Shown here in pieces: positions 1 to 64,000 of a DNA stretch of 64,000 nucleotides. The number at the start of each line of letters is the position of its first letter. The stretch's first letter is position 1. Where the stretch lies: assembly GCA_038206725.1 (NCBI GenBank), contig JBBRAO010000004.1, positions 39,580 to 103,579 of the forward strand, written 5' to 3'. The stretch is from Candidatus Kapaibacterium sp. Its GTDB lineage: Bacteria; Bacteroidota; Ignavibacteria; Kapaibacteriales; UBA2268. The notes under the pieces were generated by a model that worked only from the letters and a program-made list of their open reading frames with translations, was not told where the DNA came from and made no database searches. The position numbers and the translations under genes are program-made.

Positions 1-616
1 CTTCAACGGGACCTAAATCAAGGAAAACACCAAATGTGGTTATTGCGGTAACAGTACCGTGTACTTTGTCACCACGTTTAATGTTAGACCAGAATTCTGA
101 TTCAAGTATCGGACGGCGTGTAACAACAACGGTTTTTCTCTTTGTCTCGTCTTCTTGCATTTCAAGAATTGCAACATTAATTTTTGTTCCAACAGCTTGA
201 TTTAATTCTTCGTCCGAAGGACTTCTTTTAAATCCGAAATGCGAAGTTGGTAAAAACATAGGTACATTATCGTATAATACCCTAAAACCACCGCGAATTT
301 TGGCTATAACATCACCTTCTATAAATCCGCCGGTTTCCTTAATTGTTTTTAGATAGTTGAAAACTTCATTGATTTTTTCATCAGCCAAGTTTGAATTTGG
401 TTCAGTTAATATTGGTGTTTCTACTAATTCAGTTTCAACAGTAATAGGTGTTTCTACAGTTTCAGTATTAACTTTAATCTCGACTGTGTCTTGTTCTTCA
501 ACAATTGGTAAAGCGGTAATTGTTTCACCTGTATTGTCTTCTGAAGAAATTTCTGAAGTTTCTAAATTATTGATTTCGATTACGTCGTCAACAATTTTTG
601 TTTCGTTGTTATCCAT
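1..616 (-). CDS. S1 RNA-binding domain protein, N-terminal part only (gene continues past window start)
   Basis: Minus-strand ORF with ATG at 616-614, open at the window edge so absent from the ORF table. Translation MDNNETKIVDD..., acidic Thr/Glu-rich repeats (TVETPITVETELVETPI), then S1-like segments (GDVIAKIRGGFRVLYDNVPMFLPTSHF; RGDKVHGTVTAITTFGVFLDLG). The listed + ORF 357-629 is its antisense. Confidence 0.55.
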   Translation of the reverse strand, partial: MDNNETKIVDDVIEINNLETSEISSEDNTGETITALPIVEEQDTVEIKVNTETVETPITVETELVETPILTEPNSNLADEKINEVFNYLKTIKETGGFIEGDVIAKIRGGFRVLYDNVPMFLPTSHFGFKRSPSDEELNQAVGTKINVAILEMQEDETKRKTVVVTRRPILESEFWSNIKRGDKVHGTVTAITTFGVFLDLGPVE

Positions 617-702
617 GATAGTTATTTGATAATTAATAAATAATTCATTATAAAAATTCAAAAATACGAAAATTATAAGATAAATTATAATTTTTTAGAT
701 AT

Positions 703-2724
703 TTAATTTAGAATATTCTCAAAAATTAATTCTGCAATATCTTTTACTTTGACGTTTTCGACGTCCTTTGCTTTTAAACCGTCTTCAATCATTGTTAAGC
801 AAAACGGGCAATTCAAGGCAATACAATCGGGTGATGATTTCAGTAATTGCTCTGTTCTCTCGACATTTACACGTGTACCAATATGTTCTTCCATAAACAT
901 TTGTCCACCACCTGCACCACAGCAAAAGCCTTTTGATTTAGTTTTATCTGGTTCTAAAATATTTATTTTAGGAACTTTTTTTAGAAGCTTTCTGGGTTCA
1001 TCATAAATCGAATTGTATCTACCGAGGTAGCACGAATCGTGATATGCGATATTTATTTGTTTGTCATTGCTAACAATTAATGAACCGTTATTTATTAATT
1101 CATTTAGGAAAACCGAATGATGAACTACTTCAAATTTTGCTCCAAATTCAGGATATTCATTTTTAAAAGTATTATAGCAATGTGGACAGGTAACAACTAT
1201 TTTATTAAATTTATATTGATTAAGAACCTCAACATTTTGTTGTATCATCGTATCCGCCAAATATTCATTTCCGGTGCGGCGTGCTAAATCGCCATTACAA
1301 GATTCTTCTGTTCCTAATATCGCAAAATCAACGTTTGCTTTTTGCAAAAGTTTTGTAAATGCTACTGAAACTTTTTTTGCTCTGTCATCAAAGCTACCGG
1401 CACATCCAACCCAATAAAGAACGTCAAATTCCTTTTTGTCAGAAGCAAGAGGCACATTTAATCCTTCAGCCCAATCGGCTCTTTCCATCGGAGAGAATGC
1501 CCAAGGAGCTCCATTGTTTTCCAAATTAGCAAATAATCCTTGTAATTCTTCAGGAAAATCCGATTCCATCATAACTTTTGCGCGGCGCATAGAAACTATC
1601 GCCGGAACATGCTCAATCATAACAGGGCATTCCTGCATACAGGCACCACAACTCGTACAATTCCAGAGTTTTCCAGGTTCTTGGTAATCGCCGACATATA
1701 TTTTGTCAATAATATTTTGTTCTTTTTCTGTTAGTTTGTATTCTTCTTTGCTTTTAGAAGAATTCTGTTTTAATAATATAGGTAATTTATCAAATGAGCG
1801 ATTTCTGATTTGAACCATTATATCGCGCGGATCTAAGGGTTTTCCGGTAACATTGGCGGGGCAAACTGCAGTGCATCTTCCGCAATGAGTACAAGTAAAA
1901 CTATCTAAAATTGATTTCCAGGAATAATCAGTAACATCGGATACTCCGTATTGTTCTATTGTTTCATCAGCAAAATCAATACGATCAAGTTTATTCACCG
2001 GTTCTAAGGAAGAAAAATATACATTCGGAATTGATGAATATACGTGGAAGTGCTTAGAATAAGGCAAGTAATTCATAAATGCCAGTATCATTAAGCTATG
2101 TACCCAAAAAGCAATATTATGGATAGCTACAGCATTTTCAGGATTCAACAATAAGGCTAAGGATGATGATATTGGTCTAATAGCATACACAGCATCAACG
2201 TGTAAAACTATAGCGGATGCGTTTTCGAATAATAATCCTACAACAATCGTAAAGATTGATAATAAAACAATTAATGCATCTAATTTTTCGTGTTTATCAT
2301 CCATTTGCAGACGTTTTACTTTCACAACATATCGTCTAATTAAGGCAAATAAAACAGCAATTATTATTAAACCACAAAACAAATCTGTGAAAAACGTAAT
2401 TAAATAGTTGATTGCTCCTAAATTATCCCAAAAATTCGCTATCCCAAAACCTTTAAAAACAGAGGAAGAAGCAGAAAATAGCAGGATTAAAAAGCCCCAA
2501 AAAATGGCTAAATGGATAAATCCACCGGTAGGTTCTCTATAGATTTTCTTCTGGAAAAAGGCAATTCCCAAAACTTTAGCTAACCTTTTAGGAATATTAT
2601 CGAAACGATTTTCGTTTTTCGCTAATTTTAAATATTTGACATAACGTATTAAATTATAAGTTAAAAACGTAATTGCCGCCAAAAATATGACCATATAAAT
2701 AATGTTTTTTAATTCGAATTCCAT
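703..2724 (-). CDS. membrane-anchored Fe-S oxidoreductase (N-terminal polytopic His-rich membrane domain + 2x[4Fe-4S] ferredoxin motifs + 2 CCG cysteine-rich domains; HdrD/GlpC-like)
   Basis: 673 aa. About 6 predicted TM helices at the N-terminus. CTHCGRCTAVCP and CTSCGACMQECP ferredoxin-type motifs. C-terminal CCG-type cysteine motifs (WVGCAGSF, VVTCPHCYN, GFCCGAGGGQ). Confidence 0.65.
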   Translation of the reverse strand: MEFELKNIIYMVIFLAAITFLTYNLIRYVKYLKLAKNENRFDNIPKRLAKVLGIAFFQKKIYREPTGGFIHLAIFWGFLILLFSASSSVFKGFGIANFWDNLGAINYLITFFTDLFCGLIIIAVLFALIRRYVVKVKRLQMDDKHEKLDALIVLLSIFTIVVGLLFENASAIVLHVDAVYAIRPISSSLALLLNPENAVAIHNIAFWVHSLMILAFMNYLPYSKHFHVYSSIPNVYFSSLEPVNKLDRIDFADETIEQYGVSDVTDYSWKSILDSFTCTHCGRCTAVCPANVTGKPLDPRDIMVQIRNRSFDKLPILLKQNSSKSKEEYKLTEKEQNIIDKIYVGDYQEPGKLWNCTSCGACMQECPVMIEHVPAIVSMRRAKVMMESDFPEELQGLFANLENNGAPWAFSPMERADWAEGLNVPLASDKKEFDVLYWVGCAGSFDDRAKKVSVAFTKLLQKANVDFAILGTEESCNGDLARRTGNEYLADTMIQQNVEVLNQYKFNKIVVTCPHCYNTFKNEYPEFGAKFEVVHHSVFLNELINNGSLIVSNDKQINIAYHDSCYLGRYNSIYDEPRKLLKKVPKINILEPDKTKSKGFCCGAGGGQMFMEEHIGTRVNVERTEQLLKSSPDCIALNCPFCLTMIEDGLKAKDVENVKVKDIAELIFENILN

Positions 2725-2875
2725 CTTTTTTTCTTGTTAGTTTTGTAAAAAATATTAAATTAATTAGCGCTATATTCTTATATTTGAGAATTATTTTCGC
2801 CAATTTTAAGAATTTAAAAATAATAAAAAAAGATTAGAAACAAGCAAAATGTATCAATAATTTTAGGTGATTAGT

Positions 2876-5800
2876 ATGAACATCGTTTATTTATTTATAG
2901 GAATGTTATTAGTTACATCACATAGTATATTAGCACAAAACAAATTATACTATGAAGATAACGGTAAAATAACCGGTGCTTACACCGAACAAATTAACTT
3001 TGAAGAAACTTGTATTTTAAAACCGAATGTACCCTGTATGGTTGATACGGTTTATGTGTACTTGAAAGGTGGTTCCTCTTGCCGAGATACTGTATGGCTG
3101 GCTATGGATCCAAGCGATGGTTCATATCCGCCAACAGCTTGGGTGTTACATTACGCCGCTTACGCTGAATTAATTTTTCAATATACAGGTGAGGGTTGGT
3201 ACAAATTCGAGGTAAAAGATAAAGAAATAAATATAGGTGGATTTAATAGATTATGTATAATGCATCATATCAATGCTAATGGACCTGCGTTAGCATACGA
3301 TAATGTACCGCAAGGTAATGCTTATAATACAATACAATCGTGGATGTGCGATGTTTATAAGCCTAATCCCGATTTTTATAATATAGCAGGTACTTTAACA
3401 CAAAAAGCCGGCGGCCACTTTTTAGCACGCCTTTCAGTAAGATATCTTTTTAATGAAGAAGGAACACCACCTGCACCAACCATGGTTGATGCGACGATCC
3501 AAGCCAAGCTTACTGATAATTCAAATAACCCTCTATTAGATGCAATTGCTTCAGTTGCAGATTGGAATAATGATGGTTGGGATGATTTAGCTTTTGCTGG
3601 TTCCTTTTTTCAAAACAATAAAGATGGCACTTATACAAATGTAACATCAACAATAGGTATTACTGGAGGACAAACAGTATGGGGTGATATAGATAATGAC
3701 TCTTATGTTGATTGTTTTGTTGTTGGAGGCGGATTGAATGATAAAATTTTCTGGGGTAATGCTGACGGAACTTTTACGGAAAACACAGATGTGGTTATGA
3801 AAATTGACCAACCAACAGTAACTCCACTGCTGTTTGATTATAATAAAGATGGGCTTTTGGATATTTACATAGCTTATGGCAGGAAAGAAGTAAATGGAAC
3901 AGAAACTTATTTTCAAGATAGGCTTTACAAAAACATTGGTAATAGAAAATTTGAAAATGTAACTGTTTCTTCAGGCATTTCGAAAGGAGAGGTTGCACCG
4001 TTTTATGATTGTTGGGGAGCAAGTGTTTGCGATTATAACAATGATGGTTGGGTTGATGTTTTTGTTGCGACATATAGATTAGCACCCGATTTATTATATA
4101 AAAACAATGGAGACGGTACATTTACTGAAGTAGGTAAATCAACAGGTGCAAGAGGTACGGCTACAACAGATCCAAACTATTTCGGACACGGAATGGGATC
4201 GGATTGGGGAGATTATGACAATGACGGCGATTATGATCTTGCTATTGGTAATTTAGGTCATCCCGATTCACGAGGTCAAGTATCAAACCCTTCTTTGATT
4301 TTAGAAAATAATAATTCACAGACATTTACAAATGTTACTAATAAAAGAAGATTGCTTTTCTTCGAGATGAATGCGGGTATCGTTTGGGCGGATTTAAACA
4401 ATGATTCTTGGTTAGATTTAGTTCACGCAGAGTATTCTTACAATAGTAAAAGCACAACACCTGCACCCAATCATTCGCGATTTTATTTGAATACCGGTAA
4501 AGATGGAGAGTTTAAACTGGTAGATAAAACTTGGGAATGGGGTGCTTCAATTCACGGAGCGTGGTGCCCGATAAGATTGGATTATGATAACGATGGTGAT
4601 TTGGACATTCTTGTCGCAAGTAGTAATGAATCGGTTAAACTATTCAAAAATGGACTTCCTGACAAAGGTAATTGGGTAGAAATTAGATTAAAAGGCGATA
4701 AAACTTCAGGAGTGAATTCATTAGGTTATGGTGCATCAGTGATTCTTGAATCAAATAATAACAGTTATATTAGAAATTTACCCGGTTCGGTTATTAATGG
4801 TCGCGCGGCACAAAGTTCTAACATACTTCATTTTGGTTTAGGGGAGTCAGCAAAAGTGGATAAGATTACTGTTAATTGGAATAACCCTGCCAAAGATGTT
4901 ACAATAATCGAAAACCCTCCTGTTAATTTAATATTGGAAATTGGTAAAAATGGACTCCTCAACCAAGGGAATGCGGCATTACTAGCACTTGATAAATCAA
5001 TCCTAGATTTTGGAACCATTAATTGCAACGAATCTAAGGAAATGACTTTAAAAGTTTCGAATATTGGAGTTAACGATGCTAATTTATCTGATATTAAAAT
5101 TGAGTCTGACAATGCTTTTAAGTTAAAAACGACCTTTACGCCAAAACTTTTAAAAGCAGGAGAAACTACTGATATTAGTGTCATTTTTAATCCTACTGAG
5201 AAGAACATTTATAAATCATATTTAACAATTACTAATAATGCAATGAATTTTACTGTTGGAAAGGTTTTATTGAAGGGTTTTGGATATAAGCCATCAGGTG
5301 AAATTAAATCAAAAACTCAATTGATTGATTTTGATACTGTTTTAGTTGACGATGAGAGAACTCAAATTATTCCGATTGAGAACATTGGTGAAAACGTACT
5401 AACTATAAATACTATGAACGTTATATCAAATTCATCAAATTATTTTACTATTGAAAACAGTGCATTACCGATAGCAATTCCGGTTGGTGATTCTTATGAC
5501 TTAAAACTGAAATTCAAACCTCTTTCTGAAACGGCTATCAATGGTAAGTTGGTTATTAATTCCGATGCGTATTTATATTCAAAATTAGAAATTCCCTTAA
5601 AAGCTTTCGGTGAAGAGAGAAAACCAATTATTACAACATCTGAGAAAGTTATTCAATTTGAAAAAACAAAAATAGGGGATACAACGTATAAAGAACTTCA
5701 AATAATCAACAAAGGTAACAAAGATCTTGAAGTAACCGGGATGGAGATTATTATGAATAAGAAATCCGAATTTGGACTTAAAGATTTCAATCCACCATAC

Positions 5801-6232
5801 ATCATACCAATGTCCGAGACATTAAAGGTGAATTTATTTTTTACTGCTCAAAAAGAAGGATTAGCGACCAAATCTTTGGAAATAACCTCGAACTCTTTTG
5901 GAAGTTCAAAATTTAGAGTTCCTCTCGAGGGTACAGGGTATAATCCGGATGCTGTTAATGATATAGATTTTAAATCTTATAATTTTTATATAACTCCAAA
6001 TCCGGTTAAAGATAAAGCCAAACTAATTATTAATATTAAAGAAACCTTGAAAAGTCCTTTCAGATTAAACTTATACGACTTTTCAGGTAAAGTACTGGAT
6101 AGCTACGAAACAAAGAGTCAAGCTATTGGTGAGTATGTGATTGAATTGAATTTTTCGGCTTATAGTACCGGTATGTATTATATAGCTGACGAAAAAGGAA
6201 CCAATTTTTTACGTTTTTTAATTAGTAAATAA
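2876..6232 (+). CDS. secreted FG-GAP repeat / ASPIC-UnbV (CRTAC1-like) protein with T9SS C-terminal sorting domain
   Basis: Likely ATG at 2876 preceded by AGGTGA; the ORF table start 2867 is a GTG. Signal peptide. Multiple DxDxDG Ca-binding FG-GAP-type repeats (DYNNDGWVDVF, DYDNDGDYDLAIG, DYDNDGDLDILV). UnbV/ASPIC-like segment (GYGASVILESNNNSYIRNLPGSVINGRAAQSSNILHFGLG...VNWNN). Terminal about 80 aa resemble a Por/T9SS CTD (ITPNPVKDKAKLIINI...GMYYIADEKGTNFLRFLISK). Confidence 0.6.
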   Translation: MNIVYLFIGMLLVTSHSILAQNKLYYEDNGKITGAYTEQINFEETCILKPNVPCMVDTVYVYLKGGSSCRDTVWLAMDPSDGSYPPTAWVLHYAAYAELIFQYTGEGWYKFEVKDKEINIGGFNRLCIMHHINANGPALAYDNVPQGNAYNTIQSWMCDVYKPNPDFYNIAGTLTQKAGGHFLARLSVRYLFNEEGTPPAPTMVDATIQAKLTDNSNNPLLDAIASVADWNNDGWDDLAFAGSFFQNNKDGTYTNVTSTIGITGGQTVWGDIDNDSYVDCFVVGGGLNDKIFWGNADGTFTENTDVVMKIDQPTVTPLLFDYNKDGLLDIYIAYGRKEVNGTETYFQDRLYKNIGNRKFENVTVSSGISKGEVAPFYDCWGASVCDYNNDGWVDVFVATYRLAPDLLYKNNGDGTFTEVGKSTGARGTATTDPNYFGHGMGSDWGDYDNDGDYDLAIGNLGHPDSRGQVSNPSLILENNNSQTFTNVTNKRRLLFFEMNAGIVWADLNNDSWLDLVHAEYSYNSKSTTPAPNHSRFYLNTGKDGEFKLVDKTWEWGASIHGAWCPIRLDYDNDGDLDILVASSNESVKLFKNGLPDKGNWVEIRLKGDKTSGVNSLGYGASVILESNNNSYIRNLPGSVINGRAAQSSNILHFGLGESAKVDKITVNWNNPAKDVTIIENPPVNLILEIGKNGLLNQGNAALLALDKSILDFGTINCNESKEMTLKVSNIGVNDANLSDIKIESDNAFKLKTTFTPKLLKAGETTDISVIFNPTEKNIYKSYLTITNNAMNFTVGKVLLKGFGYKPSGEIKSKTQLIDFDTVLVDDERTQIIPIENIGENVLTINTMNVISNSSNYFTIENSALPIAIPVGDSYDLKLKFKPLSETAINGKLVINSDAYLYSKLEIPLKAFGEERKPIITTSEKVIQFEKTKIGDTTYKELQIINKGNKDLEVTGMEIIMNKKSEFGLKDFNPPYIIPMSETLKVNLFFTAQKEGLATKSLEITSNSFGSSKFRVPLEGTGYNPDAVNDIDFKSYNFYITPNPVKDKAKLIINIKETLKSPFRLNLYDFSGKVLDSYETKSQAIGEYVIELNFSAYSTGMYYIADEKGTNFLRFLISK

Positions 6233-6274
6233 ATTTAATATAGTAATTTAGATTGTTTCGAACTAATCTATGAT

Positions 6275-6310
6275 AAAAGGATGAAAAACTAGAATTTTCA
6301 TCCTTTTACA
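6275..6310 (+). terminator. rho-independent terminator hairpin
   Basis: AAAAGGATGAAAA-actagaa-TTTTCATCCTTTT followed by T-rich tract, 40 nt after stop of 2876-6232. Confidence 0.5.
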
Positions 6311-6478
6311 TTTTATTAAAGTCATAAATGTTATTATTGCTAATCTGATAGCTGCTATTATTAAAGTATAAATAGATGGATTCTATTGACAGATTATTTA
6401 TAAAAAAAACCTGAGTTGTTGAAAAGTTCTATCAGATTTACTATACTAATTAGCAATTTTTCATTATTTTTGAAGAAT

Positions 6479-7711
6479 ATGAAAAAAATAATACTAATAT
6501 CTTTATTGCTTTTAATTTGTTTCCAGCCTTGTTTTTCACGTAGTAAAATAAAGCTGGGGATAGATGTATTGTTGGATGAAAATTATAAACCTATTGAAAA
6601 CAAGAACATCGCCTTGCTATCGAATTTTGCCGGAAGATCGTCCGATGGAATTCTAACAGCTGAATTATTATCAAAGGCAAAAAACTTTAAATTAAAGATG
6701 ATTCTTTCACCGGAACACGGCTTTTTTACTACTATGCCCGCCGGTCAAAGTATTTCTGATACAATTATTGATGGAATTCCGATAGTTTCGCTTTATGGAA
6801 AAAATCGTGAACCTAACAAAGATTTGCTAAATAATATTGATGTTATTGTTGTTGATATTCAAGATGTCGGAGTGCGATCTTATACATATATCAGCACATT
6901 GTTCAATACTATGAAATTTGCTGCTGAAAACGATATTAAAGTTATAGTTTTGGATAGACCTAACCCCTTAAATGGTATTATTGTAGATGGGAATGTAATT
7001 GAACCGGAATGGTTTTCATTTGTTGGGATTATCCCAATTTCCTATATTCACGGGTGTACTATTGGTGAATTAGCATTAATGATTAATAGCGAAAATTGGC
7101 TTTCGAAAGAAAAAATCTTGAAATGCGATTTGGAAATTATTAGGATGGTAGGTTGGAAGAGAGAAATGGCTTGGGAAGACACCGGATTGGATTGGTATCC
7201 AACATCCCCACATATTCCTACAGTCAATGCCGCACGAGGTATGGCAGTATTTGGAGCATTTGGAGAATTAGGCATTACGAGCTTGGGAATTGGAACCACA
7301 ACTCCATTTCAGATAATTGGTCATAAAACTTTCGATTTTTTTTATGATAATCACATTTCCGATACCTTCGAATATTGTTCTTTTTCGACTAGCCCTATGA
7401 TATTCAGACCGTTTTATGGTAAATATAAAGATGAAAATATAAACGGTCTATTTTGTAATTTCCATTTTGATGTTGACTGTAAACCCTACCAAGATGGTAT
7501 AAATTTCTTTTTGAATCTACGAAACATATATCCAGATCTTTTTAATGAGTTTCTTTACAGACCTGAACAAATCAAGATGTTCAAAAAGGTTACAGGAACC
7601 GATAGAATTTTTAAAATTGTTTTTAATAATTCTGAAAATAATATTACCGAAAGTATAACAAACGATTTATACAAGTTCATAATTTTAAGAAATAACTACT
7701 TATTGTATTAA
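6479..7711 (+). CDS. DUF1343 family protein, exo-beta-N-acetylmuramidase NamZ-like
   Basis: Signal peptide MKKIILISLLLLICFQPCFS (ATG 6479; the ORF table start 6416 is an upstream extension). KLGIDVLLDE...IALLSNFAG N-terminal pattern as I recall for DUF1343/NamZ (YbbC) proteins. Confidence 0.5.
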   Translation: MKKIILISLLLLICFQPCFSRSKIKLGIDVLLDENYKPIENKNIALLSNFAGRSSDGILTAELLSKAKNFKLKMILSPEHGFFTTMPAGQSISDTIIDGIPIVSLYGKNREPNKDLLNNIDVIVVDIQDVGVRSYTYISTLFNTMKFAAENDIKVIVLDRPNPLNGIIVDGNVIEPEWFSFVGIIPISYIHGCTIGELALMINSENWLSKEKILKCDLEIIRMVGWKREMAWEDTGLDWYPTSPHIPTVNAARGMAVFGAFGELGITSLGIGTTTPFQIIGHKTFDFFYDNHISDTFEYCSFSTSPMIFRPFYGKYKDENINGLFCNFHFDVDCKPYQDGINFFLNLRNIYPDLFNEFLYRPEQIKMFKKVTGTDRIFKIVFNNSENNITESITNDLYKFIILRNNYLLY

Positions 7712-7712
7712 T

Positions 7713-8897
7713 ATGAAATCAATTTTAATTTTAATTTTTCTTTTATTCTCAACTTTAGAATTATATTCCCAAGAATATGTTGAAGTTAAACCAAAATCAG
7801 GCGATGGTACTCAAAGGCTTTTTGAAAGATATATGATTTCCTATACCAATGATAATATCAAGTTATTTACAGAACTTAATATTGGCAAATTTGTCGGAAA
7901 AAATATTTTAATGACACACAACAAATACAAACTGCCAATAATAGAATATGCTTACAATGGTCAAAACATCAGAACATCGTTAAATATTACTGATTATGAA
8001 ATAGCAAAAAAAGTACAGGCTTATAATGATAAAGTATTTGATAAAGATATCAAACCTAAGAATTATAAATCTGATAAGATCCTTTGGGTTCCTTGCGATT
8101 TAATTAATTATATAAAACCAGAAACGACCACAGCTGTAGAAGTAAAAGCAACAAAGGAGCCAAGGATTTGGAAAATATTTGGGTCTGATTATGAAAAAAT
8201 CACACCGCAAGACAAATCATTAAATGGTCATATTTATTATTTAGTAAGTGGGCACGGTGGACCGGATCCGGGGGCAATAGGTTATTGTTCAGGACATGAA
8301 CTTCACGAAGATGAATATGCTTATGATGTTACACTACGATTGGCAAGAAAACTGCTCCTTCACAGTGCAACGGTTTATATTATTGTACAGGATCCGAAAG
8401 ATGGTATCCGTGATCAATCATATTTAGAAACAGGTAACAGGGAAGTATATTTGGGAAACATTCAAATTTCTTCGAATCAAAAAGAAAGATTGCAAAAGAG
8501 TGTCGATATAATCAATAGTTTATATCATAAAAACAAAAGTACCGCTTTGTCACAGCAAGCTATTATAACCCACGTTGATTCACGATATACAGAAAAACGT
8601 ATTGATATATTCTTTTACTATAATGAAGGAAGTGCCAAAGGTGAGAAATTAGCTTATACCTTACTTAATTCGATTGAGGACAAATACCAACTCGCCCAAC
8701 CCGGACGCGGTTATGCCGGAACGGTAACTACTAGGAATCTATTTATGCTTAGAAATACAGTACCACCTACGGTCTATATTGAAATTGGTAACATTCAGAA
8801 TCCTATGGACCAAATAAGAATATTACAAGCTAATAATCGTCAAGCAATGGCAAATTGGCTTTGTGATGGGTTAATTAATTATATGAAAAACCGTTAG
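7713..8897 (+). CDS. N-acetylmuramoyl-L-alanine amidase (Amidase_3 family)
   Basis: Start 2 nt after the preceding stop. YYLVSGHGGPDPGAIGY...EDEYAYDVTLRLARKL...ITHVDSR...IEIGNIQNPMD, the zinc-amidase fold pattern of AmiA/B/C-type enzymes. Confidence 0.6.
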   Translation: MKSILILIFLLFSTLELYSQEYVEVKPKSGDGTQRLFERYMISYTNDNIKLFTELNIGKFVGKNILMTHNKYKLPIIEYAYNGQNIRTSLNITDYEIAKKVQAYNDKVFDKDIKPKNYKSDKILWVPCDLINYIKPETTTAVEVKATKEPRIWKIFGSDYEKITPQDKSLNGHIYYLVSGHGGPDPGAIGYCSGHELHEDEYAYDVTLRLARKLLLHSATVYIIVQDPKDGIRDQSYLETGNREVYLGNIQISSNQKERLQKSVDIINSLYHKNKSTALSQQAIITHVDSRYTEKRIDIFFYYNEGSAKGEKLAYTLLNSIEDKYQLAQPGRGYAGTVTTRNLFMLRNTVPPTVYIEIGNIQNPMDQIRILQANNRQAMANWLCDGLINYMKNR

Positions 8898-9069
8898 CTC
8901 GGAATTTGATGTAACCTAATAAGGTCAGTTAAAATTCTAAAAAAAATATAATGAATTTTAATAGAATTATGTAACACAATTTCAAAAAATGTGTTATTGT
9001 TAATGTGAATTAGGTATTTTTTTTTGATTGAAAATTAGAATAAAATTTTAACATATTTGAGAGTAATTT

Positions 9070-11511
9070 ATGAAATCTCTACTATCTTTATCATTAATGA
9101 TAATTATATTAACTTCACATCTTTTTGCTAATAAAGATGTAAAGATCCAGGATTCTTGGTCGAAGTATTTTTCGAAGGATCCAAGTTTAAGTTCTTGCAC
9201 AAAAGGTGATTTGCTCGAATCTGAAAAACAACTTATATTGAATAAAGTCAATTCAATTCGCGCCCTACACAACCTTAAACCCGTTACTTATGAAACATCG
9301 TTTGATGCACCTGCTTCAGAAGCGGCTTTAATGATGGCAAAGAACGATCAATTAAATCACCAACCTCCAAATTCGTGGGGTTGTTGGTCACAAACCGGTT
9401 ATGATGGTGCTGAACACACAAATTTGTATATTTCTTGGCATTCTCCGTCTCAACCACCTAAAACAGAAGCTTCGATTGTCAATTGGATGATTGATAACTT
9501 TTCAGATAGAGTTGGTCATAGACGTTGGATTATCGATCCTTTTTTGAAGAAAATCGCTATTGGAAGAGCTGATGGATTATCTGCTAAAAATCAAGGAATG
9601 GGAGTTTGCGGAATGGCTTTATATGTAATTGACGATGACAAACAGGATATTTCTGATTGGCAGGTAAATTATGTAGGTTATCCTTATCAATACTATTCTC
9701 CTGAATATGTTTTTTATAATGATGGTGGAACTATAAAATGGCATTATTTGTCATTTACCTTCGTTGGGGACAAATACAATTATTGGAATAATCAAAACGT
9801 TGATTATTCAGCCGCTACAGTTACTATGACCGATGAAAATGGAAAAAACATTCCAATTTCAACAACATTTTTTGATAATGAAGGTTATGGCGTACCAAAT
9901 TGTTTAAAATGGATGCCGACCGAACTTAATACCGAAGTGAAATATACAGTAAGAATTGCAGGTGTAAAATATGGTGGACAACTGAGTAATTTTGAATATT
10001 GGTTCAAATTAACAAATAATATATATAGTACGCCACCTGCAGTACTGACTCAAGTTGCTCCTCTAAACAATGCACAAAATGTTCCTACAAATACTGCGAT
10101 TTCTTGGTTACAAAATAATAATGCTACAAGATATCATTTACAAATTTCCAAAAAATCCGATATGTCGAATCCTATTGTGAATAATCAAGATCTAACTACT
10201 TATGGTTATCAACCAACTTCCGGTTTAGAAAACAACGTTACATATTATTGGAAAGTTCGCGGATGGAATGATGCCGGATTTGGTACTTGGTCAATGGTAT
10301 GGTCGTTTAAAACCGGTGCATCCGCACCTAATAAACCTGTTTTATTAACACCACCGGACGGTGACTTACAAGCAGGTTTGAAACCATTACTCACTTGGGA
10401 AGCTCAAGGCTTGGCTGAATCTTACGATGTGATGGCATCGGAAACAATTGGTTTTGACGGATGGAATGTAAAAGTCTCTGAGACGGTCACAGAACCTCAA
10501 TATCAATCACTTTCCGGCGACTTTGACTTAGACACTAAGTATTTTTGGAAAGTTCGTGCAAGCAATTCCAGCGGTAAAAGTGATTGGTCAAATATATGGA
10601 CATTTACTACCGGTACAGCTATCAAAGCGGATGTAACATTAATTTCACCTGCAAACTCTAGTACTAATATGACACTTGTTCCATTAATGAAATGGAATGC
10701 TGTTCAAAATGCTTCTAGTTATGATCTTCAGATATCGGAAGGTGATCAATTTACCGGCTCATCTATTAAGGTTATTAAAACAAAAATGAGTCAAACAGAA
10801 TACCAAGTTTTAGAGAAAACTCTTTCAGCTAATGTAGAATATGCGTGGAGAGTTAGAGCTTATATTGAAGATGCTACCGGACCTTGGTCAACAGTATGGC
10901 ATTTTACAACTATGAAGGATGTTGATAAAGTACCTCTATTGGTTGCTCCTTTAGATTCAGCAATTAACGTCCCTAAAAACCAAGAATTTTCTTGGGGACC
11001 TATCGAAAATGCAATTAGTTATGAACTTCAAGTTGCTAAACGCGAGTCTTTCGTTGGTCAATATTTGCGGATTGACGAAGTGGGTTTGACCGATAGAGTT
11101 TTTGCGGCAACAACTCAATTAGAAGATTCAGTTGTTTATTGGTGGCGTGTAAGAGCAAAAATAAATAATATAACAACTTATCCTTGGTCATACCCAAGAA
11201 TATTCTCAACTTATGATAAATTTCCAAAACAATCTGTAATGGATAAGGTTTCCAGCGTTGAAATTAACGTTTATCCAAACCCTGCTGTACAAATGATAAC
11301 ATTTGATATGAAATTAGTAAATACTGATAATATTACAATTATTATTTTCGACGAAGCCGGTAAGATAGTAAAAACACCACAAAAAGGTGTACTATATGCA
11401 GGTGCAAATAGAATTAGCTTTAGCGTAAACGATTTAGCGAGTGGAAATTATAATTACTGTATTTTTGCCGGAGACGGTTATAAATACGGAAAATTTATTG
11501 TAAATAAATAA
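9070..11511 (+). CDS. secreted CAP/SCP (PR-1-like) domain protein with fibronectin-III-like repeats and T9SS C-terminal sorting domain
   Basis: Signal peptide. CAP-like segment (LILNKVNSIRALHNLKPVTYE...GHRRWIIDPFLKKIAIG). At least four repeats of the type YYWKVRGWNDAGFGTWS / YFWKVRASNSSGKSDWS / YAWRVRAYIEDATGPWS / YWWRVRAK. C-terminal INVYPNPAV...GNYNYCIFAGDGYKYGKFIVNK resembles a T9SS CTD. Confidence 0.55.
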   Translation: MKSLLSLSLMIIILTSHLFANKDVKIQDSWSKYFSKDPSLSSCTKGDLLESEKQLILNKVNSIRALHNLKPVTYETSFDAPASEAALMMAKNDQLNHQPPNSWGCWSQTGYDGAEHTNLYISWHSPSQPPKTEASIVNWMIDNFSDRVGHRRWIIDPFLKKIAIGRADGLSAKNQGMGVCGMALYVIDDDKQDISDWQVNYVGYPYQYYSPEYVFYNDGGTIKWHYLSFTFVGDKYNYWNNQNVDYSAATVTMTDENGKNIPISTTFFDNEGYGVPNCLKWMPTELNTEVKYTVRIAGVKYGGQLSNFEYWFKLTNNIYSTPPAVLTQVAPLNNAQNVPTNTAISWLQNNNATRYHLQISKKSDMSNPIVNNQDLTTYGYQPTSGLENNVTYYWKVRGWNDAGFGTWSMVWSFKTGASAPNKPVLLTPPDGDLQAGLKPLLTWEAQGLAESYDVMASETIGFDGWNVKVSETVTEPQYQSLSGDFDLDTKYFWKVRASNSSGKSDWSNIWTFTTGTAIKADVTLISPANSSTNMTLVPLMKWNAVQNASSYDLQISEGDQFTGSSIKVIKTKMSQTEYQVLEKTLSANVEYAWRVRAYIEDATGPWSTVWHFTTMKDVDKVPLLVAPLDSAINVPKNQEFSWGPIENAISYELQVAKRESFVGQYLRIDEVGLTDRVFAATTQLEDSVVYWWRVRAKINNITTYPWSYPRIFSTYDKFPKQSVMDKVSSVEINVYPNPAVQMITFDMKLVNTDNITIIIFDEAGKIVKTPQKGVLYAGANRISFSVNDLASGNYNYCIFAGDGYKYGKFIVNK

Positions 11512-11529
11512 GTTATTAAAAACAAACAT

Positions 11530-11570
11530 TAGGGTTATTGTGATTCATTTATCGCAATAACCCTATTTAT
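11530..11570 (+). terminator. rho-independent terminator hairpin
   Basis: TAGGGTTATTG-(14 nt loop)-CAATAACCCTA then TTTATT, 19 nt after stop of 9070-11511. Confidence 0.45.
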
Positions 11571-11582
11571 TGGAATAAAATT

Positions 11583-12221
11583 ATGAGCGAAAACATTTCG
11601 GATATAAGAAGAGATTATAAAAAGTATTCATTAACTCGTCATTCCTTAGACAAAAACCCATTTAACTTTTTCAAAAAATGGCTTGAACAAGCAATTGAAC
11701 AGGATTTTTATGACCCAACATCATTTGCACTTTCAACAGTAGGGGAGAATGGAAGACCTTCATCTCGAATGTTGTTGTTAAAAGGCTATGATGAAAATGG
11801 TTTTGTATTTTACACAAACTACAAAGGTAGAAAAGGATTGGAAATAGAAAACAATCCGTTTGCAAGTATGCTTTTTTTCTGGGATAAATACGAACGTCAG
11901 ATCAGGATTGAAGGGAAAATCGAGAAATTATCGAAAGAAGATTCCGAAAAGTATTTTGTTACGAGACCATATACAAGTAAAATTGGAGCTTGGGCATCGA
12001 AGCAAAGTAAAATACTTACGAGTAGGGGACATCTTCTAAAAGAAGCCGCTATGTATATGGTGAAATATCCATTAAACGTTCCGCTTCCTGATACTTGGGG
12101 TGGTTACCGATTAATTCCGGATGAATTTGAATTTTGGCAGGGCAGAGAAAGCAGAATGCACGATAGATTCAAATATACTTTAGCTAATGATATATGGGTA
12201 ATTAATCGTTTGTTTCCATAG
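11583..12221 (+). CDS. pdxH: pyridoxamine 5'-phosphate oxidase
   Basis: 212 aa. RRDYKK...LSTVGENGRPSSRMLLLKGYDENGFVFYTNYKGRKGLEIENNPFASMLFFW...RIEGKIEKLS...FWQGRESRMHDR matches the PdxH family throughout. Confidence 0.85.
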   Translation: MSENISDIRRDYKKYSLTRHSLDKNPFNFFKKWLEQAIEQDFYDPTSFALSTVGENGRPSSRMLLLKGYDENGFVFYTNYKGRKGLEIENNPFASMLFFWDKYERQIRIEGKIEKLSKEDSEKYFVTRPYTSKIGAWASKQSKILTSRGHLLKEAAMYMVKYPLNVPLPDTWGGYRLIPDEFEFWQGRESRMHDRFKYTLANDIWVINRLFP

Positions 12222-12639
12222 GTTTATTTAGAATGTACTTCATTTTAACCATAGTTCCATTGTCGCAGTTGTATTTCACTTCATCCATCATTGAATGAAT
12301 AAGGAAAATCCCACGACCGCGACAATCGCAAAGATTGTCGTCACATTCGATTTTAGCAAAAGAAGCCTCAACATCGGGTAAATATCCATCTCCCTCGTCA
12401 CGAATTGTAATTTCGAGATAATCGTCATTCCCATAAATATCAAAATAAACATATTTGTTTTCGTTGAATTTATTTCCGTGTTCAGCAGCATTATTTATTG
12501 CTTCAACTGTACTCAAAAATATTTTGAAATATTGTTCTTCATCTATTTGCAAGACTCTTTTAAGGTCTTCCATTATTTTTTCGATATTTCTAACTATATT
12601 TTTTTCGCTGACAAACTTTTCAGATATCTTAAATTCCAT
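12202..12639 (-). CDS. HATPase_c anti-sigma-factor-like serine kinase (RsbW/SpoIIAB family)
   Basis: 145 aa. NAAEHGNKF N-box, IRDEGDGY and GRGIFLIHSMMDEVKY G-boxes typical of anti-sigma regulatory-factor kinases. 3' end overlaps pdxH by 20 nt (convergent). Confidence 0.55.
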   Translation of the reverse strand: MEFKISEKFVSEKNIVRNIEKIMEDLKRVLQIDEEQYFKIFLSTVEAINNAAEHGNKFNENKYVYFDIYGNDDYLEITIRDEGDGYLPDVEASFAKIECDDNLCDCRGRGIFLIHSMMDEVKYNCDNGTMVKMKYILNKPMETND

Positions 12640-12648
12640 TATTTTGCC

Positions 12649-14526
12649 TTATATTCGTGTTCTACATATTAACTTTATATTTGGTATATATCTACTTTTA
12701 TTATTTACGGTTTGTTTTTCGTACCAACCGGATAAATTCAAATCTGACTCTTTCAAAAATGACAAATTGATTTGTACCTGAGGACCGAATGAGAAATGTT
12801 CGTAAAGTTTCCCGTTAATTTTATTTTGCAGATCATTTCTTTGAAATCCATAAACCCTTATACCTGCACCAATAGTTATATCACTAAATACTTTTGTTAC
12901 TAAAATTTTATTTTCAAATTCAAAGTTACCAATTTGCGGTATCTCTGAAAATTCTTTCCAAAGTAAAATTCCATTTACAAAATAACGAATAAAATTGATT
13001 CCTTGCAAATGAATTGTTGGAGTCAGTTTAAATAGTATTGAATCACGATATGATATTTGTCGGAAACTATAGCTTCTTGCAGATGCTGAAGTACTCTCAT
13101 AATCATATATTGTGTAATTTGCTAAAACTTCAGTCGCAGGAGCGTATTCAAAATTTTTATATTTTAATCTAACAAAAGGGGAGAAGCGGATAATTCGGTT
13201 CTTATAGTTTTGGGAACTTCGTTGACTTTTTAAAAAAACTAAATGCTTAAAGCGTATTTCGCCAAGTAAACCCATTGATATATGAGCATTAACCTTTCGA
13301 TAATAATTAAGCAGAAAGATTTCATTTAATTCATCCTTATCATCATTATTTATGTTTTCCGGAGTGTCGTATCTATAAATCGAAATCAATCCATTCCAAG
13401 ATAAACTATCTTTATTTCCGATAAGCCAAAATCCATTTGATCCGATAGATGATGATAAAGCACTATTGTTTAGTGATGTTTCTTGTTTCTTGAGATTCTG
13501 ATATTCGTTATCTTCGATAGCAAAAAGTTTGTTTAAGCGATAATTCTCATTTCTATTGAAAACCTTTGCGTTTAAAACAGCTTTCAACTTTTTAACTGAA
13601 TATACTATATCTAAGTTTAAATCAATAAAAAAAGTGTTATTCACTCGTTCTAATGAAGAATAGGAGATAGGTTCATATTTCTGCATAAAAGAACGATTTA
13701 CGGAGCTGTTTGCAACCATTAACTTTGAGGATACAAAAAAGTTACTAGGTAATTTGAATTTCATAAACAAATTGGTTGCCAGATTATTTTCAAAACGATT
13801 TTCAATAAGGCTGGTGGTTGCATTTGAATAATAGGATATATAATCTTTATTCAAATAATTATATTCTAAATCGAATGATAAAATATCATTTTTAGAGTAA
13901 GTTCCTGTTATTTCACTTTTTAAGTTCAAGTCATTATTATTTCTTTTATCCCTCAATTGCACTGATTCATAGCAGAAGTTAGTTGCGATATTATACACAT
14001 CAGAAAGTTTTTCATCTATATCAGTATTAATACCATATACAATCCCGTTAGATTTCAATGTGTTCTGCTGATTGTATTCAAAACCGGATAATGCGGAGAT
14101 TTTTGAGTTTTTAAAGAAATCATACTGAAGACCGAGATTAGAATTTGCTCTTTGAAAAGTATTGTTATCGTTCTTTACATTGTCGGAGGTTAATTGCCAA
14201 TTATTAGTGAACAAGATTTTAAATTTTCCAATATCCTTCGACTGAAAATAAAGAGAGAAGATCTCTTGGTCACGAAAGTTTACGCTTTCGGTTTCAACAG
14301 CATCTCCTCTATAATTTTGAAATAAACCAATTTCTCCAATATTTGTTTTGAATGATTTACAAGCATCCATATTAAAATTATATATGTTCGAAATTTTATC
14401 GAAGCCATAATTCAAATATTCCGCATTAATATCATCATATTTATACTGGAAAAGTAATTCTGATTTTGTTTCATTGCTAATTACTACTAGCAGAACAAAA
14501 ATAATCATTATGATAGGTTTATTCAA
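12649..14526 (-). CDS. hypothetical secreted protein, Asn/Tyr/Ser-rich, possible outer-membrane beta-barrel
   Basis: 625 aa with signal peptide MNKPIIMIIFVLLVVISNE. Alternating aromatic/hydrophilic segments and C-terminal aromatic residue. No recognisable catalytic motif. Confidence 0.3.
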   Translation of the reverse strand: MNKPIIMIIFVLLVVISNETKSELLFQYKYDDINAEYLNYGFDKISNIYNFNMDACKSFKTNIGEIGLFQNYRGDAVETESVNFRDQEIFSLYFQSKDIGKFKILFTNNWQLTSDNVKNDNNTFQRANSNLGLQYDFFKNSKISALSGFEYNQQNTLKSNGIVYGINTDIDEKLSDVYNIATNFCYESVQLRDKRNNNDLNLKSEITGTYSKNDILSFDLEYNYLNKDYISYYSNATTSLIENRFENNLATNLFMKFKLPSNFFVSSKLMVANSSVNRSFMQKYEPISYSSLERVNNTFFIDLNLDIVYSVKKLKAVLNAKVFNRNENYRLNKLFAIEDNEYQNLKKQETSLNNSALSSSIGSNGFWLIGNKDSLSWNGLISIYRYDTPENINNDDKDELNEIFLLNYYRKVNAHISMGLLGEIRFKHLVFLKSQRSSQNYKNRIIRFSPFVRLKYKNFEYAPATEVLANYTIYDYESTSASARSYSFRQISYRDSILFKLTPTIHLQGINFIRYFVNGILLWKEFSEIPQIGNFEFENKILVTKVFSDITIGAGIRVYGFQRNDLQNKINGKLYEHFSFGPQVQINLSFLKESDLNLSGWYEKQTVNNKSRYIPNIKLICRTRI

Positions 14527-14530
14527 TACT

Positions 14531-15520
14531 CTATCTTACAGAAATTAGTTCCCAAATTGCATTTTTCAACATTTCAGTATTTTTATGTGCTACTGAAGAT
14601 ATGATGAAATGCTTGCTTTTTCCGGCGAAGTCGATATTCTTTAATTCTTCAATTCTAACATCGTCAATTGTATCGGATTTACTTATACAAATGATTTCAG
14701 GTTTCAGTAATAACTGTGGATTATATTTCTTAAGCTCATTTTTTAATATATTATAATCGTTTAGGTGATCTTCGGAATTACAGTCTATTAAATAAATCAG
14801 AACTTTAGTTCGTTCAATGTGCCTTAAGAATTGATGTCCAAGCCCTTTTCCATCGGAAGCTCCTTCAATCAATCCCGGTATATCGGCAATAACATACGAT
14901 TTATAGTCACCGACGCGAACTAATCCCAAGTTGGGTTGAAGAGTGGTGAATGGGTAATCCGCAATTTTTGGTTTAGCTGATGATAATACAGATATTAGTG
15001 TTGATTTACCTGCGTTTGGAAAACCAACAAGTCCTGCATCGGCTAACAATTTCAGTTCTAGAACTAAGTTGAATTCCGGTCCATCTAATCCGGGTTTTGC
15101 ATATCGAGGTGCTTGATTAGTAGCAGTTGCGAACATTGCATTACCAAATCCGCCATTACCGCCTCTTGCTATTACAAAAGTTTGATTATCCTCGTTCATA
15201 TCTGCAACAATCTCGTCTGTAGCTTCATCTTTGATAACAGTACCGACCGGTATTCGGATAGTAATACTTTCGCCATCTTTTCCCGAACAATCAGATTTCC
15301 CACCATTTTTACCATCGGTTGCAATGTATTGACGGTGATATCGGAAATCAAGTAGAGTATATAACTGTTTGTCGGTTGTGAATATTATATCGCCGCCTCG
15401 TCCGCCGTTTCCACCATCGGGACCACCCTTTGGAATGAATTTTTCAGTACGGAAACTCACGTGACCGTCGCCGCCTTTTCCGGCTTTGATATATATTTTT
15501 GCATAATCAATAAATTTCAT
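14531..15520 (-). CDS. obg: GTPase Obg
   Basis: N-terminal Gly-rich Obg fold (KGGDGHVSF...GGPDGGNGGRGGDIIF), then G1 GFPNAGKSTL and DIPGLIEGAS G3 region. 329 aa (no long C-terminal extension). Confidence 0.85.
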   Translation of the reverse strand: MKFIDYAKIYIKAGKGGDGHVSFRTEKFIPKGGPDGGNGGRGGDIIFTTDKQLYTLLDFRYHRQYIATDGKNGGKSDCSGKDGESITIRIPVGTVIKDEATDEIVADMNEDNQTFVIARGGNGGFGNAMFATATNQAPRYAKPGLDGPEFNLVLELKLLADAGLVGFPNAGKSTLISVLSSAKPKIADYPFTTLQPNLGLVRVGDYKSYVIADIPGLIEGASDGKGLGHQFLRHIERTKVLIYLIDCNSEDHLNDYNILKNELKKYNPQLLLKPEIICISKSDTIDDVRIEELKNIDFAGKSKHFIISSVAHKNTEMLKNAIWELISVR

Positions 15521-15561
15521 TTTATCTCAAATTTTACTTTATAAAATTACAATATACTAAA

Positions 15562-16956
15562 TTAAAAGATATTACCGTTACCAAATATGAAATTTGGATC
15601 AAATTTATTTTTTACATCTTTCATTTTATTTAATTTTTCTTGGTTAATCATCCGATTAAAATACTGATTTTTTAATTTTCCTATACCGTGTTCAGCGGAT
15701 ATTGTACCGTTTAAACTAATAGCATTTAAATTAATTGCATCTATTATTTTTTTTGCCAAAAGAACTTCGTTTTCACACTTGGGAATAAAATTGCAATGCA
15801 AGTGTGAATTTCCAATATGACCAAATGTATAAGATTCCAAATTGTTGTTTTTAACTAGATTGCAGATAAATCTATAATGTTCATCAAAGCAATCATCAGG
15901 TACCGCAGTATCGGATGCAATTTTGAAAGTATTAATTGAGGATATCTTCTCGTTAATATACTCAGGAATCGAATGACGCATATCTATGAATTTCCGTTTT
16001 GAAGCAGGATCAATAAAAGTGATTGTATCGGTAATCAGAGGGATTTGTTTTGATAAAAAATCATACCATAAGTCTAATAAATCATCAATTTCCTTGTTTG
16101 AACACTCTTGTTCTAACCATAAAGCACAATTAGCTTGCTCGGGAATATTTGGGATACCGCGGGATAAAAGCGTTAGTGACGCTTTATCGAAGTATTCTAT
16201 CAAACAGGGGTCTAGATAGGCAGGGGACTTATTTTCAATATTATTGAGATTTTTAATTACTTTTAAAGCTTCCAACATTTCATTATCATCTTCGAAGAAG
16301 ACCATAAACATTAACGAATTTTCCGGTTTATCGGTAAGCTTTATTTTAACATCTTCAATCACTCCTAAAGTTCCTTCGCTACCGAATAAGTACCCATAAT
16401 TGTTTTCCAAATTATAACCGGAGGCATTCTTTAGAGTGGTTTTAGTATTCGTATTATCAATGTTATAAGTATTCTTAATTAAAGCTTTGTCTATGCTCAA
16501 ACTGCATAGTGCAATCTGTTCAATATGATTGTAGATAGAACCATATTTATAGCTTTTGGCTCCTGAAGCATTAGTTGAGATATTACCGCCTATGGTTGCA
16601 TTTTTCTCTGTGGGGTCCACCGGCAAATAAAGTTCGAAAGGAGAGAGGTAGTTTTCGAGATCAATTAATGATATTCCACTTTGAACTAAAATTGTTTTAT
16701 TTCCCAAATCAAAATCTATGACTTTATTTAACTTCTCCATAGAAATTATAATACCGCCATCGGGAACCGATGATCCGGTCGTTGAAGTTCCTCCACCTCG
16801 GATAGTGATTTTTTCATTTATTTTTCCACATTCCTCAATTATTCTTTCAAGCTCATAGTAGCTTTCAGGAATGAATAATTCATCGGCAATCCCTTTATAA
16901 TTAGAGGCATCGCTTAAATAGGATATAAATTCATCACTGTTATTTTTAAATATCAT
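15562..16956 (-). CDS. FAD-binding (PCMH-type) oxidoreductase, GlcD/D-lactate dehydrogenase-like
   Basis: 464 aa. IRGGGTSTTGSSVPDGGIIISMEKLNKVIDFD...TILVQSG FAD-binding domain pattern. C-terminal ...AEHGIGKLK typical of FAD-linked oxidases. Confidence 0.5.
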   Translation of the reverse strand: MIFKNNSDEFISYLSDASNYKGIADELFIPESYYELERIIEECGKINEKITIRGGGTSTTGSSVPDGGIIISMEKLNKVIDFDLGNKTILVQSGISLIDLENYLSPFELYLPVDPTEKNATIGGNISTNASGAKSYKYGSIYNHIEQIALCSLSIDKALIKNTYNIDNTNTKTTLKNASGYNLENNYGYLFGSEGTLGVIEDVKIKLTDKPENSLMFMVFFEDDNEMLEALKVIKNLNNIENKSPAYLDPCLIEYFDKASLTLLSRGIPNIPEQANCALWLEQECSNKEIDDLLDLWYDFLSKQIPLITDTITFIDPASKRKFIDMRHSIPEYINEKISSINTFKIASDTAVPDDCFDEHYRFICNLVKNNNLESYTFGHIGNSHLHCNFIPKCENEVLLAKKIIDAINLNAISLNGTISAEHGIGKLKNQYFNRMINQEKLNKMKDVKNKFDPNFIFGNGNIF

Positions 16957-17082
16957 AAACTTAAATATTATTTTTTTTTAGTAGATTGTTTCCAAACTTT
17001 TATAAAAATTACTAAATTTGCACTTACAAATTTACAATATTGTTTTTAATCAATATTTTGAAATGTTATTTTTTGAGCAAAA

Positions 17083-18366
17083 ATGAAATTATTTTTCGAA
17101 AATATAAGAATCATAAACCCTGAACAACGTATAGATGGAATATTCAATTTACTGATTTACGATGGTATTATTGAGTATTTTGGTAATGAAGAACCAATTC
17201 TAGAAACGGATGTTCGAATAATCGATGGTAGTGAATTAGTTTGTACACCGGGCTTTTTCGATATGCACGTACATTTCCGTCAACCTGGTTTTGAGTATAA
17301 AGAAGATATTCAAACCGGTGCTGAAGCCGCCGCTAATGGGGGATTTACAGGTGTTTTGCAGATGCCCAATACGGATCCTTGTGTTGATAATATCAGTATT
17401 GTAAACTATTTAAAAGATGAAGTGAAGGGGAAAACGGTCGATGTACATTTTTCTGCCGCGATAACCCAGAGAAGACAAGGTCATATTTTAAATCCTATGG
17501 TGGAATTGTCTGAAGCAGGCGTTTTGCTTTTTACTGATGATGGTGGCTGTATTTCTTCAGCCGAAGTAATGAGAAATGTTTTCGAATATGCAAATGCAAA
17601 TGATTTATTAATTTCACAGCATTGTGAAGAAACGTCGCTTACAAAGGGCGCCTCAATGAATGAATCATTATTGTCGGAACAATTGGGTTTGAAGGGTTGG
17701 CCAAGTGCAGCAGAAGATATCATTATTGCACGAGATATAATACTTGCTGAATACTACGGAAATGCTCGTTATCACGTACAGCATTTATCAACTAAAGGCG
17801 CTGTGAGCTTAGTTAGACAAGCTAAATCAAGAGGTTTACGGGTTACCGCAGAAGTGACGCCACATCATTTCACGTTAACAGACCAATCATTAATGACATA
17901 CAACACAAATTATAAAATGAATCCACCTTTACGCAAGTTGGAAGATATCGAAGCAATAAAAAATGGACTAAAAGATGGTACAATTGATTGTATTGCTACC
18001 GATCACGCACCACATACTACTGAAGAAAAGAATGTTTCAATAGGAACGGCACCTTTTGGAATAATTGGCTTAGAAACATCGATAGGAGTGACTCTAACTA
18101 ATTTATATCATACTAAAGTTCTAACTTTAAATGATATTGTTATGAAAATGTCAATAAATCCACGAAAGATGTTAGGATTAAAACCAATTATTATTGAACA
18201 AGGCCGCACCGCAAATTTGACTTTTTTCGAACCAAATAGAAAATGGAATTATTCAAAAGAGAATTCAAAATCAAAATCGCAAAATTCACCGTTCGAAAAT
18301 TGCGAATTTATAGGAAAACCTTTTGGAATAATCAACAATAAACAATTTATAGAAACAGAGTTATAG
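17083..18366 (+). CDS. pyrC: dihydroorotase (cyclic amidohydrolase family)
   Basis: FFDMHVHFRQPGFEYKEDIQTGAEAAANGGFTGVLQMPNTDP, HQHL..., ATDHAPH: metal-binding His/Asp of the type-I multifunctional-complex-type dihydroorotase. Allantoinase/hydantoinase not excluded. Confidence 0.7.
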   Translation: MKLFFENIRIINPEQRIDGIFNLLIYDGIIEYFGNEEPILETDVRIIDGSELVCTPGFFDMHVHFRQPGFEYKEDIQTGAEAAANGGFTGVLQMPNTDPCVDNISIVNYLKDEVKGKTVDVHFSAAITQRRQGHILNPMVELSEAGVLLFTDDGGCISSAEVMRNVFEYANANDLLISQHCEETSLTKGASMNESLLSEQLGLKGWPSAAEDIIIARDIILAEYYGNARYHVQHLSTKGAVSLVRQAKSRGLRVTAEVTPHHFTLTDQSLMTYNTNYKMNPPLRKLEDIEAIKNGLKDGTIDCIATDHAPHTTEEKNVSIGTAPFGIIGLETSIGVTLTNLYHTKVLTLNDIVMKMSINPRKMLGLKPIIIEQGRTANLTFFEPNRKWNYSKENSKSKSQNSPFENCEFIGKPFGIINNKQFIETEL

Positions 18367-18462
18367 AAGATAGATTGATACAAATGAATATATGTTGTTT
18401 TGCAATATAATCTACATTATGTAAACTAAAATTTATATTCCCATACTCCCCAATAACTAATT

Positions 18463-19014
18463 ATGAATACTAAAACTAATCTGGAGTCATATATGAACAA
18501 TAAGAATTCTACTTATGTATTAGCTATAATACTGATTGTTATAGCTTCGCTTTCTCGATTAATTCCTCACCAAGAGAATTTTTCGCCTATCTTAGGAATA
18601 GCATTATTAGGAACAGCCTACTTGCAAAAAACTTGGTTAAAGTACCTTGTACCAATTGCTGTGATGTTTATTTCGGATATATTCCTGGGGTTACACTCAA
18701 CTATGCTATTTACTTATGGTTCAATAGCATTAATCGTTTGGATATCTTCATTTATCCTTCGAAAAGTTACATTTAGGACTGTGTTAAACAGTTCATTATT
18801 AGCTTCAATCATATTTTTTGTAGTAACAAATTTTGGATTTTGGCTAATGTCAGGACTATATAGCTTAGATTTCAATGGCTTAGTTCGTTGTTATGAATCA
18901 GCTATACCATTCTATCGTAATACTTTAACAAGTGCTTTGATTTCTACAGCAGTTTTATTTGGAGTTTACCAGGGTAGTTTAGCTTTAGTCCAGAAATTCG
19001 CATTGAGCAAATAA
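18463..19014 (+). CDS. small integral membrane protein (5-6 TM), unknown function
   Basis: Hydrophobic throughout. Alternative start ATG 18493 (MNNKNSTYVLAIILIV). Followed by terminator. Confidence 0.35.
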   Translation: MNTKTNLESYMNNKNSTYVLAIILIVIASLSRLIPHQENFSPILGIALLGTAYLQKTWLKYLVPIAVMFISDIFLGLHSTMLFTYGSIALIVWISSFILRKVTFRTVLNSSLLASIIFFVVTNFGFWLMSGLYSLDFNGLVRCYESAIPFYRNTLTSALISTAVLFGVYQGSLALVQKFALSK

Positions 19015-19020
19015 CTATAA

Positions 19021-19047
19021 AATCTCCCTTGGGAGATTTTTTTTTGT
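19021..19047 (+). terminator. rho-independent terminator
   Basis: AATCTCC-cttg-GGAGATT followed by TTTTTTTTT. Confidence 0.55.
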
Positions 19048-19152
19048 ATTATTCTTAACAAAAATCAAAAGAATTATTAATATTTCTTAATTTTTTGTTA
19101 ATTTTGTAGTTTATTTTGATTAAAATAATAATAATTATAAATAAGGGATGAA

Positions 19153-21075
19153 ATGGGAAAATTTAAATTTAAACCTTTCGACCAGATGACACCAGAAGAT
19201 TATGCGGAAATCGGCTTTATGTCCGGTTTAGAAGTACACCAGCAGTTGCTAACAGAATCTAAACTATTTTGCCGCTGTCCTGCCGGTCATCTTCATAGAG
19301 ATGGCTACCACTCCGAAATATTAAGGCATATGCGCCCTACCCTATCTGAATTAGGTGAGTATGACGGCACAGCTTTAATGGAGTTTAAAACCAAAAAAAA
19401 TATAACCTATCGAGTACATTACGATACAGTCTGTACTTATGATATGGATGATACACCTCCTTTTATGATTGATGAAACAGCTCTCGATATTTCTATCGAA
19501 GTTGGTTTATTATACGGTGCATCAATAACAGATGAATTGCATATTGCGAGAAAACAATATTTGGATGGTTCTATTCCTACTGGTTTTCAAAGAACTGCAA
19601 TCACTTGCGTAGGTGGTTCTGTACCATATAAAGATAGAGAAATCAAACTAATCCAAATGTCAATCGAGGAAGATTCGTGTCGAGAGCTAACCGATATAGG
19701 TCACGATAGAGTATATCTACCTGATAGATTAGGCACTCCTCTAATCGAAACAGTTACTCATCCTGAGATGAAAACTCCTCAAGAAATAGCAGATGTAAAT
19801 AATATTATTCGCCGTTTAGCACGTCAAACCGGAAAAGTAAGGACCGGTATGGGTGCTGGACGTCAAGATGTTAATGTTTCTGTTCGCGGTGGAACCAGGA
19901 TTGAAATTAAGGGTGTATCAAAAATCAACTATATTCCAAAATTAGCCTATCACGAGTCGATGCGTCAATGGAATTTACTTTTGTTAAGAGACGAGTTACA
20001 CGCACGTGGAATAAATAAAGATACATTTAATGCGGATACACTTGATGTAACCCATTTGTTAAAAAAGACCATTTATCCCCCACTTGCCGAAGCAATCGCA
20101 AGAGATTGGAAAGTATATTGTGTAAACCTGCACGGGTTCAAAGACCTATTAAATTGGGAAACACAGACCGATACCTATTTTTCAAAAGAAATATCAGATA
20201 GAGTACGTGTAATTGCTTGTTTAACAGTATTACCAAATATACTTCATTCCGATAATTCACGTGAAAAATTAACTGCTACAGAATGGACCAAACTCAAAAA
20301 AGCAGTTAGTGCTACTAATGAAGATACAATCGTATTGGTTTGGGGTGACGATAGAGACGTAGTAACAGGTGCTAAAGAAGTAATAATTAGAGCTAAAGAA
20401 GCGACAATAGGTATTCCGTCTGAAACAAGACAAGCTCTTGATGATAGCACAAACGGTTTTGAAAGAATACTTCCGGGACCTGAGAGGATGTATCCTGATA
20501 CAGATTTGCCTCCTTTGACGATAACAAAAGAAAGATTAGACAGAATAAGAGCTCAGATGCCTGTTCCTTATTGGGTTCGCGAAAAATGGCTGAAACAATT
20601 AAACGTTCAAGCTGATTTAGTTAGCGAGCTATCTGTTTCGAAATTTTTTGTTCTTTTCGAAAAAGCTGTTAAAGATTATCATATATCACCAAAGGTTGCG
20701 GCAAACATTTTAATAGGATTCCCGAGAAGACTAAAGAAAAACCGATTCAACATAAATATATTAAAAGAAGAGATATATCTAAACATTTTTGAATTGATTA
20801 ATAACAAACAATTGGTCAAAGACGGTATCTATTCGTTGATGCTAAAAATTTGCATAAAGGGTGGTTTAGATGAGGCTATTTTACCAAAAACAGTTGATAA
20901 CGTAGAAATTAATAAAACTGTTGTTGAATGTATTAATGAAATGACAAAAATGAAAGTACACAACTCTGACAAAGCAGATCATGTATTAATGGGATTAGTT
21001 ATGAACAACCTGCGCGGAAGAGTTAACGGATCGGATATATTTAATTTTATCAATAATCGCAAACAGGAGGCTTAA
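19153..21075 (+). CDS. gatE: Glu-tRNA(Gln) amidotransferase subunit E, archaeal type
   Basis: 640 aa. SGLEVHQQLLTESKLFCRCP, MRPTLSELG, GFQRT, RLGTPLIETVTHPEM, GAGRQDVNVSVRGGTRIEIKGV track the GatE (not the about 480-aa GatB) architecture as I recall it, including the inserted domain and C-terminal YqeY-like tail. GGGA SD 6 nt upstream. Confidence 0.7.
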   Translation: MGKFKFKPFDQMTPEDYAEIGFMSGLEVHQQLLTESKLFCRCPAGHLHRDGYHSEILRHMRPTLSELGEYDGTALMEFKTKKNITYRVHYDTVCTYDMDDTPPFMIDETALDISIEVGLLYGASITDELHIARKQYLDGSIPTGFQRTAITCVGGSVPYKDREIKLIQMSIEEDSCRELTDIGHDRVYLPDRLGTPLIETVTHPEMKTPQEIADVNNIIRRLARQTGKVRTGMGAGRQDVNVSVRGGTRIEIKGVSKINYIPKLAYHESMRQWNLLLLRDELHARGINKDTFNADTLDVTHLLKKTIYPPLAEAIARDWKVYCVNLHGFKDLLNWETQTDTYFSKEISDRVRVIACLTVLPNILHSDNSREKLTATEWTKLKKAVSATNEDTIVLVWGDDRDVVTGAKEVIIRAKEATIGIPSETRQALDDSTNGFERILPGPERMYPDTDLPPLTITKERLDRIRAQMPVPYWVREKWLKQLNVQADLVSELSVSKFFVLFEKAVKDYHISPKVAANILIGFPRRLKKNRFNINILKEEIYLNIFELINNKQLVKDGIYSLMLKICIKGGLDEAILPKTVDNVEINKTVVECINEMTKMKVHNSDKADHVLMGLVMNNLRGRVNGSDIFNFINNRKQEA

Positions 21076-22467
21076 ATGTCACAAGATAGTGAAGATTATA
21101 AAGGATATCGCGGGATAGCCTTAGAGGTTTTGAAAAAATTTAACACTCTTGTTTGGTGTGATGTAATTTGTGATCACGAATCCGGAATATTCGAAGGTTT
21201 TATATTACCACGTTCAGAAACCGCAGATGATGCCCATATCGTTATCAAATTGATTACAGGATATAATGTTGGTTTAAAAGCGGATAGGATTAAAAATATA
21301 ACCGTTCGTGGACGTAAAATTGCTGTTTATAAAATTCCTGAACAAGATTTCCCTTATGAAAAAAATAAACCTAGAGTAAAACTTTTTGGAACTGGTGGTA
21401 CAATTGCATCTCGTTTAGATTATCGTACCGGTGCTGTAATTCCTGCCTTTTCACCGGGTGAATTATATGGCTCTGTACCTGAATTAGCAGACTATTGTAA
21501 TTTAGAAACAGAAAAGCTTTATGGAGTATTTTCTGAAAATATGGGACCTGCCGAATACATCGGTTTAGCAAATGGTATAGCCAAAGAAATCGAAAAAGGA
21601 GTTGCCGGCATAGTTATTGGTCACGGAACCGATACATTGCATCATACTTCAGCAATATTATCGTTTATGATCCAAAATTCTCCTGTTCCTATCGTTATGG
21701 TTGGTTCACAACGTTCATCAGACAGACCTTCATCCGATGCGGCACTAAATCTTATCCATAGCGTTAAAACTGCCGGCGAAAGCGATATAGCGGAAGTTAT
21801 GGTTTGTATGTTCGGTCCAACATCAGATGAGTATGGTTTATTACATCGTGGTACAAGAGTTCGTAAAATGCATTCCAGTTATCGTTCAACATTCAGAACT
21901 TTGAGCGATATTCCAATAGCAATGGTCAGTAGAGATAAAATAACACCACTACGCCAAGATTATGCGCGCAGAAGAGATGATAAAAACTTCAAACTGATGC
22001 CGTACTTTGAGGAGCGTGTTGGCATTGTTTATTATTATCCAAATATGCACCCAGATATGATTGATTCTATGATAGAGAATGGTTATAAAGGAATAGTAAT
22101 CGCTGGTACGGGTTTAGGTCACGTCAATAAGCCTCTTTATCCTGCATTAGAAAGAGCTCAAAAAGCCGGTGTCGCTGTTTATATGACAGTACAAACATTG
22201 CACGGTTATGCTCAAATGTATGTTTATGAAACCGGTCGCGTAATGATGGACTTAGGTGTAATAGCCGCAGGAAATATGTTGCCGGAAGTAGCTTATGTTA
22301 AATTATGTTGGGCATTAGGTCAGACCAACGATTTAGAAGAAGTGAAAAGAATAATGCTTACCCCTATTAATGGTGAAACTACTCCACGTGAACCATCAAA
22401 CGGATATTTGATGTTCCAAGGTGGCGTTCCTGAAGTTGAAGCATTTATTGGAAGAAACCGTAAATAA
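21076..22467 (+). CDS. gatD: Glu-tRNA(Gln) amidotransferase subunit D, archaeal type (asparaginase-like)
   Basis: 463 aa. Start immediately after the gatE stop. N-terminal extension then type-I asparaginase fold (LFGTGGTIASRLDYRTGAV; GIVIGHGTDTLHHTS; RKMHSSYRSTF), which is the GatD arrangement. Confidence 0.65.
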   Translation: MSQDSEDYKGYRGIALEVLKKFNTLVWCDVICDHESGIFEGFILPRSETADDAHIVIKLITGYNVGLKADRIKNITVRGRKIAVYKIPEQDFPYEKNKPRVKLFGTGGTIASRLDYRTGAVIPAFSPGELYGSVPELADYCNLETEKLYGVFSENMGPAEYIGLANGIAKEIEKGVAGIVIGHGTDTLHHTSAILSFMIQNSPVPIVMVGSQRSSDRPSSDAALNLIHSVKTAGESDIAEVMVCMFGPTSDEYGLLHRGTRVRKMHSSYRSTFRTLSDIPIAMVSRDKITPLRQDYARRRDDKNFKLMPYFEERVGIVYYYPNMHPDMIDSMIENGYKGIVIAGTGLGHVNKPLYPALERAQKAGVAVYMTVQTLHGYAQMYVYETGRVMMDLGVIAAGNMLPEVAYVKLCWALGQTNDLEEVKRIMLTPINGETTPREPSNGYLMFQGGVPEVEAFIGRNRK

Positions 22468-22490
22468 TCGGAATCTTTCAAATAAATATT

Positions 22491-22525
22491 AAGGGCTGAT
22501 TTGTTTTAAACCAGCCCTTTTTTAT
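22491..22525. terminator. bidirectional terminator hairpin between convergent gatD and acyl-CoA ligase genes
   Basis: AAGGGCTG-(loop)-CAGCCCTT followed by TTTTTT on + and preceded by A-run on the other strand. Confidence 0.5.
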
Positions 22526-22529
22526 ATAA

Positions 22530-24356
22530 TTAATCGCCATTATTATCAATGCCATACATATTGTCTATGAAAGTCGAATACTTTCGTTCAACAACGTGCC
22601 GTTTAATGCTTAATTTAGGACTCAATTCTCCCCCATCTATTGAAAATTGAGTTGATAGAAGATGAAATTTCCTGACTTTTTCATAAGGGGCTATATCTTT
22701 TTGATACCAATCCAATTCTTTTTTTATAAATTGTATGATTTTGGGATGAGATATCAGTTCCGTTTCTGAAGAGTAATTTATTGAGAATTCTTTGGCTATT
22801 TCTTTCAGTTGCTCATAATCAGGTGTAAGTAATGCAGTACAATAATCTCGTTTATCCCCTATTAAAAAACAATGTTCGATATACCGACTCGATATCAATA
22901 GATTTTCTATTGGTTGAGGAGCAATATTCTTTCCACCTGTATTCACAAATATATTTTTCTTTCTATCCGTGATTTTGATATTGCCACGAGTTGTAATTAG
23001 GCCTATATCGCCGGTGTAAAGCCATCCGTCCTCATCAATTGCCTGCCTTGTCGCTACAGGATCTTTCCAATAACCCTTCATTATATTTGGACCTCGTACT
23101 AATATTTCCCCATCTTCGGCAATTCTAACTTCGACAGATTTCAATGGCTTCCCAATAGTACCTATTTCATTATCAATAGATCCGTTAGACGATATAACCG
23201 GAGATGCTTCTGTTAAGCCGTATCCTTGAAAAACATCAATTCCAAGCGCCATAAAAAACAAGCAAACGTCATCGCTCAATGGTGCACCACCGGAAATAAA
23301 CTTATCTATATTTCCACCCAATTTTTCTTTAATTTTGTTCAAAATTCTATTATACGCAAGAATATATTTATATTTCAAAGGAAATGACAAAGTATTATCC
23401 GCTTTCGCTTTTGCGTATTTTATACCGGTATCAATAGCCGATAATATTAAAGCTCGTTTAAACGAATTTTCGCGCTCAATGTTGCTAAGTATTTTTTTTC
23501 TGATAGTTTCTAATAATCTTGGAACAACGGTCATCACTGTGGGTTTAATTATAAGTATATCAGCCCCGACCGTTGAAACTGAACCGGCTAATGCAATAAC
23601 GCAACCGTGTGAGAATAAACCATAAAAACCGCCTGTCATTTCATAAGAATGGCATAATGGTAGAAAGCTAAGAGAAGTTGCTTTCGAATGATCCCCAAAA
23701 ATCAACATAGCTTCGAATACATTTATTGTAACATTCTTGTGAGTTAGCATAACGCCTTTTGGATTGCCGGTAGTGCCGCTGGTGTAGATAATTGTAAGCA
23801 AATCATCTTCAGTAATTTTGTTCATTCTTCTTCTTAGAATTGCTTTTCTTTCTTTTTCATCACGTATTTGTGCGCCTCTTGTTATCAGCTCATCAAATGT
23901 TTTAAGGCTTAATAAATCGCCATCACTAACATTATCCATAACTATGATATGCCTTAAACTGGATATATCATCGTACATAGATTCAATTTTGGTCAATTGG
24001 TTTTTATCGGAGCAAAAAACAGCGCTTACATCGCTTTCTTCAAATATGAATTGTGCTTGTTTAGCCGTTAATACAGGAAAAATCGGCACAATTACGGCTC
24101 CAATTAAAGAAATGGCAAAGCTGGATATAATCCATTCTATTCTGTTTTCAGATATAATACCAACACGATCACCCTTTTGAATACCTAATTCAAGCAATGC
24201 TAATGCTAATTTTTCTACTTTTTGATTTAGTTCACTATGCGACAGTGCTATAAATTCGCCATTTGACTTATAATAGAAAGCCGGCCTTTTTCTTCCCGAA
24301 AATTTATCACAGACATTATAAAATAATTCAGGTATAGTTTTGAAATCATTTATCAT
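22530..24356 (-). CDS. long-chain-fatty-acid--CoA ligase (AMP-binding enzyme family)
   Basis: 608 aa. IIYTSGTTGNPKGVMLTHKN AMP-binding motif. GYGLTE and ...TGDIG...KDRKK segments. Confidence 0.75.
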   Translation of the reverse strand: MINDFKTIPELFYNVCDKFSGRKRPAFYYKSNGEFIALSHSELNQKVEKLALALLELGIQKGDRVGIISENRIEWIISSFAISLIGAVIVPIFPVLTAKQAQFIFEESDVSAVFCSDKNQLTKIESMYDDISSLRHIIVMDNVSDGDLLSLKTFDELITRGAQIRDEKERKAILRRRMNKITEDDLLTIIYTSGTTGNPKGVMLTHKNVTINVFEAMLIFGDHSKATSLSFLPLCHSYEMTGGFYGLFSHGCVIALAGSVSTVGADILIIKPTVMTVVPRLLETIRKKILSNIERENSFKRALILSAIDTGIKYAKAKADNTLSFPLKYKYILAYNRILNKIKEKLGGNIDKFISGGAPLSDDVCLFFMALGIDVFQGYGLTEASPVISSNGSIDNEIGTIGKPLKSVEVRIAEDGEILVRGPNIMKGYWKDPVATRQAIDEDGWLYTGDIGLITTRGNIKITDRKKNIFVNTGGKNIAPQPIENLLISSRYIEHCFLIGDKRDYCTALLTPDYEQLKEIAKEFSINYSSETELISHPKIIQFIKKELDWYQKDIAPYEKVRKFHLLSTQFSIDGGELSPKLSIKRHVVERKYSTFIDNMYGIDNNGD

Positions 24357-24509
24357 AAGAAAGTCTTTTTATGAAAAAACAAAAATAAAAAAAAATCCTT
24401 AAAGTAAATTGTAATTTGAATGCAATGTTGACAACTGATAAAAGAAAAGTTTTCATATATCAAAAAAAAATAGTAAATTTATTTTTTTTTATACAATATT
24501 ATAGAAAAA

Positions 24510-25907
24510 GTGGAACAGAATTATATAATAGTACTAATCGAAGAAGATAAAACTTTATGCCATAAAATCATAGACTTATTATCTTCAAAGGGTTATAAAC
24601 TGATTGTTTTCAACAATGCAGACGATGCAATAAATGAACTACATACAATAAGTCCGGATTTAATCTTATTGGATTTGTTTGTAGGCCATACTAATGGATT
24701 ATATGTTCTACAACAATTAAGAATGCAGGGTTTTATAATGCCTGTTGTAATCCTCACCCCATCAAGCGATATAAAAATGGCTGTACGAACTATGAAATCA
24801 GGTGCAGAGGATTTCATAGTCAAACCAATAGATAATGAACAATTGGAAGTTACAATTCAAAGAGCATTGAAAAACTTCGAATTATCACGACGCGTTCAAT
24901 TGCTTTCCGAACAATTAATGTTCGAACAACCGAGTGAAATAATTGGGAAATCACAAGGAATGTTAGATGCTTTGGCAATGGCAAAGACTTTTTCGGCATC
25001 ATCGGATACTACCGTTTTGTTACTTGGGGAGAGCGGTACCGGTAAAGAATTAATGGCAAAGTTCATACACGAAAATTCACCGCGCGCTCCACACCCATTT
25101 GTTTCTATCAATTGCGGAGCTATACCACGAGATCTTGCCGAAAATGAGCTATTTGGTTATGAAAAAGGTGCTTTTACCGGTGCTACTGAAAAAGTAAAGC
25201 AAGGGAAATTTGAATTAGCCCATCGTGGAACTATTTTATTGGACGAGATTGCTGAACTAAGTCTGGAATTACAAGTTAAGCTACTTAGAGTGCTTCAGGA
25301 AAGAAAGTACTATCGTTTGGGAGGTGCTAAGGAAATTTCCGTCGATGTTCGGATTATAGCATCTACAAATAAAAATTTAGAAGAATTAACCTCGAAAAAT
25401 CATTTTCGGGAAGATTTATTTTACCGATTAAATGTAGCAAGAATCGAACTACCTCCTTTACGTGATCGTGGTGAGGATATATTAATATTGGCAACAGAAT
25501 TTATTAAAGAATTCAATAAATCAACCGGAAAAAACATCAAGGGATTTGATAGTGAAGCTTCCGTCCTATTAATGAATTACGGTTGGAAAGGTAATATCCG
25601 TGAATTGAGAAATGTTATAGAGCGAGTGGTTCTATTAGAGAACAATGAAACTATAAGTAAAACATCGTTAGCTTTTTTAAGCCAATCATATTTCAATGTA
25701 GTAGAAAAGAAAGATATCATTTCCATTCCAGACGGGAAGCATTTCTTAAAAATTTCGGATATGGGTGCAACAGCGGCGGCTGTTAATAAAGATTTAATAA
25801 TGCAAACAATGAAATTAGCTTTAGGAGACAAGTTTAAAGCCGCAAAAATGCTAGGACTTTCAGAATCAAAAATTGATTTTACATTAGAACAATATGGACT
25901 AGATTAG
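24510..25907 (+). CDS. sigma-54-dependent response regulator (NtrC/Fis family: receiver + AAA+ sigma54-activation + HTH)
   Basis: Receiver domain (DLILLDL...). Walker A GESGTGKE. GAFTGA sigma54-contact motif (EKGAFTGA). C-terminal Fis-type HTH. Confidence 0.8.
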   Translation: MEQNYIIVLIEEDKTLCHKIIDLLSSKGYKLIVFNNADDAINELHTISPDLILLDLFVGHTNGLYVLQQLRMQGFIMPVVILTPSSDIKMAVRTMKSGAEDFIVKPIDNEQLEVTIQRALKNFELSRRVQLLSEQLMFEQPSEIIGKSQGMLDALAMAKTFSASSDTTVLLLGESGTGKELMAKFIHENSPRAPHPFVSINCGAIPRDLAENELFGYEKGAFTGATEKVKQGKFELAHRGTILLDEIAELSLELQVKLLRVLQERKYYRLGGAKEISVDVRIIASTNKNLEELTSKNHFREDLFYRLNVARIELPPLRDRGEDILILATEFIKEFNKSTGKNIKGFDSEASVLLMNYGWKGNIRELRNVIERVVLLENNETISKTSLAFLSQSYFNVVEKKDIISIPDGKHFLKISDMGATAAAVNKDLIMQTMKLALGDKFKAAKMLGLSESKIDFTLEQYGLD

Positions 25908-26254
25908 ATTTCAATTTTAGTTTTTAAATTGATTTCTTCAAGAATCGAACTTACAGTTAAACATTGATTATAATTGTTACTAAATACTACAGCAGAACCT
26001 GATTTATGAACTTGAGTAGTTAATAGATAAGCCTTTTCCTCACTGCAATTGATAGCTATGATAAGTTGATCAATAACTTCATCGAAATCGTGTTCATTAT
26101 CATTGAATAATACTACTTTGGCATTGAATAGATTGTCATCTTCAGTATCTAATTGGATTAAAGGTTTTTCTATAATATTGGGTTTTGTTGTCATAACATC
26201 AATCAAATTGGAAAAAATAATTTTTGAATTAATACTTCTACTTTCTTTTAACAT
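25904..26254 (-). CDS. clpS: ATP-dependent Clp protease adaptor ClpS
   Basis: VVLFNDNEHDFDEVIDQLIIAI...EKAYLLTTQVHKSGSAVV core. True start possibly at an internal Met (about 100 aa). 3' end overlaps regulator stop by 4 nt. Confidence 0.65.
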   Translation of the reverse strand: MLKESRSINSKIIFSNLIDVMTTKPNIIEKPLIQLDTEDDNLFNAKVVLFNDNEHDFDEVIDQLIIAINCSEEKAYLLTTQVHKSGSAVVFSNNYNQCLTVSSILEEINLKTKIEI

Positions 26255-26277
26255 TAAAATAATAGATATGCAAAATT

Positions 26278-28269
26278 ATGGATAATATCGAAAATAATGC
26301 AATTTTTTTTAATCTAACGATAATTATAATATTTCTACCCCTACTCGGATTTATTATAAATGGAATATTCGGCAAAAAAATTAACAATGAAAAAATTATT
26401 GGGATTATCGGTACATCAACAGTTTCGATTTCCTTTTTTGCTTCATTATATTTATTTATTTATACAAACACTTATCATATTCCCCGAATAGTTGTCAATC
26501 TTTACAAATGGTTGAATATCGGAGATTTTCAGATAAATGTATCTTACCAAATTGATAATCTTTCCCTGATTTTTATGATGGTTATAACCGGTGTCGGTGC
26601 TTTGATACATATTTATTCAATCTCATATATGCACAAAGACCGGAGTTTCTATCGGTTTTTTGCATATCTTAACTTGTTTATATTTATGATGTTGAATTTA
26701 GTTGCTTCAAGCAATTTACTCCTGACTTTTTTTGGTTGGGAAGGTGTCGGTTTATCGTCATATTTGCTAATAGGTTTTTGGTATGATCGAGAATTCAAAG
26801 GTTATAATATTAAATTAACTAAAGATGCCGCAAATAAAGCATATATAGTTAATAGAATTGGCGACTTCGGTTTTTTAATTGCTGTCTTTTTAATCTTCAC
26901 TGTTTTCAAAACATTCGAATATTCAAATATCGCTCAACAGGCAATTGATAATAAGGCACTTTATCAAAACTCAACCAATGCGCTGTTAATTAGTTTGTTT
27001 ATGTTCTTAGCTTGTACAGGAAAGTCAGCACAATTACCCCTATCTGTTTGGTTACCGGATGCGATGGCCGGACCTACACCTGTTTCAGCATTAATACACG
27101 CGGCAACTATGGTTACTGCCGGTATTTTCTTGGTGGCACGGAACTCGGTGCTTTTCGCAATGTCGGATGTTACTATGGGAATTGTAACGATAATAGGAAT
27201 ATTAACAGCACTTTATGGTGCATTTTCGGCAATAACACAGACAGACATAAAGAAAGTTTTGGCATTTTCAACAGTCAGTCAACTTGGCTTTATGTTCGCC
27301 GCTTTAGGTATGGGAGCTTATTCCGCCGCTGTTTTTCACGTAGTTACACACGCTTTCTTCAAGGGTTTGTTGTTTTTGGCCGCCGGGTCTGTAATTCACT
27401 CAATGCACGACGAGCAAGACATATTAAAAATGGGCAATCTAAAGAAATATATGCCTGTTACATTTATAACATTTTTGATGGGAACGTTAGCTATATCAGG
27501 AATACCGCTTTTTAGTGGATTCTTCTCCAAGGATGAAATATTATGGAATGTTTATTCCAATGGGAATGTACTCTATTGGTTGTTTCTATTAATTGCTTCT
27601 CTTACAACAGCATTATATATGTTCCGTATGTTATATTTAGTATTCTTCGGAAAAGAAAAATTCAATACAGCTGAAGTACATCCTCACGAATCACCACGAT
27701 TAATGACAATTCCTCTTTCCATATTGGCAGTTTTATCAGTGATTGGTGGTTTTATAGGAATACCGTATAGTCTTGGTTTTTGGTTTAGCAAACATCCGAA
27801 TCTATTTGATGGAGCTCTATTTAAAATCTTCAGTGACGCTCGCGCTGTACTTCTATTAGAAAACCATAACAGTATCGAACCAATTGAATATGTTTTGATG
27901 ACGATCACAGTTATATTAATAATATCCATTATTATTATAGCGAGAAAGTTCTATTTAAAACGCGAATACTCTATTAGTAAAAAACTAGCTGATAGTACAA
28001 TTTATAAATTGTCCTTAAATAAATTTTACCTCGATAATATTTATTATACAATCATCGTTAATCCTTTGATTTGGGTTTCTGATAAGGTATTCAAAAATAT
28101 TGTTGATAACATTATGATTGACGGATTAATACACACAATATCACAAAAGACAATTGACCTCGGCTTATCTATTAGAAAAATACAAACCGGAAAAATAAAG
28201 GATTACATATATAGCCTTACATTCGGAGTAATTTTAATTTTAGTAATTGTCATAATCGCATTTCTATAA
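26278..28269 (+). CDS. nuoL: NADH-quinone oxidoreductase subunit L (antiporter-like, long C-terminal helix)
   Basis: 663 aa. WLPDAMAGPTPVSALIHAATMVTAGIFL. About 16 TM plus C-terminal extension. Confidence 0.75.
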   Translation: MDNIENNAIFFNLTIIIIFLPLLGFIINGIFGKKINNEKIIGIIGTSTVSISFFASLYLFIYTNTYHIPRIVVNLYKWLNIGDFQINVSYQIDNLSLIFMMVITGVGALIHIYSISYMHKDRSFYRFFAYLNLFIFMMLNLVASSNLLLTFFGWEGVGLSSYLLIGFWYDREFKGYNIKLTKDAANKAYIVNRIGDFGFLIAVFLIFTVFKTFEYSNIAQQAIDNKALYQNSTNALLISLFMFLACTGKSAQLPLSVWLPDAMAGPTPVSALIHAATMVTAGIFLVARNSVLFAMSDVTMGIVTIIGILTALYGAFSAITQTDIKKVLAFSTVSQLGFMFAALGMGAYSAAVFHVVTHAFFKGLLFLAAGSVIHSMHDEQDILKMGNLKKYMPVTFITFLMGTLAISGIPLFSGFFSKDEILWNVYSNGNVLYWLFLLIASLTTALYMFRMLYLVFFGKEKFNTAEVHPHESPRLMTIPLSILAVLSVIGGFIGIPYSLGFWFSKHPNLFDGALFKIFSDARAVLLLENHNSIEPIEYVLMTITVILIISIIIIARKFYLKREYSISKKLADSTIYKLSLNKFYLDNIYYTIIVNPLIWVSDKVFKNIVDNIMIDGLIHTISQKTIDLGLSIRKIQTGKIKDYIYSLTFGVILILVIVIIAFL

Positions 28270-28285
28270 TTTATCGAATTAAAGT

Positions 28286-29803
28286 ATGAATCCATTATTA
28301 ATAACTCTTCTTATTCCGATATTAGGTGCAACATTTATTCAATTGTTACCTAGAGATAAACCGAAAATAATTCACAGATCAGCCTTGATTTTTTCAGTAA
28401 CTGCATTTTTAATTTCGCTTGTTTTATTGTTTGGGTTTAAAACAAATATTGAACAATATCAATACTACGCATACTATCCCTGGATTAGTGATCTAAATGC
28501 AGGTTTTAGAATTGGTATAGATGGTCTTTCCTTAATGTTAGTTTTGCTTACAACATTTATTATTCCGCTGGCGATATGGATTTCTTCAGATTCGATTAAG
28601 GTAAATATAAGGCAATATTATAGTTTAATTCTTCTTTTGGAATTCTCTATAATTGGTGTTTTTATTTCGTTAGATTTGCTTTTATTCTATGTTTTTTGGG
28701 AATTGATTCTCATTCCAATGTATTTCATTATAGGTATTTGGGGTGGAAAGAACAAGATTTACGCAACCGTCAAATTCTTTATATATACAATGGTTGGTTC
28801 ACTCATAATGATAATCGGAATAATCTGGTTGGGTCATTATGTGGGAACTTATATCATTCATAATTCGGTGGGTTTCACTACCAGTTTGGTTGAAATTCAA
28901 CGATATGCTAATCAAATACCTATCAACATACAAAATATACTATTTTGGATGTTTGCCATATCATTTTTAATTAAAGTTCCAATTTTCCCGTTACACACTT
29001 GGTTGCCTGATGCCCATACAGAGGCTCCTACAGCCGGATCTGTAATACTAGCGGGCATCCTGTTAAAAATGGGAACTTATGGTTTGATTCGGTTTAATTT
29101 AGGAATTTTACCCCAGGCGAGTCTTGCCTTTGCACCATTCATAGTATCTCTAGGCGTTGTGGGAATCATTTATGGCGGATTGTTAGCAATGGTGCAGAAG
29201 GATATGAAGAGGCTGGTAGCCTATTCTTCTGTAGCTCATATGGGGTTTATCATAATCGGTATTTTCTCTTTTACGGTTATCGGTATGCAAGGTGCCATCA
29301 TTCAAATGATAAATCACGGCCTTTCGACAGGTATGCTTTTTATTGCGGTTGGGTTCTTGTATGACCAACGACACACACGTTTAACCGAAGATTATGGTGG
29401 TATAGCACGATTAATTCCGCGGTTTTCAGTATTTTTTGGATTGGCAGTATTTGCTTCAATCGGCTTACCGGGCTTAAACGGCTTCGTAGGAGAGTTTATG
29501 GCTTTATACGGAACATTCTCTTCCCCATTCCTGAATAATCACACATACGCAATTGTAGCGAGCTTAGGAGTTATCATAGCGGCGGTTTACTTACTTGTAA
29601 TGTATAAAAAGGCATTTTTTGGAAAAATTACTAATCCTGACAATAATATTTTAAAAGATATAAACTTGAAATATGGGATAATCTTTGTAATTATTACTTT
29701 CTTTATGTTCTGGATTGGTTTATTCCCGAGTCATTTCCTAAAATTTTCAGAAACAACAACTAACAAATACATTAACAACATTGAATTAATTATTGATAAA
29801 TAA
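28286..29803 (+). CDS. nuoM: NADH-quinone oxidoreductase subunit M
   Basis: 505 aa. HTWLPDAHTEAPTAGSVILAGILLKMGTYGLIRF. Confidence 0.75.
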   Translation: MNPLLITLLIPILGATFIQLLPRDKPKIIHRSALIFSVTAFLISLVLLFGFKTNIEQYQYYAYYPWISDLNAGFRIGIDGLSLMLVLLTTFIIPLAIWISSDSIKVNIRQYYSLILLLEFSIIGVFISLDLLLFYVFWELILIPMYFIIGIWGGKNKIYATVKFFIYTMVGSLIMIIGIIWLGHYVGTYIIHNSVGFTTSLVEIQRYANQIPINIQNILFWMFAISFLIKVPIFPLHTWLPDAHTEAPTAGSVILAGILLKMGTYGLIRFNLGILPQASLAFAPFIVSLGVVGIIYGGLLAMVQKDMKRLVAYSSVAHMGFIIIGIFSFTVIGMQGAIIQMINHGLSTGMLFIAVGFLYDQRHTRLTEDYGGIARLIPRFSVFFGLAVFASIGLPGLNGFVGEFMALYGTFSSPFLNNHTYAIVASLGVIIAAVYLLVMYKKAFFGKITNPDNNILKDINLKYGIIFVIITFFMFWIGLFPSHFLKFSETTTNKYINNIELIIDK

Positions 29804-31262
29804 TTGGATTATAAATTTTATGCTATTTACGTTTTTACCGATTTTATCGCTTACAGCTTTTATTTTAATCATAATTATTATTGAAGCTTTTGTTAAGAAT
29901 AAAGATATTGTTTATCATTCAACTTTAGTTGCATTAATATGCGTTGGATTGACAGTAATATTCAATTTTAATAAGAACACTGATTTTCTACCGGATTTTA
30001 TCTCCAAAATGCTTGTATTTGGCAATCTACCATCATTTTTCGATTTGCTTTTTATTCTTTCCGGTTTATTAATAGTCTATTTAACAAAAGGGTATTTGGC
30101 GAGATTATATTCTCATTTATCTGAATTCTATCCCCTATTGCTTACCTCAATTTTCGGAATGATGCTAATTTCACATTCAAAAAATCTATTAGTTTTGTTT
30201 ATAGGTATCGAGATAATGTCTATATGTTTTTATGCACTGTCCGGTTTTATTCGTACCGATATCAAGGCAATAGAGGCATCCATAAAGTATTTTATCATTG
30301 GTTCATTTGCAACAGGATTCTTACTATTTGGCATATCTTTTATATACGGCGCAACAGGAAGTTTGGATTATCAAGCAATTTTTCAAGGGGTTATTTATAA
30401 CCAGTTGACTAATAATCTATATCTATTAATTGGTGTTAGTTTATTAATTATTGGATTAGGGTTTAAATTAGCGGTCTTCCCTTTTCATCAATGGGCTCCG
30501 GATGTTTACACAGGTGCTCCGACAATAGTATCCGGGTTTATGTCCACTGCCGGCAAAGCCGCCGGATTTATAGCATTAATCTCCTTTGTTTCAAGAATAT
30601 TAATGAACATAGAGTACGTTCATTCCTCGATTCAAGGTAATTTAATAAATCTTCAGTATATTATTGCCGGAATAGCCGCTTTAACAATGATAATCGGTAA
30701 TATCACAGCACTAGTACAAAAGAATTTTAAGCGTATGTTGGCTTATTCATCAATAGCACACGCCGGATATATGTTGATGGGTGTGGTTGCGGCAAATTAT
30801 GCAGGAATAAAAGGAATTGCATTTTATTTGTTGGCATACACATTTATGCAGATTGGTGCTTTTGTTGTTGCGGCTTCGCTTGAAAATGATTCGTCAACGG
30901 AAGTATCATTAATACATTTCAAAGGCTTGGCGAAAAAACAACCTTTGTTAGCCGCGTTAACATCTGTTATGATGTTTTCATTAGTAGGTTTACCACCTTT
31001 TGCAGGATTCTTTGGCAAATATTTATTATTTAAATCCGCCATCGAAGGTGGATTTATGTGGCTTACAATTGTAGCTATCATAGCATCTATGATTTCCATA
31101 TATTACTATATTAGGATAATAATAGAGATGTATTTTAGCAAAGAAGAGTCAGCTATAACTGTAGTAAATTTAAATTATAATAAAGTTGTATTGATTTTTT
31201 GTACTGCGGCCATTATAATCTTAGGAATTTTTCCAAATGTAATTCTTAAATTATTCAACTAA
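29793..31262 (+). CDS. nuoN: NADH-quinone oxidoreductase subunit N
   Basis: 489 aa. FHQWAPDVYTGAPTIVSGFMSTAGKAAGF. Annotated start overlaps nuoM by 11 nt; a downstream in-frame Met may be the real start. Confidence 0.7.
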   Translation: MINNWIINFMLFTFLPILSLTAFILIIIIIEAFVKNKDIVYHSTLVALICVGLTVIFNFNKNTDFLPDFISKMLVFGNLPSFFDLLFILSGLLIVYLTKGYLARLYSHLSEFYPLLLTSIFGMMLISHSKNLLVLFIGIEIMSICFYALSGFIRTDIKAIEASIKYFIIGSFATGFLLFGISFIYGATGSLDYQAIFQGVIYNQLTNNLYLLIGVSLLIIGLGFKLAVFPFHQWAPDVYTGAPTIVSGFMSTAGKAAGFIALISFVSRILMNIEYVHSSIQGNLINLQYIIAGIAALTMIIGNITALVQKNFKRMLAYSSIAHAGYMLMGVVAANYAGIKGIAFYLLAYTFMQIGAFVVAASLENDSSTEVSLIHFKGLAKKQPLLAALTSVMMFSLVGLPPFAGFFGKYLLFKSAIEGGFMWLTIVAIIASMISIYYYIRIIIEMYFSKEESAITVVNLNYNKVVLIFCTAAIIILGIFPNVILKLFN

Positions 31263-31356
31263 TTATAATTTTTATATTATTATAATTTTTCAAATTTCTT
31301 GTTGAGTACTCAAAATATTCGTAATTTTGCAGTTGTCAAATAATAAGAAAATACCA

Positions 31357-32064
31357 ATGATTTACTATAATAGAATTTTATTAAAGCTAAGCGGCGAAGC
31401 GTTAATGGGTAAACGCGAATTCGGAATAGATACTGAAGTTTTAAAATCATACGCAGAACAAATTGCGGATATACATAAATTAGGTGTCCAAATAGGGATC
31501 GTTGTCGGTGGTGGCAATATTTTCCGTGGCGTTCAAGCCGCCACACAAGGAATCAATCGAGTATCAGGAGATAATATGGGTATGTTAGCGACTGTTATCA
31601 ATAGTATAGCTTTTCAAAACGCATTAGAAGACCTTGGTATTGATACCCGTTTGCAATCCGCAGTAAAAATGGAACAAATAGCTGAACCCTTGATCAGACG
31701 TAGGGCTATAAGACACTTAGAAAAAAATAGAATAGTTCTATTTGCCGCAGGGACAGGCTCTCCATTTTTCTCGACAGATACCGCCGCTAGTTTGAGAGCC
31801 ATAGAAATTGACGCTCAAGTGATTATCAAAGGTACAAGAGTTGATGGTATTTATGATTCGGATCCTGAAAAAGATCCTGATGCTGTGAAATTCGATTCTC
31901 TGACATATCAAGAAGTTATTGCTAAAGACTTAAGGATAATGGATCAGACCGCAATTACACTTTGTAAAGAAAATAAATTACCGATAGTAGTGTTCAATAT
32001 CAACGTAAAAAATAGTTTAAAACGCCTTATTCACGGCGAAAAAATTGGAACAATAGTTAAATAA
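31357..32064 (+). CDS. pyrH: UMP kinase
   Basis: [12 protein letters not shown]...[12 protein letters not shown]. The ORF table start 31327 adds 10 residues; ATG 31357 gives the usual length. Confidence 0.85.
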
Positions 32065-32079
32065 ATAGATGAGATTATT

Positions 32080-32640
32080 ATGCCTGTAAAAGAAGTATTG
32101 CAATCAACTAAAACCACGATGACTAAATCACTTGATTATTTCAAGGTGCAATTATCGAAAGTAAGAACCGGTAGAGCATCTGGAAATTTGCTCGATGATA
32201 TATATGTAGATTACTACGGTGCTCCAACACCTTTGAGTCAAGTAGCTACAGTTTCTGTACCTGACGCACGCTCAATTATGATTCAGCCTTTTGATAGAAC
32301 TATGATTAGCGCGATTGACAGAGCTATTCAATTAGCCGGATTAGGGTTTAATCCACAGAATGATGGAACCGTAATAAGAATACCCGTTCCACCGCTGACC
32401 GAAGAAAGACGGAGAGATTTTGTTAAACAGTGTAAAAAATATGCTGAAGAATGTAAAATCGCCGTTAGAGGCGTTCGCCGAGATTCAATGGAAGTATTAA
32501 AGAAATTGGAAAAGGGCAAAGCCATAACAGAAGATGATAGAAAGCGTGGTGAAGATGAAATCCAAAAAGCGACCGATGAGTATATCAAAAAAACCGATGA
32601 TATTCTTAATGCTAAAGAAAAAGAATTAATGGATCATTAA
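32080..32640 (+). CDS. frr: ribosome recycling factor
   Basis: RTGRASGNLLDDIYVDYYGAPTPLSQVATVSVPDARSIMIQPFD. 186 aa. Confidence 0.9.
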   Translation: MPVKEVLQSTKTTMTKSLDYFKVQLSKVRTGRASGNLLDDIYVDYYGAPTPLSQVATVSVPDARSIMIQPFDRTMISAIDRAIQLAGLGFNPQNDGTVIRIPVPPLTEERRRDFVKQCKKYAEECKIAVRGVRRDSMEVLKKLEKGKAITEDDRKRGEDEIQKATDEYIKKTDDILNAKEKELMDH

Positions 32641-32659
32641 AATCAAACATCATAAAATG

Positions 32660-32691
32660 AACAAGGATTTTACAATCCTTGTTTATTTTTA
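32660..32691 (+). terminator. rho-independent terminator after frr
   Basis: AACAAGGATT-ttac-AATCCTTGTT then TATTTTT. Confidence 0.55.
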
Positions 32692-32826
32692 TATCCTTTA
32701 TAAATGATATTTGATTAATTCCCAATTCTTTTTACCAATGAAAAGTAAATATATTTTATAATTATAAAAAAAATCAGTAATTTTGATTGTGTTTCAATAA
32801 TATATTTATTAAGTAAGGATTCAGAA

Positions 32827-35800
32827 TTGAAATTAAAATTGTTTTTTCTTGTTTTGACATTTGTCATTACTTTTGGTGCCACTAAAGCACAAATCACTGT
32901 ATCTCCAAATAAATTTTCAGTTAATGATAGTATAACTATCTATTTCAATCCAACTTTAGGCAATAAAGGTCTTAGTAAAGTTAAAGACATATATATATAT
33001 AGTGGGTTGATAACTTTAAAAAGTCAAAATAAAACCGATTGGCAATATGCTCCTATGCAATGGTGCGATACTAGAGATGAATACAAGTTGACTCGTATAA
33101 GCGATACCTGCTATTATTTTGGAATTAATATTAAGAAATTTTATCATCCAAATAATGATGATTCGGTATTTAACATCGGTTTTTATTTTAGTAACTCTGA
33201 TTGTTCACTTCTTGGAATGACAGAAGAGAATGAGTATTTTCATATTGATTTAGTTCAACCGGGTTTAGATTTTAAATCTTATTATATAAAAGACAATCAA
33301 TTAGTTATTAAAACTGAGCTATTTGAATACACATTAGATATGTTTGACAACAATCGATTAAAAATCGATTTCCATAGAAATGCTATGCTTTCAGCATCGC
33401 AAAAATTAAGCGTTTTAAAAAAACTGCCTAATATCAAAGTTACAGTCACTGAATCAGATTCAAATTTGCTAATCAACAATTCAGATTTTATTACGATTAT
33501 TAATAAACAGCCTGTCAGTTTTACAATCGTTAGACATACGGATACTATTATAAAGGATTTAAAAATTAATAGTAACTTTGGATGGCATTATGAATTTGAT
33601 CCCCTAAGTAGGATTTACGGTGCCGGTTCAATTGATAGTAGCATTGATAAAAATAACCGATATATTTTTCTTTACAATTGCGCAAATTTTGGGTATCCCT
33701 CAAAACCCGTTTACACATCTTACTCTTATCCTAAAATCTCTCCTTATTCAAGTTGGAATATACCTTTTTATGTTTCTTCCGATTTGTATAGTATTTATTT
33801 TGATTCACCCGGCAATTCAAGCATTGATTTAGGTAAATATACATCCGGTGTGGCTGAATACTATAGTTATTCTATACCGCTTTCACTTTACATACAAATA
33901 GGTAATACCCTCGATGAATTAGTGACAGATTTCAACTTGCTTACTGGTCGTCCACCACTTCCGGCTTATTGGTCATTGGGTTATTTACAATCGAATTTTG
34001 CATATTGGAATGCTGATGATATTATAAGAAGGTTGCCACTTTATAAGAAAAATAGAATCCCTTGCGAAGCTTTTATGATCGATTATTCTTGGTGTGGAGG
34101 TGGCGAAAAAATTGGCGAATTTGATTGGGACTATGAAAATAACTTTAAGCATCCTGCCGAGTTTTTGGACTCTATGAAAGCATATAATATCAAATGTCTA
34201 TTGATTTCCCACTCATACTTAACTTTAGAATCTAAAAACTTTCAGAATTTTTACGACAAGAACTTATTGGCAACTACATACGAGGGCAAGCCATATATTT
34301 TAGATCAATTTCGAGCTTACGCTTTTACTTTGATAGACTTATTTAATCCAGCAGCTAAAGACGAATTTTGGGAATTATTTAAAGCCAAATATGATGAGGG
34401 GATTGCGGGTTGGTGGAATGATTTAAACGAACCGGAAATGCATCCTGAAAATCTATATCATTTTGGCGGATATAGTGCCTATGAAATCCACAACTTATAT
34501 CCTTATTTATGGTCTGAATTATTATATAATAAATTTGCTTCTTACAGACCCAATGAGCGCCTTGTGCATTTTTCGCGTGGTGGGTCAACAGGAATGCAAA
34601 AATTTGGAACTATTTGTTGGTCAGGAGATGTCAAATCATCTTATGACGGCTTGAATAGACAAATTCCTATAATGCTCGGTTTGGGTATAGCCGGTGTTTA
34701 TATGGTTGGATCTGATGTTGGTGGTTTCGATGCTATTCGCAAGAATTCTGAGTTATATACACGTTGGATACAATTCTCGTCCTTCACCCCACTTCTAAGA
34801 CCACATAGTAACGGAGTCCAACCTCCTGAACCATTTTATCACGACGAGCCATATCTCTCTATATGTAGAAGATACATCGAATTAAGATATAAACTTCTTC
34901 CGTATATTTACACATTGTGTTATGAAGCTACTTCAACAGGCCATCCGTTAGTTAGACAAATGGATTATTACGATATACAGAACAAAGATCTGCAAAATAT
35001 TAATACGCAATATTATTTTGGTAATGATTTTCTCGTAGCTCCAATTATGGATTCAATTACTAAACGCGGTGTTTTATTACCCAAAGGGACGTGGTATGAG
35101 TTTAAAAATAACAAACGCTATATAGGTGGTAAAACAATAAATGTAGATTATGATATTAATGATATGCCTATATTTGTTCGTGGTGGAGCGATTATCCCTA
35201 CAACTTATTCCGTATTTGCCACAAATCTATTCAAATACGACTATTACAAATTTATGTGTTACCCGGATTCAGCGATATCGGAATCAGAAGGAAAAATGTA
35301 TATTGACGATGGAAGAAATCCTAAGGCTCTTGAACAAAAAAACTATGAATTGATTAATGTTAAAATGAATAATCAGAGTGACAAATTGACCTTTGAATTA
35401 CAAAAAGAAGGTAATGGTTTTCAAGAATTTTCCGATGCTGTATTTGAAATGCAAGTCTTCAACATTAAGAAATTTATATCCGTATATTTAAATACTCAAT
35501 TATTAACTATATTTGACTCTTATGACAAATTTGTGAATTCCGGTTTGGGTGTATTTTATAACAACGAAGATAAAACTTTGTACATCAAGTATCCTTGGAA
35601 TCATCAGTCGGAGAATTTAATTGAGTGCATAAAATCCAATGACGTAACAGATGAAGATAAAATCAATATTTATCCAAACCCTACGAATGGCAAATTAACA
35701 ATCAACCTTTCAAAATTGGATACAAATTCGGCAAGCATAAATCTATATTCTGTAAATGGTGATAAGATTACTTCCTTGAACTCATCAGCACAAAAGAGTA

Positions 35801-35904
35801 TTGAATTGGATTTGACAAAACTTAAGTTAAGTTATGGAGTTTATTTCGTTGAAATAAAAACGCCTGAAAAAACTTTCAAATATAAAATTATTTTTGATAG
35901 ATAA
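32827..35904 (+). CDS. glycoside hydrolase family 31 (alpha-glucosidase/alpha-xylosidase-like) with T9SS C-terminal sorting domain
   Basis: Signal peptide. GWWNDLNEPE nucleophile region and VGSDVGGF acid/base region of GH31. C-terminal INIYPNPTNGKLTINLS...GVYFVEIKTPEKTFKYKIIFDR resembles a T9SS CTD. Confidence 0.7.
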   Translation: MKLKLFFLVLTFVITFGATKAQITVSPNKFSVNDSITIYFNPTLGNKGLSKVKDIYIYSGLITLKSQNKTDWQYAPMQWCDTRDEYKLTRISDTCYYFGINIKKFYHPNNDDSVFNIGFYFSNSDCSLLGMTEENEYFHIDLVQPGLDFKSYYIKDNQLVIKTELFEYTLDMFDNNRLKIDFHRNAMLSASQKLSVLKKLPNIKVTVTESDSNLLINNSDFITIINKQPVSFTIVRHTDTIIKDLKINSNFGWHYEFDPLSRIYGAGSIDSSIDKNNRYIFLYNCANFGYPSKPVYTSYSYPKISPYSSWNIPFYVSSDLYSIYFDSPGNSSIDLGKYTSGVAEYYSYSIPLSLYIQIGNTLDELVTDFNLLTGRPPLPAYWSLGYLQSNFAYWNADDIIRRLPLYKKNRIPCEAFMIDYSWCGGGEKIGEFDWDYENNFKHPAEFLDSMKAYNIKCLLISHSYLTLESKNFQNFYDKNLLATTYEGKPYILDQFRAYAFTLIDLFNPAAKDEFWELFKAKYDEGIAGWWNDLNEPEMHPENLYHFGGYSAYEIHNLYPYLWSELLYNKFASYRPNERLVHFSRGGSTGMQKFGTICWSGDVKSSYDGLNRQIPIMLGLGIAGVYMVGSDVGGFDAIRKNSELYTRWIQFSSFTPLLRPHSNGVQPPEPFYHDEPYLSICRRYIELRYKLLPYIYTLCYEATSTGHPLVRQMDYYDIQNKDLQNINTQYYFGNDFLVAPIMDSITKRGVLLPKGTWYEFKNNKRYIGGKTINVDYDINDMPIFVRGGAIIPTTYSVFATNLFKYDYYKFMCYPDSAISESEGKMYIDDGRNPKALEQKNYELINVKMNNQSDKLTFELQKEGNGFQEFSDAVFEMQVFNIKKFISVYLNTQLLTIFDSYDKFVNSGLGVFYNNEDKTLYIKYPWNHQSENLIECIKSNDVTDEDKINIYPNPTNGKLTINLSKLDTNSASINLYSVNGDKITSLNSSAQKSIELDLTKLKLSYGVYFVEIKTPEKTFKYKIIFDR

Positions 35905-35932
35905 GAAAAACAAATAGAATTTTGGTTAAGAG

Positions 35933-36664
35933 TTATTTTATGTGTGCTTTTAGTGCAACAACAGAATCAGGGTAATATGCGTTTGTAAATCTTAAAGTTA
36001 GTTTAAGATTTGAATAATTCTGTTGTTTTGGCGAGAACATAATGTATTTAACAATCTGTGACTTTGAAGGTATATCCAAAGGCAAATCGAAATCTTCTGC
36101 GAAATCAAAATCAGGATTTGAAAATTGGAACTCTTTTAATTTGATAATACGATTAGTATTATTGCATATAACCAATTTTCGGGTTGCTGTTTCCAAAATG
36201 CTTAAATTGAGAGTATCAAAATCAACATCGAAAGCGTAAGCATCGTGTACAATTGCTCTCATCAGAAGATAAGGGTAATTTTTACCATTAACAAACAAGG
36301 TATCAAAATATGCCCCACTCTCTTTAGAAGAAAATCTGATTTTAAAAGGTAAATTATCCCCTACAGTATTTATAGGCTTAAGAATACCCGGAATGAATTC
36401 CTGAACGGTAAATGCAGTCCCCCATTTGGGCAACATATTGTTAATAGATAAATCTGTTTTAAGCTTGTTAAGTAGCAATAAATCAGTACTAACAACAGAA
36501 TCCGGATAAACAGATTCATAAATGAGACTATCTTCTGAAAAGTAAAAATCCATTGGCTTATTGCCGATTTTTTCTTTATCTCGATTATCAGTTACATCCA
36601 TCGGATTTTGACATCCGGCGAATATTATTGTCGCTAATATTAATATTTTTTTTATCGTCTTCAT
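35933..36664 (-). CDS. hypothetical lipoprotein
   Basis: MKTIKKILILATIIFAGCQNP lipobox. No recognisable domain. Confidence 0.4.
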   Translation of the reverse strand: MKTIKKILILATIIFAGCQNPMDVTDNRDKEKIGNKPMDFYFSEDSLIYESVYPDSVVSTDLLLLNKLKTDLSINNMLPKWGTAFTVQEFIPGILKPINTVGDNLPFKIRFSSKESGAYFDTLFVNGKNYPYLLMRAIVHDAYAFDVDFDTLNLSILETATRKLVICNNTNRIIKLKEFQFSNPDFDFAEDFDLPLDIPSKSQIVKYIMFSPKQQNYSNLKLTLRFTNAYYPDSVVALKAHIK

Positions 36665-36727
36665 CGGTTCTTAACTTTTTTTGAATATTTTTGAATATAC
36701 TTATTTCAACAAATCAAAAATACAATA

Positions 36728-37504
36728 TTGTCTATGAAAAAAAAATTAAATATCTTAATTAGTAATGATGACGGATACAATTCAGATGGATTGTTAGAAT
36801 TATCAATAGCTCTGCAATCGTTAGGCGAAGTTACTATAGTAGCACCAAAAAACCAACAAAGCGGTGTAAGCAGTAGTCTTACTTTTATCAGTCCACTGAT
36901 GGCTTATGAAAAGGTTTTAGAAAACGGTGTCAGGTGCTTTATTATTGATGGTACTCCTGCAGACTGTATTAAATTAGCCATAGGGCAATTATTAGATAGA
37001 AAACCGGATATAGTGGTTTCCGGTATCAACCACGGTCGAAACACAGCAATCAATATTCTTTATTCCGGTACGGTAGGTGCCGCAATTGAGGGTTATCTTT
37101 TAGGTATTCCATCAATAGCTGTTTCGATAAATAATCACTTCCATTCTGAGTATCTCAAAGATGCCGCAGAATTAACCCGAGATATAATTCTTGATTATCT
37201 CCTGAATGAAGAAGTCAAGACAACTTCATTTTTTAACATTAATATACCCGATTTACCGAAAGACAAAATAAAAGGTGTCAAATTTACTCGAATTGCAAAT
37301 ACCCGTTGGGATGAACTTTATGAGAAACGTACAGCCCCTTATGGTTGGAATTATTATTGGTTTGCCGGTAAATTTGAATATAAAGAAAATGATATGGATA
37401 CAGACGATGGCGCCTTACGTAATGATTATATATCCATAACACCACTGAAAATAGATTTTTTCGATGAATCATTGTATAACTTTTATAACACGAATAGTAA
37501 ATAG
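36728..37504 (+). CDS. surE: 5'/3'-nucleotidase SurE
   Basis: ILISNDDGYNSDGL...GINHGRNTAINILYSGTVGAAIEG. Confidence 0.85.
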   Translation: MSMKKKLNILISNDDGYNSDGLLELSIALQSLGEVTIVAPKNQQSGVSSSLTFISPLMAYEKVLENGVRCFIIDGTPADCIKLAIGQLLDRKPDIVVSGINHGRNTAINILYSGTVGAAIEGYLLGIPSIAVSINNHFHSEYLKDAAELTRDIILDYLLNEEVKTTSFFNINIPDLPKDKIKGVKFTRIANTRWDELYEKRTAPYGWNYYWFAGKFEYKENDMDTDDGALRNDYISITPLKIDFFDESLYNFYNTNSK

Positions 37505-37506
37505 AA

Positions 37507-38823
37507 TTGAAGACTAAATCAAAGTGGCAAAATTATAAATCTGCTTGGTATATGTACGACTGGGCTATATCGGCGTTTTCTACATCGGTATTGACAGTTT
37601 TTTTAAACCCATATTTAACATCAATCGCGACGAAAGCCGCAGATGCAAATGGGTTTATATACTTGTTTGGACTTCCTATATTTGCCGGCTCTTTTTTTGA
37701 ATATGTAATTTCAGCATCAGTATTATTACAAATTGTTTTGCTCCCTTTGGTAGGTGCGATAACAGATTCATCGCCTTCAAAGAAGAAAATTTTACTATGT
37801 TTCTCTACCTGCGGAGCATTAGCATCAACTTTAATGTTCTTTATTAGCGATCAGGGTTATGTTTTAGGTGCTATCCTACTATTGTTATCTAATATTTGCT
37901 TTGGTTGCGCTATGGTCATTTATAATTCATTTTTAAATGATATTTCCTCCGAAAGTGATAGAGATGAAATGTCTTCAAAAGGTTTTGCTTGGGGATATAT
38001 TGGTGGTGGATTGATGCTTGCAGTGCATTTGGCTTTGCTTTTCTTTCATAAAGAAGTCGGTATAACCAATACAAATTTTGCTATTCGTATAGCGCTTTCG
38101 ACGAGCGGTTTATGGTGGTTAGGATTTGGAACTTTTGCTGTACTTCATTTCCTTAGTAAAACAGATAGGATTAAACTTAAGTTAAAAACTACAAATTATT
38201 CAGTTGTATTCAAGAACCTCAATGAAACATTTAAGAGTTTGAAATCATATCCAAACGCATTATTGTTCCTCATTGCGTATCTTTTTTATAATGACGGCAT
38301 CCAATCTGTTATAATAGTTGCAGGCAAATTAGGTAGTCAAAAATTGGGTATCTCTGTTACAACTTTAGCCCTTATTATTTTAATGGTGCAATTTATCGCT
38401 TATGTCGGTTCTATTGTTGTTTATAGAGTGGCACACAAAATCGGGTCGAAGTTAACATTAGTGTTATGCTTGCTAATTTGGATTATAACCCTTATATTTT
38501 CGTTCTTCTTCCTTAATGATATCTATAGCTTTATTGCGATGAGCATAATAATAGCATCAGTTTTAGGGGGTTCGCAGGCTTTAAGCCGCAGTATATTTTC
38601 AAAATTAATCCCACCGGATAAAACAGCGGAGTACTTTAGTTTTTATGAGCTTAGTGAACGCAGTACTAGTTGGATGGGACCTTTTGCTTTTGGTTTAGCT
38701 CTTCAAATAACACATTCTTACAATATCGCTCTATTGAGCTTGGTTTTCTTTTTCATTATCGGGACAGCTATCTTGTTACTAGTTAAAGCACCTAATACTA
38801 TAGATAAAATAATCGTCGAATAA
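37507..38823 (+). CDS. MFS transporter, UMF1/Atg22-like family
   Basis: N-terminal ...SAWYMYDWAISAFSTSV motif characteristic of the UMF1 family as I recall it. 12 TM. Confidence 0.5.
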   Translation: MKTKSKWQNYKSAWYMYDWAISAFSTSVLTVFLNPYLTSIATKAADANGFIYLFGLPIFAGSFFEYVISASVLLQIVLLPLVGAITDSSPSKKKILLCFSTCGALASTLMFFISDQGYVLGAILLLLSNICFGCAMVIYNSFLNDISSESDRDEMSSKGFAWGYIGGGLMLAVHLALLFFHKEVGITNTNFAIRIALSTSGLWWLGFGTFAVLHFLSKTDRIKLKLKTTNYSVVFKNLNETFKSLKSYPNALLFLIAYLFYNDGIQSVIIVAGKLGSQKLGISVTTLALIILMVQFIAYVGSIVVYRVAHKIGSKLTLVLCLLIWIITLIFSFFFLNDIYSFIAMSIIIASVLGGSQALSRSIFSKLIPPDKTAEYFSFYELSERSTSWMGPFAFGLALQITHSYNIALLSLVFFFIIGTAILLLVKAPNTIDKIIVE

Positions 38824-38862
38824 GGACGTTGAACTTATATTAATCAATAAAAAAGAAGTATT

Positions 38863-39363
38863 ATGAAAAGTTTGATACTATACTTTTCGAGAAATGGTAG
38901 TACTAGAGATTATGCTGAATATCTCGCCCAGAAAACCTATTCTAAGCTATCTACAATTAAAGATATAAACTTAGATGAATTATCTTCCTACGATCATATA
39001 ATACTCGGTACAAATGTCAGATTTGGTCAGTTAGGTATAAGCCCTTGGATAAAAAAGAACAAATCAAAGCTTAAGGGACTTAATCTTTATTTATATATAG
39101 TTCACGGAATCCCGAATGAAAAACAGAGCAAGACAGATATTTTTTTACGAGATATACCAAAGGGTTTGATACCAATAGAAAACGTTTTTGCTTTTAAAGG
39201 AAGACTAATTTACAAGCAAATGCATTTATGGGACAAAATTCAAGTTTTATTTTCAAGATTGCTATTGAAAAAAATCGGTGATACAAACGTGGTAGCGGAA
39301 GATTTTGATGATTTTGACTCCAACAAAACTAGTGAATTAATAAGAAAAGTCTATAATTCTTAA
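38863..39363 (+). CDS. flavodoxin-like protein (HemG-like protoporphyrinogen dehydrogenase family candidate)
   Basis: MKSLILYFSRNGSTRDYAEYLAQ... then ...HIILGTNVRFGQL, matching the short flavodoxin fold layout of HemG-type proteins. Assignment tentative. Confidence 0.4.
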   Translation: MKSLILYFSRNGSTRDYAEYLAQKTYSKLSTIKDINLDELSSYDHIILGTNVRFGQLGISPWIKKNKSKLKGLNLYLYIVHGIPNEKQSKTDIFLRDIPKGLIPIENVFAFKGRLIYKQMHLWDKIQVLFSRLLLKKIGDTNVVAEDFDDFDSNKTSELIRKVYNS

Positions 39364-39480
39364 TTTTTTCGTTGATTTTTATACCAAATATCAAACCTTT
39401 AATGAAAAAGACTTGTATATTTGAAAAAAAAGCATTAATTTTGAAGTTCGTAAAGTTTGTAAAATAATATAAGTATTATC

Positions 39481-39651
39481 ATGGCAAAGACACAAACCTT
39501 TGGCGATAAAGTCAAAAAAAACAAAGAAGCCCAAAAGCCTGTAGTAAAAGTTATTAAAGGCATGAAAAATGAAGATGGTTCAACCCGTTTTATCGAAAAA
39601 TTCGTTAAAATTGATGATTTGAATAATGTTACACAATTAGATATAAATTAA
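39481..39651 (+). CDS. small basic protein (56 aa), DUF4295-like, upstream of rpmE
   Basis: Below the ORF-table size cutoff. MAKTQTFGDKVKKNKEAQKPVVKVIKGMKNEDGSTRFIEKFVKIDDLNNVTQLDIN. Lys-rich; placement beside small ribosomal protein genes resembles the FCB-group DUF4295 mini-proteins (from memory). Confidence 0.35.
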   Translation: MAKTQTFGDKVKKNKEAQKPVVKVIKGMKNEDGSTRFIEKFVKIDDLNNVTQLDIN

Positions 39652-39661
39652 GGGACGCCAA

Positions 39662-39895
39662 ATGAAAAAAGGAATTCATCCAGCATACCATACCGTAGAT
39701 GTCTTAATGACAGACGGTTCTACATTCCAAACCCGCTCTTGCTATAAAAAAGAGAAAATGGTTTTGGAAATTGATTCTAAATCTCACCCTTTCTTTACAG
39801 GGAAACAAGTATTTGTAGATACAGCTGGTCGTGTTGATAGATTTAACCGTAGAAATGAAAAAGCTAAACAAATCAGAGGCAAAAATGATGAATAA
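39662..39895 (+). CDS. rpmE: 50S ribosomal protein L31
   Basis: [14 protein letters not shown]...STFQTRS...[23 protein letters not shown]. Confidence 0.85.
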
Positions 39896-40157
39896 TCAGA
39901 TTTACACTATGCAAACCGGTAATACATTTAAAACAAATAAACGTTCCGGGAAAAAAAGACCTAACCAATTAGGCAAAGAAAAAGTAGTTGATTATCTTGA
40001 TCCTAAATATTTGACTAGATTTACTAATGACCAAGGAAAAATCTTACCACGCCGTATTACAGGTTTGACAGCATATCAACAACGCAGAGTTGCCAAAGCG
40101 GTAAAATATGCACGTCATTTAGCTTTAATACCATTTGTTGCTCAAGACATAGCATAA
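39885..40157 (+). CDS. rpsR: 30S ribosomal protein S18
   Basis: [49 protein letters not shown]. Start ATGATG at 39885 overlaps the rpmE stop (11 nt overlap); the ORF table start 39831 is an in-frame extension. Confidence 0.8.
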
Positions 40158-40243
40158 AAATAAATAAATAATAATTGGGGAGTTGTATTAAATCAGCTCT
40201 CCATTTCTATATTCAAAATTTTATTAATTTTTGGAAATCATTT

Positions 40244-40990
40244 ATGAACATATTAGTATGTATTTCACGCGTTCCCGATACAGCGACAAAAATTATTATC
40301 GGAAGCGATAGAAAATCAATTGATGAAACAGGTGTAAAATATATAATAAATCCTTATGATGAATTTGCAATTGAAGAAGCACTACAACTTGTTGAGAAAA
40401 ATGGCGGTACTGTTACTGCTGTTACAGTAGGCAATGAAAACGCTCAAGATGTTTTGCGTACCGCTTTAGCTATGGGCGTTGAAAACGCTGTTATAATTAA
40501 AGCCGATAAATATGTAGATTCGTTTTTTGTGGCTTCAAATTTAGCTGAATATGCAAAGAAAATGAATCCGGATTTGATATTTTTAGGACGCCAAAGTGTT
40601 GACTTTGATTCATTCCAAATGGCTTCTACCCTATCCGAGATTTTAGGAATTCCATCGATTTCAGTCGTATCGAAATTTGAAATTAATGGAAGCACTATTA
40701 CTTGTACACGCGATATCGAAGGCGGAAAAGAAATATTAGAAACTTCAATGCCTTGTATTATTTCAGCACAAAAGGGTTTAAACAGTCCTAGATATCCTAA
40801 ATTACCGGATATTATGAAAGCAAAGAAAAAAACTATTGATATTATAGAAAATTTCGGTGGAAGTAATAGAGTTGACTTAGTAGATATGCAATTACCACAA
40901 AAAGAAAGACAAGGTATTATACTCACTGATTCTGACGCAGATATTGACGAATTCATTCGTTTATTGAGAGAACAGGCTAAAGTAATATAG
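40244..40990 (+). CDS. etfB: electron transfer flavoprotein subunit beta
   Basis: MNILVCISRVPDTATKIII...INPYDEFAIEEALQL. ATG 40244; the ORF table start 40175 is an extension. Confidence 0.8.
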   Translation: MNILVCISRVPDTATKIIIGSDRKSIDETGVKYIINPYDEFAIEEALQLVEKNGGTVTAVTVGNENAQDVLRTALAMGVENAVIIKADKYVDSFFVASNLAEYAKKMNPDLIFLGRQSVDFDSFQMASTLSEILGIPSISVVSKFEINGSTITCTRDIEGGKEILETSMPCIISAQKGLNSPRYPKLPDIMKAKKKTIDIIENFGGSNRVDLVDMQLPQKERQGIILTDSDADIDEFIRLLREQAKVI

Positions 40991-41012
40991 TTGCAATTAA
41001 TTTGAGATTGAT

Positions 41013-41966
41013 ATGAATAAGATATTAGTTTTTTTAGAAACAGAAAATTCAGTAATAAAGCGTACTTCAAAAGAGGCCGCAACATTTGCAGTTCAAACTG
41101 CAGGAAAATTAAATTCAACCGCAATAGGATGTATTTTAAATGCAAGCGATGACGATTTAAAATCCGTAAGTAAATATGGTCTATCAGAAATTTACAACAT
41201 TAAACATAGTTTATTGAAAAACTATTCTTCAACCGCTGTAGCGAAATCAATTTTTCAACTATCCGAAAAAGTTGGTATAGATTGCGCAGTATTTTCTGCA
41301 AATTCCAAAGGTTTAGAATTAGCTCCACGCGTTGCCGTTCGTTTAAATGCATCTTATGTACCTGATTGCATTGGTTTTGTAATAGAAGGGACCGATATAA
41401 AGGTTAAAAAACCTATATATGGCGGTAAATCTATTGCGACCATCAAAACAAACACAACAAATCAAGTTTATACTCTTAGACCAAATGTGTTTTTAGCTGA
41501 AGAGGGTGCTACCACTTTAACATTCCAAGAATTTGCTCCTGATTTGAATGCAAACGATGTCAAAGTTGTCGTTAAATCTGTAGAAAAACAAGCAGGAAAA
41601 TTGGACGTTGCCGAAGCAGATATCATTGTTTCCGGTGGACGCGGAATGAAAGAAGCTGAAAATTTCAAATTGTTAGAGCAATTAGCGGCTAAACTCAATG
41701 CGGCAGTTGGTGCTTCACGCGCTGTAGTAGATGCAGGCTGGCGTGAACAATGTGATCAAGTAGGTCAAACAGGTAAGACAGTTTCCCCGACTCTGTATAT
41801 AGCTTGTGGTATTTCCGGAGCTATACAGCATTTGGCGGGAATGTCAACATCCAAGATAATAACAGCAATTAATAAAGATAAAGATGCACCAATTTTCAAT
41901 GTTGTTGATTATGGCATCGTAGGAGACGTATTTACCGTTCTTCCTAAATTAATCGCTAAAATATAA
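41013..41966 (+). CDS. etfA: electron transfer flavoprotein subunit alpha
   Basis: [42 protein letters not shown]...[19 protein letters not shown]. Confidence 0.8.
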
Positions 41967-41994
41967 TTTACCATTAAAAGAAGCATTCTGTAAA

Positions 41995-42582
41995 ATGGAT
42001 AAAATAGAATTAAGTATAATAAAAATCGCTACAACGCCATCTGGTAACAATGCTATTGCTCTTACTTTGAAGGAAGTTGATGGAAACAGACGAATCGAGA
42101 TCGTCATCGGCGCGTATGAAGCTCAAGCAATAGCACTCGAGTTGGAAGGTATTACACCCCCCCGCCCGATGCCACACGATTTATTGAAAAATGTTATTGA
42201 TAAATTTGGTGCTACTGTTAGCGAGATTTTTATTAATGATTTGAACGATGGAATTTACTATTCATTAATCATTATTGACGCTATGGGTATTGAAATTGAT
42301 TCCAGACCGAGCGACGCTATAGCATTAGCCGTCCGCTTTGGTTGCCCTATATATATCCGCGAGGATATATTGGAAGAAGCGATGTCGCAATCCAGTCCAA
42401 ATGATGAATTAGAGAACATTGAGGGACACACTAAAACTCAGAGAACCGCACCGGCCGGTTCGAATCCTATTTCGCAAGTTGATAAACTTAATAAGCAATT
42501 AGACAAAGCATTAGAAGATGAAGATTACGAAAAAGCGGCATTAATCCGCGACCAAATAAAAAATATTTTGGATATTTCATAA
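41995..42582 (+). CDS. bifunctional nuclease (BFN/DUF151) domain protein with C-terminal UVR motif
   Basis: AIALTLKEVDGNRRIEIVIGAYEAQAIALELEG...PRPMPHDLL BFN-domain pattern. C-terminal YEKAALIRDQIKNI UvrB/C-like motif. Confidence 0.55.
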   Translation: MDKIELSIIKIATTPSGNNAIALTLKEVDGNRRIEIVIGAYEAQAIALELEGITPPRPMPHDLLKNVIDKFGATVSEIFINDLNDGIYYSLIIIDAMGIEIDSRPSDAIALAVRFGCPIYIREDILEEAMSQSSPNDELENIEGHTKTQRTAPAGSNPISQVDKLNKQLDKALEDEDYEKAALIRDQIKNILDIS

Positions 42583-42612
42583 AATAGTCGTAATTTTGAA
42601 TTCTTGTTTTTC

Positions 42613-42686
42613 GCCGGAGTAGCTCAGCTGGTTAGAGCACTGGAATCATAATCCAGGTGTCGGGGGTTCAAATCCCTCCTCCGGTA
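42613..42686 (+). tRNA. tRNA with CAT anticodon (Met elongator or Ile2/lysidine type); CCA not encoded
   Basis: Cloverleaf readable by eye. Acceptor GCCGGAG/CTCCGGT (G1-U72 wobble). U8A9. D-arm GCTC-AGCTGGTTA-GAGC. Anticodon stem CTGGA/TCCAG with loop ATCATAA. Variable GTGTC. T-arm GGGGG-TTCAAAT-CCCTC. Confidence 0.8.
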
Positions 42687-42704
42687 CACCAAAAAAAATA
42701 TCCC

Positions 42705-42738
42705 AAGGTATGATATAAAAATCATACCTTTTTTTTAT
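42705..42738 (+). terminator. rho-independent terminator after tRNA
   Basis: AAGGTATGAT-ataaaa-ATCATACCTT followed by TTTTTTTT. Confidence 0.6.
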
Positions 42739-42749
42739 TTGTTTCCGTA

Positions 42750-42815
42750 TTACTATTAATTTTGAAATGAATGCATTATTTTGTAATTTCGCATATCATT
42801 TATTGAGAAGATGTA
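42750..42815 (+). repeat. conserved intergenic element copy A (about 65 bp; hairpin TCATTTAT-N13-GTAAATGA)
   Basis: ATTTTGAAATGAATGCATTATTTTGTAATTTCGCATATCATTTATTGAGAAGATGTAGGTAAATGA. Near-identical to copy B, related to copy C. Confidence 0.6.
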
Positions 42816-43013
42816 GGTAAATGAGTGCGTGAGTTATGGTCTTTATTAGAAAAAGACGCTAATCGCAGTAAATAACATAGAAAAAAGGTAATTAGAGCAA
42901 CTGATAAAATTATCAATATCGTTTGTTTTTGCTTTCGACCAAAGCGATTTGGAAACAGGATAAATTATGCACACTGATTGTGGGATTTCTAACTTAAAAA
43001 TATAAGAACAATT

Positions 43014-43484
43014 ATGGCTTTTTATCAATTAATTAAAACACAAAAATTACCTGTCTCCATCAACGAGATATGGGATTTTATTTCAGCTCCAGGCAATTTG
43101 AAGGAAATAACACCAAAGCAAATGGGCTTTATTGTAACAAGCAATACTGGTGAAGGCAAAATGTATCCGGGTATGATCATTACTTACAAGGTGAGTCCCT
43201 TGTTTGGTTTAAAACTAAATTGGATGACAGAAATTACTCACGTAAAAGACCTAGAATATTTTGTTGATGAGCAAAGGTTGGGTCCTTACACTATGTGGCA
43301 TCATCAGCATAAAATTGAAAGTATTGAAGGCGGTGTGTTAATGACTGATATTGTTACCTACCAACCACCATTTGGAGTATTGGGTGCAATTGCTAATTCA
43401 CTATTAATTAGAAATAGACTTCAACAAATATTCGATTTCCGAACAGTTGCTTTAGAGAAAAGATTTGGGAAATTTCATTTATGA
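43014..43484 (+). CDS. SRPBCC (START/Bet v1-like, polyketide-cyclase-type) family protein
   Basis: 156 aa. Family commonly paired with a DUF2867-containing NAD(P)-binding protein, as here. No catalytic motif visible. Confidence 0.45.
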   Translation: MAFYQLIKTQKLPVSINEIWDFISAPGNLKEITPKQMGFIVTSNTGEGKMYPGMIITYKVSPLFGLKLNWMTEITHVKDLEYFVDEQRLGPYTMWHHQHKIESIEGGVLMTDIVTYQPPFGVLGAIANSLLIRNRLQQIFDFRTVALEKRFGKFHL

Positions 43485-44911
43485 AAATACTACTAACCGG
43501 TGTAACCGGATATATTGCACAAAGATTATTGCCTATTTTACTGGAAAATGGGCATACGGTTATTTGCTGTGTAAGAGATAAAAATAGGTTTAATAGCAAA
43601 AAATATTTGACTGCAAATCTAACCCTTATAGAGACAGATTTCCTAAAAAAGGAAAGTTTACAGCATATTCCAAATGATATTGACGTAGCATTTTACCTCA
43701 TACATTCTATGTCAACGCAAAGCGGTGACTTTGAAAATATGGAAGAAATATGTGCAACTAATTTTAAAAATCGCATTGCAGAAACAAACGCTAAACAAGT
43801 TATTTACCTTAGCGGTATCAGCAACGCTGACCATTTATCTAAACATTTATCATCACGAAAAAATGTAGAAACTGTTTTGTCAGGTTCCTCTTTTGCACTC
43901 ACCACTTTAAAAGCCGGAATAATAGTAGGTTCGGGAAGTGCTTCATTTGAAATCATTCGCGATTTAGTAGAAAAATTACCTTTTATGATTGCACCTCGTT
44001 GGCTAAAAACAAAATGTCAGCCCATCGCTATTAGTGATGTGGTAGATTTTTTAATTGGCGTAATTGGTAAAACAGAAACATACAATCAAAGTTACGATAT
44101 TGGTGGTCCGGATATATTAAACTATAAGGAAATGCTTTTGCGATTTGCAAAAATACGGGGCTTGAAGAGGCGAATCCTTATTGTACCGGTTATGACACCC
44201 AAAATATCGTCCTATTGGCTATATTTTGTTACTGCTACGTCATTTGCTCTTGCTAAAAATTTGGTAAACAGTATGAAAATCGAAGTGATTTGCAAACCCA
44301 ATGATTTAGCTACACTGCTTGGCATTGAATGTTTAGATTATGACACATCTATAAAAATGGCTTTTGACAAGATAGAACAAAATCAAGTACTTTCAAGTTG
44401 GAAAGATGCACAAACAAGTAATATATTAAGCGAAGGTATTGCCAAATATATTGAAGTGCCTGTTAACGGTTGTTTTAAAGACAGTCGTTCCATTAAACTT
44501 AAAGACAGTACTGCTTCCGTTGAAAAAATATGGGCTATCGGTGGAAAAACTGGCTGGTATTATGGGAACTGGCTTTGGGAAACCCGAGGCATTATAGATC
44601 AGGTTTTGGGAGGTGTTGGTATGCGGAGAGGCCGAAAAAGTGAAACAGAAATAGTTTCAGGTGACGCCCTCGATTTTTGGCGCGTGCTTTTAGCAGATAA
44701 ACAAGAAAAACGCCTGCTACTATATGCCGAAATGAAACTACCCGGCGAAGCTTGGCTGGAATTTAAAATTGACAAAAATGATATCCTATCGCAAACAGCA
44801 ACCTTCAGACCGCTGGGTTTGTTAGGTAGATTGTATTGGTATTCTGTACTTCCGTTACACGGATTAATTTTTAAAGGAATGATACATAAAATAGCTGAAA
44901 CAAAATCATAG
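43481..44911 (+). CDS. NAD(P)-binding Rossmann (NmrA/SDR-like) protein with C-terminal DUF2867-like domain
   Basis: MKILLTGVTGYIAQRLLPILLENGHTV Rossmann motif. 476 aa. 4-nt overlap with the upstream gene. Confidence 0.5.
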   Translation: MKILLTGVTGYIAQRLLPILLENGHTVICCVRDKNRFNSKKYLTANLTLIETDFLKKESLQHIPNDIDVAFYLIHSMSTQSGDFENMEEICATNFKNRIAETNAKQVIYLSGISNADHLSKHLSSRKNVETVLSGSSFALTTLKAGIIVGSGSASFEIIRDLVEKLPFMIAPRWLKTKCQPIAISDVVDFLIGVIGKTETYNQSYDIGGPDILNYKEMLLRFAKIRGLKRRILIVPVMTPKISSYWLYFVTATSFALAKNLVNSMKIEVICKPNDLATLLGIECLDYDTSIKMAFDKIEQNQVLSSWKDAQTSNILSEGIAKYIEVPVNGCFKDSRSIKLKDSTASVEKIWAIGGKTGWYYGNWLWETRGIIDQVLGGVGMRRGRKSETEIVSGDALDFWRVLLADKQEKRLLLYAEMKLPGEAWLEFKIDKNDILSQTATFRPLGLLGRLYWYSVLPLHGLIFKGMIHKIAETKS

Positions 44912-45039
44912 TGCTATCAAACGTCCGGCAATATTTCAGTTCTGCGATTGAATCGGCATTTGTACTTGATTTGCATTTCTTGTACTGAAACAAAACGATT
45001 CTCTTATTTTTGCCGGTTAAAATAAATAGTATCGAATAT

Positions 45040-45105
45040 ATTTTGAAAATCATTCTTTATTTTGTAATTTCGCATATAATTTATTGAGAAGATGTAGATA
45101 AATGA
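45040..45105 (+). repeat. conserved intergenic element copy B
   Basis: ATTTTGAAAATCATTCTTTATTTTGTAATTTCGCATATAATTTATTGAGAAGATGTAGATAAATGA. About 80 nt upstream of the 45187 ORF. Confidence 0.6.
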
Positions 45106-45186
45106 AGAATGGCGACGGAAATTTAAAGAGCATATAAAGAATGGAAACTGAAAAGAAAGACGTAATTCTATTAAACAATTTATTCA

Positions 45187-46314
45187 ATGGAGAATATGTC
45201 AAGGAAAAAATTGGTGGAGAAATTATTAATATGTATCAATCTGACAATGATAATTATTATATTTATAAGGTCTGTTGGGAACGGTGTTGTAAAAATAATA
45301 GGAAAAGCTGAAATTGAAGAACAAATCTGCCTTAATGCAATAAAAAAAGTAGGTGAAGGCATTGATGATAACCAAAAAAAATATATTGATGACAACAATA
45401 TAACCTACGGAAATTGCAAAGTTTATGAATTAGGTTCTTGGTCAAATTATTTTGTAACATTCAAGGCTAAAAGAATATATAAAGCTAAAGAAAATATATA
45501 TTTAGCAACAACAGAAAATAAAATAATTCCACAAAATATATATATTTTAAAAGAAACCACGCGTATAAATAATCAGTCTCAAAAACTATACATAGAGGAA
45601 GGTAGCGATAGTTATCGAACATTATTGAAAGTTGTTGAGACTAATTATCTTTGGGAAACAAATACAATAAGCAAAGTAGATACTTCGAAAAAAGATAATA
45701 TTTATAAAAGTTTTCTATCAATAATTAAGAAGGAATATGATGAATTAGTTAATTCAAATTTATTAGCACATTTCCTTGAAACTGACAAAGAATTTTGGTC
45801 TGATTTCGCTACAAAAGTATTAAAAATAGATGATGAATGTGTGATTAATGGCACTCCAAAGATAACTAGAGAATCAATTAGCAACATTGATTTATTCATT
45901 GAAGTTAAACAATTCGTAATCGTAATTGAGAACAAAATAAAATCAGGGATAAATGGCAAAGGAGAAAACGGTTATTCTCAGTTAGAAAAATATATAGATG
46001 AAACGAAAAAGCATCCATTTCTTGAAAACTTAGAGAGAACATTCAAATTTTATCTATTGAGGCCAAATTATAATAATGAAGATTATAAAGAATTCGATAA
46101 AAACGAAGAGTATAAAGTAATTAAATATTCAGAAATTCACGAGATTATTAAAGATCGCGAATCTGAATCAGATTTTTATTTTAATGAATTTAAGAGAGTT
46201 GTAAAAAAACATTCAGCTGAATACGATAACGAATTATTTGAAATAATGGATAAAAGATTTATTGAACAAATAAAAGCAAAAAATAATATAACAATAAACA
46301 AGTGCAACACCTAA
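45187..46314 (+). CDS. hypothetical protein with PD-(D/E)XK nuclease-like core
   Basis: 375 aa, Lys/Asn/Glu-rich. ISNIDLFIEVKQFVIVIENKIKSG...YSQLEKY fits the D...(D/E)xK pattern of restriction-endonuclease-fold proteins. No ATPase motif. N-terminal start uncertain. Confidence 0.35.
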   Translation: MENMSRKKLVEKLLICINLTMIIIIFIRSVGNGVVKIIGKAEIEEQICLNAIKKVGEGIDDNQKKYIDDNNITYGNCKVYELGSWSNYFVTFKAKRIYKAKENIYLATTENKIIPQNIYILKETTRINNQSQKLYIEEGSDSYRTLLKVVETNYLWETNTISKVDTSKKDNIYKSFLSIIKKEYDELVNSNLLAHFLETDKEFWSDFATKVLKIDDECVINGTPKITRESISNIDLFIEVKQFVIVIENKIKSGINGKGENGYSQLEKYIDETKKHPFLENLERTFKFYLLRPNYNNEDYKEFDKNEEYKVIKYSEIHEIIKDRESESDFYFNEFKRVVKKHSAEYDNELFEIMDKRFIEQIKAKNNITINKCNT

Positions 46315-46433
46315 CATCGTGTGAAAAATATTGGGGCTTAGGTGCGTTATTAAAGCCTTCTGCCCCACTTCAACTCTTCTTGTAATCAAAGAAGGTGATT
46401 TAGACAGAGAAAGCAATATGCAAAAATTGCATA

Positions 46434-46667
46434 ATGCACGCACCGCTAACAACGTCTTATAAGCAATCAGAGTTTCAGTATTTTACGAGAATTTTAGCTC
46501 GAAGCAAAATAATAGACCCAGGATTTAGTTTAACAGATGAAGAATATGAAGCTATAAGTAAGCATTTGGCTAATATTTATGAAACTGGCGAATTACAGCG
46601 GCAAACAACTATTTCCATTTTGGAAACAGTTCAGCAGGAAGGAAACCGCTACCCCAAAATCTTGTAA
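46434..46667 (+). CDS. hypothetical small protein (77 aa)
   Basis: ORF only. Lies in a locally GC-richer segment. No motif recognised. Confidence 0.2.
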   Translation: MHAPLTTSYKQSEFQYFTRILARSKIIDPGFSLTDEEYEAISKHLANIYETGELQRQTTISILETVQQEGNRYPKIL

Positions 46668-46714
46668 ACAACATTTATGAACAGAAATCTAAAGAACTAA
46701 CATAAAAAAGAAAT

Positions 46715-47281
46715 ATGGCAAAACAGAAACTTGAAACCGTGAGAGAACTCATTTACTACTCTTATGCAAACTTAGCAATGGCTCATACCGCAGTTGTTAA
46801 GAAACAAGAAAAATATGGACCTTTTAATTTTATGATTAGATCCAAGCTATTCAAGGGTCTTAAAGAAGGAACAATGAATATGCGAACAATTTTTGATGAT
46901 GAAAAAATCAAACTACAAACCGGACAAATATGTAACTACTGTGGTGCGGCGGACAAATTGGCATTAGACCATATATTCCCCCAAAAATATGGTGGATTAG
47001 ATAACGCGGAAAATTTGATTTTTGCTTGTAGAACTTGCAACAGCTCCAAAGGAAAGAAGGACTTAATGGAATGGATGAACTATCGTGGACATTTTTTGCC
47101 ATTAATGATAATAAGACGGTATTTAAAACTAACTTATAACTACTGCAATGACAATGGACTGCTCGATATGAAAATAGAAGAACTAAAAAAAATGGAGCTC
47201 CCATTTAAAATTGAGCTAATACCGACGAGTTACCCAAATCCAAACGAACTGACATTAACAATAAAGGAAAGGCAAAGCTAA
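46715..47281 (+). CDS. HNH endonuclease family protein
   Basis: CNYCGAADKLALDHIFPQKYGGLDNAENLIFACRTCNSSKG: HNH motif with Cys-pairs (CxxC...CxxC) and catalytic His. Confidence 0.7.
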   Translation: MAKQKLETVRELIYYSYANLAMAHTAVVKKQEKYGPFNFMIRSKLFKGLKEGTMNMRTIFDDEKIKLQTGQICNYCGAADKLALDHIFPQKYGGLDNAENLIFACRTCNSSKGKKDLMEWMNYRGHFLPLMIIRRYLKLTYNYCNDNGLLDMKIEELKKMELPFKIELIPTSYPNPNELTLTIKERQS

Positions 47282-47424
47282 TATAAAAAGTTTTTGCAAC
47301 TGGGCAGGCGTGTACTCCCACCCCACCCCTTAATAACCCATATAACCGTTTAAAAAGTTGTTATTTTCCATTTTATGATTAATTTTGTACTAATTAAATT
47401 TATAAAAATAATAGATTAAATTTT

Positions 47425-47994
47425 ATGTTCGGATTGGTTAGAAATATTGATAAAAAAAGCCTCGAAAACGCCTACCGCCTATTTGACTCGGGCGATATAG
47501 ACAGTATCGAAATTGGCACTACCAAAGGTTTATTGCAAATACACAAATATCTCTTCGATGGTCTTTATGCTTTTGCAGGGCAAATACGCACAAAGAACAT
47601 AGCCAAGGGTGGTTTTAGGTTTGCAAACGCCTTGTATTTAAAGGAAGTTTTGGAAAAAGTGGGGCTAATGCCTGAAAACACTTTTGAAGAAATAATTGCC
47701 AAATATGTGGAAATGAATATAGCCCATCCTTTTTTGGAAGGTAATGGCAGAACGATGCGTATTTGGCTCGATATGATAATGAAAAAGAGATTAAGCAAAT
47801 TAGTGAACTGGCAGTTTGCGGATAAAACACCTTACCTGCAGGCGATGGAACGCAGTCCTATTAACGATTTGGAATTACGCACCTTGCTCGATGCTAATTT
47901 AACAGACGACATCAACAACCGAGAAATTATATTTAAAGGCATAGAGCAATCCTATTATTATGAAGGATACGAAAAAGGTAATGATGACGAATAA
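47425..47994 (+). CDS. Fic/DOC family protein (AMPylation-type)
   Basis: Canonical Fic motif [12 protein letters not shown] (HPFx[DE]GNGR) in a 189-aa protein. Confidence 0.75.
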
Positions 47995-48011
47995 GAGGAA
48001 TAATAATATCA

Positions 48012-48908
48012 ATGATTTTGTCTAAAAATTTTAGTCCGCCTGGTTTTGTATCGGAGTTATTGTATAAATCTCTGAAAGCAATCAACTTCTCAGAAAAAGT
48101 TTTCACCAAAATGCTGACCAAACCCGACAGAGGCACAAATCAGCTGGCGGTAAACAAAATAAATAAGAAGTTATCGCTTGTCGAATCTTATATAGACGGA
48201 TTCAGAATAATCACCGTAAGTGGCAAAACATCCTCTAATAAACACATAATTTTTTTGCACGGTGGTGCTTATTTTGCTGAACCGGTAAAAGGTCACAGAC
48301 AATTGGTAGAGCGTTTGGCATTGTCGGGCTTTGTTGTCAGTTTTATCAACTACCCGCTGGCGCCCGAAAACAATGCTGAAATCACTATTGGTTTGGTTGA
48401 AAAGGCATTTAATGAAATTGCGACCCAATATTCCGGTGATGAATTCTTTCTTTTTGGCGATTCTGCCGGAGGTGGGATTGCTCTCTCACTATTGCAGATT
48501 TTGAGAGATAATAACCATCCAAAAATCCCGACAAAAACTGTTCTTGTTTCGCCGTGGCTTGACATATCAATGTCAAATACTGATATTTCGGACTACATCA
48601 ACAAAGACGTACTTTTAAGCTGCTGCGGTTTAATTCAGTGCGGTAAAATTTATGCTCAAGATATTGACTTGAAAGACCCAAAAGTTTCACCTATTTATGG
48701 CAAGCTCGACGGACTATCGCAAATAAAAATATTCGTTAGCGATTATGAGCTTTTCTATCCGGATTGTCAACTATTGAAACAGAAACTGGATTTAGCAACC
48801 GGAAGTAGCGCAACATTAACTATAAAGGAAAAAATGATACACGATTGGATAGTTTTACCAATAAAAGAGCGAAAAGAAACAATTGACGAAATTGTTGAAT
48901 TTTTTTAG
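48012..48908 (+). CDS. alpha/beta hydrolase, esterase/lipase (HSL-like)
   Basis: HGGAYF oxyanion motif and GDSAGG nucleophile elbow. Confidence 0.7.
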   Translation: MILSKNFSPPGFVSELLYKSLKAINFSEKVFTKMLTKPDRGTNQLAVNKINKKLSLVESYIDGFRIITVSGKTSSNKHIIFLHGGAYFAEPVKGHRQLVERLALSGFVVSFINYPLAPENNAEITIGLVEKAFNEIATQYSGDEFFLFGDSAGGGIALSLLQILRDNNHPKIPTKTVLVSPWLDISMSNTDISDYINKDVLLSCCGLIQCGKIYAQDIDLKDPKVSPIYGKLDGLSQIKIFVSDYELFYPDCQLLKQKLDLATGSSATLTIKEKMIHDWIVLPIKERKETIDEIVEFF

Positions 48909-48969
48909 GAAAATCATTCTTTAATTGGTAATTTTGTATATCATTTATTGAGAGTACATAAATAAATGA
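48908..48969 (+). repeat. conserved intergenic element copy C (diverged)
   Basis: GGAAAATCATTCTTTAATTGGTAATTTTGTATATCATTTATTGAGAGTACATAAATAAATGA. Hairpin TCATTTAT-N13-ATAAATGA. 40 nt upstream of the 49010 start. Confidence 0.5.
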
Positions 48970-49009
48970 ATTCTAAGTAATTTTTAAAAATAAACATAAA
49001 TATGCCAAT

Positions 49010-49759
49010 ATGGAAAAATTAAACAAAGTAGCCAAAATAACACTTCTTTTCTGGTTAATGAAAATCGTTGCCACAACGTTAGGAGAGACTTTGGGTGATT
49101 TTATTTCAATGACATTAAATTTAGGTTACGCAATAGGAATTGGAATTACACTTTTATTTTTACTTATTGCGCTGATAACTCAATTATCGCTAAAGAAATA
49201 TATCCCCATTATTTTTTGGCTCGTAATTATCGGAACCACTACATTGGGAACAGAAATTTCGGACTTTATTGACCGAAGTTTGCATTTAGGCTATGCTTGG
49301 GGGAGCTTTATATTGGTTATGTGTCTAATTTTAACATTATCCTTTTGGTATAGAAAATATAAAAACCTTGAAGTATTTCCAATTATTGAGCGGTCAAAAG
49401 AATTTTATTATTGGGTTGCCATTCTATTTTCTAATAGTTTGGGAACGGCATTTGGCGACTTTTTAAGTGACAATATAAGATTAAGTTATTTACAAGGAGC
49501 AATTGTAACAGGTGCAATAATTGTAATTGTTGTCTCGTTGCATTATTTCACAAAAATTAATCATATCCTATTATTTTGGATTGCATTTATATTCACGAGA
49601 CCATTCGGAGCAACTTTTGGTGATTTCCTTACTAAACCAATTGCAAAGGGAGGCTTAGACCTGGGAACATTGCCTGCTTCAATGGTATCCCTTGCTTTAA
49701 TGGCTTTATTAATTTACTTATCAACTAGACAACATAAAAAAACACTATTAAAAGAGTAA
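49010..49759 (+). CDS. DUF347-like four-repeat membrane protein
   Basis: Four internal repeats, each a TM hairpin with conserved Trp and (S/T)xGxxxGDF(I/L). Examples: LLFWLMKIVATTLGETLGDFIS, IIFWLVIIGTTTLGTEISDFID, FYYWVAILFSNSLGTAFGDFLS, LLFWIAFIFTRPFGATFGDFLT. Confidence 0.45.
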   Translation: MEKLNKVAKITLLFWLMKIVATTLGETLGDFISMTLNLGYAIGIGITLLFLLIALITQLSLKKYIPIIFWLVIIGTTTLGTEISDFIDRSLHLGYAWGSFILVMCLILTLSFWYRKYKNLEVFPIIERSKEFYYWVAILFSNSLGTAFGDFLSDNIRLSYLQGAIVTGAIIVIVVSLHYFTKINHILLFWIAFIFTRPFGATFGDFLTKPIAKGGLDLGTLPASMVSLALMALLIYLSTRQHKKTLLKE

Positions 49760-49793
49760 TTAAGTCCATCATAACAACAATTATACGAATCAA

Positions 49794-51053
49794 ATGTTTA
49801 AACTATTAAAAAACATAGATAAGAAAGATTACAAACCTAAACTTGGCGGTTTGGAGATATTCAAATATATAGGTCCAGGGTTATTAGTTACTGTCGGCTT
49901 TATTGACCCGGGAAACTGGGCATCAAACTTAGCCGCCGGCGCGGATTATGGGTATGCGCTATTATGGATGGTTACCCTATCAACTCTGATGCTTATATTA
50001 TTACAGCATAATGTTGCCCATTTAGGAATCGCCACAGGGCTTTGTCTATCAGAAGCTACAGCAATCTATCTTAAACCTCGGTACTCCAATTTTCTTCTTT
50101 CTTCCGCAATGTTAGCTTCAATCTCCACATCACTTGCTGAAATTCTTGGTGGCGCGATTGCTCTTAATATGATGTTCGCCATACCAATTAAAGCCGGAGC
50201 CGTATTAGTTACTGTTTTTGTTATGATTATGCTTTATACTAATTCATACAGGCTAATAGAGAAATGGATTATCGCATTTGTTTCTATCATCGGAATATCA
50301 TTTCTATACGAGCTTTCATTGAGCAGTATTGATTGGAATAGCGCTGTTACCGCTTGGGTTACACCTACATTTCCCAAAGGTTCTATGATTATAATTATGA
50401 GCGTATTAGGTGCTGTAGTAATGCCTCACAATCTGTTTTTACATTCCGAAATCATTCAAAGCCGACAATGGAATTTGAAAGATGAATCTGTTATTAAAAA
50501 ACAATTAAAATATGAATTTCTTGATACTTTATTTTCAATGATGATCGGTTGGGCTATAAATAGCGCGATGATTCTATTAGCGGCGGCAGCTTTTTTCAAG
50601 TCAAAGATAACAGTTTCCGCACTCGATCAAGCTCAAAAGCTATTAGCTCCTTTACTGGGTAGCCATTCCGCATTAGTTTTCGCGGTAGCTCTTTTATTTG
50701 CCGGCATAGCATCCACTATTACTTCAGGAATGGCCGCGGGCAGTATCTTTGCCGGAATGTATAAGGAACCTTACGATATTAAGGATAACCATTCGAGACT
50801 GGGTGTTGGGATCTCTCTCTTGATTGCTTTGGGTATTATATTTTTAATCTCTAATCCATTCCAAGGCTTAATATTATCGCAGATGTTTTTAAGTATTCAA
50901 CTCCCTTTCACTATATTTTTACAGGTTTATTTAACATCTTCTGCCAAGGTAATGGGCAAGTATAAAAATACCCCCCTAACAAAATACACTTTGTTGTTTC
51001 TCGGTGTTCTCGTAACCATATTAAATATAGGTTTATTTATTAGTTTCTTATAG
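49794..51053 (+). CDS. mntH: Nramp family divalent metal (Mn2+/Fe2+) transporter
   Basis: GPGLLVTVGFIDPGNWASNLAAGADYGYALLW (DPGN motif) and MPHNLFLHSEI. 419 aa, 11-12 TM. Confidence 0.8.
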   Translation: MFKLLKNIDKKDYKPKLGGLEIFKYIGPGLLVTVGFIDPGNWASNLAAGADYGYALLWMVTLSTLMLILLQHNVAHLGIATGLCLSEATAIYLKPRYSNFLLSSAMLASISTSLAEILGGAIALNMMFAIPIKAGAVLVTVFVMIMLYTNSYRLIEKWIIAFVSIIGISFLYELSLSSIDWNSAVTAWVTPTFPKGSMIIIMSVLGAVVMPHNLFLHSEIIQSRQWNLKDESVIKKQLKYEFLDTLFSMMIGWAINSAMILLAAAAFFKSKITVSALDQAQKLLAPLLGSHSALVFAVALLFAGIASTITSGMAAGSIFAGMYKEPYDIKDNHSRLGVGISLLIALGIIFLISNPFQGLILSQMFLSIQLPFTIFLQVYLTSSAKVMGKYKNTPLTKYTLLFLGVLVTILNIGLFISFL

Positions 51054-51188
51054 TTATAGCCGTGTATTATTTTATCCTATTTTCTTGTTATTTTAATTAT
51101 ATTTTTAAAATTATTAGGAATATAATAATTATTTATTAATTTTGTGTATATTATTACTACATTTTTTGTTTTTCAATAAAGGTGCTTT

Positions 51189-51641
51189 ATGAAAAAGTTT
51201 TACTTCTTCTTGCTTACTTTAGGAATGATTATTGTATTAGCCTCTTGTAAAGATAATGGTACAAATCCTCCCGCTGACCATTTTGATTTATCGGGTACTT
51301 GGCTCGTAACACGCACAATGGTTACTTCTAACCCTGATTTTCCAAATGGTTATCAAGACCAGCAGTCTTGGACTTTTACAAAAAATGGTGATGGATGCAC
51401 ATTGACTACATCAGCCGGTTCTGTAGCCGGTGAATGGAAAAGCTCAAGTGTTTACAGTCAAGCTCATTGGGTATTCGATATTTCTTGGTATGACCAAACG
51501 TATCAAATATACTCGAGAGTTGTTGTGGAGGTTATCAATAATAGCCCTTTCAAAGGAACTAATGATACATATTACAAAGATCCGAGTACAGGAATTTGGC
51601 TATTGTTAGACTCATTTAGTCTCGCAGGAGTAAAACAATAG
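51189..51641 (+). CDS. hypothetical lipoprotein (lipocalin-like beta-rich)
   Basis: Lipobox LASCKD. AAAGGTG SD. Trp/Tyr-rich beta pattern. Confidence 0.35.
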   Translation: MKKFYFFLLTLGMIIVLASCKDNGTNPPADHFDLSGTWLVTRTMVTSNPDFPNGYQDQQSWTFTKNGDGCTLTTSAGSVAGEWKSSSVYSQAHWVFDISWYDQTYQIYSRVVVEVINNSPFKGTNDTYYKDPSTGIWLLLDSFSLAGVKQ

Positions 51642-51812
51642 AATAATTGATAAACAGACAATAATTCAGTAACCTAAAACGTCTAGTTAACCTTATGCTG
51701 AGCTAAATATTTTATTTTAATGAGTAAATTATGTTATTTTTTAAATTAAAATATATTTAAGATAATTCAAGTCAGAATTTTGTTATTTATAATAAATTAG
51801 CGAGGTCAATAT

Positions 51813-52244
51813 ATGTTCAATCCTTCTCACATCCATCCAATGTTTGTGCATTTCCCTATTGCTTTATTAATGGTAGGTTTTTTAGCAGATACTGCTTTTT
51901 TATTCTTTAAAAAAGAAAAGTGTCTTTCAAAAATCGGATTATATTTACTAACACTTGGAACTTTAGCTGCATTAGCGGCATATTTGTCAGGGAATTTTCT
52001 GACTGCACACCCAACAAGTGGAAGTATTTATCCGGTCTTTGAAAATCACGAATTATTCGCATTACTCACACTATTATCAGCAGTAGTTACTTTAACTCTC
52101 AGGTTGTATGTTGTTATAACTAAAAAAGAAGATGCTAAAATCAAATGGTTGGTTTATGTATTATACGCTATAACAGCAGGTTTTGTTAGTATTACCGGCT
52201 TCCTTGGTGGAAGTATGGTATATGGTTTTATGATATCAATTTAG
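51813..52244 (+). CDS. DUF2231-like membrane protein
   Basis: MFVHFPIALLMVGFLADTAF... 4 TM. Conserved HFP start typical of DUF2231 (from memory). Confidence 0.4.
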   Translation: MFNPSHIHPMFVHFPIALLMVGFLADTAFLFFKKEKCLSKIGLYLLTLGTLAALAAYLSGNFLTAHPTSGSIYPVFENHELFALLTLLSAVVTLTLRLYVVITKKEDAKIKWLVYVLYAITAGFVSITGFLGGSMVYGFMISI

Positions 52245-52280
52245 ATGATACATTTTTTAAATTATGTTTTTGAGGTACAA

Positions 52281-52907
52281 ATGAAGAAGTATTTATTATT
52301 AATTGCAATGATTGCGTTTGCAGGATTGTTTATGGCTTGTAACACAAGTAAACCAACCAAAACAATAGACAATTTAACAGCCGCTTATAACGGTGAATCA
52401 ACAGCTAGTGCAAAATATGCCGCTTTTGCCGCTAAAGCCAAAGCCGAAGGTTACGATACAGTAGCTGTTATGTTTAGAGCAACTTCACAAGCAGAGGCTA
52501 TACACGCTGAAAATCATAAAAAAGTTTTGAAAAAACTTGGCGTGGTTATCGAAAAACCAGCATTAGGTAACTTTGAAGTCAAATCAACAAAAGAAAATTT
52601 ACTTGATGCTATTAAAGGCGAAGGATATGAAATCGAGACAATGTATCCTGATTTTATAAAAAGCGCTGAATTAGAAAAAGTTCCGGATGCTATTAAAACA
52701 TTCACTTGGGCTTTAGACACGGAAAAGAAGCATAAGGATCTCTATCAAAAAACTTTCGATGAAATAAGCGCAACCGGCGGTGAAAAAGAATTAGCTATCG
52801 AATGGTATGTTTGCCCGGTTTGTGGGAATACTTACGATATTGGCTCTGTTAAAGAGGCTTGTGATTTCTGTATGACTGCTAAATCCAAATTTATAATATT
52901 TAAATAA
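52281..52907 (+). CDS. rubrerythrin-family protein with lipoprotein signal peptide and C-terminal rubredoxin-like CxxC...CxxC
   Basis: MKKYLLLIAMIAFAGLFMAC lipobox. Ferritin-like diiron helices (ESTASAKYAAFAAKAKAEGYDTVAVMFRATSQAEAIHAENH; ...ETMYPDF...ALDTEKKHKDLY). CPVCGNTYD...CDFC. Confidence 0.55.
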   Translation: MKKYLLLIAMIAFAGLFMACNTSKPTKTIDNLTAAYNGESTASAKYAAFAAKAKAEGYDTVAVMFRATSQAEAIHAENHKKVLKKLGVVIEKPALGNFEVKSTKENLLDAIKGEGYEIETMYPDFIKSAELEKVPDAIKTFTWALDTEKKHKDLYQKTFDEISATGGEKELAIEWYVCPVCGNTYDIGSVKEACDFCMTAKSKFIIFK

Positions 52908-53102
52908 TATTCTTAAAGAGTATTTTACATAGTTCATTTGATAATTTGTCTGAAATTAATTTCTCATTCCAATAATAATTAATCAAAACTATTGTGCCCA
53001 AACAGCATTTGACGATTAATTAATTATTTTTAGACTGGCCAAATATATAATTATAATAAGATATATTTAATTATGTTTGGTCGAATATAAAAGAGGTTAT
53101 TT

Positions 53103-54305
53103 GTGAGAAATATCAACAAATTATTTACACTACTTGCATTCATTTTGTTTGCAACGAGTTCACTCTTTGCTTATGATAAAGAGATTACCTTAGGTATTGG
53201 CGGTGGTTTAAACCGACCAATAAACGAGACATTTAATGCAGAAAGAGCTAATGGTCCTGCTTTTGGGATTTTTGGTCTTTATGCGAACGGTTTAGGATAC
53301 GGTTTAACCCCCGAGATTAACGTATCCTATTTTATTGAACAATCCAAGACTCTTGGCTACCATACAGAGTATAAAACTAACACTTTGACGGCGGATTTAC
53401 GCTTGAGATATTATCCGATGAATAAGAAGCAATTTGCACCTTATTTATTTGCCGGTGTTGGTATGATAAATTGGAAAGTAAAGACTTTACCGGGTCAAAC
53501 CCCTATTCCATCAGATATGTCAATGGACCAACCCCCTGTGATTGATGGTACAACTGCATACTTCCCTTTGGGAATTGGGTTGACTCATTATTTCACAGAT
53601 ATCATTGGTGTTGATTTAAACCTTGGTTTAAATTTAACTCTAACAGATGATTTAAATCCAGTACACGATGGAATTAATGATGGACATTGGTTAGGTAAAT
53701 TGTCAGTATTGATTCGTTTAGCCGAGATTAAATCCGATGTTGACGGTGATGGTTTAATTGATGAAGAAGAAGCAAGAATTGGTACCGATCCAAACAATCC
53801 AGACACGGACGGTGATGGATTACTTGATGGAAAGGAAGTTTACACTTATAAAACGGATCCTAAAGATAAAGATACCGATGATGGTGGTATTAACGATGGA
53901 GCCGAAGTTCTTCACGGCACTGACCCATTGGATCCTGATGACGATATTCTTTGTATCAATTTAGGTGAAAAAATAATTCTGCGTGGTATCCAATTTGCAA
54001 CAGGAAAAACTGATCTTACTCCTACTTCTGAAAGAACATTAGGTTTTGCCTTAAAGGCTTTGCAAACTGGAGATAATATCGAGCTTCAAATTGTTGGTCA
54101 TACTGATGATATTGGAACTATAGAATTCAATTTGGTTTTATCACAAGATAGAGCTGATGTTGTTAAAAATTGGCTTGTAACTCGAGGTGTTGATCCAGCA
54201 CGTCTGACAACACGAGGCGCAGGATTTAACGAACCTTTGGTGTTAAATAGCGACGATGCTAATCGCGCTATCAACCGTAGAGTAGAATTTACAAGAACTA
54301 AATAA
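53103..54305 (+). CDS. OmpA-family outer membrane protein paralog 1 (beta-barrel + thrombospondin type-3 repeats + OmpA C-domain)
   Basis: GTG start with AAGAGGT SD. Signal peptide. Aromatic-rich barrel region. DGDGLIDEEEARIGTDPNNPDTDGDGLLDGKEVYTYKTDPKDKDTDDGGINDG Ca-binding repeats. OmpA-like C-terminus (LRGIQFATGKTDL...IVGHTDDIG...LSQDRADVV...RRVEF). Confidence 0.75.
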   Translation: MRNINKLFTLLAFILFATSSLFAYDKEITLGIGGGLNRPINETFNAERANGPAFGIFGLYANGLGYGLTPEINVSYFIEQSKTLGYHTEYKTNTLTADLRLRYYPMNKKQFAPYLFAGVGMINWKVKTLPGQTPIPSDMSMDQPPVIDGTTAYFPLGIGLTHYFTDIIGVDLNLGLNLTLTDDLNPVHDGINDGHWLGKLSVLIRLAEIKSDVDGDGLIDEEEARIGTDPNNPDTDGDGLLDGKEVYTYKTDPKDKDTDDGGINDGAEVLHGTDPLDPDDDILCINLGEKIILRGIQFATGKTDLTPTSERTLGFALKALQTGDNIELQIVGHTDDIGTIEFNLVLSQDRADVVKNWLVTRGVDPARLTTRGAGFNEPLVLNSDDANRAINRRVEFTRTK

Positions 54306-54315
54306 TTATTGCTTG

Positions 54316-54346
54316 AACGGTAGAATAGTATTCTGCCGTTTTTTAT
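54316..54346 (+). terminator. rho-independent terminator
   Basis: AACGGTAGAATA-g-TATTCTGCCGTT + TTTTT. Confidence 0.55.
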
Positions 54347-54432
54347 TTAAAAACTTTTACAATACTAATTTATTATTATTTATTAAAATAATTTTTTTTA
54401 GAATTTAATTATCATTTAAAAAGAGGTTTATT

Positions 54433-55539
54433 ATGAAAACTTTTCAAAAGTTATTCATTATTATTGCCATTATTGGCAGTACATCGGCTACAGCCTATTC
54501 TTATGAAAAAGACATCTGTATCGGTGTTGGAGCAGGCTTAAATTCATTCACTTATACTGATTATTTTGACCAAACTCATGATTATGCGGGTAGTCTCGGC
54601 AGTATTTTTGCAATTTACAGCAATGGTATTGCCAACGGATTCACTCCGGAAGTCTCATTTACTACACACTTCGACGAATCTTACAATGCAGGGGTTTTCT
54701 ACAATACTTATGCCATTGAAGGCAAAGTTCGTTATTATCCTTGGAGTCAAAAAAAATTAGCACCCTATGCCGTTGCCGGTTTAGGTTATTATATTTGGGA
54801 TACTCATTTTGCAAGTGCTAAAAAAGTATATATACCTTTAGGTATTGGTATCACTCACTTTTTTACACCCGTCTTCGGTGCTGATTTGAACTTTGCTTAT
54901 AATGTTGCCGATCCTAGTCTGTTGGTAAGTAAGTTATCGTTATTATTTAGAGTTGCTAGTTTCGCTAAAGACACCGACGGTGATGGACTCTCCGATGAAG
55001 ATGAAGTAAAATACGGTACTAATCCGAACAAACCTGATACCGATAATGACGGTTTGCTTGATGGAAAAGAAGTTCACAGATATAAAACTGACCCGAAAAA
55101 TAGAGACACTGATGATGGTGGTATTAGTGACGGAGTTGAGGTAAAATACGGTACTGATCCATTAGATCCTGATGACGATATCTTATGTATCGCTCTTGGT
55201 GAGAAAATTTTAGTCCGCAATATGTTGTTCGAGACCGGAAAAAGTACCCTAAGTACAAGTTCGGAAAGGACATTAGGATTTACTTTAAAAGCAATGCAAT
55301 CGAAAGATAATATTGAACTTCAAATTGTTGGTAATACCGATAATGTTGGAACTCAAGAGTTCAATCAACAATTATCTCAAGATAGAGCCGATGCCGTTAA
55401 AAAATGGTTAGTATCTCGAGGTATTGAATCAGGACGTCTTACAACACGTGGTGCAAGCTTTAATGAACCTATCGTTTCAAATACCAGTGATGAAAATCGC
55501 CAAAGAAATCGTAGAGTAGAAATCTATAGAACTAAATAG
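54433..55539 (+). CDS. OmpA-family outer membrane protein paralog 2
   Basis: Same architecture. AAGAGGT SD. DTDGDGLSDEDEVKYGTNPNKPDTDNDGLLDGKEVHRYKTDPKNRDTDDGGISDG. OmpA C-domain. Confidence 0.75.
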   Translation: MKTFQKLFIIIAIIGSTSATAYSYEKDICIGVGAGLNSFTYTDYFDQTHDYAGSLGSIFAIYSNGIANGFTPEVSFTTHFDESYNAGVFYNTYAIEGKVRYYPWSQKKLAPYAVAGLGYYIWDTHFASAKKVYIPLGIGITHFFTPVFGADLNFAYNVADPSLLVSKLSLLFRVASFAKDTDGDGLSDEDEVKYGTNPNKPDTDNDGLLDGKEVHRYKTDPKNRDTDDGGISDGVEVKYGTDPLDPDDDILCIALGEKILVRNMLFETGKSTLSTSSERTLGFTLKAMQSKDNIELQIVGNTDNVGTQEFNQQLSQDRADAVKKWLVSRGIESGRLTTRGASFNEPIVSNTSDENRQRNRRVEIYRTK

Positions 55540-55562
55540 ATTTGCACGCTAAGAATAAATTT

Positions 55563-55595
55563 AAGGTAGGAATGAAAATTCTTACCTTTTTTTTG
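55563..55595 (+). terminator. rho-independent terminator
   Basis: AAGGTAGGAAT-gaaa-ATTCTTACCTT + TTTTTT. Confidence 0.55.
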
Positions 55596-55716
55596 GTTAT
55601 ATTAAAAAATAATATTATTTTAGTTAAAGTTTTATTTGCTAAAATTTTTATGAAATTACATTAATATTTCAAAAAATTGTTTTTTAATATATTTTTAATT
55701 TTTTCTGAGGTTTTTT

Positions 55717-56808
55717 ATGAAGAGTATTCACAAATTATTAATCATTTTGGCCGTTTTCGGCTTTACAAGCACAATTGCTTATTCCTACGAGAAGGACGTA
55801 TGTATTGGCGTAGGACTGGGTTCTTATTCACAGCAATATAATTATATGGGATATGATTATGTATATTCAGGCGGTCTTGGCAGTATTTTTGGTATTTTCA
55901 CCAATGGGTTTGGAAAAGGTATTACTCCCGAAATTTGCTTTAATACTTATGTTGATGGTGACTATAGTTCATATAGTGCTGATTTCAAAGTTCGCTATTA
56001 TCCTTGGGCACAAAAGAAGTTAGCTCCTTATGGCTTTGTTGGTGCCGGCTATTACAGTTATGATCCTTATTACTCAACAGCAAAACCATTATTTATACCT
56101 ATTGGTATTGGTATTACCCATTTTTTCACACCTGTATTTGGCTTGGATTTTAATCTTGGGTATAATATTTCAAATGATAATGTGACTGTTGGGAAGTTAT
56201 CGGCTCTAATTAGATTAGCAAGTTGGGGTGGTGACCCTGATTCTGATGGTGACGGTCTTTCCGATGCGGACGAAGCAAAATATGGCACTGACCGAAATAA
56301 TCCCGATACAGATAATGATGGATTGTTGGACGGTAAGGAAGTCCATAAATACAAAACGAATCCCAAAGACAAAGATACTGATAAAGGAGGCATTTCGGAC
56401 GGTGTAGAAGTAAATAGAGGATCCGATCCGTTAGACAAAGATGATGATATCCTAAGTATCAATATTGGAGACAAGCTTATATTACGAGGCATTGAATTCG
56501 ATACGGGAAAAGCGGATATTACAGACCGGTCGGAACGTATTTTGGGATTCGCATTAAAAGCTTTGAAATCCGCTCGTGATATGCAGATTGAAATTTGCGG
56601 TCATACCGATGATGTTGGGTCTCTGCAAACTAATTTGAAATTATCATTGGATAGAGCAAATTCAGTTAAGAAATGGTTTGTCAGTCGCGGAATTGACGGA
56701 AGTAGGTTAAGCACTCGCGGTGCCGGTCCAAATGAGACGATGGTTCCGAACACTAGCGATGAAAATCGCCAGCGCAATCGTAGAGTTGAATTTTACAGGA
56801 CTAAATAA
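55717..56808 (+). CDS. OmpA-family outer membrane protein paralog 3
   Basis: Same architecture. GAGGT SD. DSDGDGLSDADEAKYGTDRNNPDTDNDGLLDGKEVHKYKTNPKDKDTDKGGISDG. OmpA C-domain. Confidence 0.75.
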   Translation: MKSIHKLLIILAVFGFTSTIAYSYEKDVCIGVGLGSYSQQYNYMGYDYVYSGGLGSIFGIFTNGFGKGITPEICFNTYVDGDYSSYSADFKVRYYPWAQKKLAPYGFVGAGYYSYDPYYSTAKPLFIPIGIGITHFFTPVFGLDFNLGYNISNDNVTVGKLSALIRLASWGGDPDSDGDGLSDADEAKYGTDRNNPDTDNDGLLDGKEVHKYKTNPKDKDTDKGGISDGVEVNRGSDPLDKDDDILSINIGDKLILRGIEFDTGKADITDRSERILGFALKALKSARDMQIEICGHTDDVGSLQTNLKLSLDRANSVKKWFVSRGIDGSRLSTRGAGPNETMVPNTSDENRQRNRRVEFYRTK

Positions 56809-56837
56809 AGTAAAGATGAAAAAATCTTTTAATAATT

Positions 56838-56867
56838 GGGTAGAATTATAATTCTACCCTTTTTTAT
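56838..56867 (+). terminator. rho-independent terminator
   Basis: GGGTAGAATTATAATTCTACCC + TTTTTT. Confidence 0.55.
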
Positions 56868-56970
56868 TATAAAAAAAAATATTAACTTGCATTCAATTAT
56901 AAATTAATTTTTCCGAACTACGCTAATAACATCTTAATATAGTTTTATTATTTTCCCATAAGAGGTTTTT

Positions 56971-58047
56971 ATGAAAGTCATATACAAATTATTAATTATT
57001 ATTGCCATATTGGGCTTTACAACAACAATATCACATTCATACGAAAAAGATATTAGTTTGGGTGCAGGACTTGGTAGATTTACGGTTCAGAAGGATGCTG
57101 ATTATAATAAATTCAGTGGTGGCTTAATAAATTTTTATGCTATCGGTACAAATATTTTTGGAAAGGGATATACACCTGAAATTGGTGTTTCTACTCTTTT
57201 TAACACAAACGGTGATTATTTGAATTCAATCGATGCTAAATTACGTTACTATCCTTGGACTCACAAAAAGTTTGCGCTTTATGGATTTATTGGTTTAGGA
57301 TATTATACTGATACTACTGATATTGTCACACCTATTTATTTACCGGTAGGTGTTGGTTTAACCCACTTCTTCACAGAAAAAGTCGGTGCAGATTTAAGTG
57401 TAGGTTACAATGTATCATCACCAATCATTTTGGTGGCTAAATTATCGGTATTATTCAGAGTACTAAGTTTTACGAAAGACTCTGACAAAGATGGTTTATC
57501 TGATGCTGATGAGTCTAAATATGGTACTGACCCAAACAATCCAGATTCCGACGGCGATGGATTGTTAGACGGTAAAGAAGTCAATAAATACAAAACTGAT
57601 CCAAAGAATAAGGATACCGACGGCGGGGGAATTAATGATGGTACCGAAGTGAATAGAAATTCCGATCCGTTAGATATGGATGATGATATTTTAAGTATCA
57701 ACATTGGTGATAAATTAATATTACGCGGTATTGAATTTGATTTGGGCAAAACTGACATTACTCCACGTTCTGAGAGAATTTTGGGATTCGCATATAAAGC
57801 CTTAGAAGCCGGTGAAAATATGGAAATCGAAATTTGCGGACATACAGATGACATTGGAAAGGTTTCAGATAATGATAAACTGTCGTTAGAGAGAGCTGAT
57901 GCTGTGAAGAAATGGTTTGTCAGTCGCGGAATTGACGGAAGTAGGTTAAGCACTCGCGGTGCCGGTCCAAATGAGCCTATGGTAACAAATACCAGCGACG
58001 AAAATCGTCAACGCAACCGTAGAGTAGAATTCTATAGGACAAGGTAA
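56971..58047 (+). CDS. OmpA-family outer membrane protein paralog 4
   Basis: Same architecture. AAGAGGT SD. DSDKDGLSDADESKYGTDPNNPDSDGDGLLDGKEVNKYKTDPKNKDTDGGGINDG. OmpA C-domain. Confidence 0.75.
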   Translation: MKVIYKLLIIIAILGFTTTISHSYEKDISLGAGLGRFTVQKDADYNKFSGGLINFYAIGTNIFGKGYTPEIGVSTLFNTNGDYLNSIDAKLRYYPWTHKKFALYGFIGLGYYTDTTDIVTPIYLPVGVGLTHFFTEKVGADLSVGYNVSSPIILVAKLSVLFRVLSFTKDSDKDGLSDADESKYGTDPNNPDSDGDGLLDGKEVNKYKTDPKNKDTDGGGINDGTEVNRNSDPLDMDDDILSINIGDKLILRGIEFDLGKTDITPRSERILGFAYKALEAGENMEIEICGHTDDIGKVSDNDKLSLERADAVKKWFVSRGIDGSRLSTRGAGPNEPMVTNTSDENRQRNRRVEFYRTR

Positions 58048-58402
58048 TTAACTTCTTTATAAATTAGTAAACTTAAGGGCTGTCTCACAACTCAGAATTA
58101 TCAAATTATTAGCCGATCAGAGATGATTGTGCTACCGATATATCAATGACTTGGTGGGATAAACATCCTTGCTTGTCATCCTAAATTTAAGTTTTGATAC
58201 AGCCTCTTGAGTTTCTTGTTGAATTTTCAACTATTTTTTCAATTTCAGAAGCTTCTAAACATTTTACAGCAAGTATTCAAATTTGTGGAAAATCTTAATC
58301 AAAAAAAGCGTAATTTTGTACATATTATTTTTGAAACTTTAGTTTCTTAATGAACTAATGTTTTAAAAATAATGCAATTTTTTAATATTCTTTTGAATAA
58401 AT

Positions 58403-60340
58403 ATGTTTTTTTTAATATTAATATTAGGAATAATATCCGGATCGTCGTTTTTAGCTATAACCGCCCTTGGCGGGAATAATATTGAATTTATCATAAACGG
58501 CGGCTATATTTTGGGAAATATCCCATTAAGGATAGACTCCCTATCAGGATGGATGATTCTGATAATTAATATAACTATGCTTACCGGAGTACTGTACGGT
58601 AGAAAATACATAGAGCATTATAAAACCATCCGCGCAAATATAAAACTACACTTAAGTCTTATTGTCATTTTTCATATATCAATGGTCCTCGTATGCGTAG
58701 TCCAGAATTTCTTGGCATTTCTTGTTGTATGGGAAATTATGGCAGTAAGTTCCTTTCTCCTAGTGATTTTTGAATATTGGAAAAAAGAAACTATTAAAGC
58801 TGGAATGAACTACCTTATTCAATCGCATATCGGTATATTATTCCTCACAATCGCATTTATTTGGGTAATTTCGATTACCGGCTCTTATGATTTTAAATCT
58901 ATCGAGACATTTTCAACACAAGTTTCTCCCGCATTTGGAATTACACTTTTTGTTCTTCTTATGATTGGCTTTGGTTTCAAAGCGGGATTAGTTCCTTTCC
59001 ATACTTGGCTTCCTTATGCTCATCCAGCGGCACCATCACATATTTCCGGAATGATGTCAGGTGTGATAATCAAAATGGGAATATTCGGAATACTTCGATC
59101 ACTTTTACTTATAAAAGGCAATTATCTGATTATCGGCGAGATTATTCTAACCGTTTCGGTTGTTTCAGGTTTATATGGAGTAATCCTCGCGATTGTCCAA
59201 CATAACTTAAAAAAATTACTTGCTTACCATAGTATTGAAAATATCGGAATTATCGGTATTGGAATTGGAATTGGTACAATCGGGCTTGGTTTAAATAACA
59301 CTTTCCTCGCTATTGCCGGCTTTGCCGGAGGTTTATTACATATTCTAAACCACTCTTTGTTCAAATCATTATTATTTTACGGAGCCGGAAGTATATATCA
59401 AGAAACCGGTACACTGAATATAGAAAAACTTGGCGGACTTATAAAAAGTATGCCCCAAACCGCCGCAATGTTTCTTATCGCTTCCCTTTCAATCTGTGGT
59501 TTGCCCCCATTTAACGGATTCGTTTCTGAATTTCTTATTTATTCAGGTTTATTTGCCGGATTAAAAACCGGCAGTTTCGCATTATCTCTTTTCCTTATCT
59601 TAGTAATAATTGGATTGGTATTAATTGGCGGTTTAGCTCTTTTATGTTTCACCAAGGCATTTGGAATAATTTTCCTTGGAAGCGCAAGAAGCGAGTATCC
59701 ACGTAAGCCGAAGGAAGTTCAGACAGCTATGCTCATTCCTCAATATATAATAACGTCTATAATTTTAGCAATCGGATTGTTTCCACAGTTGTTTATGATG
59801 TTGGTTTTAAACCCGGTTTCCCTCTTTGTTCCTGCTATTAAAACGAGTGGAGCCTCAATATACTTCTCACAAATTTCGATTTTATCAAATATTGGAATTG
59901 CCGGAGCAATAATCATAGCGTTGAGTGCCGGGATATATTTTATTAAATTGAAAGTCCAAAAAAACAAAGTTATTGAAACTTCTCCAACTTGGGGATGCGG
60001 TTATACTGCGCCAACTTCAAGGATGCAATATACAGCCAGCTCTTTTGTAAAAACATATTCCAGCTTAGTTAAACCAATCCTTATAACTAAGAAGAAGGAA
60101 GCAAAAACCACTAATATTTTTCTTGTTGAAACAGAACACTCTTCCGGTACTTACGATAAAATTGAACATTACTTGATAGATAGAAATATTAAAGCTTTCA
60201 AGAAGTTCCTTTATAAATTCGATTTCCTTCAGAATGGGAGAATTCCATCCTATGTGCTTTATGGATTGCTGTTTATTCTTCTGATTATACTTGTTTCTTA
60301 TTCTGAAGATTTAACCAAACTAATTTTTAATTTTTTTTAA
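58403..60340 (+). CDS. antiporter-like proton-pumping subunit, HyfB/NuoL/MrpA family
   Basis: 645 aa. FHTWLPYAHPAAPSHISGMMSGVIIKMGIFGILR. About 16 TM. Confidence 0.65.
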   Translation: MFFLILILGIISGSSFLAITALGGNNIEFIINGGYILGNIPLRIDSLSGWMILIINITMLTGVLYGRKYIEHYKTIRANIKLHLSLIVIFHISMVLVCVVQNFLAFLVVWEIMAVSSFLLVIFEYWKKETIKAGMNYLIQSHIGILFLTIAFIWVISITGSYDFKSIETFSTQVSPAFGITLFVLLMIGFGFKAGLVPFHTWLPYAHPAAPSHISGMMSGVIIKMGIFGILRSLLLIKGNYLIIGEIILTVSVVSGLYGVILAIVQHNLKKLLAYHSIENIGIIGIGIGIGTIGLGLNNTFLAIAGFAGGLLHILNHSLFKSLLFYGAGSIYQETGTLNIEKLGGLIKSMPQTAAMFLIASLSICGLPPFNGFVSEFLIYSGLFAGLKTGSFALSLFLILVIIGLVLIGGLALLCFTKAFGIIFLGSARSEYPRKPKEVQTAMLIPQYIITSIILAIGLFPQLFMMLVLNPVSLFVPAIKTSGASIYFSQISILSNIGIAGAIIIALSAGIYFIKLKVQKNKVIETSPTWGCGYTAPTSRMQYTASSFVKTYSSLVKPILITKKKEAKTTNIFLVETEHSSGTYDKIEHYLIDRNIKAFKKFLYKFDFLQNGRIPSYVLYGLLFILLIILVSYSEDLTKLIFNFF

Positions 60341-60349
60341 GCTATTAAA

Positions 60350-61270
60350 ATGCTAAGTTTATTGCTAATTATAATATCAAGTTTATTTTTCGTCGGGATT
60401 CTTGACAAGACCAAGAGCAAGTTGACCGGACGTAAAGGCGCCCCTATTCTTCAACCCTTGAAAGACATTATCCGTTTGTTCAAAAAGGGTTCCGTTTATA
60501 GCGTTACTACAAGCTTTATTTTTAAAATAGCCCCAACAATTTATCTAGCAACAACAATTACGGCGGCAATGCTTATTCCATTTTGCAATATGAAAGGTAT
60601 TCTTTCTTTTAATGGTGACTTCATCTTATTTGCTTATGTGCTTGGTCTGGGTAAGTTTTTTAATATTATCTCTGCCCTTGATACAGGAAGTAGTTTCGAA
60701 GGAATGGGCGCAAGCAGAGAGGCTTTAATGTCTATGCTCGCCGAGCCGTCCTTTTTTATTTTTATTGGTTCGATTAGTTTATTAAGTGGTAAAACTTCAT
60801 TTCTGCAGATGTACAGTTCAATTAGCCACGCGGCATTAGTCTCTCCCATTGCTTTTTATACATTAATTGTTTTAGGAACAGCAGTATTCTTTATGTTGGG
60901 ATTGATAGAAAACAGTAGAATGCCAATTGACGATCCAAAAACACATCTGGAATTGACGATGATTCACGAAGTAATGATACTGGATAACAGTGGCTTTGAC
61001 CTTGGATTAATCCATTACTCAGGATTTTTGAAATTTGGAATTTACGGTGCTTTAATCGCAAATCTGTTTTTAGCTCCGGTTTTCCCACTCTACTTGAACA
61101 TTTTGATATTTTTTGGGATTCAGTTTCTATATGCTGTATCAACCGGCTTTGTTGAATCTTTTATCGCACGTTTCAGGATTAACCAAAATCCACAGTTTAT
61201 ATTTTCATTATCTTCCATAGCTCTACTTATATTTATTGGAGTTATGATTTTATTGGGTATGTTTAATTAA
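60350..61270 (+). CDS. HyfC/HycD-like (NuoH family) membrane subunit
   Basis: GILDKTKSKLTGRKGAPILQPLKDIIRLFKK and ALDTGSSFEGMGASREALMSMLAEP parallel the HyfC/HycD conserved blocks (GxSR..RAR.H.RRGP...Q.YRD; LDTGSPFAG.GASRE) as I recall them. Confidence 0.6.
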   Translation: MLSLLLIIISSLFFVGILDKTKSKLTGRKGAPILQPLKDIIRLFKKGSVYSVTTSFIFKIAPTIYLATTITAAMLIPFCNMKGILSFNGDFILFAYVLGLGKFFNIISALDTGSSFEGMGASREALMSMLAEPSFFIFIGSISLLSGKTSFLQMYSSISHAALVSPIAFYTLIVLGTAVFFMLGLIENSRMPIDDPKTHLELTMIHEVMILDNSGFDLGLIHYSGFLKFGIYGALIANLFLAPVFPLYLNILIFFGIQFLYAVSTGFVESFIARFRINQNPQFIFSLSSIALLIFIGVMILLGMFN

Positions 61271-61282
61271 TTATTAGTTAAA

Positions 61283-61912
61283 ATGATAAATGTATTAATG
61301 TTGGTCTTTATAATGTCTCTATTTGTTTGCTCTACAGCAATCAGATTGAGTACTTTTATAAAAGTTCTTGTTCTGCAGGGGCTATTGCTATTCGGTTTCT
61401 TTATCATACGTTTGAATGAAATCAATATAACGAACCTTATTTTATTATTGCTTGAGACAGTTATATTTAAATCAATCATAATCCCTTCTTTCCTTAAATA
61501 CATTATAAAAAAGAATAAACTAACAAGAGAAGCTGAGCCGTATATATCTAATTTTTCATCAATATTCATTTTTACTTTTGCTAATCTAATACTGTTTTTC
61601 CTTGCTAATACATTGGAGGGCGGAGTATTTCAAAATATATATTTTGTCGGCGCTGTTTCGACCATTTTCAGCGGGTTTTTCCTGATTATTTTACGGCATA
61701 AAATCATTACAAATGTAATTGGATTCATAATTTTGGAAAATGGAGTGGTTATTCTCTCACTCGCTGTGGGTAAAGAAATGCCTATGTTAGTAAACTTAGG
61801 AATTCTATTGGATATTTTTGTAACGGTTCTTGTTCTTGGAATATTTGCCAATAAGCTCGGCGACGTATTCAAAGAAGGTGAAGTGGATCAATTAAATCAG
61901 TTGAAGGATTAG
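61283..61912 (+). CDS. HyfE-like small membrane subunit (NuoK-like C-terminal half)
   Basis: 209 aa. C-terminal VIGFIILENGVVILSLAVGKEMPMLVNLGILLDIFVTVLVLGIFANKL resembles the HyfE ...MENGSHLV... block. Confidence 0.5.
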   Translation: MINVLMLVFIMSLFVCSTAIRLSTFIKVLVLQGLLLFGFFIIRLNEINITNLILLLLETVIFKSIIIPSFLKYIIKKNKLTREAEPYISNFSSIFIFTFANLILFFLANTLEGGVFQNIYFVGAVSTIFSGFFLIILRHKIITNVIGFIILENGVVILSLAVGKEMPMLVNLGILLDIFVTVLVLGIFANKLGDVFKEGEVDQLNQLKD

Positions 61913-61916
61913 TTTT

Positions 61917-63350
61917 ATGGCAATAATTATATATTTAGCAGCCGTGGCAATATTTATTTCTGGAATTCTAATATTTAGAAAGAAAACTACAAATTATATT
62001 TTTTCTATCCTTTTTATTGCTTTGCAGTGGACTTTTAATGTTTACGAATATAATCATCGTAATATCGAGCAGCTTCAATATTTTAATCCGGATTCAATTG
62101 GATTGATCTTATTGTTTGTTTTGAGCATTGTTAGCACAGCATCATTGTATTACAGTTTTATATTTTTCAAGCATACCAACGATACACCTAGGTCTAAAAG
62201 TATTTATTTCGCGGCTTTAATTACCCTAATAACTTCATTAAGTTGTGCGTATATCGCTAATCATATAGCCATTATGTGGATTTTCGTGGAATTGACGACG
62301 CTTAGCTCGGCAGTTCTTGTTTACCATAACAGATCCTCCAAAAGCCTTGAAGCCGCGTGGAAATATCTGTTTATAAGTTCAATAAGTGTAGCTTTGATTT
62401 TTATCGGGATTTTATTTCTTGGCTTAGCTGTTCAGGAAGCTAAATTGGATGGAATATTCTTTTCCGTACTTTTGAAAAACGCAACACTTCTTGATCCATT
62501 CTGGTTGAAAGCCGCTTTTCTTCTTATATTCACAGGTTTTACCGTAAAAGCCGGATTAGTGCCAATGTACACTGTTGGTATTGACGCAAAAGATAAAGCC
62601 CCATCTCCCGCCTCGGCTATTTTTTCGAGTGCGATTATGAATATGGGCTTTCTTGGAATCTTTAGATTATTTGAAGTGATTTCTAAAACAGGTATTCATA
62701 AATGGGCTTGTATGGTCTTAATTATCAGCGCATCATTATCAGTTTTTATATCAGCGGCGTATATGGTTAGAGTTAAAAACTTTAAAAGGATGTTTGCTTA
62801 TTCGAGTATTGAACATATGGGAATAATGATGTTAGGTATGGCAGTCGGTGGAATTGGATATTATGGGGCTATCCTTCATCTCATTCTACATTCATTTGCA
62901 AAGTCAAGTTTATTCTATCAAACTGGAGCCATATTCAGAGTTATGAAAAGCAAATTAATTAAAGATTCCGGTAATTATTTCGGATATAATACGTTTGGAG
63001 CGATCACTTTAATATTGGGATTCTTTATTATTACAGCAATGCCTCCTTCCGGAATGTTTGTAAGTGAATTTATGATTTTTCGTTCGATGTTCGAAGCTAA
63101 ATATTTGTGGTTACTGATTATAATAGTAATTCTACTTTGTTTTATTATTTGGGCTATGGGTAAAAACCTCTTTAAGTTGCTTTTTAGTAAATTGGAAAAT
63201 GCGCAAATCATCGAAAAAGATATGGAAAAAATTAGCTTTGTTGAATCAATCCCACAGTTGATACTTTTTTTAACAGTAATTTACATAGGGTTTTATCCCC
63301 CACCTTTTGTACAAAATCTGATTCAACAGGCTTTGGTTAATTTGAAATAA
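61917..63350 (+). CDS. antiporter-like subunit, HyfF/NuoN/MrpD family
   Basis: 477 aa. WLKAAFLLIFTGFTVKAGLVPMYTVGIDAKDKAPSPASAIF. Confidence 0.6.
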   Translation: MAIIIYLAAVAIFISGILIFRKKTTNYIFSILFIALQWTFNVYEYNHRNIEQLQYFNPDSIGLILLFVLSIVSTASLYYSFIFFKHTNDTPRSKSIYFAALITLITSLSCAYIANHIAIMWIFVELTTLSSAVLVYHNRSSKSLEAAWKYLFISSISVALIFIGILFLGLAVQEAKLDGIFFSVLLKNATLLDPFWLKAAFLLIFTGFTVKAGLVPMYTVGIDAKDKAPSPASAIFSSAIMNMGFLGIFRLFEVISKTGIHKWACMVLIISASLSVFISAAYMVRVKNFKRMFAYSSIEHMGIMMLGMAVGGIGYYGAILHLILHSFAKSSLFYQTGAIFRVMKSKLIKDSGNYFGYNTFGAITLILGFFIITAMPPSGMFVSEFMIFRSMFEAKYLWLLIIIVILLCFIIWAMGKNLFKLLFSKLENAQIIEKDMEKISFVESIPQLILFLTVIYIGFYPPPFVQNLIQQALVNLK

Positions 63351-63373
63351 CAGGTTTAAATAGATTAAGTAAG

Positions 63374-64000
63374 ATGAATAAATATATAACAATTAATAAC
63401 AATCAAGCAATTGACTTCGACACAATACCATTATTGAAATACAAAGATTTTTTAAAAGTCAATACTACATTTCTCAATGACGCCCTAAATCATTGTGTTA
63501 ATTATTACGGTTTTCATCATTGTGGAAAATTGAGATTAATAAATTGTATTGCAAACGACGAGACTGAATTAATCTATCTTACTTCAACCGAAATTAATCC
63601 TAACTTAGATGTTGCTTACAATTCTTTGACTGCTCATAACACAGCATTCCATCTATTTGAAAGAGAAATCAGTGAGAATTTCGGAGTCCGTTATATTGAC
63701 CATCCTTGGCTCAAGCCTATGCGATATCCAATTGATAATGTGAACAATCCAAAAATGGACGACTATCCTTTTTATCATATAAAGAGTGAGGAAATTCATG
63801 AGGTTGGAGTTGGACCAATTCACGCGGGGATCATCGAACCGGGTCATTTTAGGTTTATCTGCAAAGGTGAACAGATTCTGCATCTTGAAATCCAACTTGG
63901 CTATCAGCATCGGGGTGTGGAAAATCTCTTTATAACCAAGAACAACCTTCTTCAAAGGACTATTTTAGCGGAATCCATAGCGGGTGATACTACTGTTGGT
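63374..64000 (+). CDS. NuoC-NuoD-fused, group-4 [NiFe]-hydrogenase-large-subunit-like protein (N-terminal 209 aa; continues beyond window); NiFe L1 cysteines apparently absent
   Basis: N-terminal 30-kDa(NuoC)-like part then VGPIHAGIIEPGHFRF, the EPGHFR signature of group-4 hydrogenase / HycE-type large subunits. The segment ...QHRGVENLFITKNNLLQRTILAESIAGDTTVG, where HycE-type proteins carry RxCGxC, has Ala and Thr instead (alignment from memory). Confidence 0.55.
   Translation, partial: MNKYITINNNQAIDFDTIPLLKYKDFLKVNTTFLNDALNHCVNYYGFHHCGKLRLINCIANDETELIYLTSTEINPNLDVAYNSLTAHNTAFHLFEREISENFGVRYIDHPWLKPMRYPIDNVNNPKMDDYPFYHIKSEEIHEVGVGPIHAGIIEPGHFRFICKGEQILHLEIQLGYQHRGVENLFITKNNLLQRTILAESIAGDTTVG

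What the first reader, a model, noticed from the sequence alone, without database searches (positions are those of the whole stretch)
58403..64000. Hydrogenase-4-like (hyfB/C/E/F + large subunit) module whose large subunit appears to lack the NiFe-ligand cysteines: an Ehr-type complex of unknown function
Five consecutive same-strand genes encode a NuoL/HyfB-like antiporter subunit, a NuoH/HyfC-like subunit, a HyfE-like subunit, a NuoN/HyfF-like subunit and a NuoC-NuoD-fused large subunit. The large subunit carries the group-4 hydrogenase EPGHFR signature. At the position where HycE/HyfG-type proteins have the RxCGxC nickel-binding motif, the sequence reads ILAESIAGDTTVG (Cys to Ala and Cys to Thr by my alignment). 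Cysteine-less relatives of energy-converting hydrogenases have been noted bioinformatically but their substrate and role are not established. This copy is separate from the canonical nuoLMN block 30 kb upstream, so the organism carries two distinct antiporter-module sets. The window ends inside the large subunit, so the remaining subunits (small NuoB-like, ferredoxin-like) are unseen.
Basis: partly seen in the sequence, partly recalled or inferred. Interest (0 to 1): 0.7.

Follow-up and report, generated by a model that had tools for sequence, protein, structure and literature searches.

The report
Hydrogenase-like membrane complex without electron wire
This six-gene operon encodes a membrane complex built like an energy-converting hydrogenase or respiratory complex I, but it has lost the nickel-iron site and two of its three iron-sulfur clusters, so it probably moves ions without doing redox chemistry; its real function has never been tested.

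Summary
Window 58403-64000 holds five tightly packed same-strand genes: HyfB-like, NuoH/HyfC-like, HyfE-like, HyfF-like and the start of a NuoC-NuoD-fused large subunit.

I recovered the missing downstream DNA of the same organism (L083, 1607 bp overlap, 0 mismatches). The complete large subunit has none of the four [NiFe] cysteines (A, T, S, G) and neither of the complex-I quinone ligands. Only one more core gene follows. It is a half-ferredoxin fused to a NuoB-like small subunit.

The 'Ehr-type' reading is supported. At 32-50% identity, 112 of 116 representatives lack the four cysteines and nearly all share the xGD...NLSYxGxDL signature.

New here: this copy belongs to a sub-lineage (Bacteroidota, Ignavibacteria and relatives) in which the small subunit has also lost all four proximal-cluster cysteines (D, T, D, S) and one of the two ferredoxin clusters. 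Four more distant Ehr operons keep all three clusters. One invariant, isolated [4Fe-4S] motif remains. The charged residues of the membrane subunits are invariant, and no partner gene is conserved nearby.

My inferred mechanism is a redox-independent, possibly redox-gated, ion translocator. No experiment supports it, and the literature calls Ehr function unknown as of 2025.

The parts
58048..58402 (+). 355-bp AT-rich intergenic region upstream of the operon (presumed promoter region)
   Evidence: It lies between the last OmpA/TSP3 paralog (ends 58047) and the first operon gene. The consensus scan found no convincing sigma-70 site on the + strand.
58403..60340 (+). HyfB/HycC-like antiporter-type subunit (645 aa)
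   Evidence: PF00361, E 1.5e-54. Best solved-structure matches are HycC 7z0s_C (214 bits) and MbhH (186 bits). TM5 Glu (E111), TM7 Lys (K193), TM8 Lys (K224) and TM12 Lys (K321) are invariant in 59 homologs. It has a HycC-type C-terminal 'TWGCGY...QYTA' region.
60350..61270 (+). NuoH/HycD/HyfC-like subunit (306 aa)
   Evidence: PF00146, E 1.1e-31. Matches HycD 7z0s_D (83 bits) and MbhM (68 bits). 24 invariant charged residues in 68 homologs, including E124, E132, E187, E201, E207 and E269.
61283..61912 (+). HyfE-like membrane subunit (209 aa); C-terminal half is NuoK/MrpC-like
   Evidence: NCBIfam 'hydrogenase 4 membrane subunit', 63 bits, below cutoff. Weak match of residues 119-164 to MbsG/MrpC-like 6u8y_G, pairing 'ILENGV' with 'IMETGV'. 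Homologs carry weak PF00420 (NuoK) hits. E58 and E152 are invariant in 72 homologs.
61917..63350 (+). HyfF-like antiporter-type subunit (477 aa)
   Evidence: PF00361, E 8.7e-42. Best matches are MbhH and MbsH. TM5 Glu (E125), TM7 Lys (K211) and TM12 Lys (K329) are invariant. The TM8 Lys is replaced by a conserved Asn ('MN'), and there is a family-specific 'GIDAKDKAP' loop.
63374..64000 (+). N-terminal 209 aa of the NuoC-NuoD-fused large subunit (full length 500 aa; continues beyond the window to window-equivalent 64876)
   Evidence: PF00329 at residues 38-133. The full protein is P0148, encoded on L083, which overlaps window 62394-64000 with 0 mismatches.
63806..63856 (+). GVGPIHAGIIEPGHFRF: the beta1-beta2 loop and group-4 'EPGHFR' signature, retained
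   Evidence: Coordinates. Nearly invariant in 73 homologs. Aligns to HycE 'IGPLHVTSDEPGHFRL'.
63971..64000 (+). ESIAGDTTVG: degenerate L1 nickel-binding motif (RxCGxCxxxH becomes ESIAGDTTVGH)
   Evidence: HMMER alignment to HycE and MbhL: C241->A, C244->T. The Asp between the two former Cys is near-invariant across the wider cysteine-less clade.

Best explanation
SHOWN. The window holds the first five genes of a six-gene operon: HyfB-like, HyfC/NuoH-like, HyfE-like, HyfF-like, a NuoCD-like large subunit, and a half-ferredoxin fused to a NuoB-like small subunit. It is an Ehr-type relative of group-4 [NiFe] hydrogenases. The large subunit has none of the four Ni-Fe cysteines. The small subunit has none of the four cysteines of the proximal [4Fe-4S] cluster (D, T, D, S). 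The ferredoxin-like domain keeps ligands for only one of its two clusters. The charged residues of the antiporter-like, NuoH-like and NuoK-like subunits are invariant.

INFERRED. The chain of three clusters that carries electrons from a donor to the catalytic pocket in MBH, FHL and complex I is broken. The complex therefore most likely no longer couples redox chemistry to ion pumping. I propose that it works as a redox-independent ion translocator, in effect an Mrp-like cation/proton antiporter or ion-homeostasis device. In this picture the fossil hydrogenase module acts as the cap, or as an ion-loading and gating site. The conserved Asp, Ser/Thr, Glu, Arg and His of the former Ni-Fe pocket sit at the NuoH interface. 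The single surviving, invariant [4Fe-4S] cluster would be structural or a redox/oxygen sensor that gates transport.

Confidence in the identity (FeS-depleted Ehr) is about 0.9. Confidence in the mechanism is about 0.35-0.4. The figure given is for the mechanism.
For: - Same-organism downstream DNA: L083 overlaps the window by 1607 bp with 0 mismatches.
- Ni-Fe ligands: C241->A, C244->T, C531->S, C534->G. The protein ends at the position of the HycE processing site.
- Small subunit versus MbhJ/HycG: all four cluster cysteines are replaced. In 68 family members these positions read D 68/68, C 59/68, D 68/68, N 67/68.
- Ferredoxin-like domain: only C48, C65, C68 and C71 are kept, invariant in 68/68. 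The CxxCxxC aligns to the second motif of NdhI/NuoI.
- Four more distant Ehr operons (L085, L086, L090, L092) keep all four proximal-cluster cysteines and both ferredoxin motifs. The loss is therefore derived and specific to this lineage.
- Membrane machinery is intact. HyfB keeps E111, K193, K224 and K321. HyfF keeps E125, K211 and K329. HyfC has 24 invariant charged residues. HyfE keeps E58 and E152.
- There is no conserved redox-partner gene. In 83 neighbourhoods the largest flanking family occurs in 7 loci, and the recurring neighbours are housekeeping genes or a Crp/Fnr regulator.
- Strong purifying selection: 55-70% identity between Ignavibacteria and Bacteroidota, intact in about 70 loci, and at least 8000 90%-identity clusters.
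- From established knowledge, physiological electron tunnelling needs about 14 Å or less between centres. Removing the N2-type cluster leaves a gap of more than 20 Å in complex-I geometry.
Against: - No experiment of any kind exists.
- The soluble module, including the loops around the former active site and the remaining cluster, is more conserved than a passive cap would need to be.
- Known Mrp antiporters work without such a module.
- The invariant Asp/Asp/Asn at the former cluster-ligand positions could bind some other metal or cofactor that sequence analysis cannot reveal.
- In this organism a NapH-like membrane polyferredoxin lies 114 bp downstream. It could be a lineage-specific redox partner, although it is absent from all other loci.
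- HyfF lacks the central TM8 lysine, so one of the two antiporter-like channels may be altered.
- My assignment of the surviving cluster as the distal (N6a-type) one rests on the ferredoxin ligand rule and on memory of the Nqo9 structure. It was not verified here.
Confidence: 0.38

Rival explanations
1. It is still a redox-driven ion pump. Electrons enter at the remaining [4Fe-4S] cluster from ferredoxin or a docking partner encoded elsewhere. They reach an unknown acceptor (quinone, sulfur compound or other) either through a cofactor bound at the Asp/Asp/Asn site or by reducing a substrate close to that cluster.
For: The four cysteines of the remaining cluster are invariant in 68/68. The pocket's second-sphere residues are conserved: Glu of EPGH, Arg of WRGE, His of L1. 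FeS-retaining Ehr relatives have the same pocket signature and a full wire, so the ancestral Ehr was presumably redox-active. A NapH-like polyferredoxin follows the operon in this organism. The literature proposes partner oxidoreductases for Ehr, such as FDH-Ehr (PMC6349859, PMC7894505).
Against: All four proximal-cluster ligands and one ferredoxin cluster are gone. No partner gene is conserved in 83 neighbourhoods, and the NapH-like gene is unique to this locus. The complex-I quinone ligands Tyr87 and His38 are absent. No cysteine-based replacement site is conserved in the large subunit across the clade.
Confidence: 0.25
2. The membrane arm uses the ion gradient to drive a non-redox reaction or a conformational task at the peripheral module. 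Examples would be vectorial CO2 hydration as in cyanobacterial NDH-1 Cup or in DAB complexes, or another gradient-powered chemistry.
For: There is precedent that complex-I-type antiporter subunits power non-redox chemistry (Cup and DAB, from established knowledge). The former Ni-Fe and cluster sites are filled with invariant polar residues: Asp and Ser/Thr in the large subunit, and Asp, Asp and Asn in the small subunit.
Against: There is no carbonic-anhydrase-like or DabA-like domain and no His/Cys zinc motif. There is no link to carbon-fixation genes in the neighbourhoods. This is pure analogy.
Confidence: 0.1
3. It is a genuine Hyf/FHL-2-type [NiFe] hydrogenase and the missing cysteines are an alignment artefact.
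For: The gene order and the best database hits are to hydrogenase-4 and FHL subunits. Some sources name relatives 'Ni,Fe-hydrogenase III large subunit'.
Against: Ungapped HMMER alignments to HycE and MbhL place A/T at L1 and S/G at L2. The same substitutions recur in 112 of 116 representatives, while true CGxC...CxxC sequences align cleanly in the same columns. The proximal cluster is lost. There is no HyfA/HycB, no FdhF and no hyp genes in the locus.
Confidence: 0.01
4. It is an ordinary second copy of respiratory complex I, or a decaying remnant.
For: Pfam domains are shared with Nuo subunits. Databases often name the large subunit 'NADH-quinone oxidoreductase subunit C'.
Against: It scores higher against HycE and MbhL than against NuoD. 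There is no N2 cluster, no Tyr87/His38 and no nuoA/I/J/E/F/G. It is not decaying: the reading frames are intact and there are many invariant residues across about 70 loci from two phyla.
Confidence: 0.02

Closest known systems
Ehr (energy-converting / Ech hydrogenase-related) complexes, e.g. Geobacter sulfurreducens GSU0739-0745, Nitrospira and candidate-phyla Ehr (Coppi 2005; Marreiros 2013, as cited in PMC7894505, PMC4758237, PMC12342949)
   Same: The large subunit is a group-4 homolog without the CxxC Ni-Fe ligands. It carries the shared signature x-G-D-[ST]...H and NLSYxGxDL at the C-terminus. The six-gene order HyfB-HyfC-HyfE-HyfF-large-small is identical in distant Ehr operons. Function is unknown.
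   Different: The four more distant Ehr operons I examined keep all four proximal-cluster cysteines and both ferredoxin motifs, i.e. three clusters. This copy and its lineage keep only one.
E. coli hydrogenase-4 / FHL-2 (HyfA-J) and FHL-1 (HycB-G; structure 7z0s)
   Same: These are the best solved-structure matches for four subunits: HycE 131 bits, HycC 214 bits and HycD 83 bits for the window's proteins, and HycG 72 bits for the close homolog L007's small subunit, where MbhJ scores higher (89 bits). The large subunit is NuoC-NuoD-fused. HyfE- and HyfF-type extra membrane subunits are present.
   Different: There is no Ni-Fe site and no proximal cluster. HyfA/HycB, HyfD, FdhF, HycI/HyfK protease and hyp genes are absent from the locus. 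HyfH and HyfI are fused and degenerate. The large subunit ends at the protease cleavage position.
Pyrococcus furiosus MBH and MBS/Mbx (6cfw, 6u8y)
   Same: It has a complex-I-like architecture with Mrp-type antiporter subunits. MbhL, MbhJ, MbhH and MbhM are second-best or best structural matches. MBS is the precedent for a large subunit that lost Ni-Fe ligands and changed substrate.
   Different: MBH and MBS keep all three [4Fe-4S] clusters and are ferredoxin-driven. They also have a full Mrp module (MbhA-G), which is absent here.
Mrp (Mnh/Sha) multisubunit cation/proton antiporter (7qru, 6z16, 7d3u)
   Same: There are two MrpA/MrpD-type subunits with the conserved Glu/Lys relay and a MrpC/NuoK-like element. 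This is the proposed working analogy, transport without redox chemistry.
   Different: No MrpB, E, F or G homologs are present. It has a NuoH-like subunit and a large soluble module that Mrp lacks.
Respiratory complex I / NDH-1
   Same: Homologous NuoB, C, D, H, K-like and L/M/N-like subunits are present. The Ni-Fe site is lost, as in NuoD.
   Different: There is no N2 cluster, no quinone-ligand Tyr/His, and no NuoA, I (full), J or E-G. The organism's own nuoLMN lies elsewhere in the window at 26278-31262.

Membership tests
Ehr (hydrogenase-related complex) | Large subunit homologous to group-4 [NiFe] hydrogenase large subunits | tested here: met
   HycE E 5.7e-37 and MbhL E 1.8e-30, both above any NuoD. 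PF00329 plus PF00346.
Ehr (hydrogenase-related complex) | Both CxxC Ni-Fe binding motifs (L1, L2) absent | tested here: met
   The four positions are A, T, S, G in the window's full-length protein P0148. The same pattern occurs in 112 of 116 related representatives.
Ehr (hydrogenase-related complex) | Co-encoded with NuoB-like, NuoH-like and Mrp/Nuo antiporter-like subunits | tested here: met
   The same order is found in 80 loci and in distant Ehr operons.
Ehr (hydrogenase-related complex) | Electron-transfer chain retained (proximal [4Fe-4S] cluster plus two ferredoxin-type clusters), as seen in the distant Ehr operons sampled here | tested here: not met
   Proximal-cluster ligands are D/T/D/S and the first ferredoxin motif is lost. 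L085, L086, L090 and L092 keep all of them. I do not know whether the published Ehr definition requires this feature.
Group 4 [NiFe] hydrogenase (Hyf/Hyc/Mbh/Ech) | L1 RxCGxCxxxH and L2 DPCxxCxx(H/R) cysteines | tested here: not met
   ESIAGDTTVGH and FNLSYCGFDL-end.
Group 4 [NiFe] hydrogenase (Hyf/Hyc/Mbh/Ech) | Small subunit with four Cys binding the proximal [4Fe-4S] cluster | tested here: not met
   Alignment to MbhJ and HycG: C->D, C->T, C->D, C->S.
Group 4 [NiFe] hydrogenase (Hyf/Hyc/Mbh/Ech) | hyp maturation genes in the genome | not tested
   None was noticed near the operon or among the window ORFs I scanned, but I did not scan all window ORFs. The whole genome is not available.
Respiratory complex I | NuoD quinone ligands (T. 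thermophilus Nqo4 His38, Tyr87) and the Asp86 region | tested here: not met
   Alignment to 2fug_4: the equivalents are Ile, Gly and Ala. The His38 loop alignment is ungapped but uncertain.
Respiratory complex I | Cluster N2 in NuoB, and adjacent nuoA/I/J/K (with or without E/F/G) | tested here: not met
Mrp antiporter | MrpA/MrpD-type subunits with the conserved TM5 Glu and TM7/TM8/TM12 Lys | tested here: met
   HyfB has all four. HyfF has three of four, with TM8 Lys->Asn.
Mrp antiporter | MrpB, MrpE, MrpF and MrpG subunits | tested here: not met
   No such genes are in the operon, which has only six genes. The MrpC/NuoK-like match of HyfE is weak, E 0.07.

The most novel reading that the evidence does not exclude
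A large, widespread lineage of complex-I/hydrogenase-type machines in Bacteroidota, Ignavibacteria and relatives keeps the complete peripheral arm and the coupling interface but has discarded the electron wire. It operates as a redox-independent, perhaps redox-gated, ion translocator. This would be a natural experiment that separates the ion-translocation and coupling machinery of the complex I superfamily from its redox chemistry. The invariant Asp/Asp/Asn and Asp/Ser residues would form new ion- or metal-binding sites where the cluster and the Ni-Fe centre used to be.
Probability: 0.3. Interest if true: 0.8.

Novelty: new variant of a known kind. Interest (0 to 1): 0.55.

Why it matters
Ehr complexes are a recognised but functionally blank branch between membrane-bound hydrogenases and complex I. 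Reviews and genome papers up to 2025 still say their role is unknown.

This copy shows that a very large sub-lineage has also lost two of the three FeS clusters. At least 8000 90%-identity clusters were scored, and the carriers include cultured aerobes such as Niastella vici and Arcticibacter eurypsychrophilus. Every charged residue of the membrane arm is kept.

If the complex is active, one of two things must be true. Either complex-I-type architecture can work without an electron wire, or an unrecognised cofactor fills the gap. Either answer would bear on how the active-site region is coupled to ion translocation in the whole superfamily.

The cultured carriers make the question testable. 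On the practical side, these genes are routinely mis-annotated as 'NADH-quinone oxidoreductase subunit C' or 'Ni,Fe-hydrogenase III large subunit'. That can inflate hydrogen-metabolism or complex-I calls in metagenomic surveys.

Tried and rejected
- Exact-protein look-ups of window genes. HyfF and HyfE were not on record. HyfC gave only short contigs. The route that worked was a homolog search with a related full-length large subunit, which returned P0148. This is the window's own protein, and it led to L083.
- The first homolog search with the 209-aa fragment returned only partial proteins.
- Conserved neighbourhood. All-against-all clustering of flanking ORFs in 83 loci found no partner. The largest family occurs in 7 loci: GFO/IDH/MocA oxidoreductase, Crp/Fnr regulator, EPSP-synthase-like, DUF4290, DoxX, GcvH.
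- The NapH-like and 428-aa genes downstream in this organism have no counterpart in any other locus, so I do not count them as part of the module.
- A replacement cysteine-based metal site in the large subunit. The family-specific cysteines (RFIC, EICHC, and others) are not conserved across the wider depleted clade.
- Monophyly of the FeS-depleted lineage. The NJ tree groups all seven depleted sequences and excludes the four FeS-retaining ones, but only 13 of 100 bootstraps support this. A first attempt timed out. The shared derived states (Cys1->Asp, Cys3->Asp/Glu, loss of ferredoxin motif 1) are the better argument.
- A literature check of which NuoI cluster (N6a or N6b) uses which cysteines found nothing usable.
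- Literature on the Bacteroidota or Ignavibacteria version. The I. album and M. roseus genome papers do not mention it and keyword searches found nothing.
- Structure prediction was not run. The tool returns no coordinates, so distances between the remaining cluster site and the pocket could not have been measured.
- The promoter and terminator scans were uninformative.

Full report
**1. The observation**

- 58403-60340 (645 aa)
- 60350-61270 (306 aa)
- 61283-61912 (209 aa)
- 61917-63350 (477 aa)
- an ORF from 63374 that runs off the window (209 aa)

They lie on one strand with gaps of 4-23 nt. Pfam and NCBIfam identify them as follows:
- a HyfB-type antiporter-like subunit (PF00361, 1.5e-54)
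- a NuoH/HyfC-type subunit (PF00146, 1.1e-31)
- a HyfE-type subunit (NCBIfam only, 63 bits)
- a HyfF-type antiporter-like subunit (PF00361, 8.7e-42)
- the NuoC domain of a NuoC-NuoD fusion (PF00329)

No protein reaches an NCBIfam equivalog cutoff, so they are relatives of the E. coli proteins, not orthologs. EPGHFR is at 63836-63853 and ESIAGDTTVG fills the last 30 bases.

A separate nuoL-M-N block lies at 26278-31262. It sits between a sigma-54 response regulator and pyrH/frr and is only 23-29% identical to HyfB/HyfF.

**2. Recovering the unseen part**

The source genome is not among the species representatives. The best relatives there are 67-69% identical, from Ignavibacteriaceae, Melioribacteraceae and Bacteroidota MAGs.

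A homolog search with a related full-length large subunit returned P0148 (500 aa). It is 100% identical to the window's 209-residue fragment. Its encoding contig L083 overlaps window 62394-64000 over 1607 bp with no mismatch, so it is the same organism's downstream DNA. It carries:
- the rest of the large subunit
- 9 nt later, a 250-aa small subunit
- then a NapH-like membrane polyferredoxin, a 428-aa protein with a signal peptide, and a convergent 769-aa gene

The last three have no counterpart downstream of the operon in any other locus. I treat them as neighbours, not parts.

**3. The large subunit**

Ungapped HMMER alignments of P0148 to E. coli HycE (7z0s_E, 131 bits) and P. furiosus MbhL (109 bits) give these pairings (the same for the homolog L007):
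- L1: 'drvCgiCgfaH' pairs with 'esiAgdTtvgH'
- L2: 'ldpCysCtdr' pairs with 'fnlSycGfdl'

All four Ni-Fe cysteines are therefore replaced (A, T, S, G). The protein stops where HycE is cut by its maturation protease.

Against T. thermophilus Nqo4 (78 bits), the quinone-site residues D86, Y87 and H38 align to A, G and I. It is neither a hydrogenase nor a NuoD. Second-sphere residues of the old site survive and are near-invariant in 73 homologs. These are the Glu of EPGH, the Arg of WRGE and the His of L1.

**4. Placement**

A full HMMER scan of 1.8 billion representatives found 500 proteins at E ≤ 1e-30. I aligned 116 long representatives at 32-50% identity. Of these, 112 lack the four cysteines. 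Nearly all share the signature x-[A/S/C]-G-D-[S/T]...H and (F)NLSYxGxDL at the C-terminus. Only four carry CGxC...CxxC in the same columns.

This is the cysteine-less group-4 relative that the literature calls Ehr:
- HydDB deliberately excludes it (PMC5037454).
- It has been proposed as a link between hydrogenases and complex I (PMC4758237).
- Papers up to 2025 say its function 'remains unknown' (PMC12342949, PMC10284858, PMC10432482, PMC6349859, PMC7894505, bioRxiv 10.1101/765248).

**5.

I aligned the small subunit to MbhJ and HycG. The four cysteines that hold the proximal (N2-type) [4Fe-4S] cluster are D, T, D and S in this organism. In 68 Bacteroidota and Ignavibacteria homologs they are D (68/68), C (59/68), D (68/68) and N (67/68).

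The N-terminal 110 residues are a degenerate NuoI/HycF-type ferredoxin. The first CxxCxxC is gone and the last Cys of the second motif is Phe. C48 (the 'CP' of motif 1) plus C65, C68 and C71 are invariant in 68/68. Those three align to the second motif of NdhI/NuoI. By the standard 2x[4Fe-4S] ferredoxin ligand rule this leaves exactly one cluster. From memory of the Nqo9 structure it is the N6a-type cluster, distal from N2. I could not verify that assignment.

I then pulled the operons of nine representatives across the Ehr range. All have the same six-gene order. Together with the window's own operon (L083) and the Bacteroidota loci L007 and L057, that gives 11 small subunits to compare.

| Group | Large-subunit identity to the window | State of the small subunit |
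|---|---|---|
| Window, L007, L057, L088, L093, L089, L091 | 43% or more | Depleted: Cys1->Asp; Cys3->Asp/Glu; Cys4->Asn/Ser/Ala/Trp; ferredoxin motif 1 lost |
| L090, L092, L086, L085 | 42% or less | All four proximal-cluster cysteines and both ferredoxin motifs kept |

An NJ tree groups all the depleted sequences to the exclusion of the retaining ones, but with weak support (13 of 100 bootstraps). The shared derived residues are the stronger evidence for one loss event.

**6. The membrane arm is intact**

- HyfB keeps the canonical TM5 Glu and the TM7, TM8 and TM12 Lys (E111, K193, K224, K321), invariant in 59 homologs. It has a HycC-type C-terminal region.
- HyfF keeps E125, K211 and K329. 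It has a conserved Asn in place of the TM8 Lys and a family-specific GIDAKDKAP loop.
- HyfC has 24 invariant charged residues.
- HyfE has two invariant membrane Glu and a weak NuoK/MrpC-like half.

**7. Context and spread**

The operon occurs as six genes, or seven with a second HyfB-like gene in many Bacteroidota. More than 570 species-representative loci encode a relative of the large subunit, and at least 8000 90%-identity clusters were scored. The gene order was checked in 80 of those loci.

Carriers include aerobes (Chitinophagaceae, Cyclobacteriaceae, Saprospiraceae, Flavobacteriaceae) and anaerobes (Bacteroidales, Prolixibacteraceae, Lentimicrobiaceae). Cultured carriers include Niastella vici and Arcticibacter eurypsychrophilus.

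No flanking gene family is conserved. A divergent Crp/Fnr-type regulator recurs in 8 loci. Database names are 'NADH-quinone oxidoreductase subunit C', 'Ni,Fe-hydrogenase III large subunit' or 'hypothetical protein'. The I. album and M. roseus genome papers do not mention the complex. Keyword searches found nothing on the Bacteroidota version.

**8. Mechanism**

*Shown:*
- the subunit inventory
- the loss of Ni-Fe, proximal-cluster and one ferredoxin-cluster ligands
- the retention of one cluster motif and of the membrane relay residues
- the absence of a conserved partner gene
- strong purifying selection

*Inferred:* with the proximal cluster gone, the remaining cluster is too far from the former active-site pocket for physiological electron transfer. 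Redox-driven pumping is therefore unlikely.

My preferred model, at about 0.38, is a redox-independent cation/proton translocator of Mrp type. Its fossil hydrogenase module would serve as a cap or ion-gating site, and its lone cluster would be structural or a redox sensor.

Rivals:
- A still-redox enzyme using an unseen cofactor or partner (about 0.25). The invariance of the remaining cluster and the conservation of the pocket argue for it.
- A gradient-driven non-redox catalyst (about 0.1).
- A true hydrogenase, ordinary complex I, or a relic. Each is refuted or nearly so.

**9. Novelty and verdict**

I found no literature on this family. I could not read Marreiros 2013, so prior description of the cluster loss cannot be excluded.

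I rate it a new variant of a known kind, with interest 0.55. The anatomy is solid and the carriers are cultured organisms. The mechanism is inference only.

Noticed in passing
window 19153-22467 (+): Adjacent genes look like an archaeal-type GatE (GatB_N with a large insertion plus GatB_Yqey, 640 aa) and GatD (GatD_N plus asparaginase domains, 463 aa). The pair sits in what appears to be an Ignavibacteria/Bacteroidota-type bacterium. GatDE is normally regarded as archaeal.
   Followed up: no
window 53103-58047 (+): Four tandem paralogs (358-400 aa) each have a signal peptide, a beta-barrel-like N-terminal part, bacterial thrombospondin-type-3 (TSP3) repeats and a C-terminal OmpA domain. They lie directly upstream of the operon. 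Similar proteins flank the operon in only 3 loci.
   Followed up: partly
window 24510-32640: nuoL-M-N (26278-31262) stands alone. It is preceded by a sigma-54-dependent response regulator and followed by pyrH and frr, with no nuoA-K nearby. This fits the split nuo clusters reported for Ignavibacterium album (PMC3362086).
   Followed up: partly
L083 3359-5748 (window-equivalent about 65752-68141): 114 bp after the small subunit comes a NapH/NosR-type membrane polyferredoxin. It is 367 aa with a signal peptide, an acidic linker, CxxxCP-type membrane motifs and a C-terminal 2x[4Fe-4S] domain (PF12801). Its stop overlaps the start of a 428-aa secreted protein of unknown family. Neither occurs next to the operon in any other locus.
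   Followed up: partly
L085 2251-2760 and L086 1547-2206 (minus strand): Both FeS-retaining Ehr operons first examined have a rubrerythrin-family gene divergently upstream. Two cases only, so this may be coincidence.
   Followed up: no
L090 3272-4936: One FeS-retaining Ehr operon has two extra genes inserted between HyfC and HyfE. They are an aldo/keto reductase with a ferredoxin-like domain (380 aa) and a TM1506-family protein. They are a possible electron-input module for that Ehr.
   Followed up: no
L003/L004 11497-12262: In an Ignavibacteriaceae MAG the large and small subunit genes are separated by a 765-bp insert with short ORFs. The same 20-kb region appears on two contigs of that assembly.
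   Followed up: no
L008-L081, many loci (about 2900-5000): Most Bacteroidota versions carry a second HyfB-like gene (about 665 aa) in tandem upstream, giving a seven-gene operon. The window and the Ignavibacteria-like loci have one.
   Followed up: partly
L089 9396-10462 and L093 9335-10413: Two depleted-type operons from unrelated samples are followed by a pair of chromate-transporter (PF02417) half-genes and preceded by an RsmE-like methyltransferase. This is local synteny within one sub-lineage.
   Followed up: no
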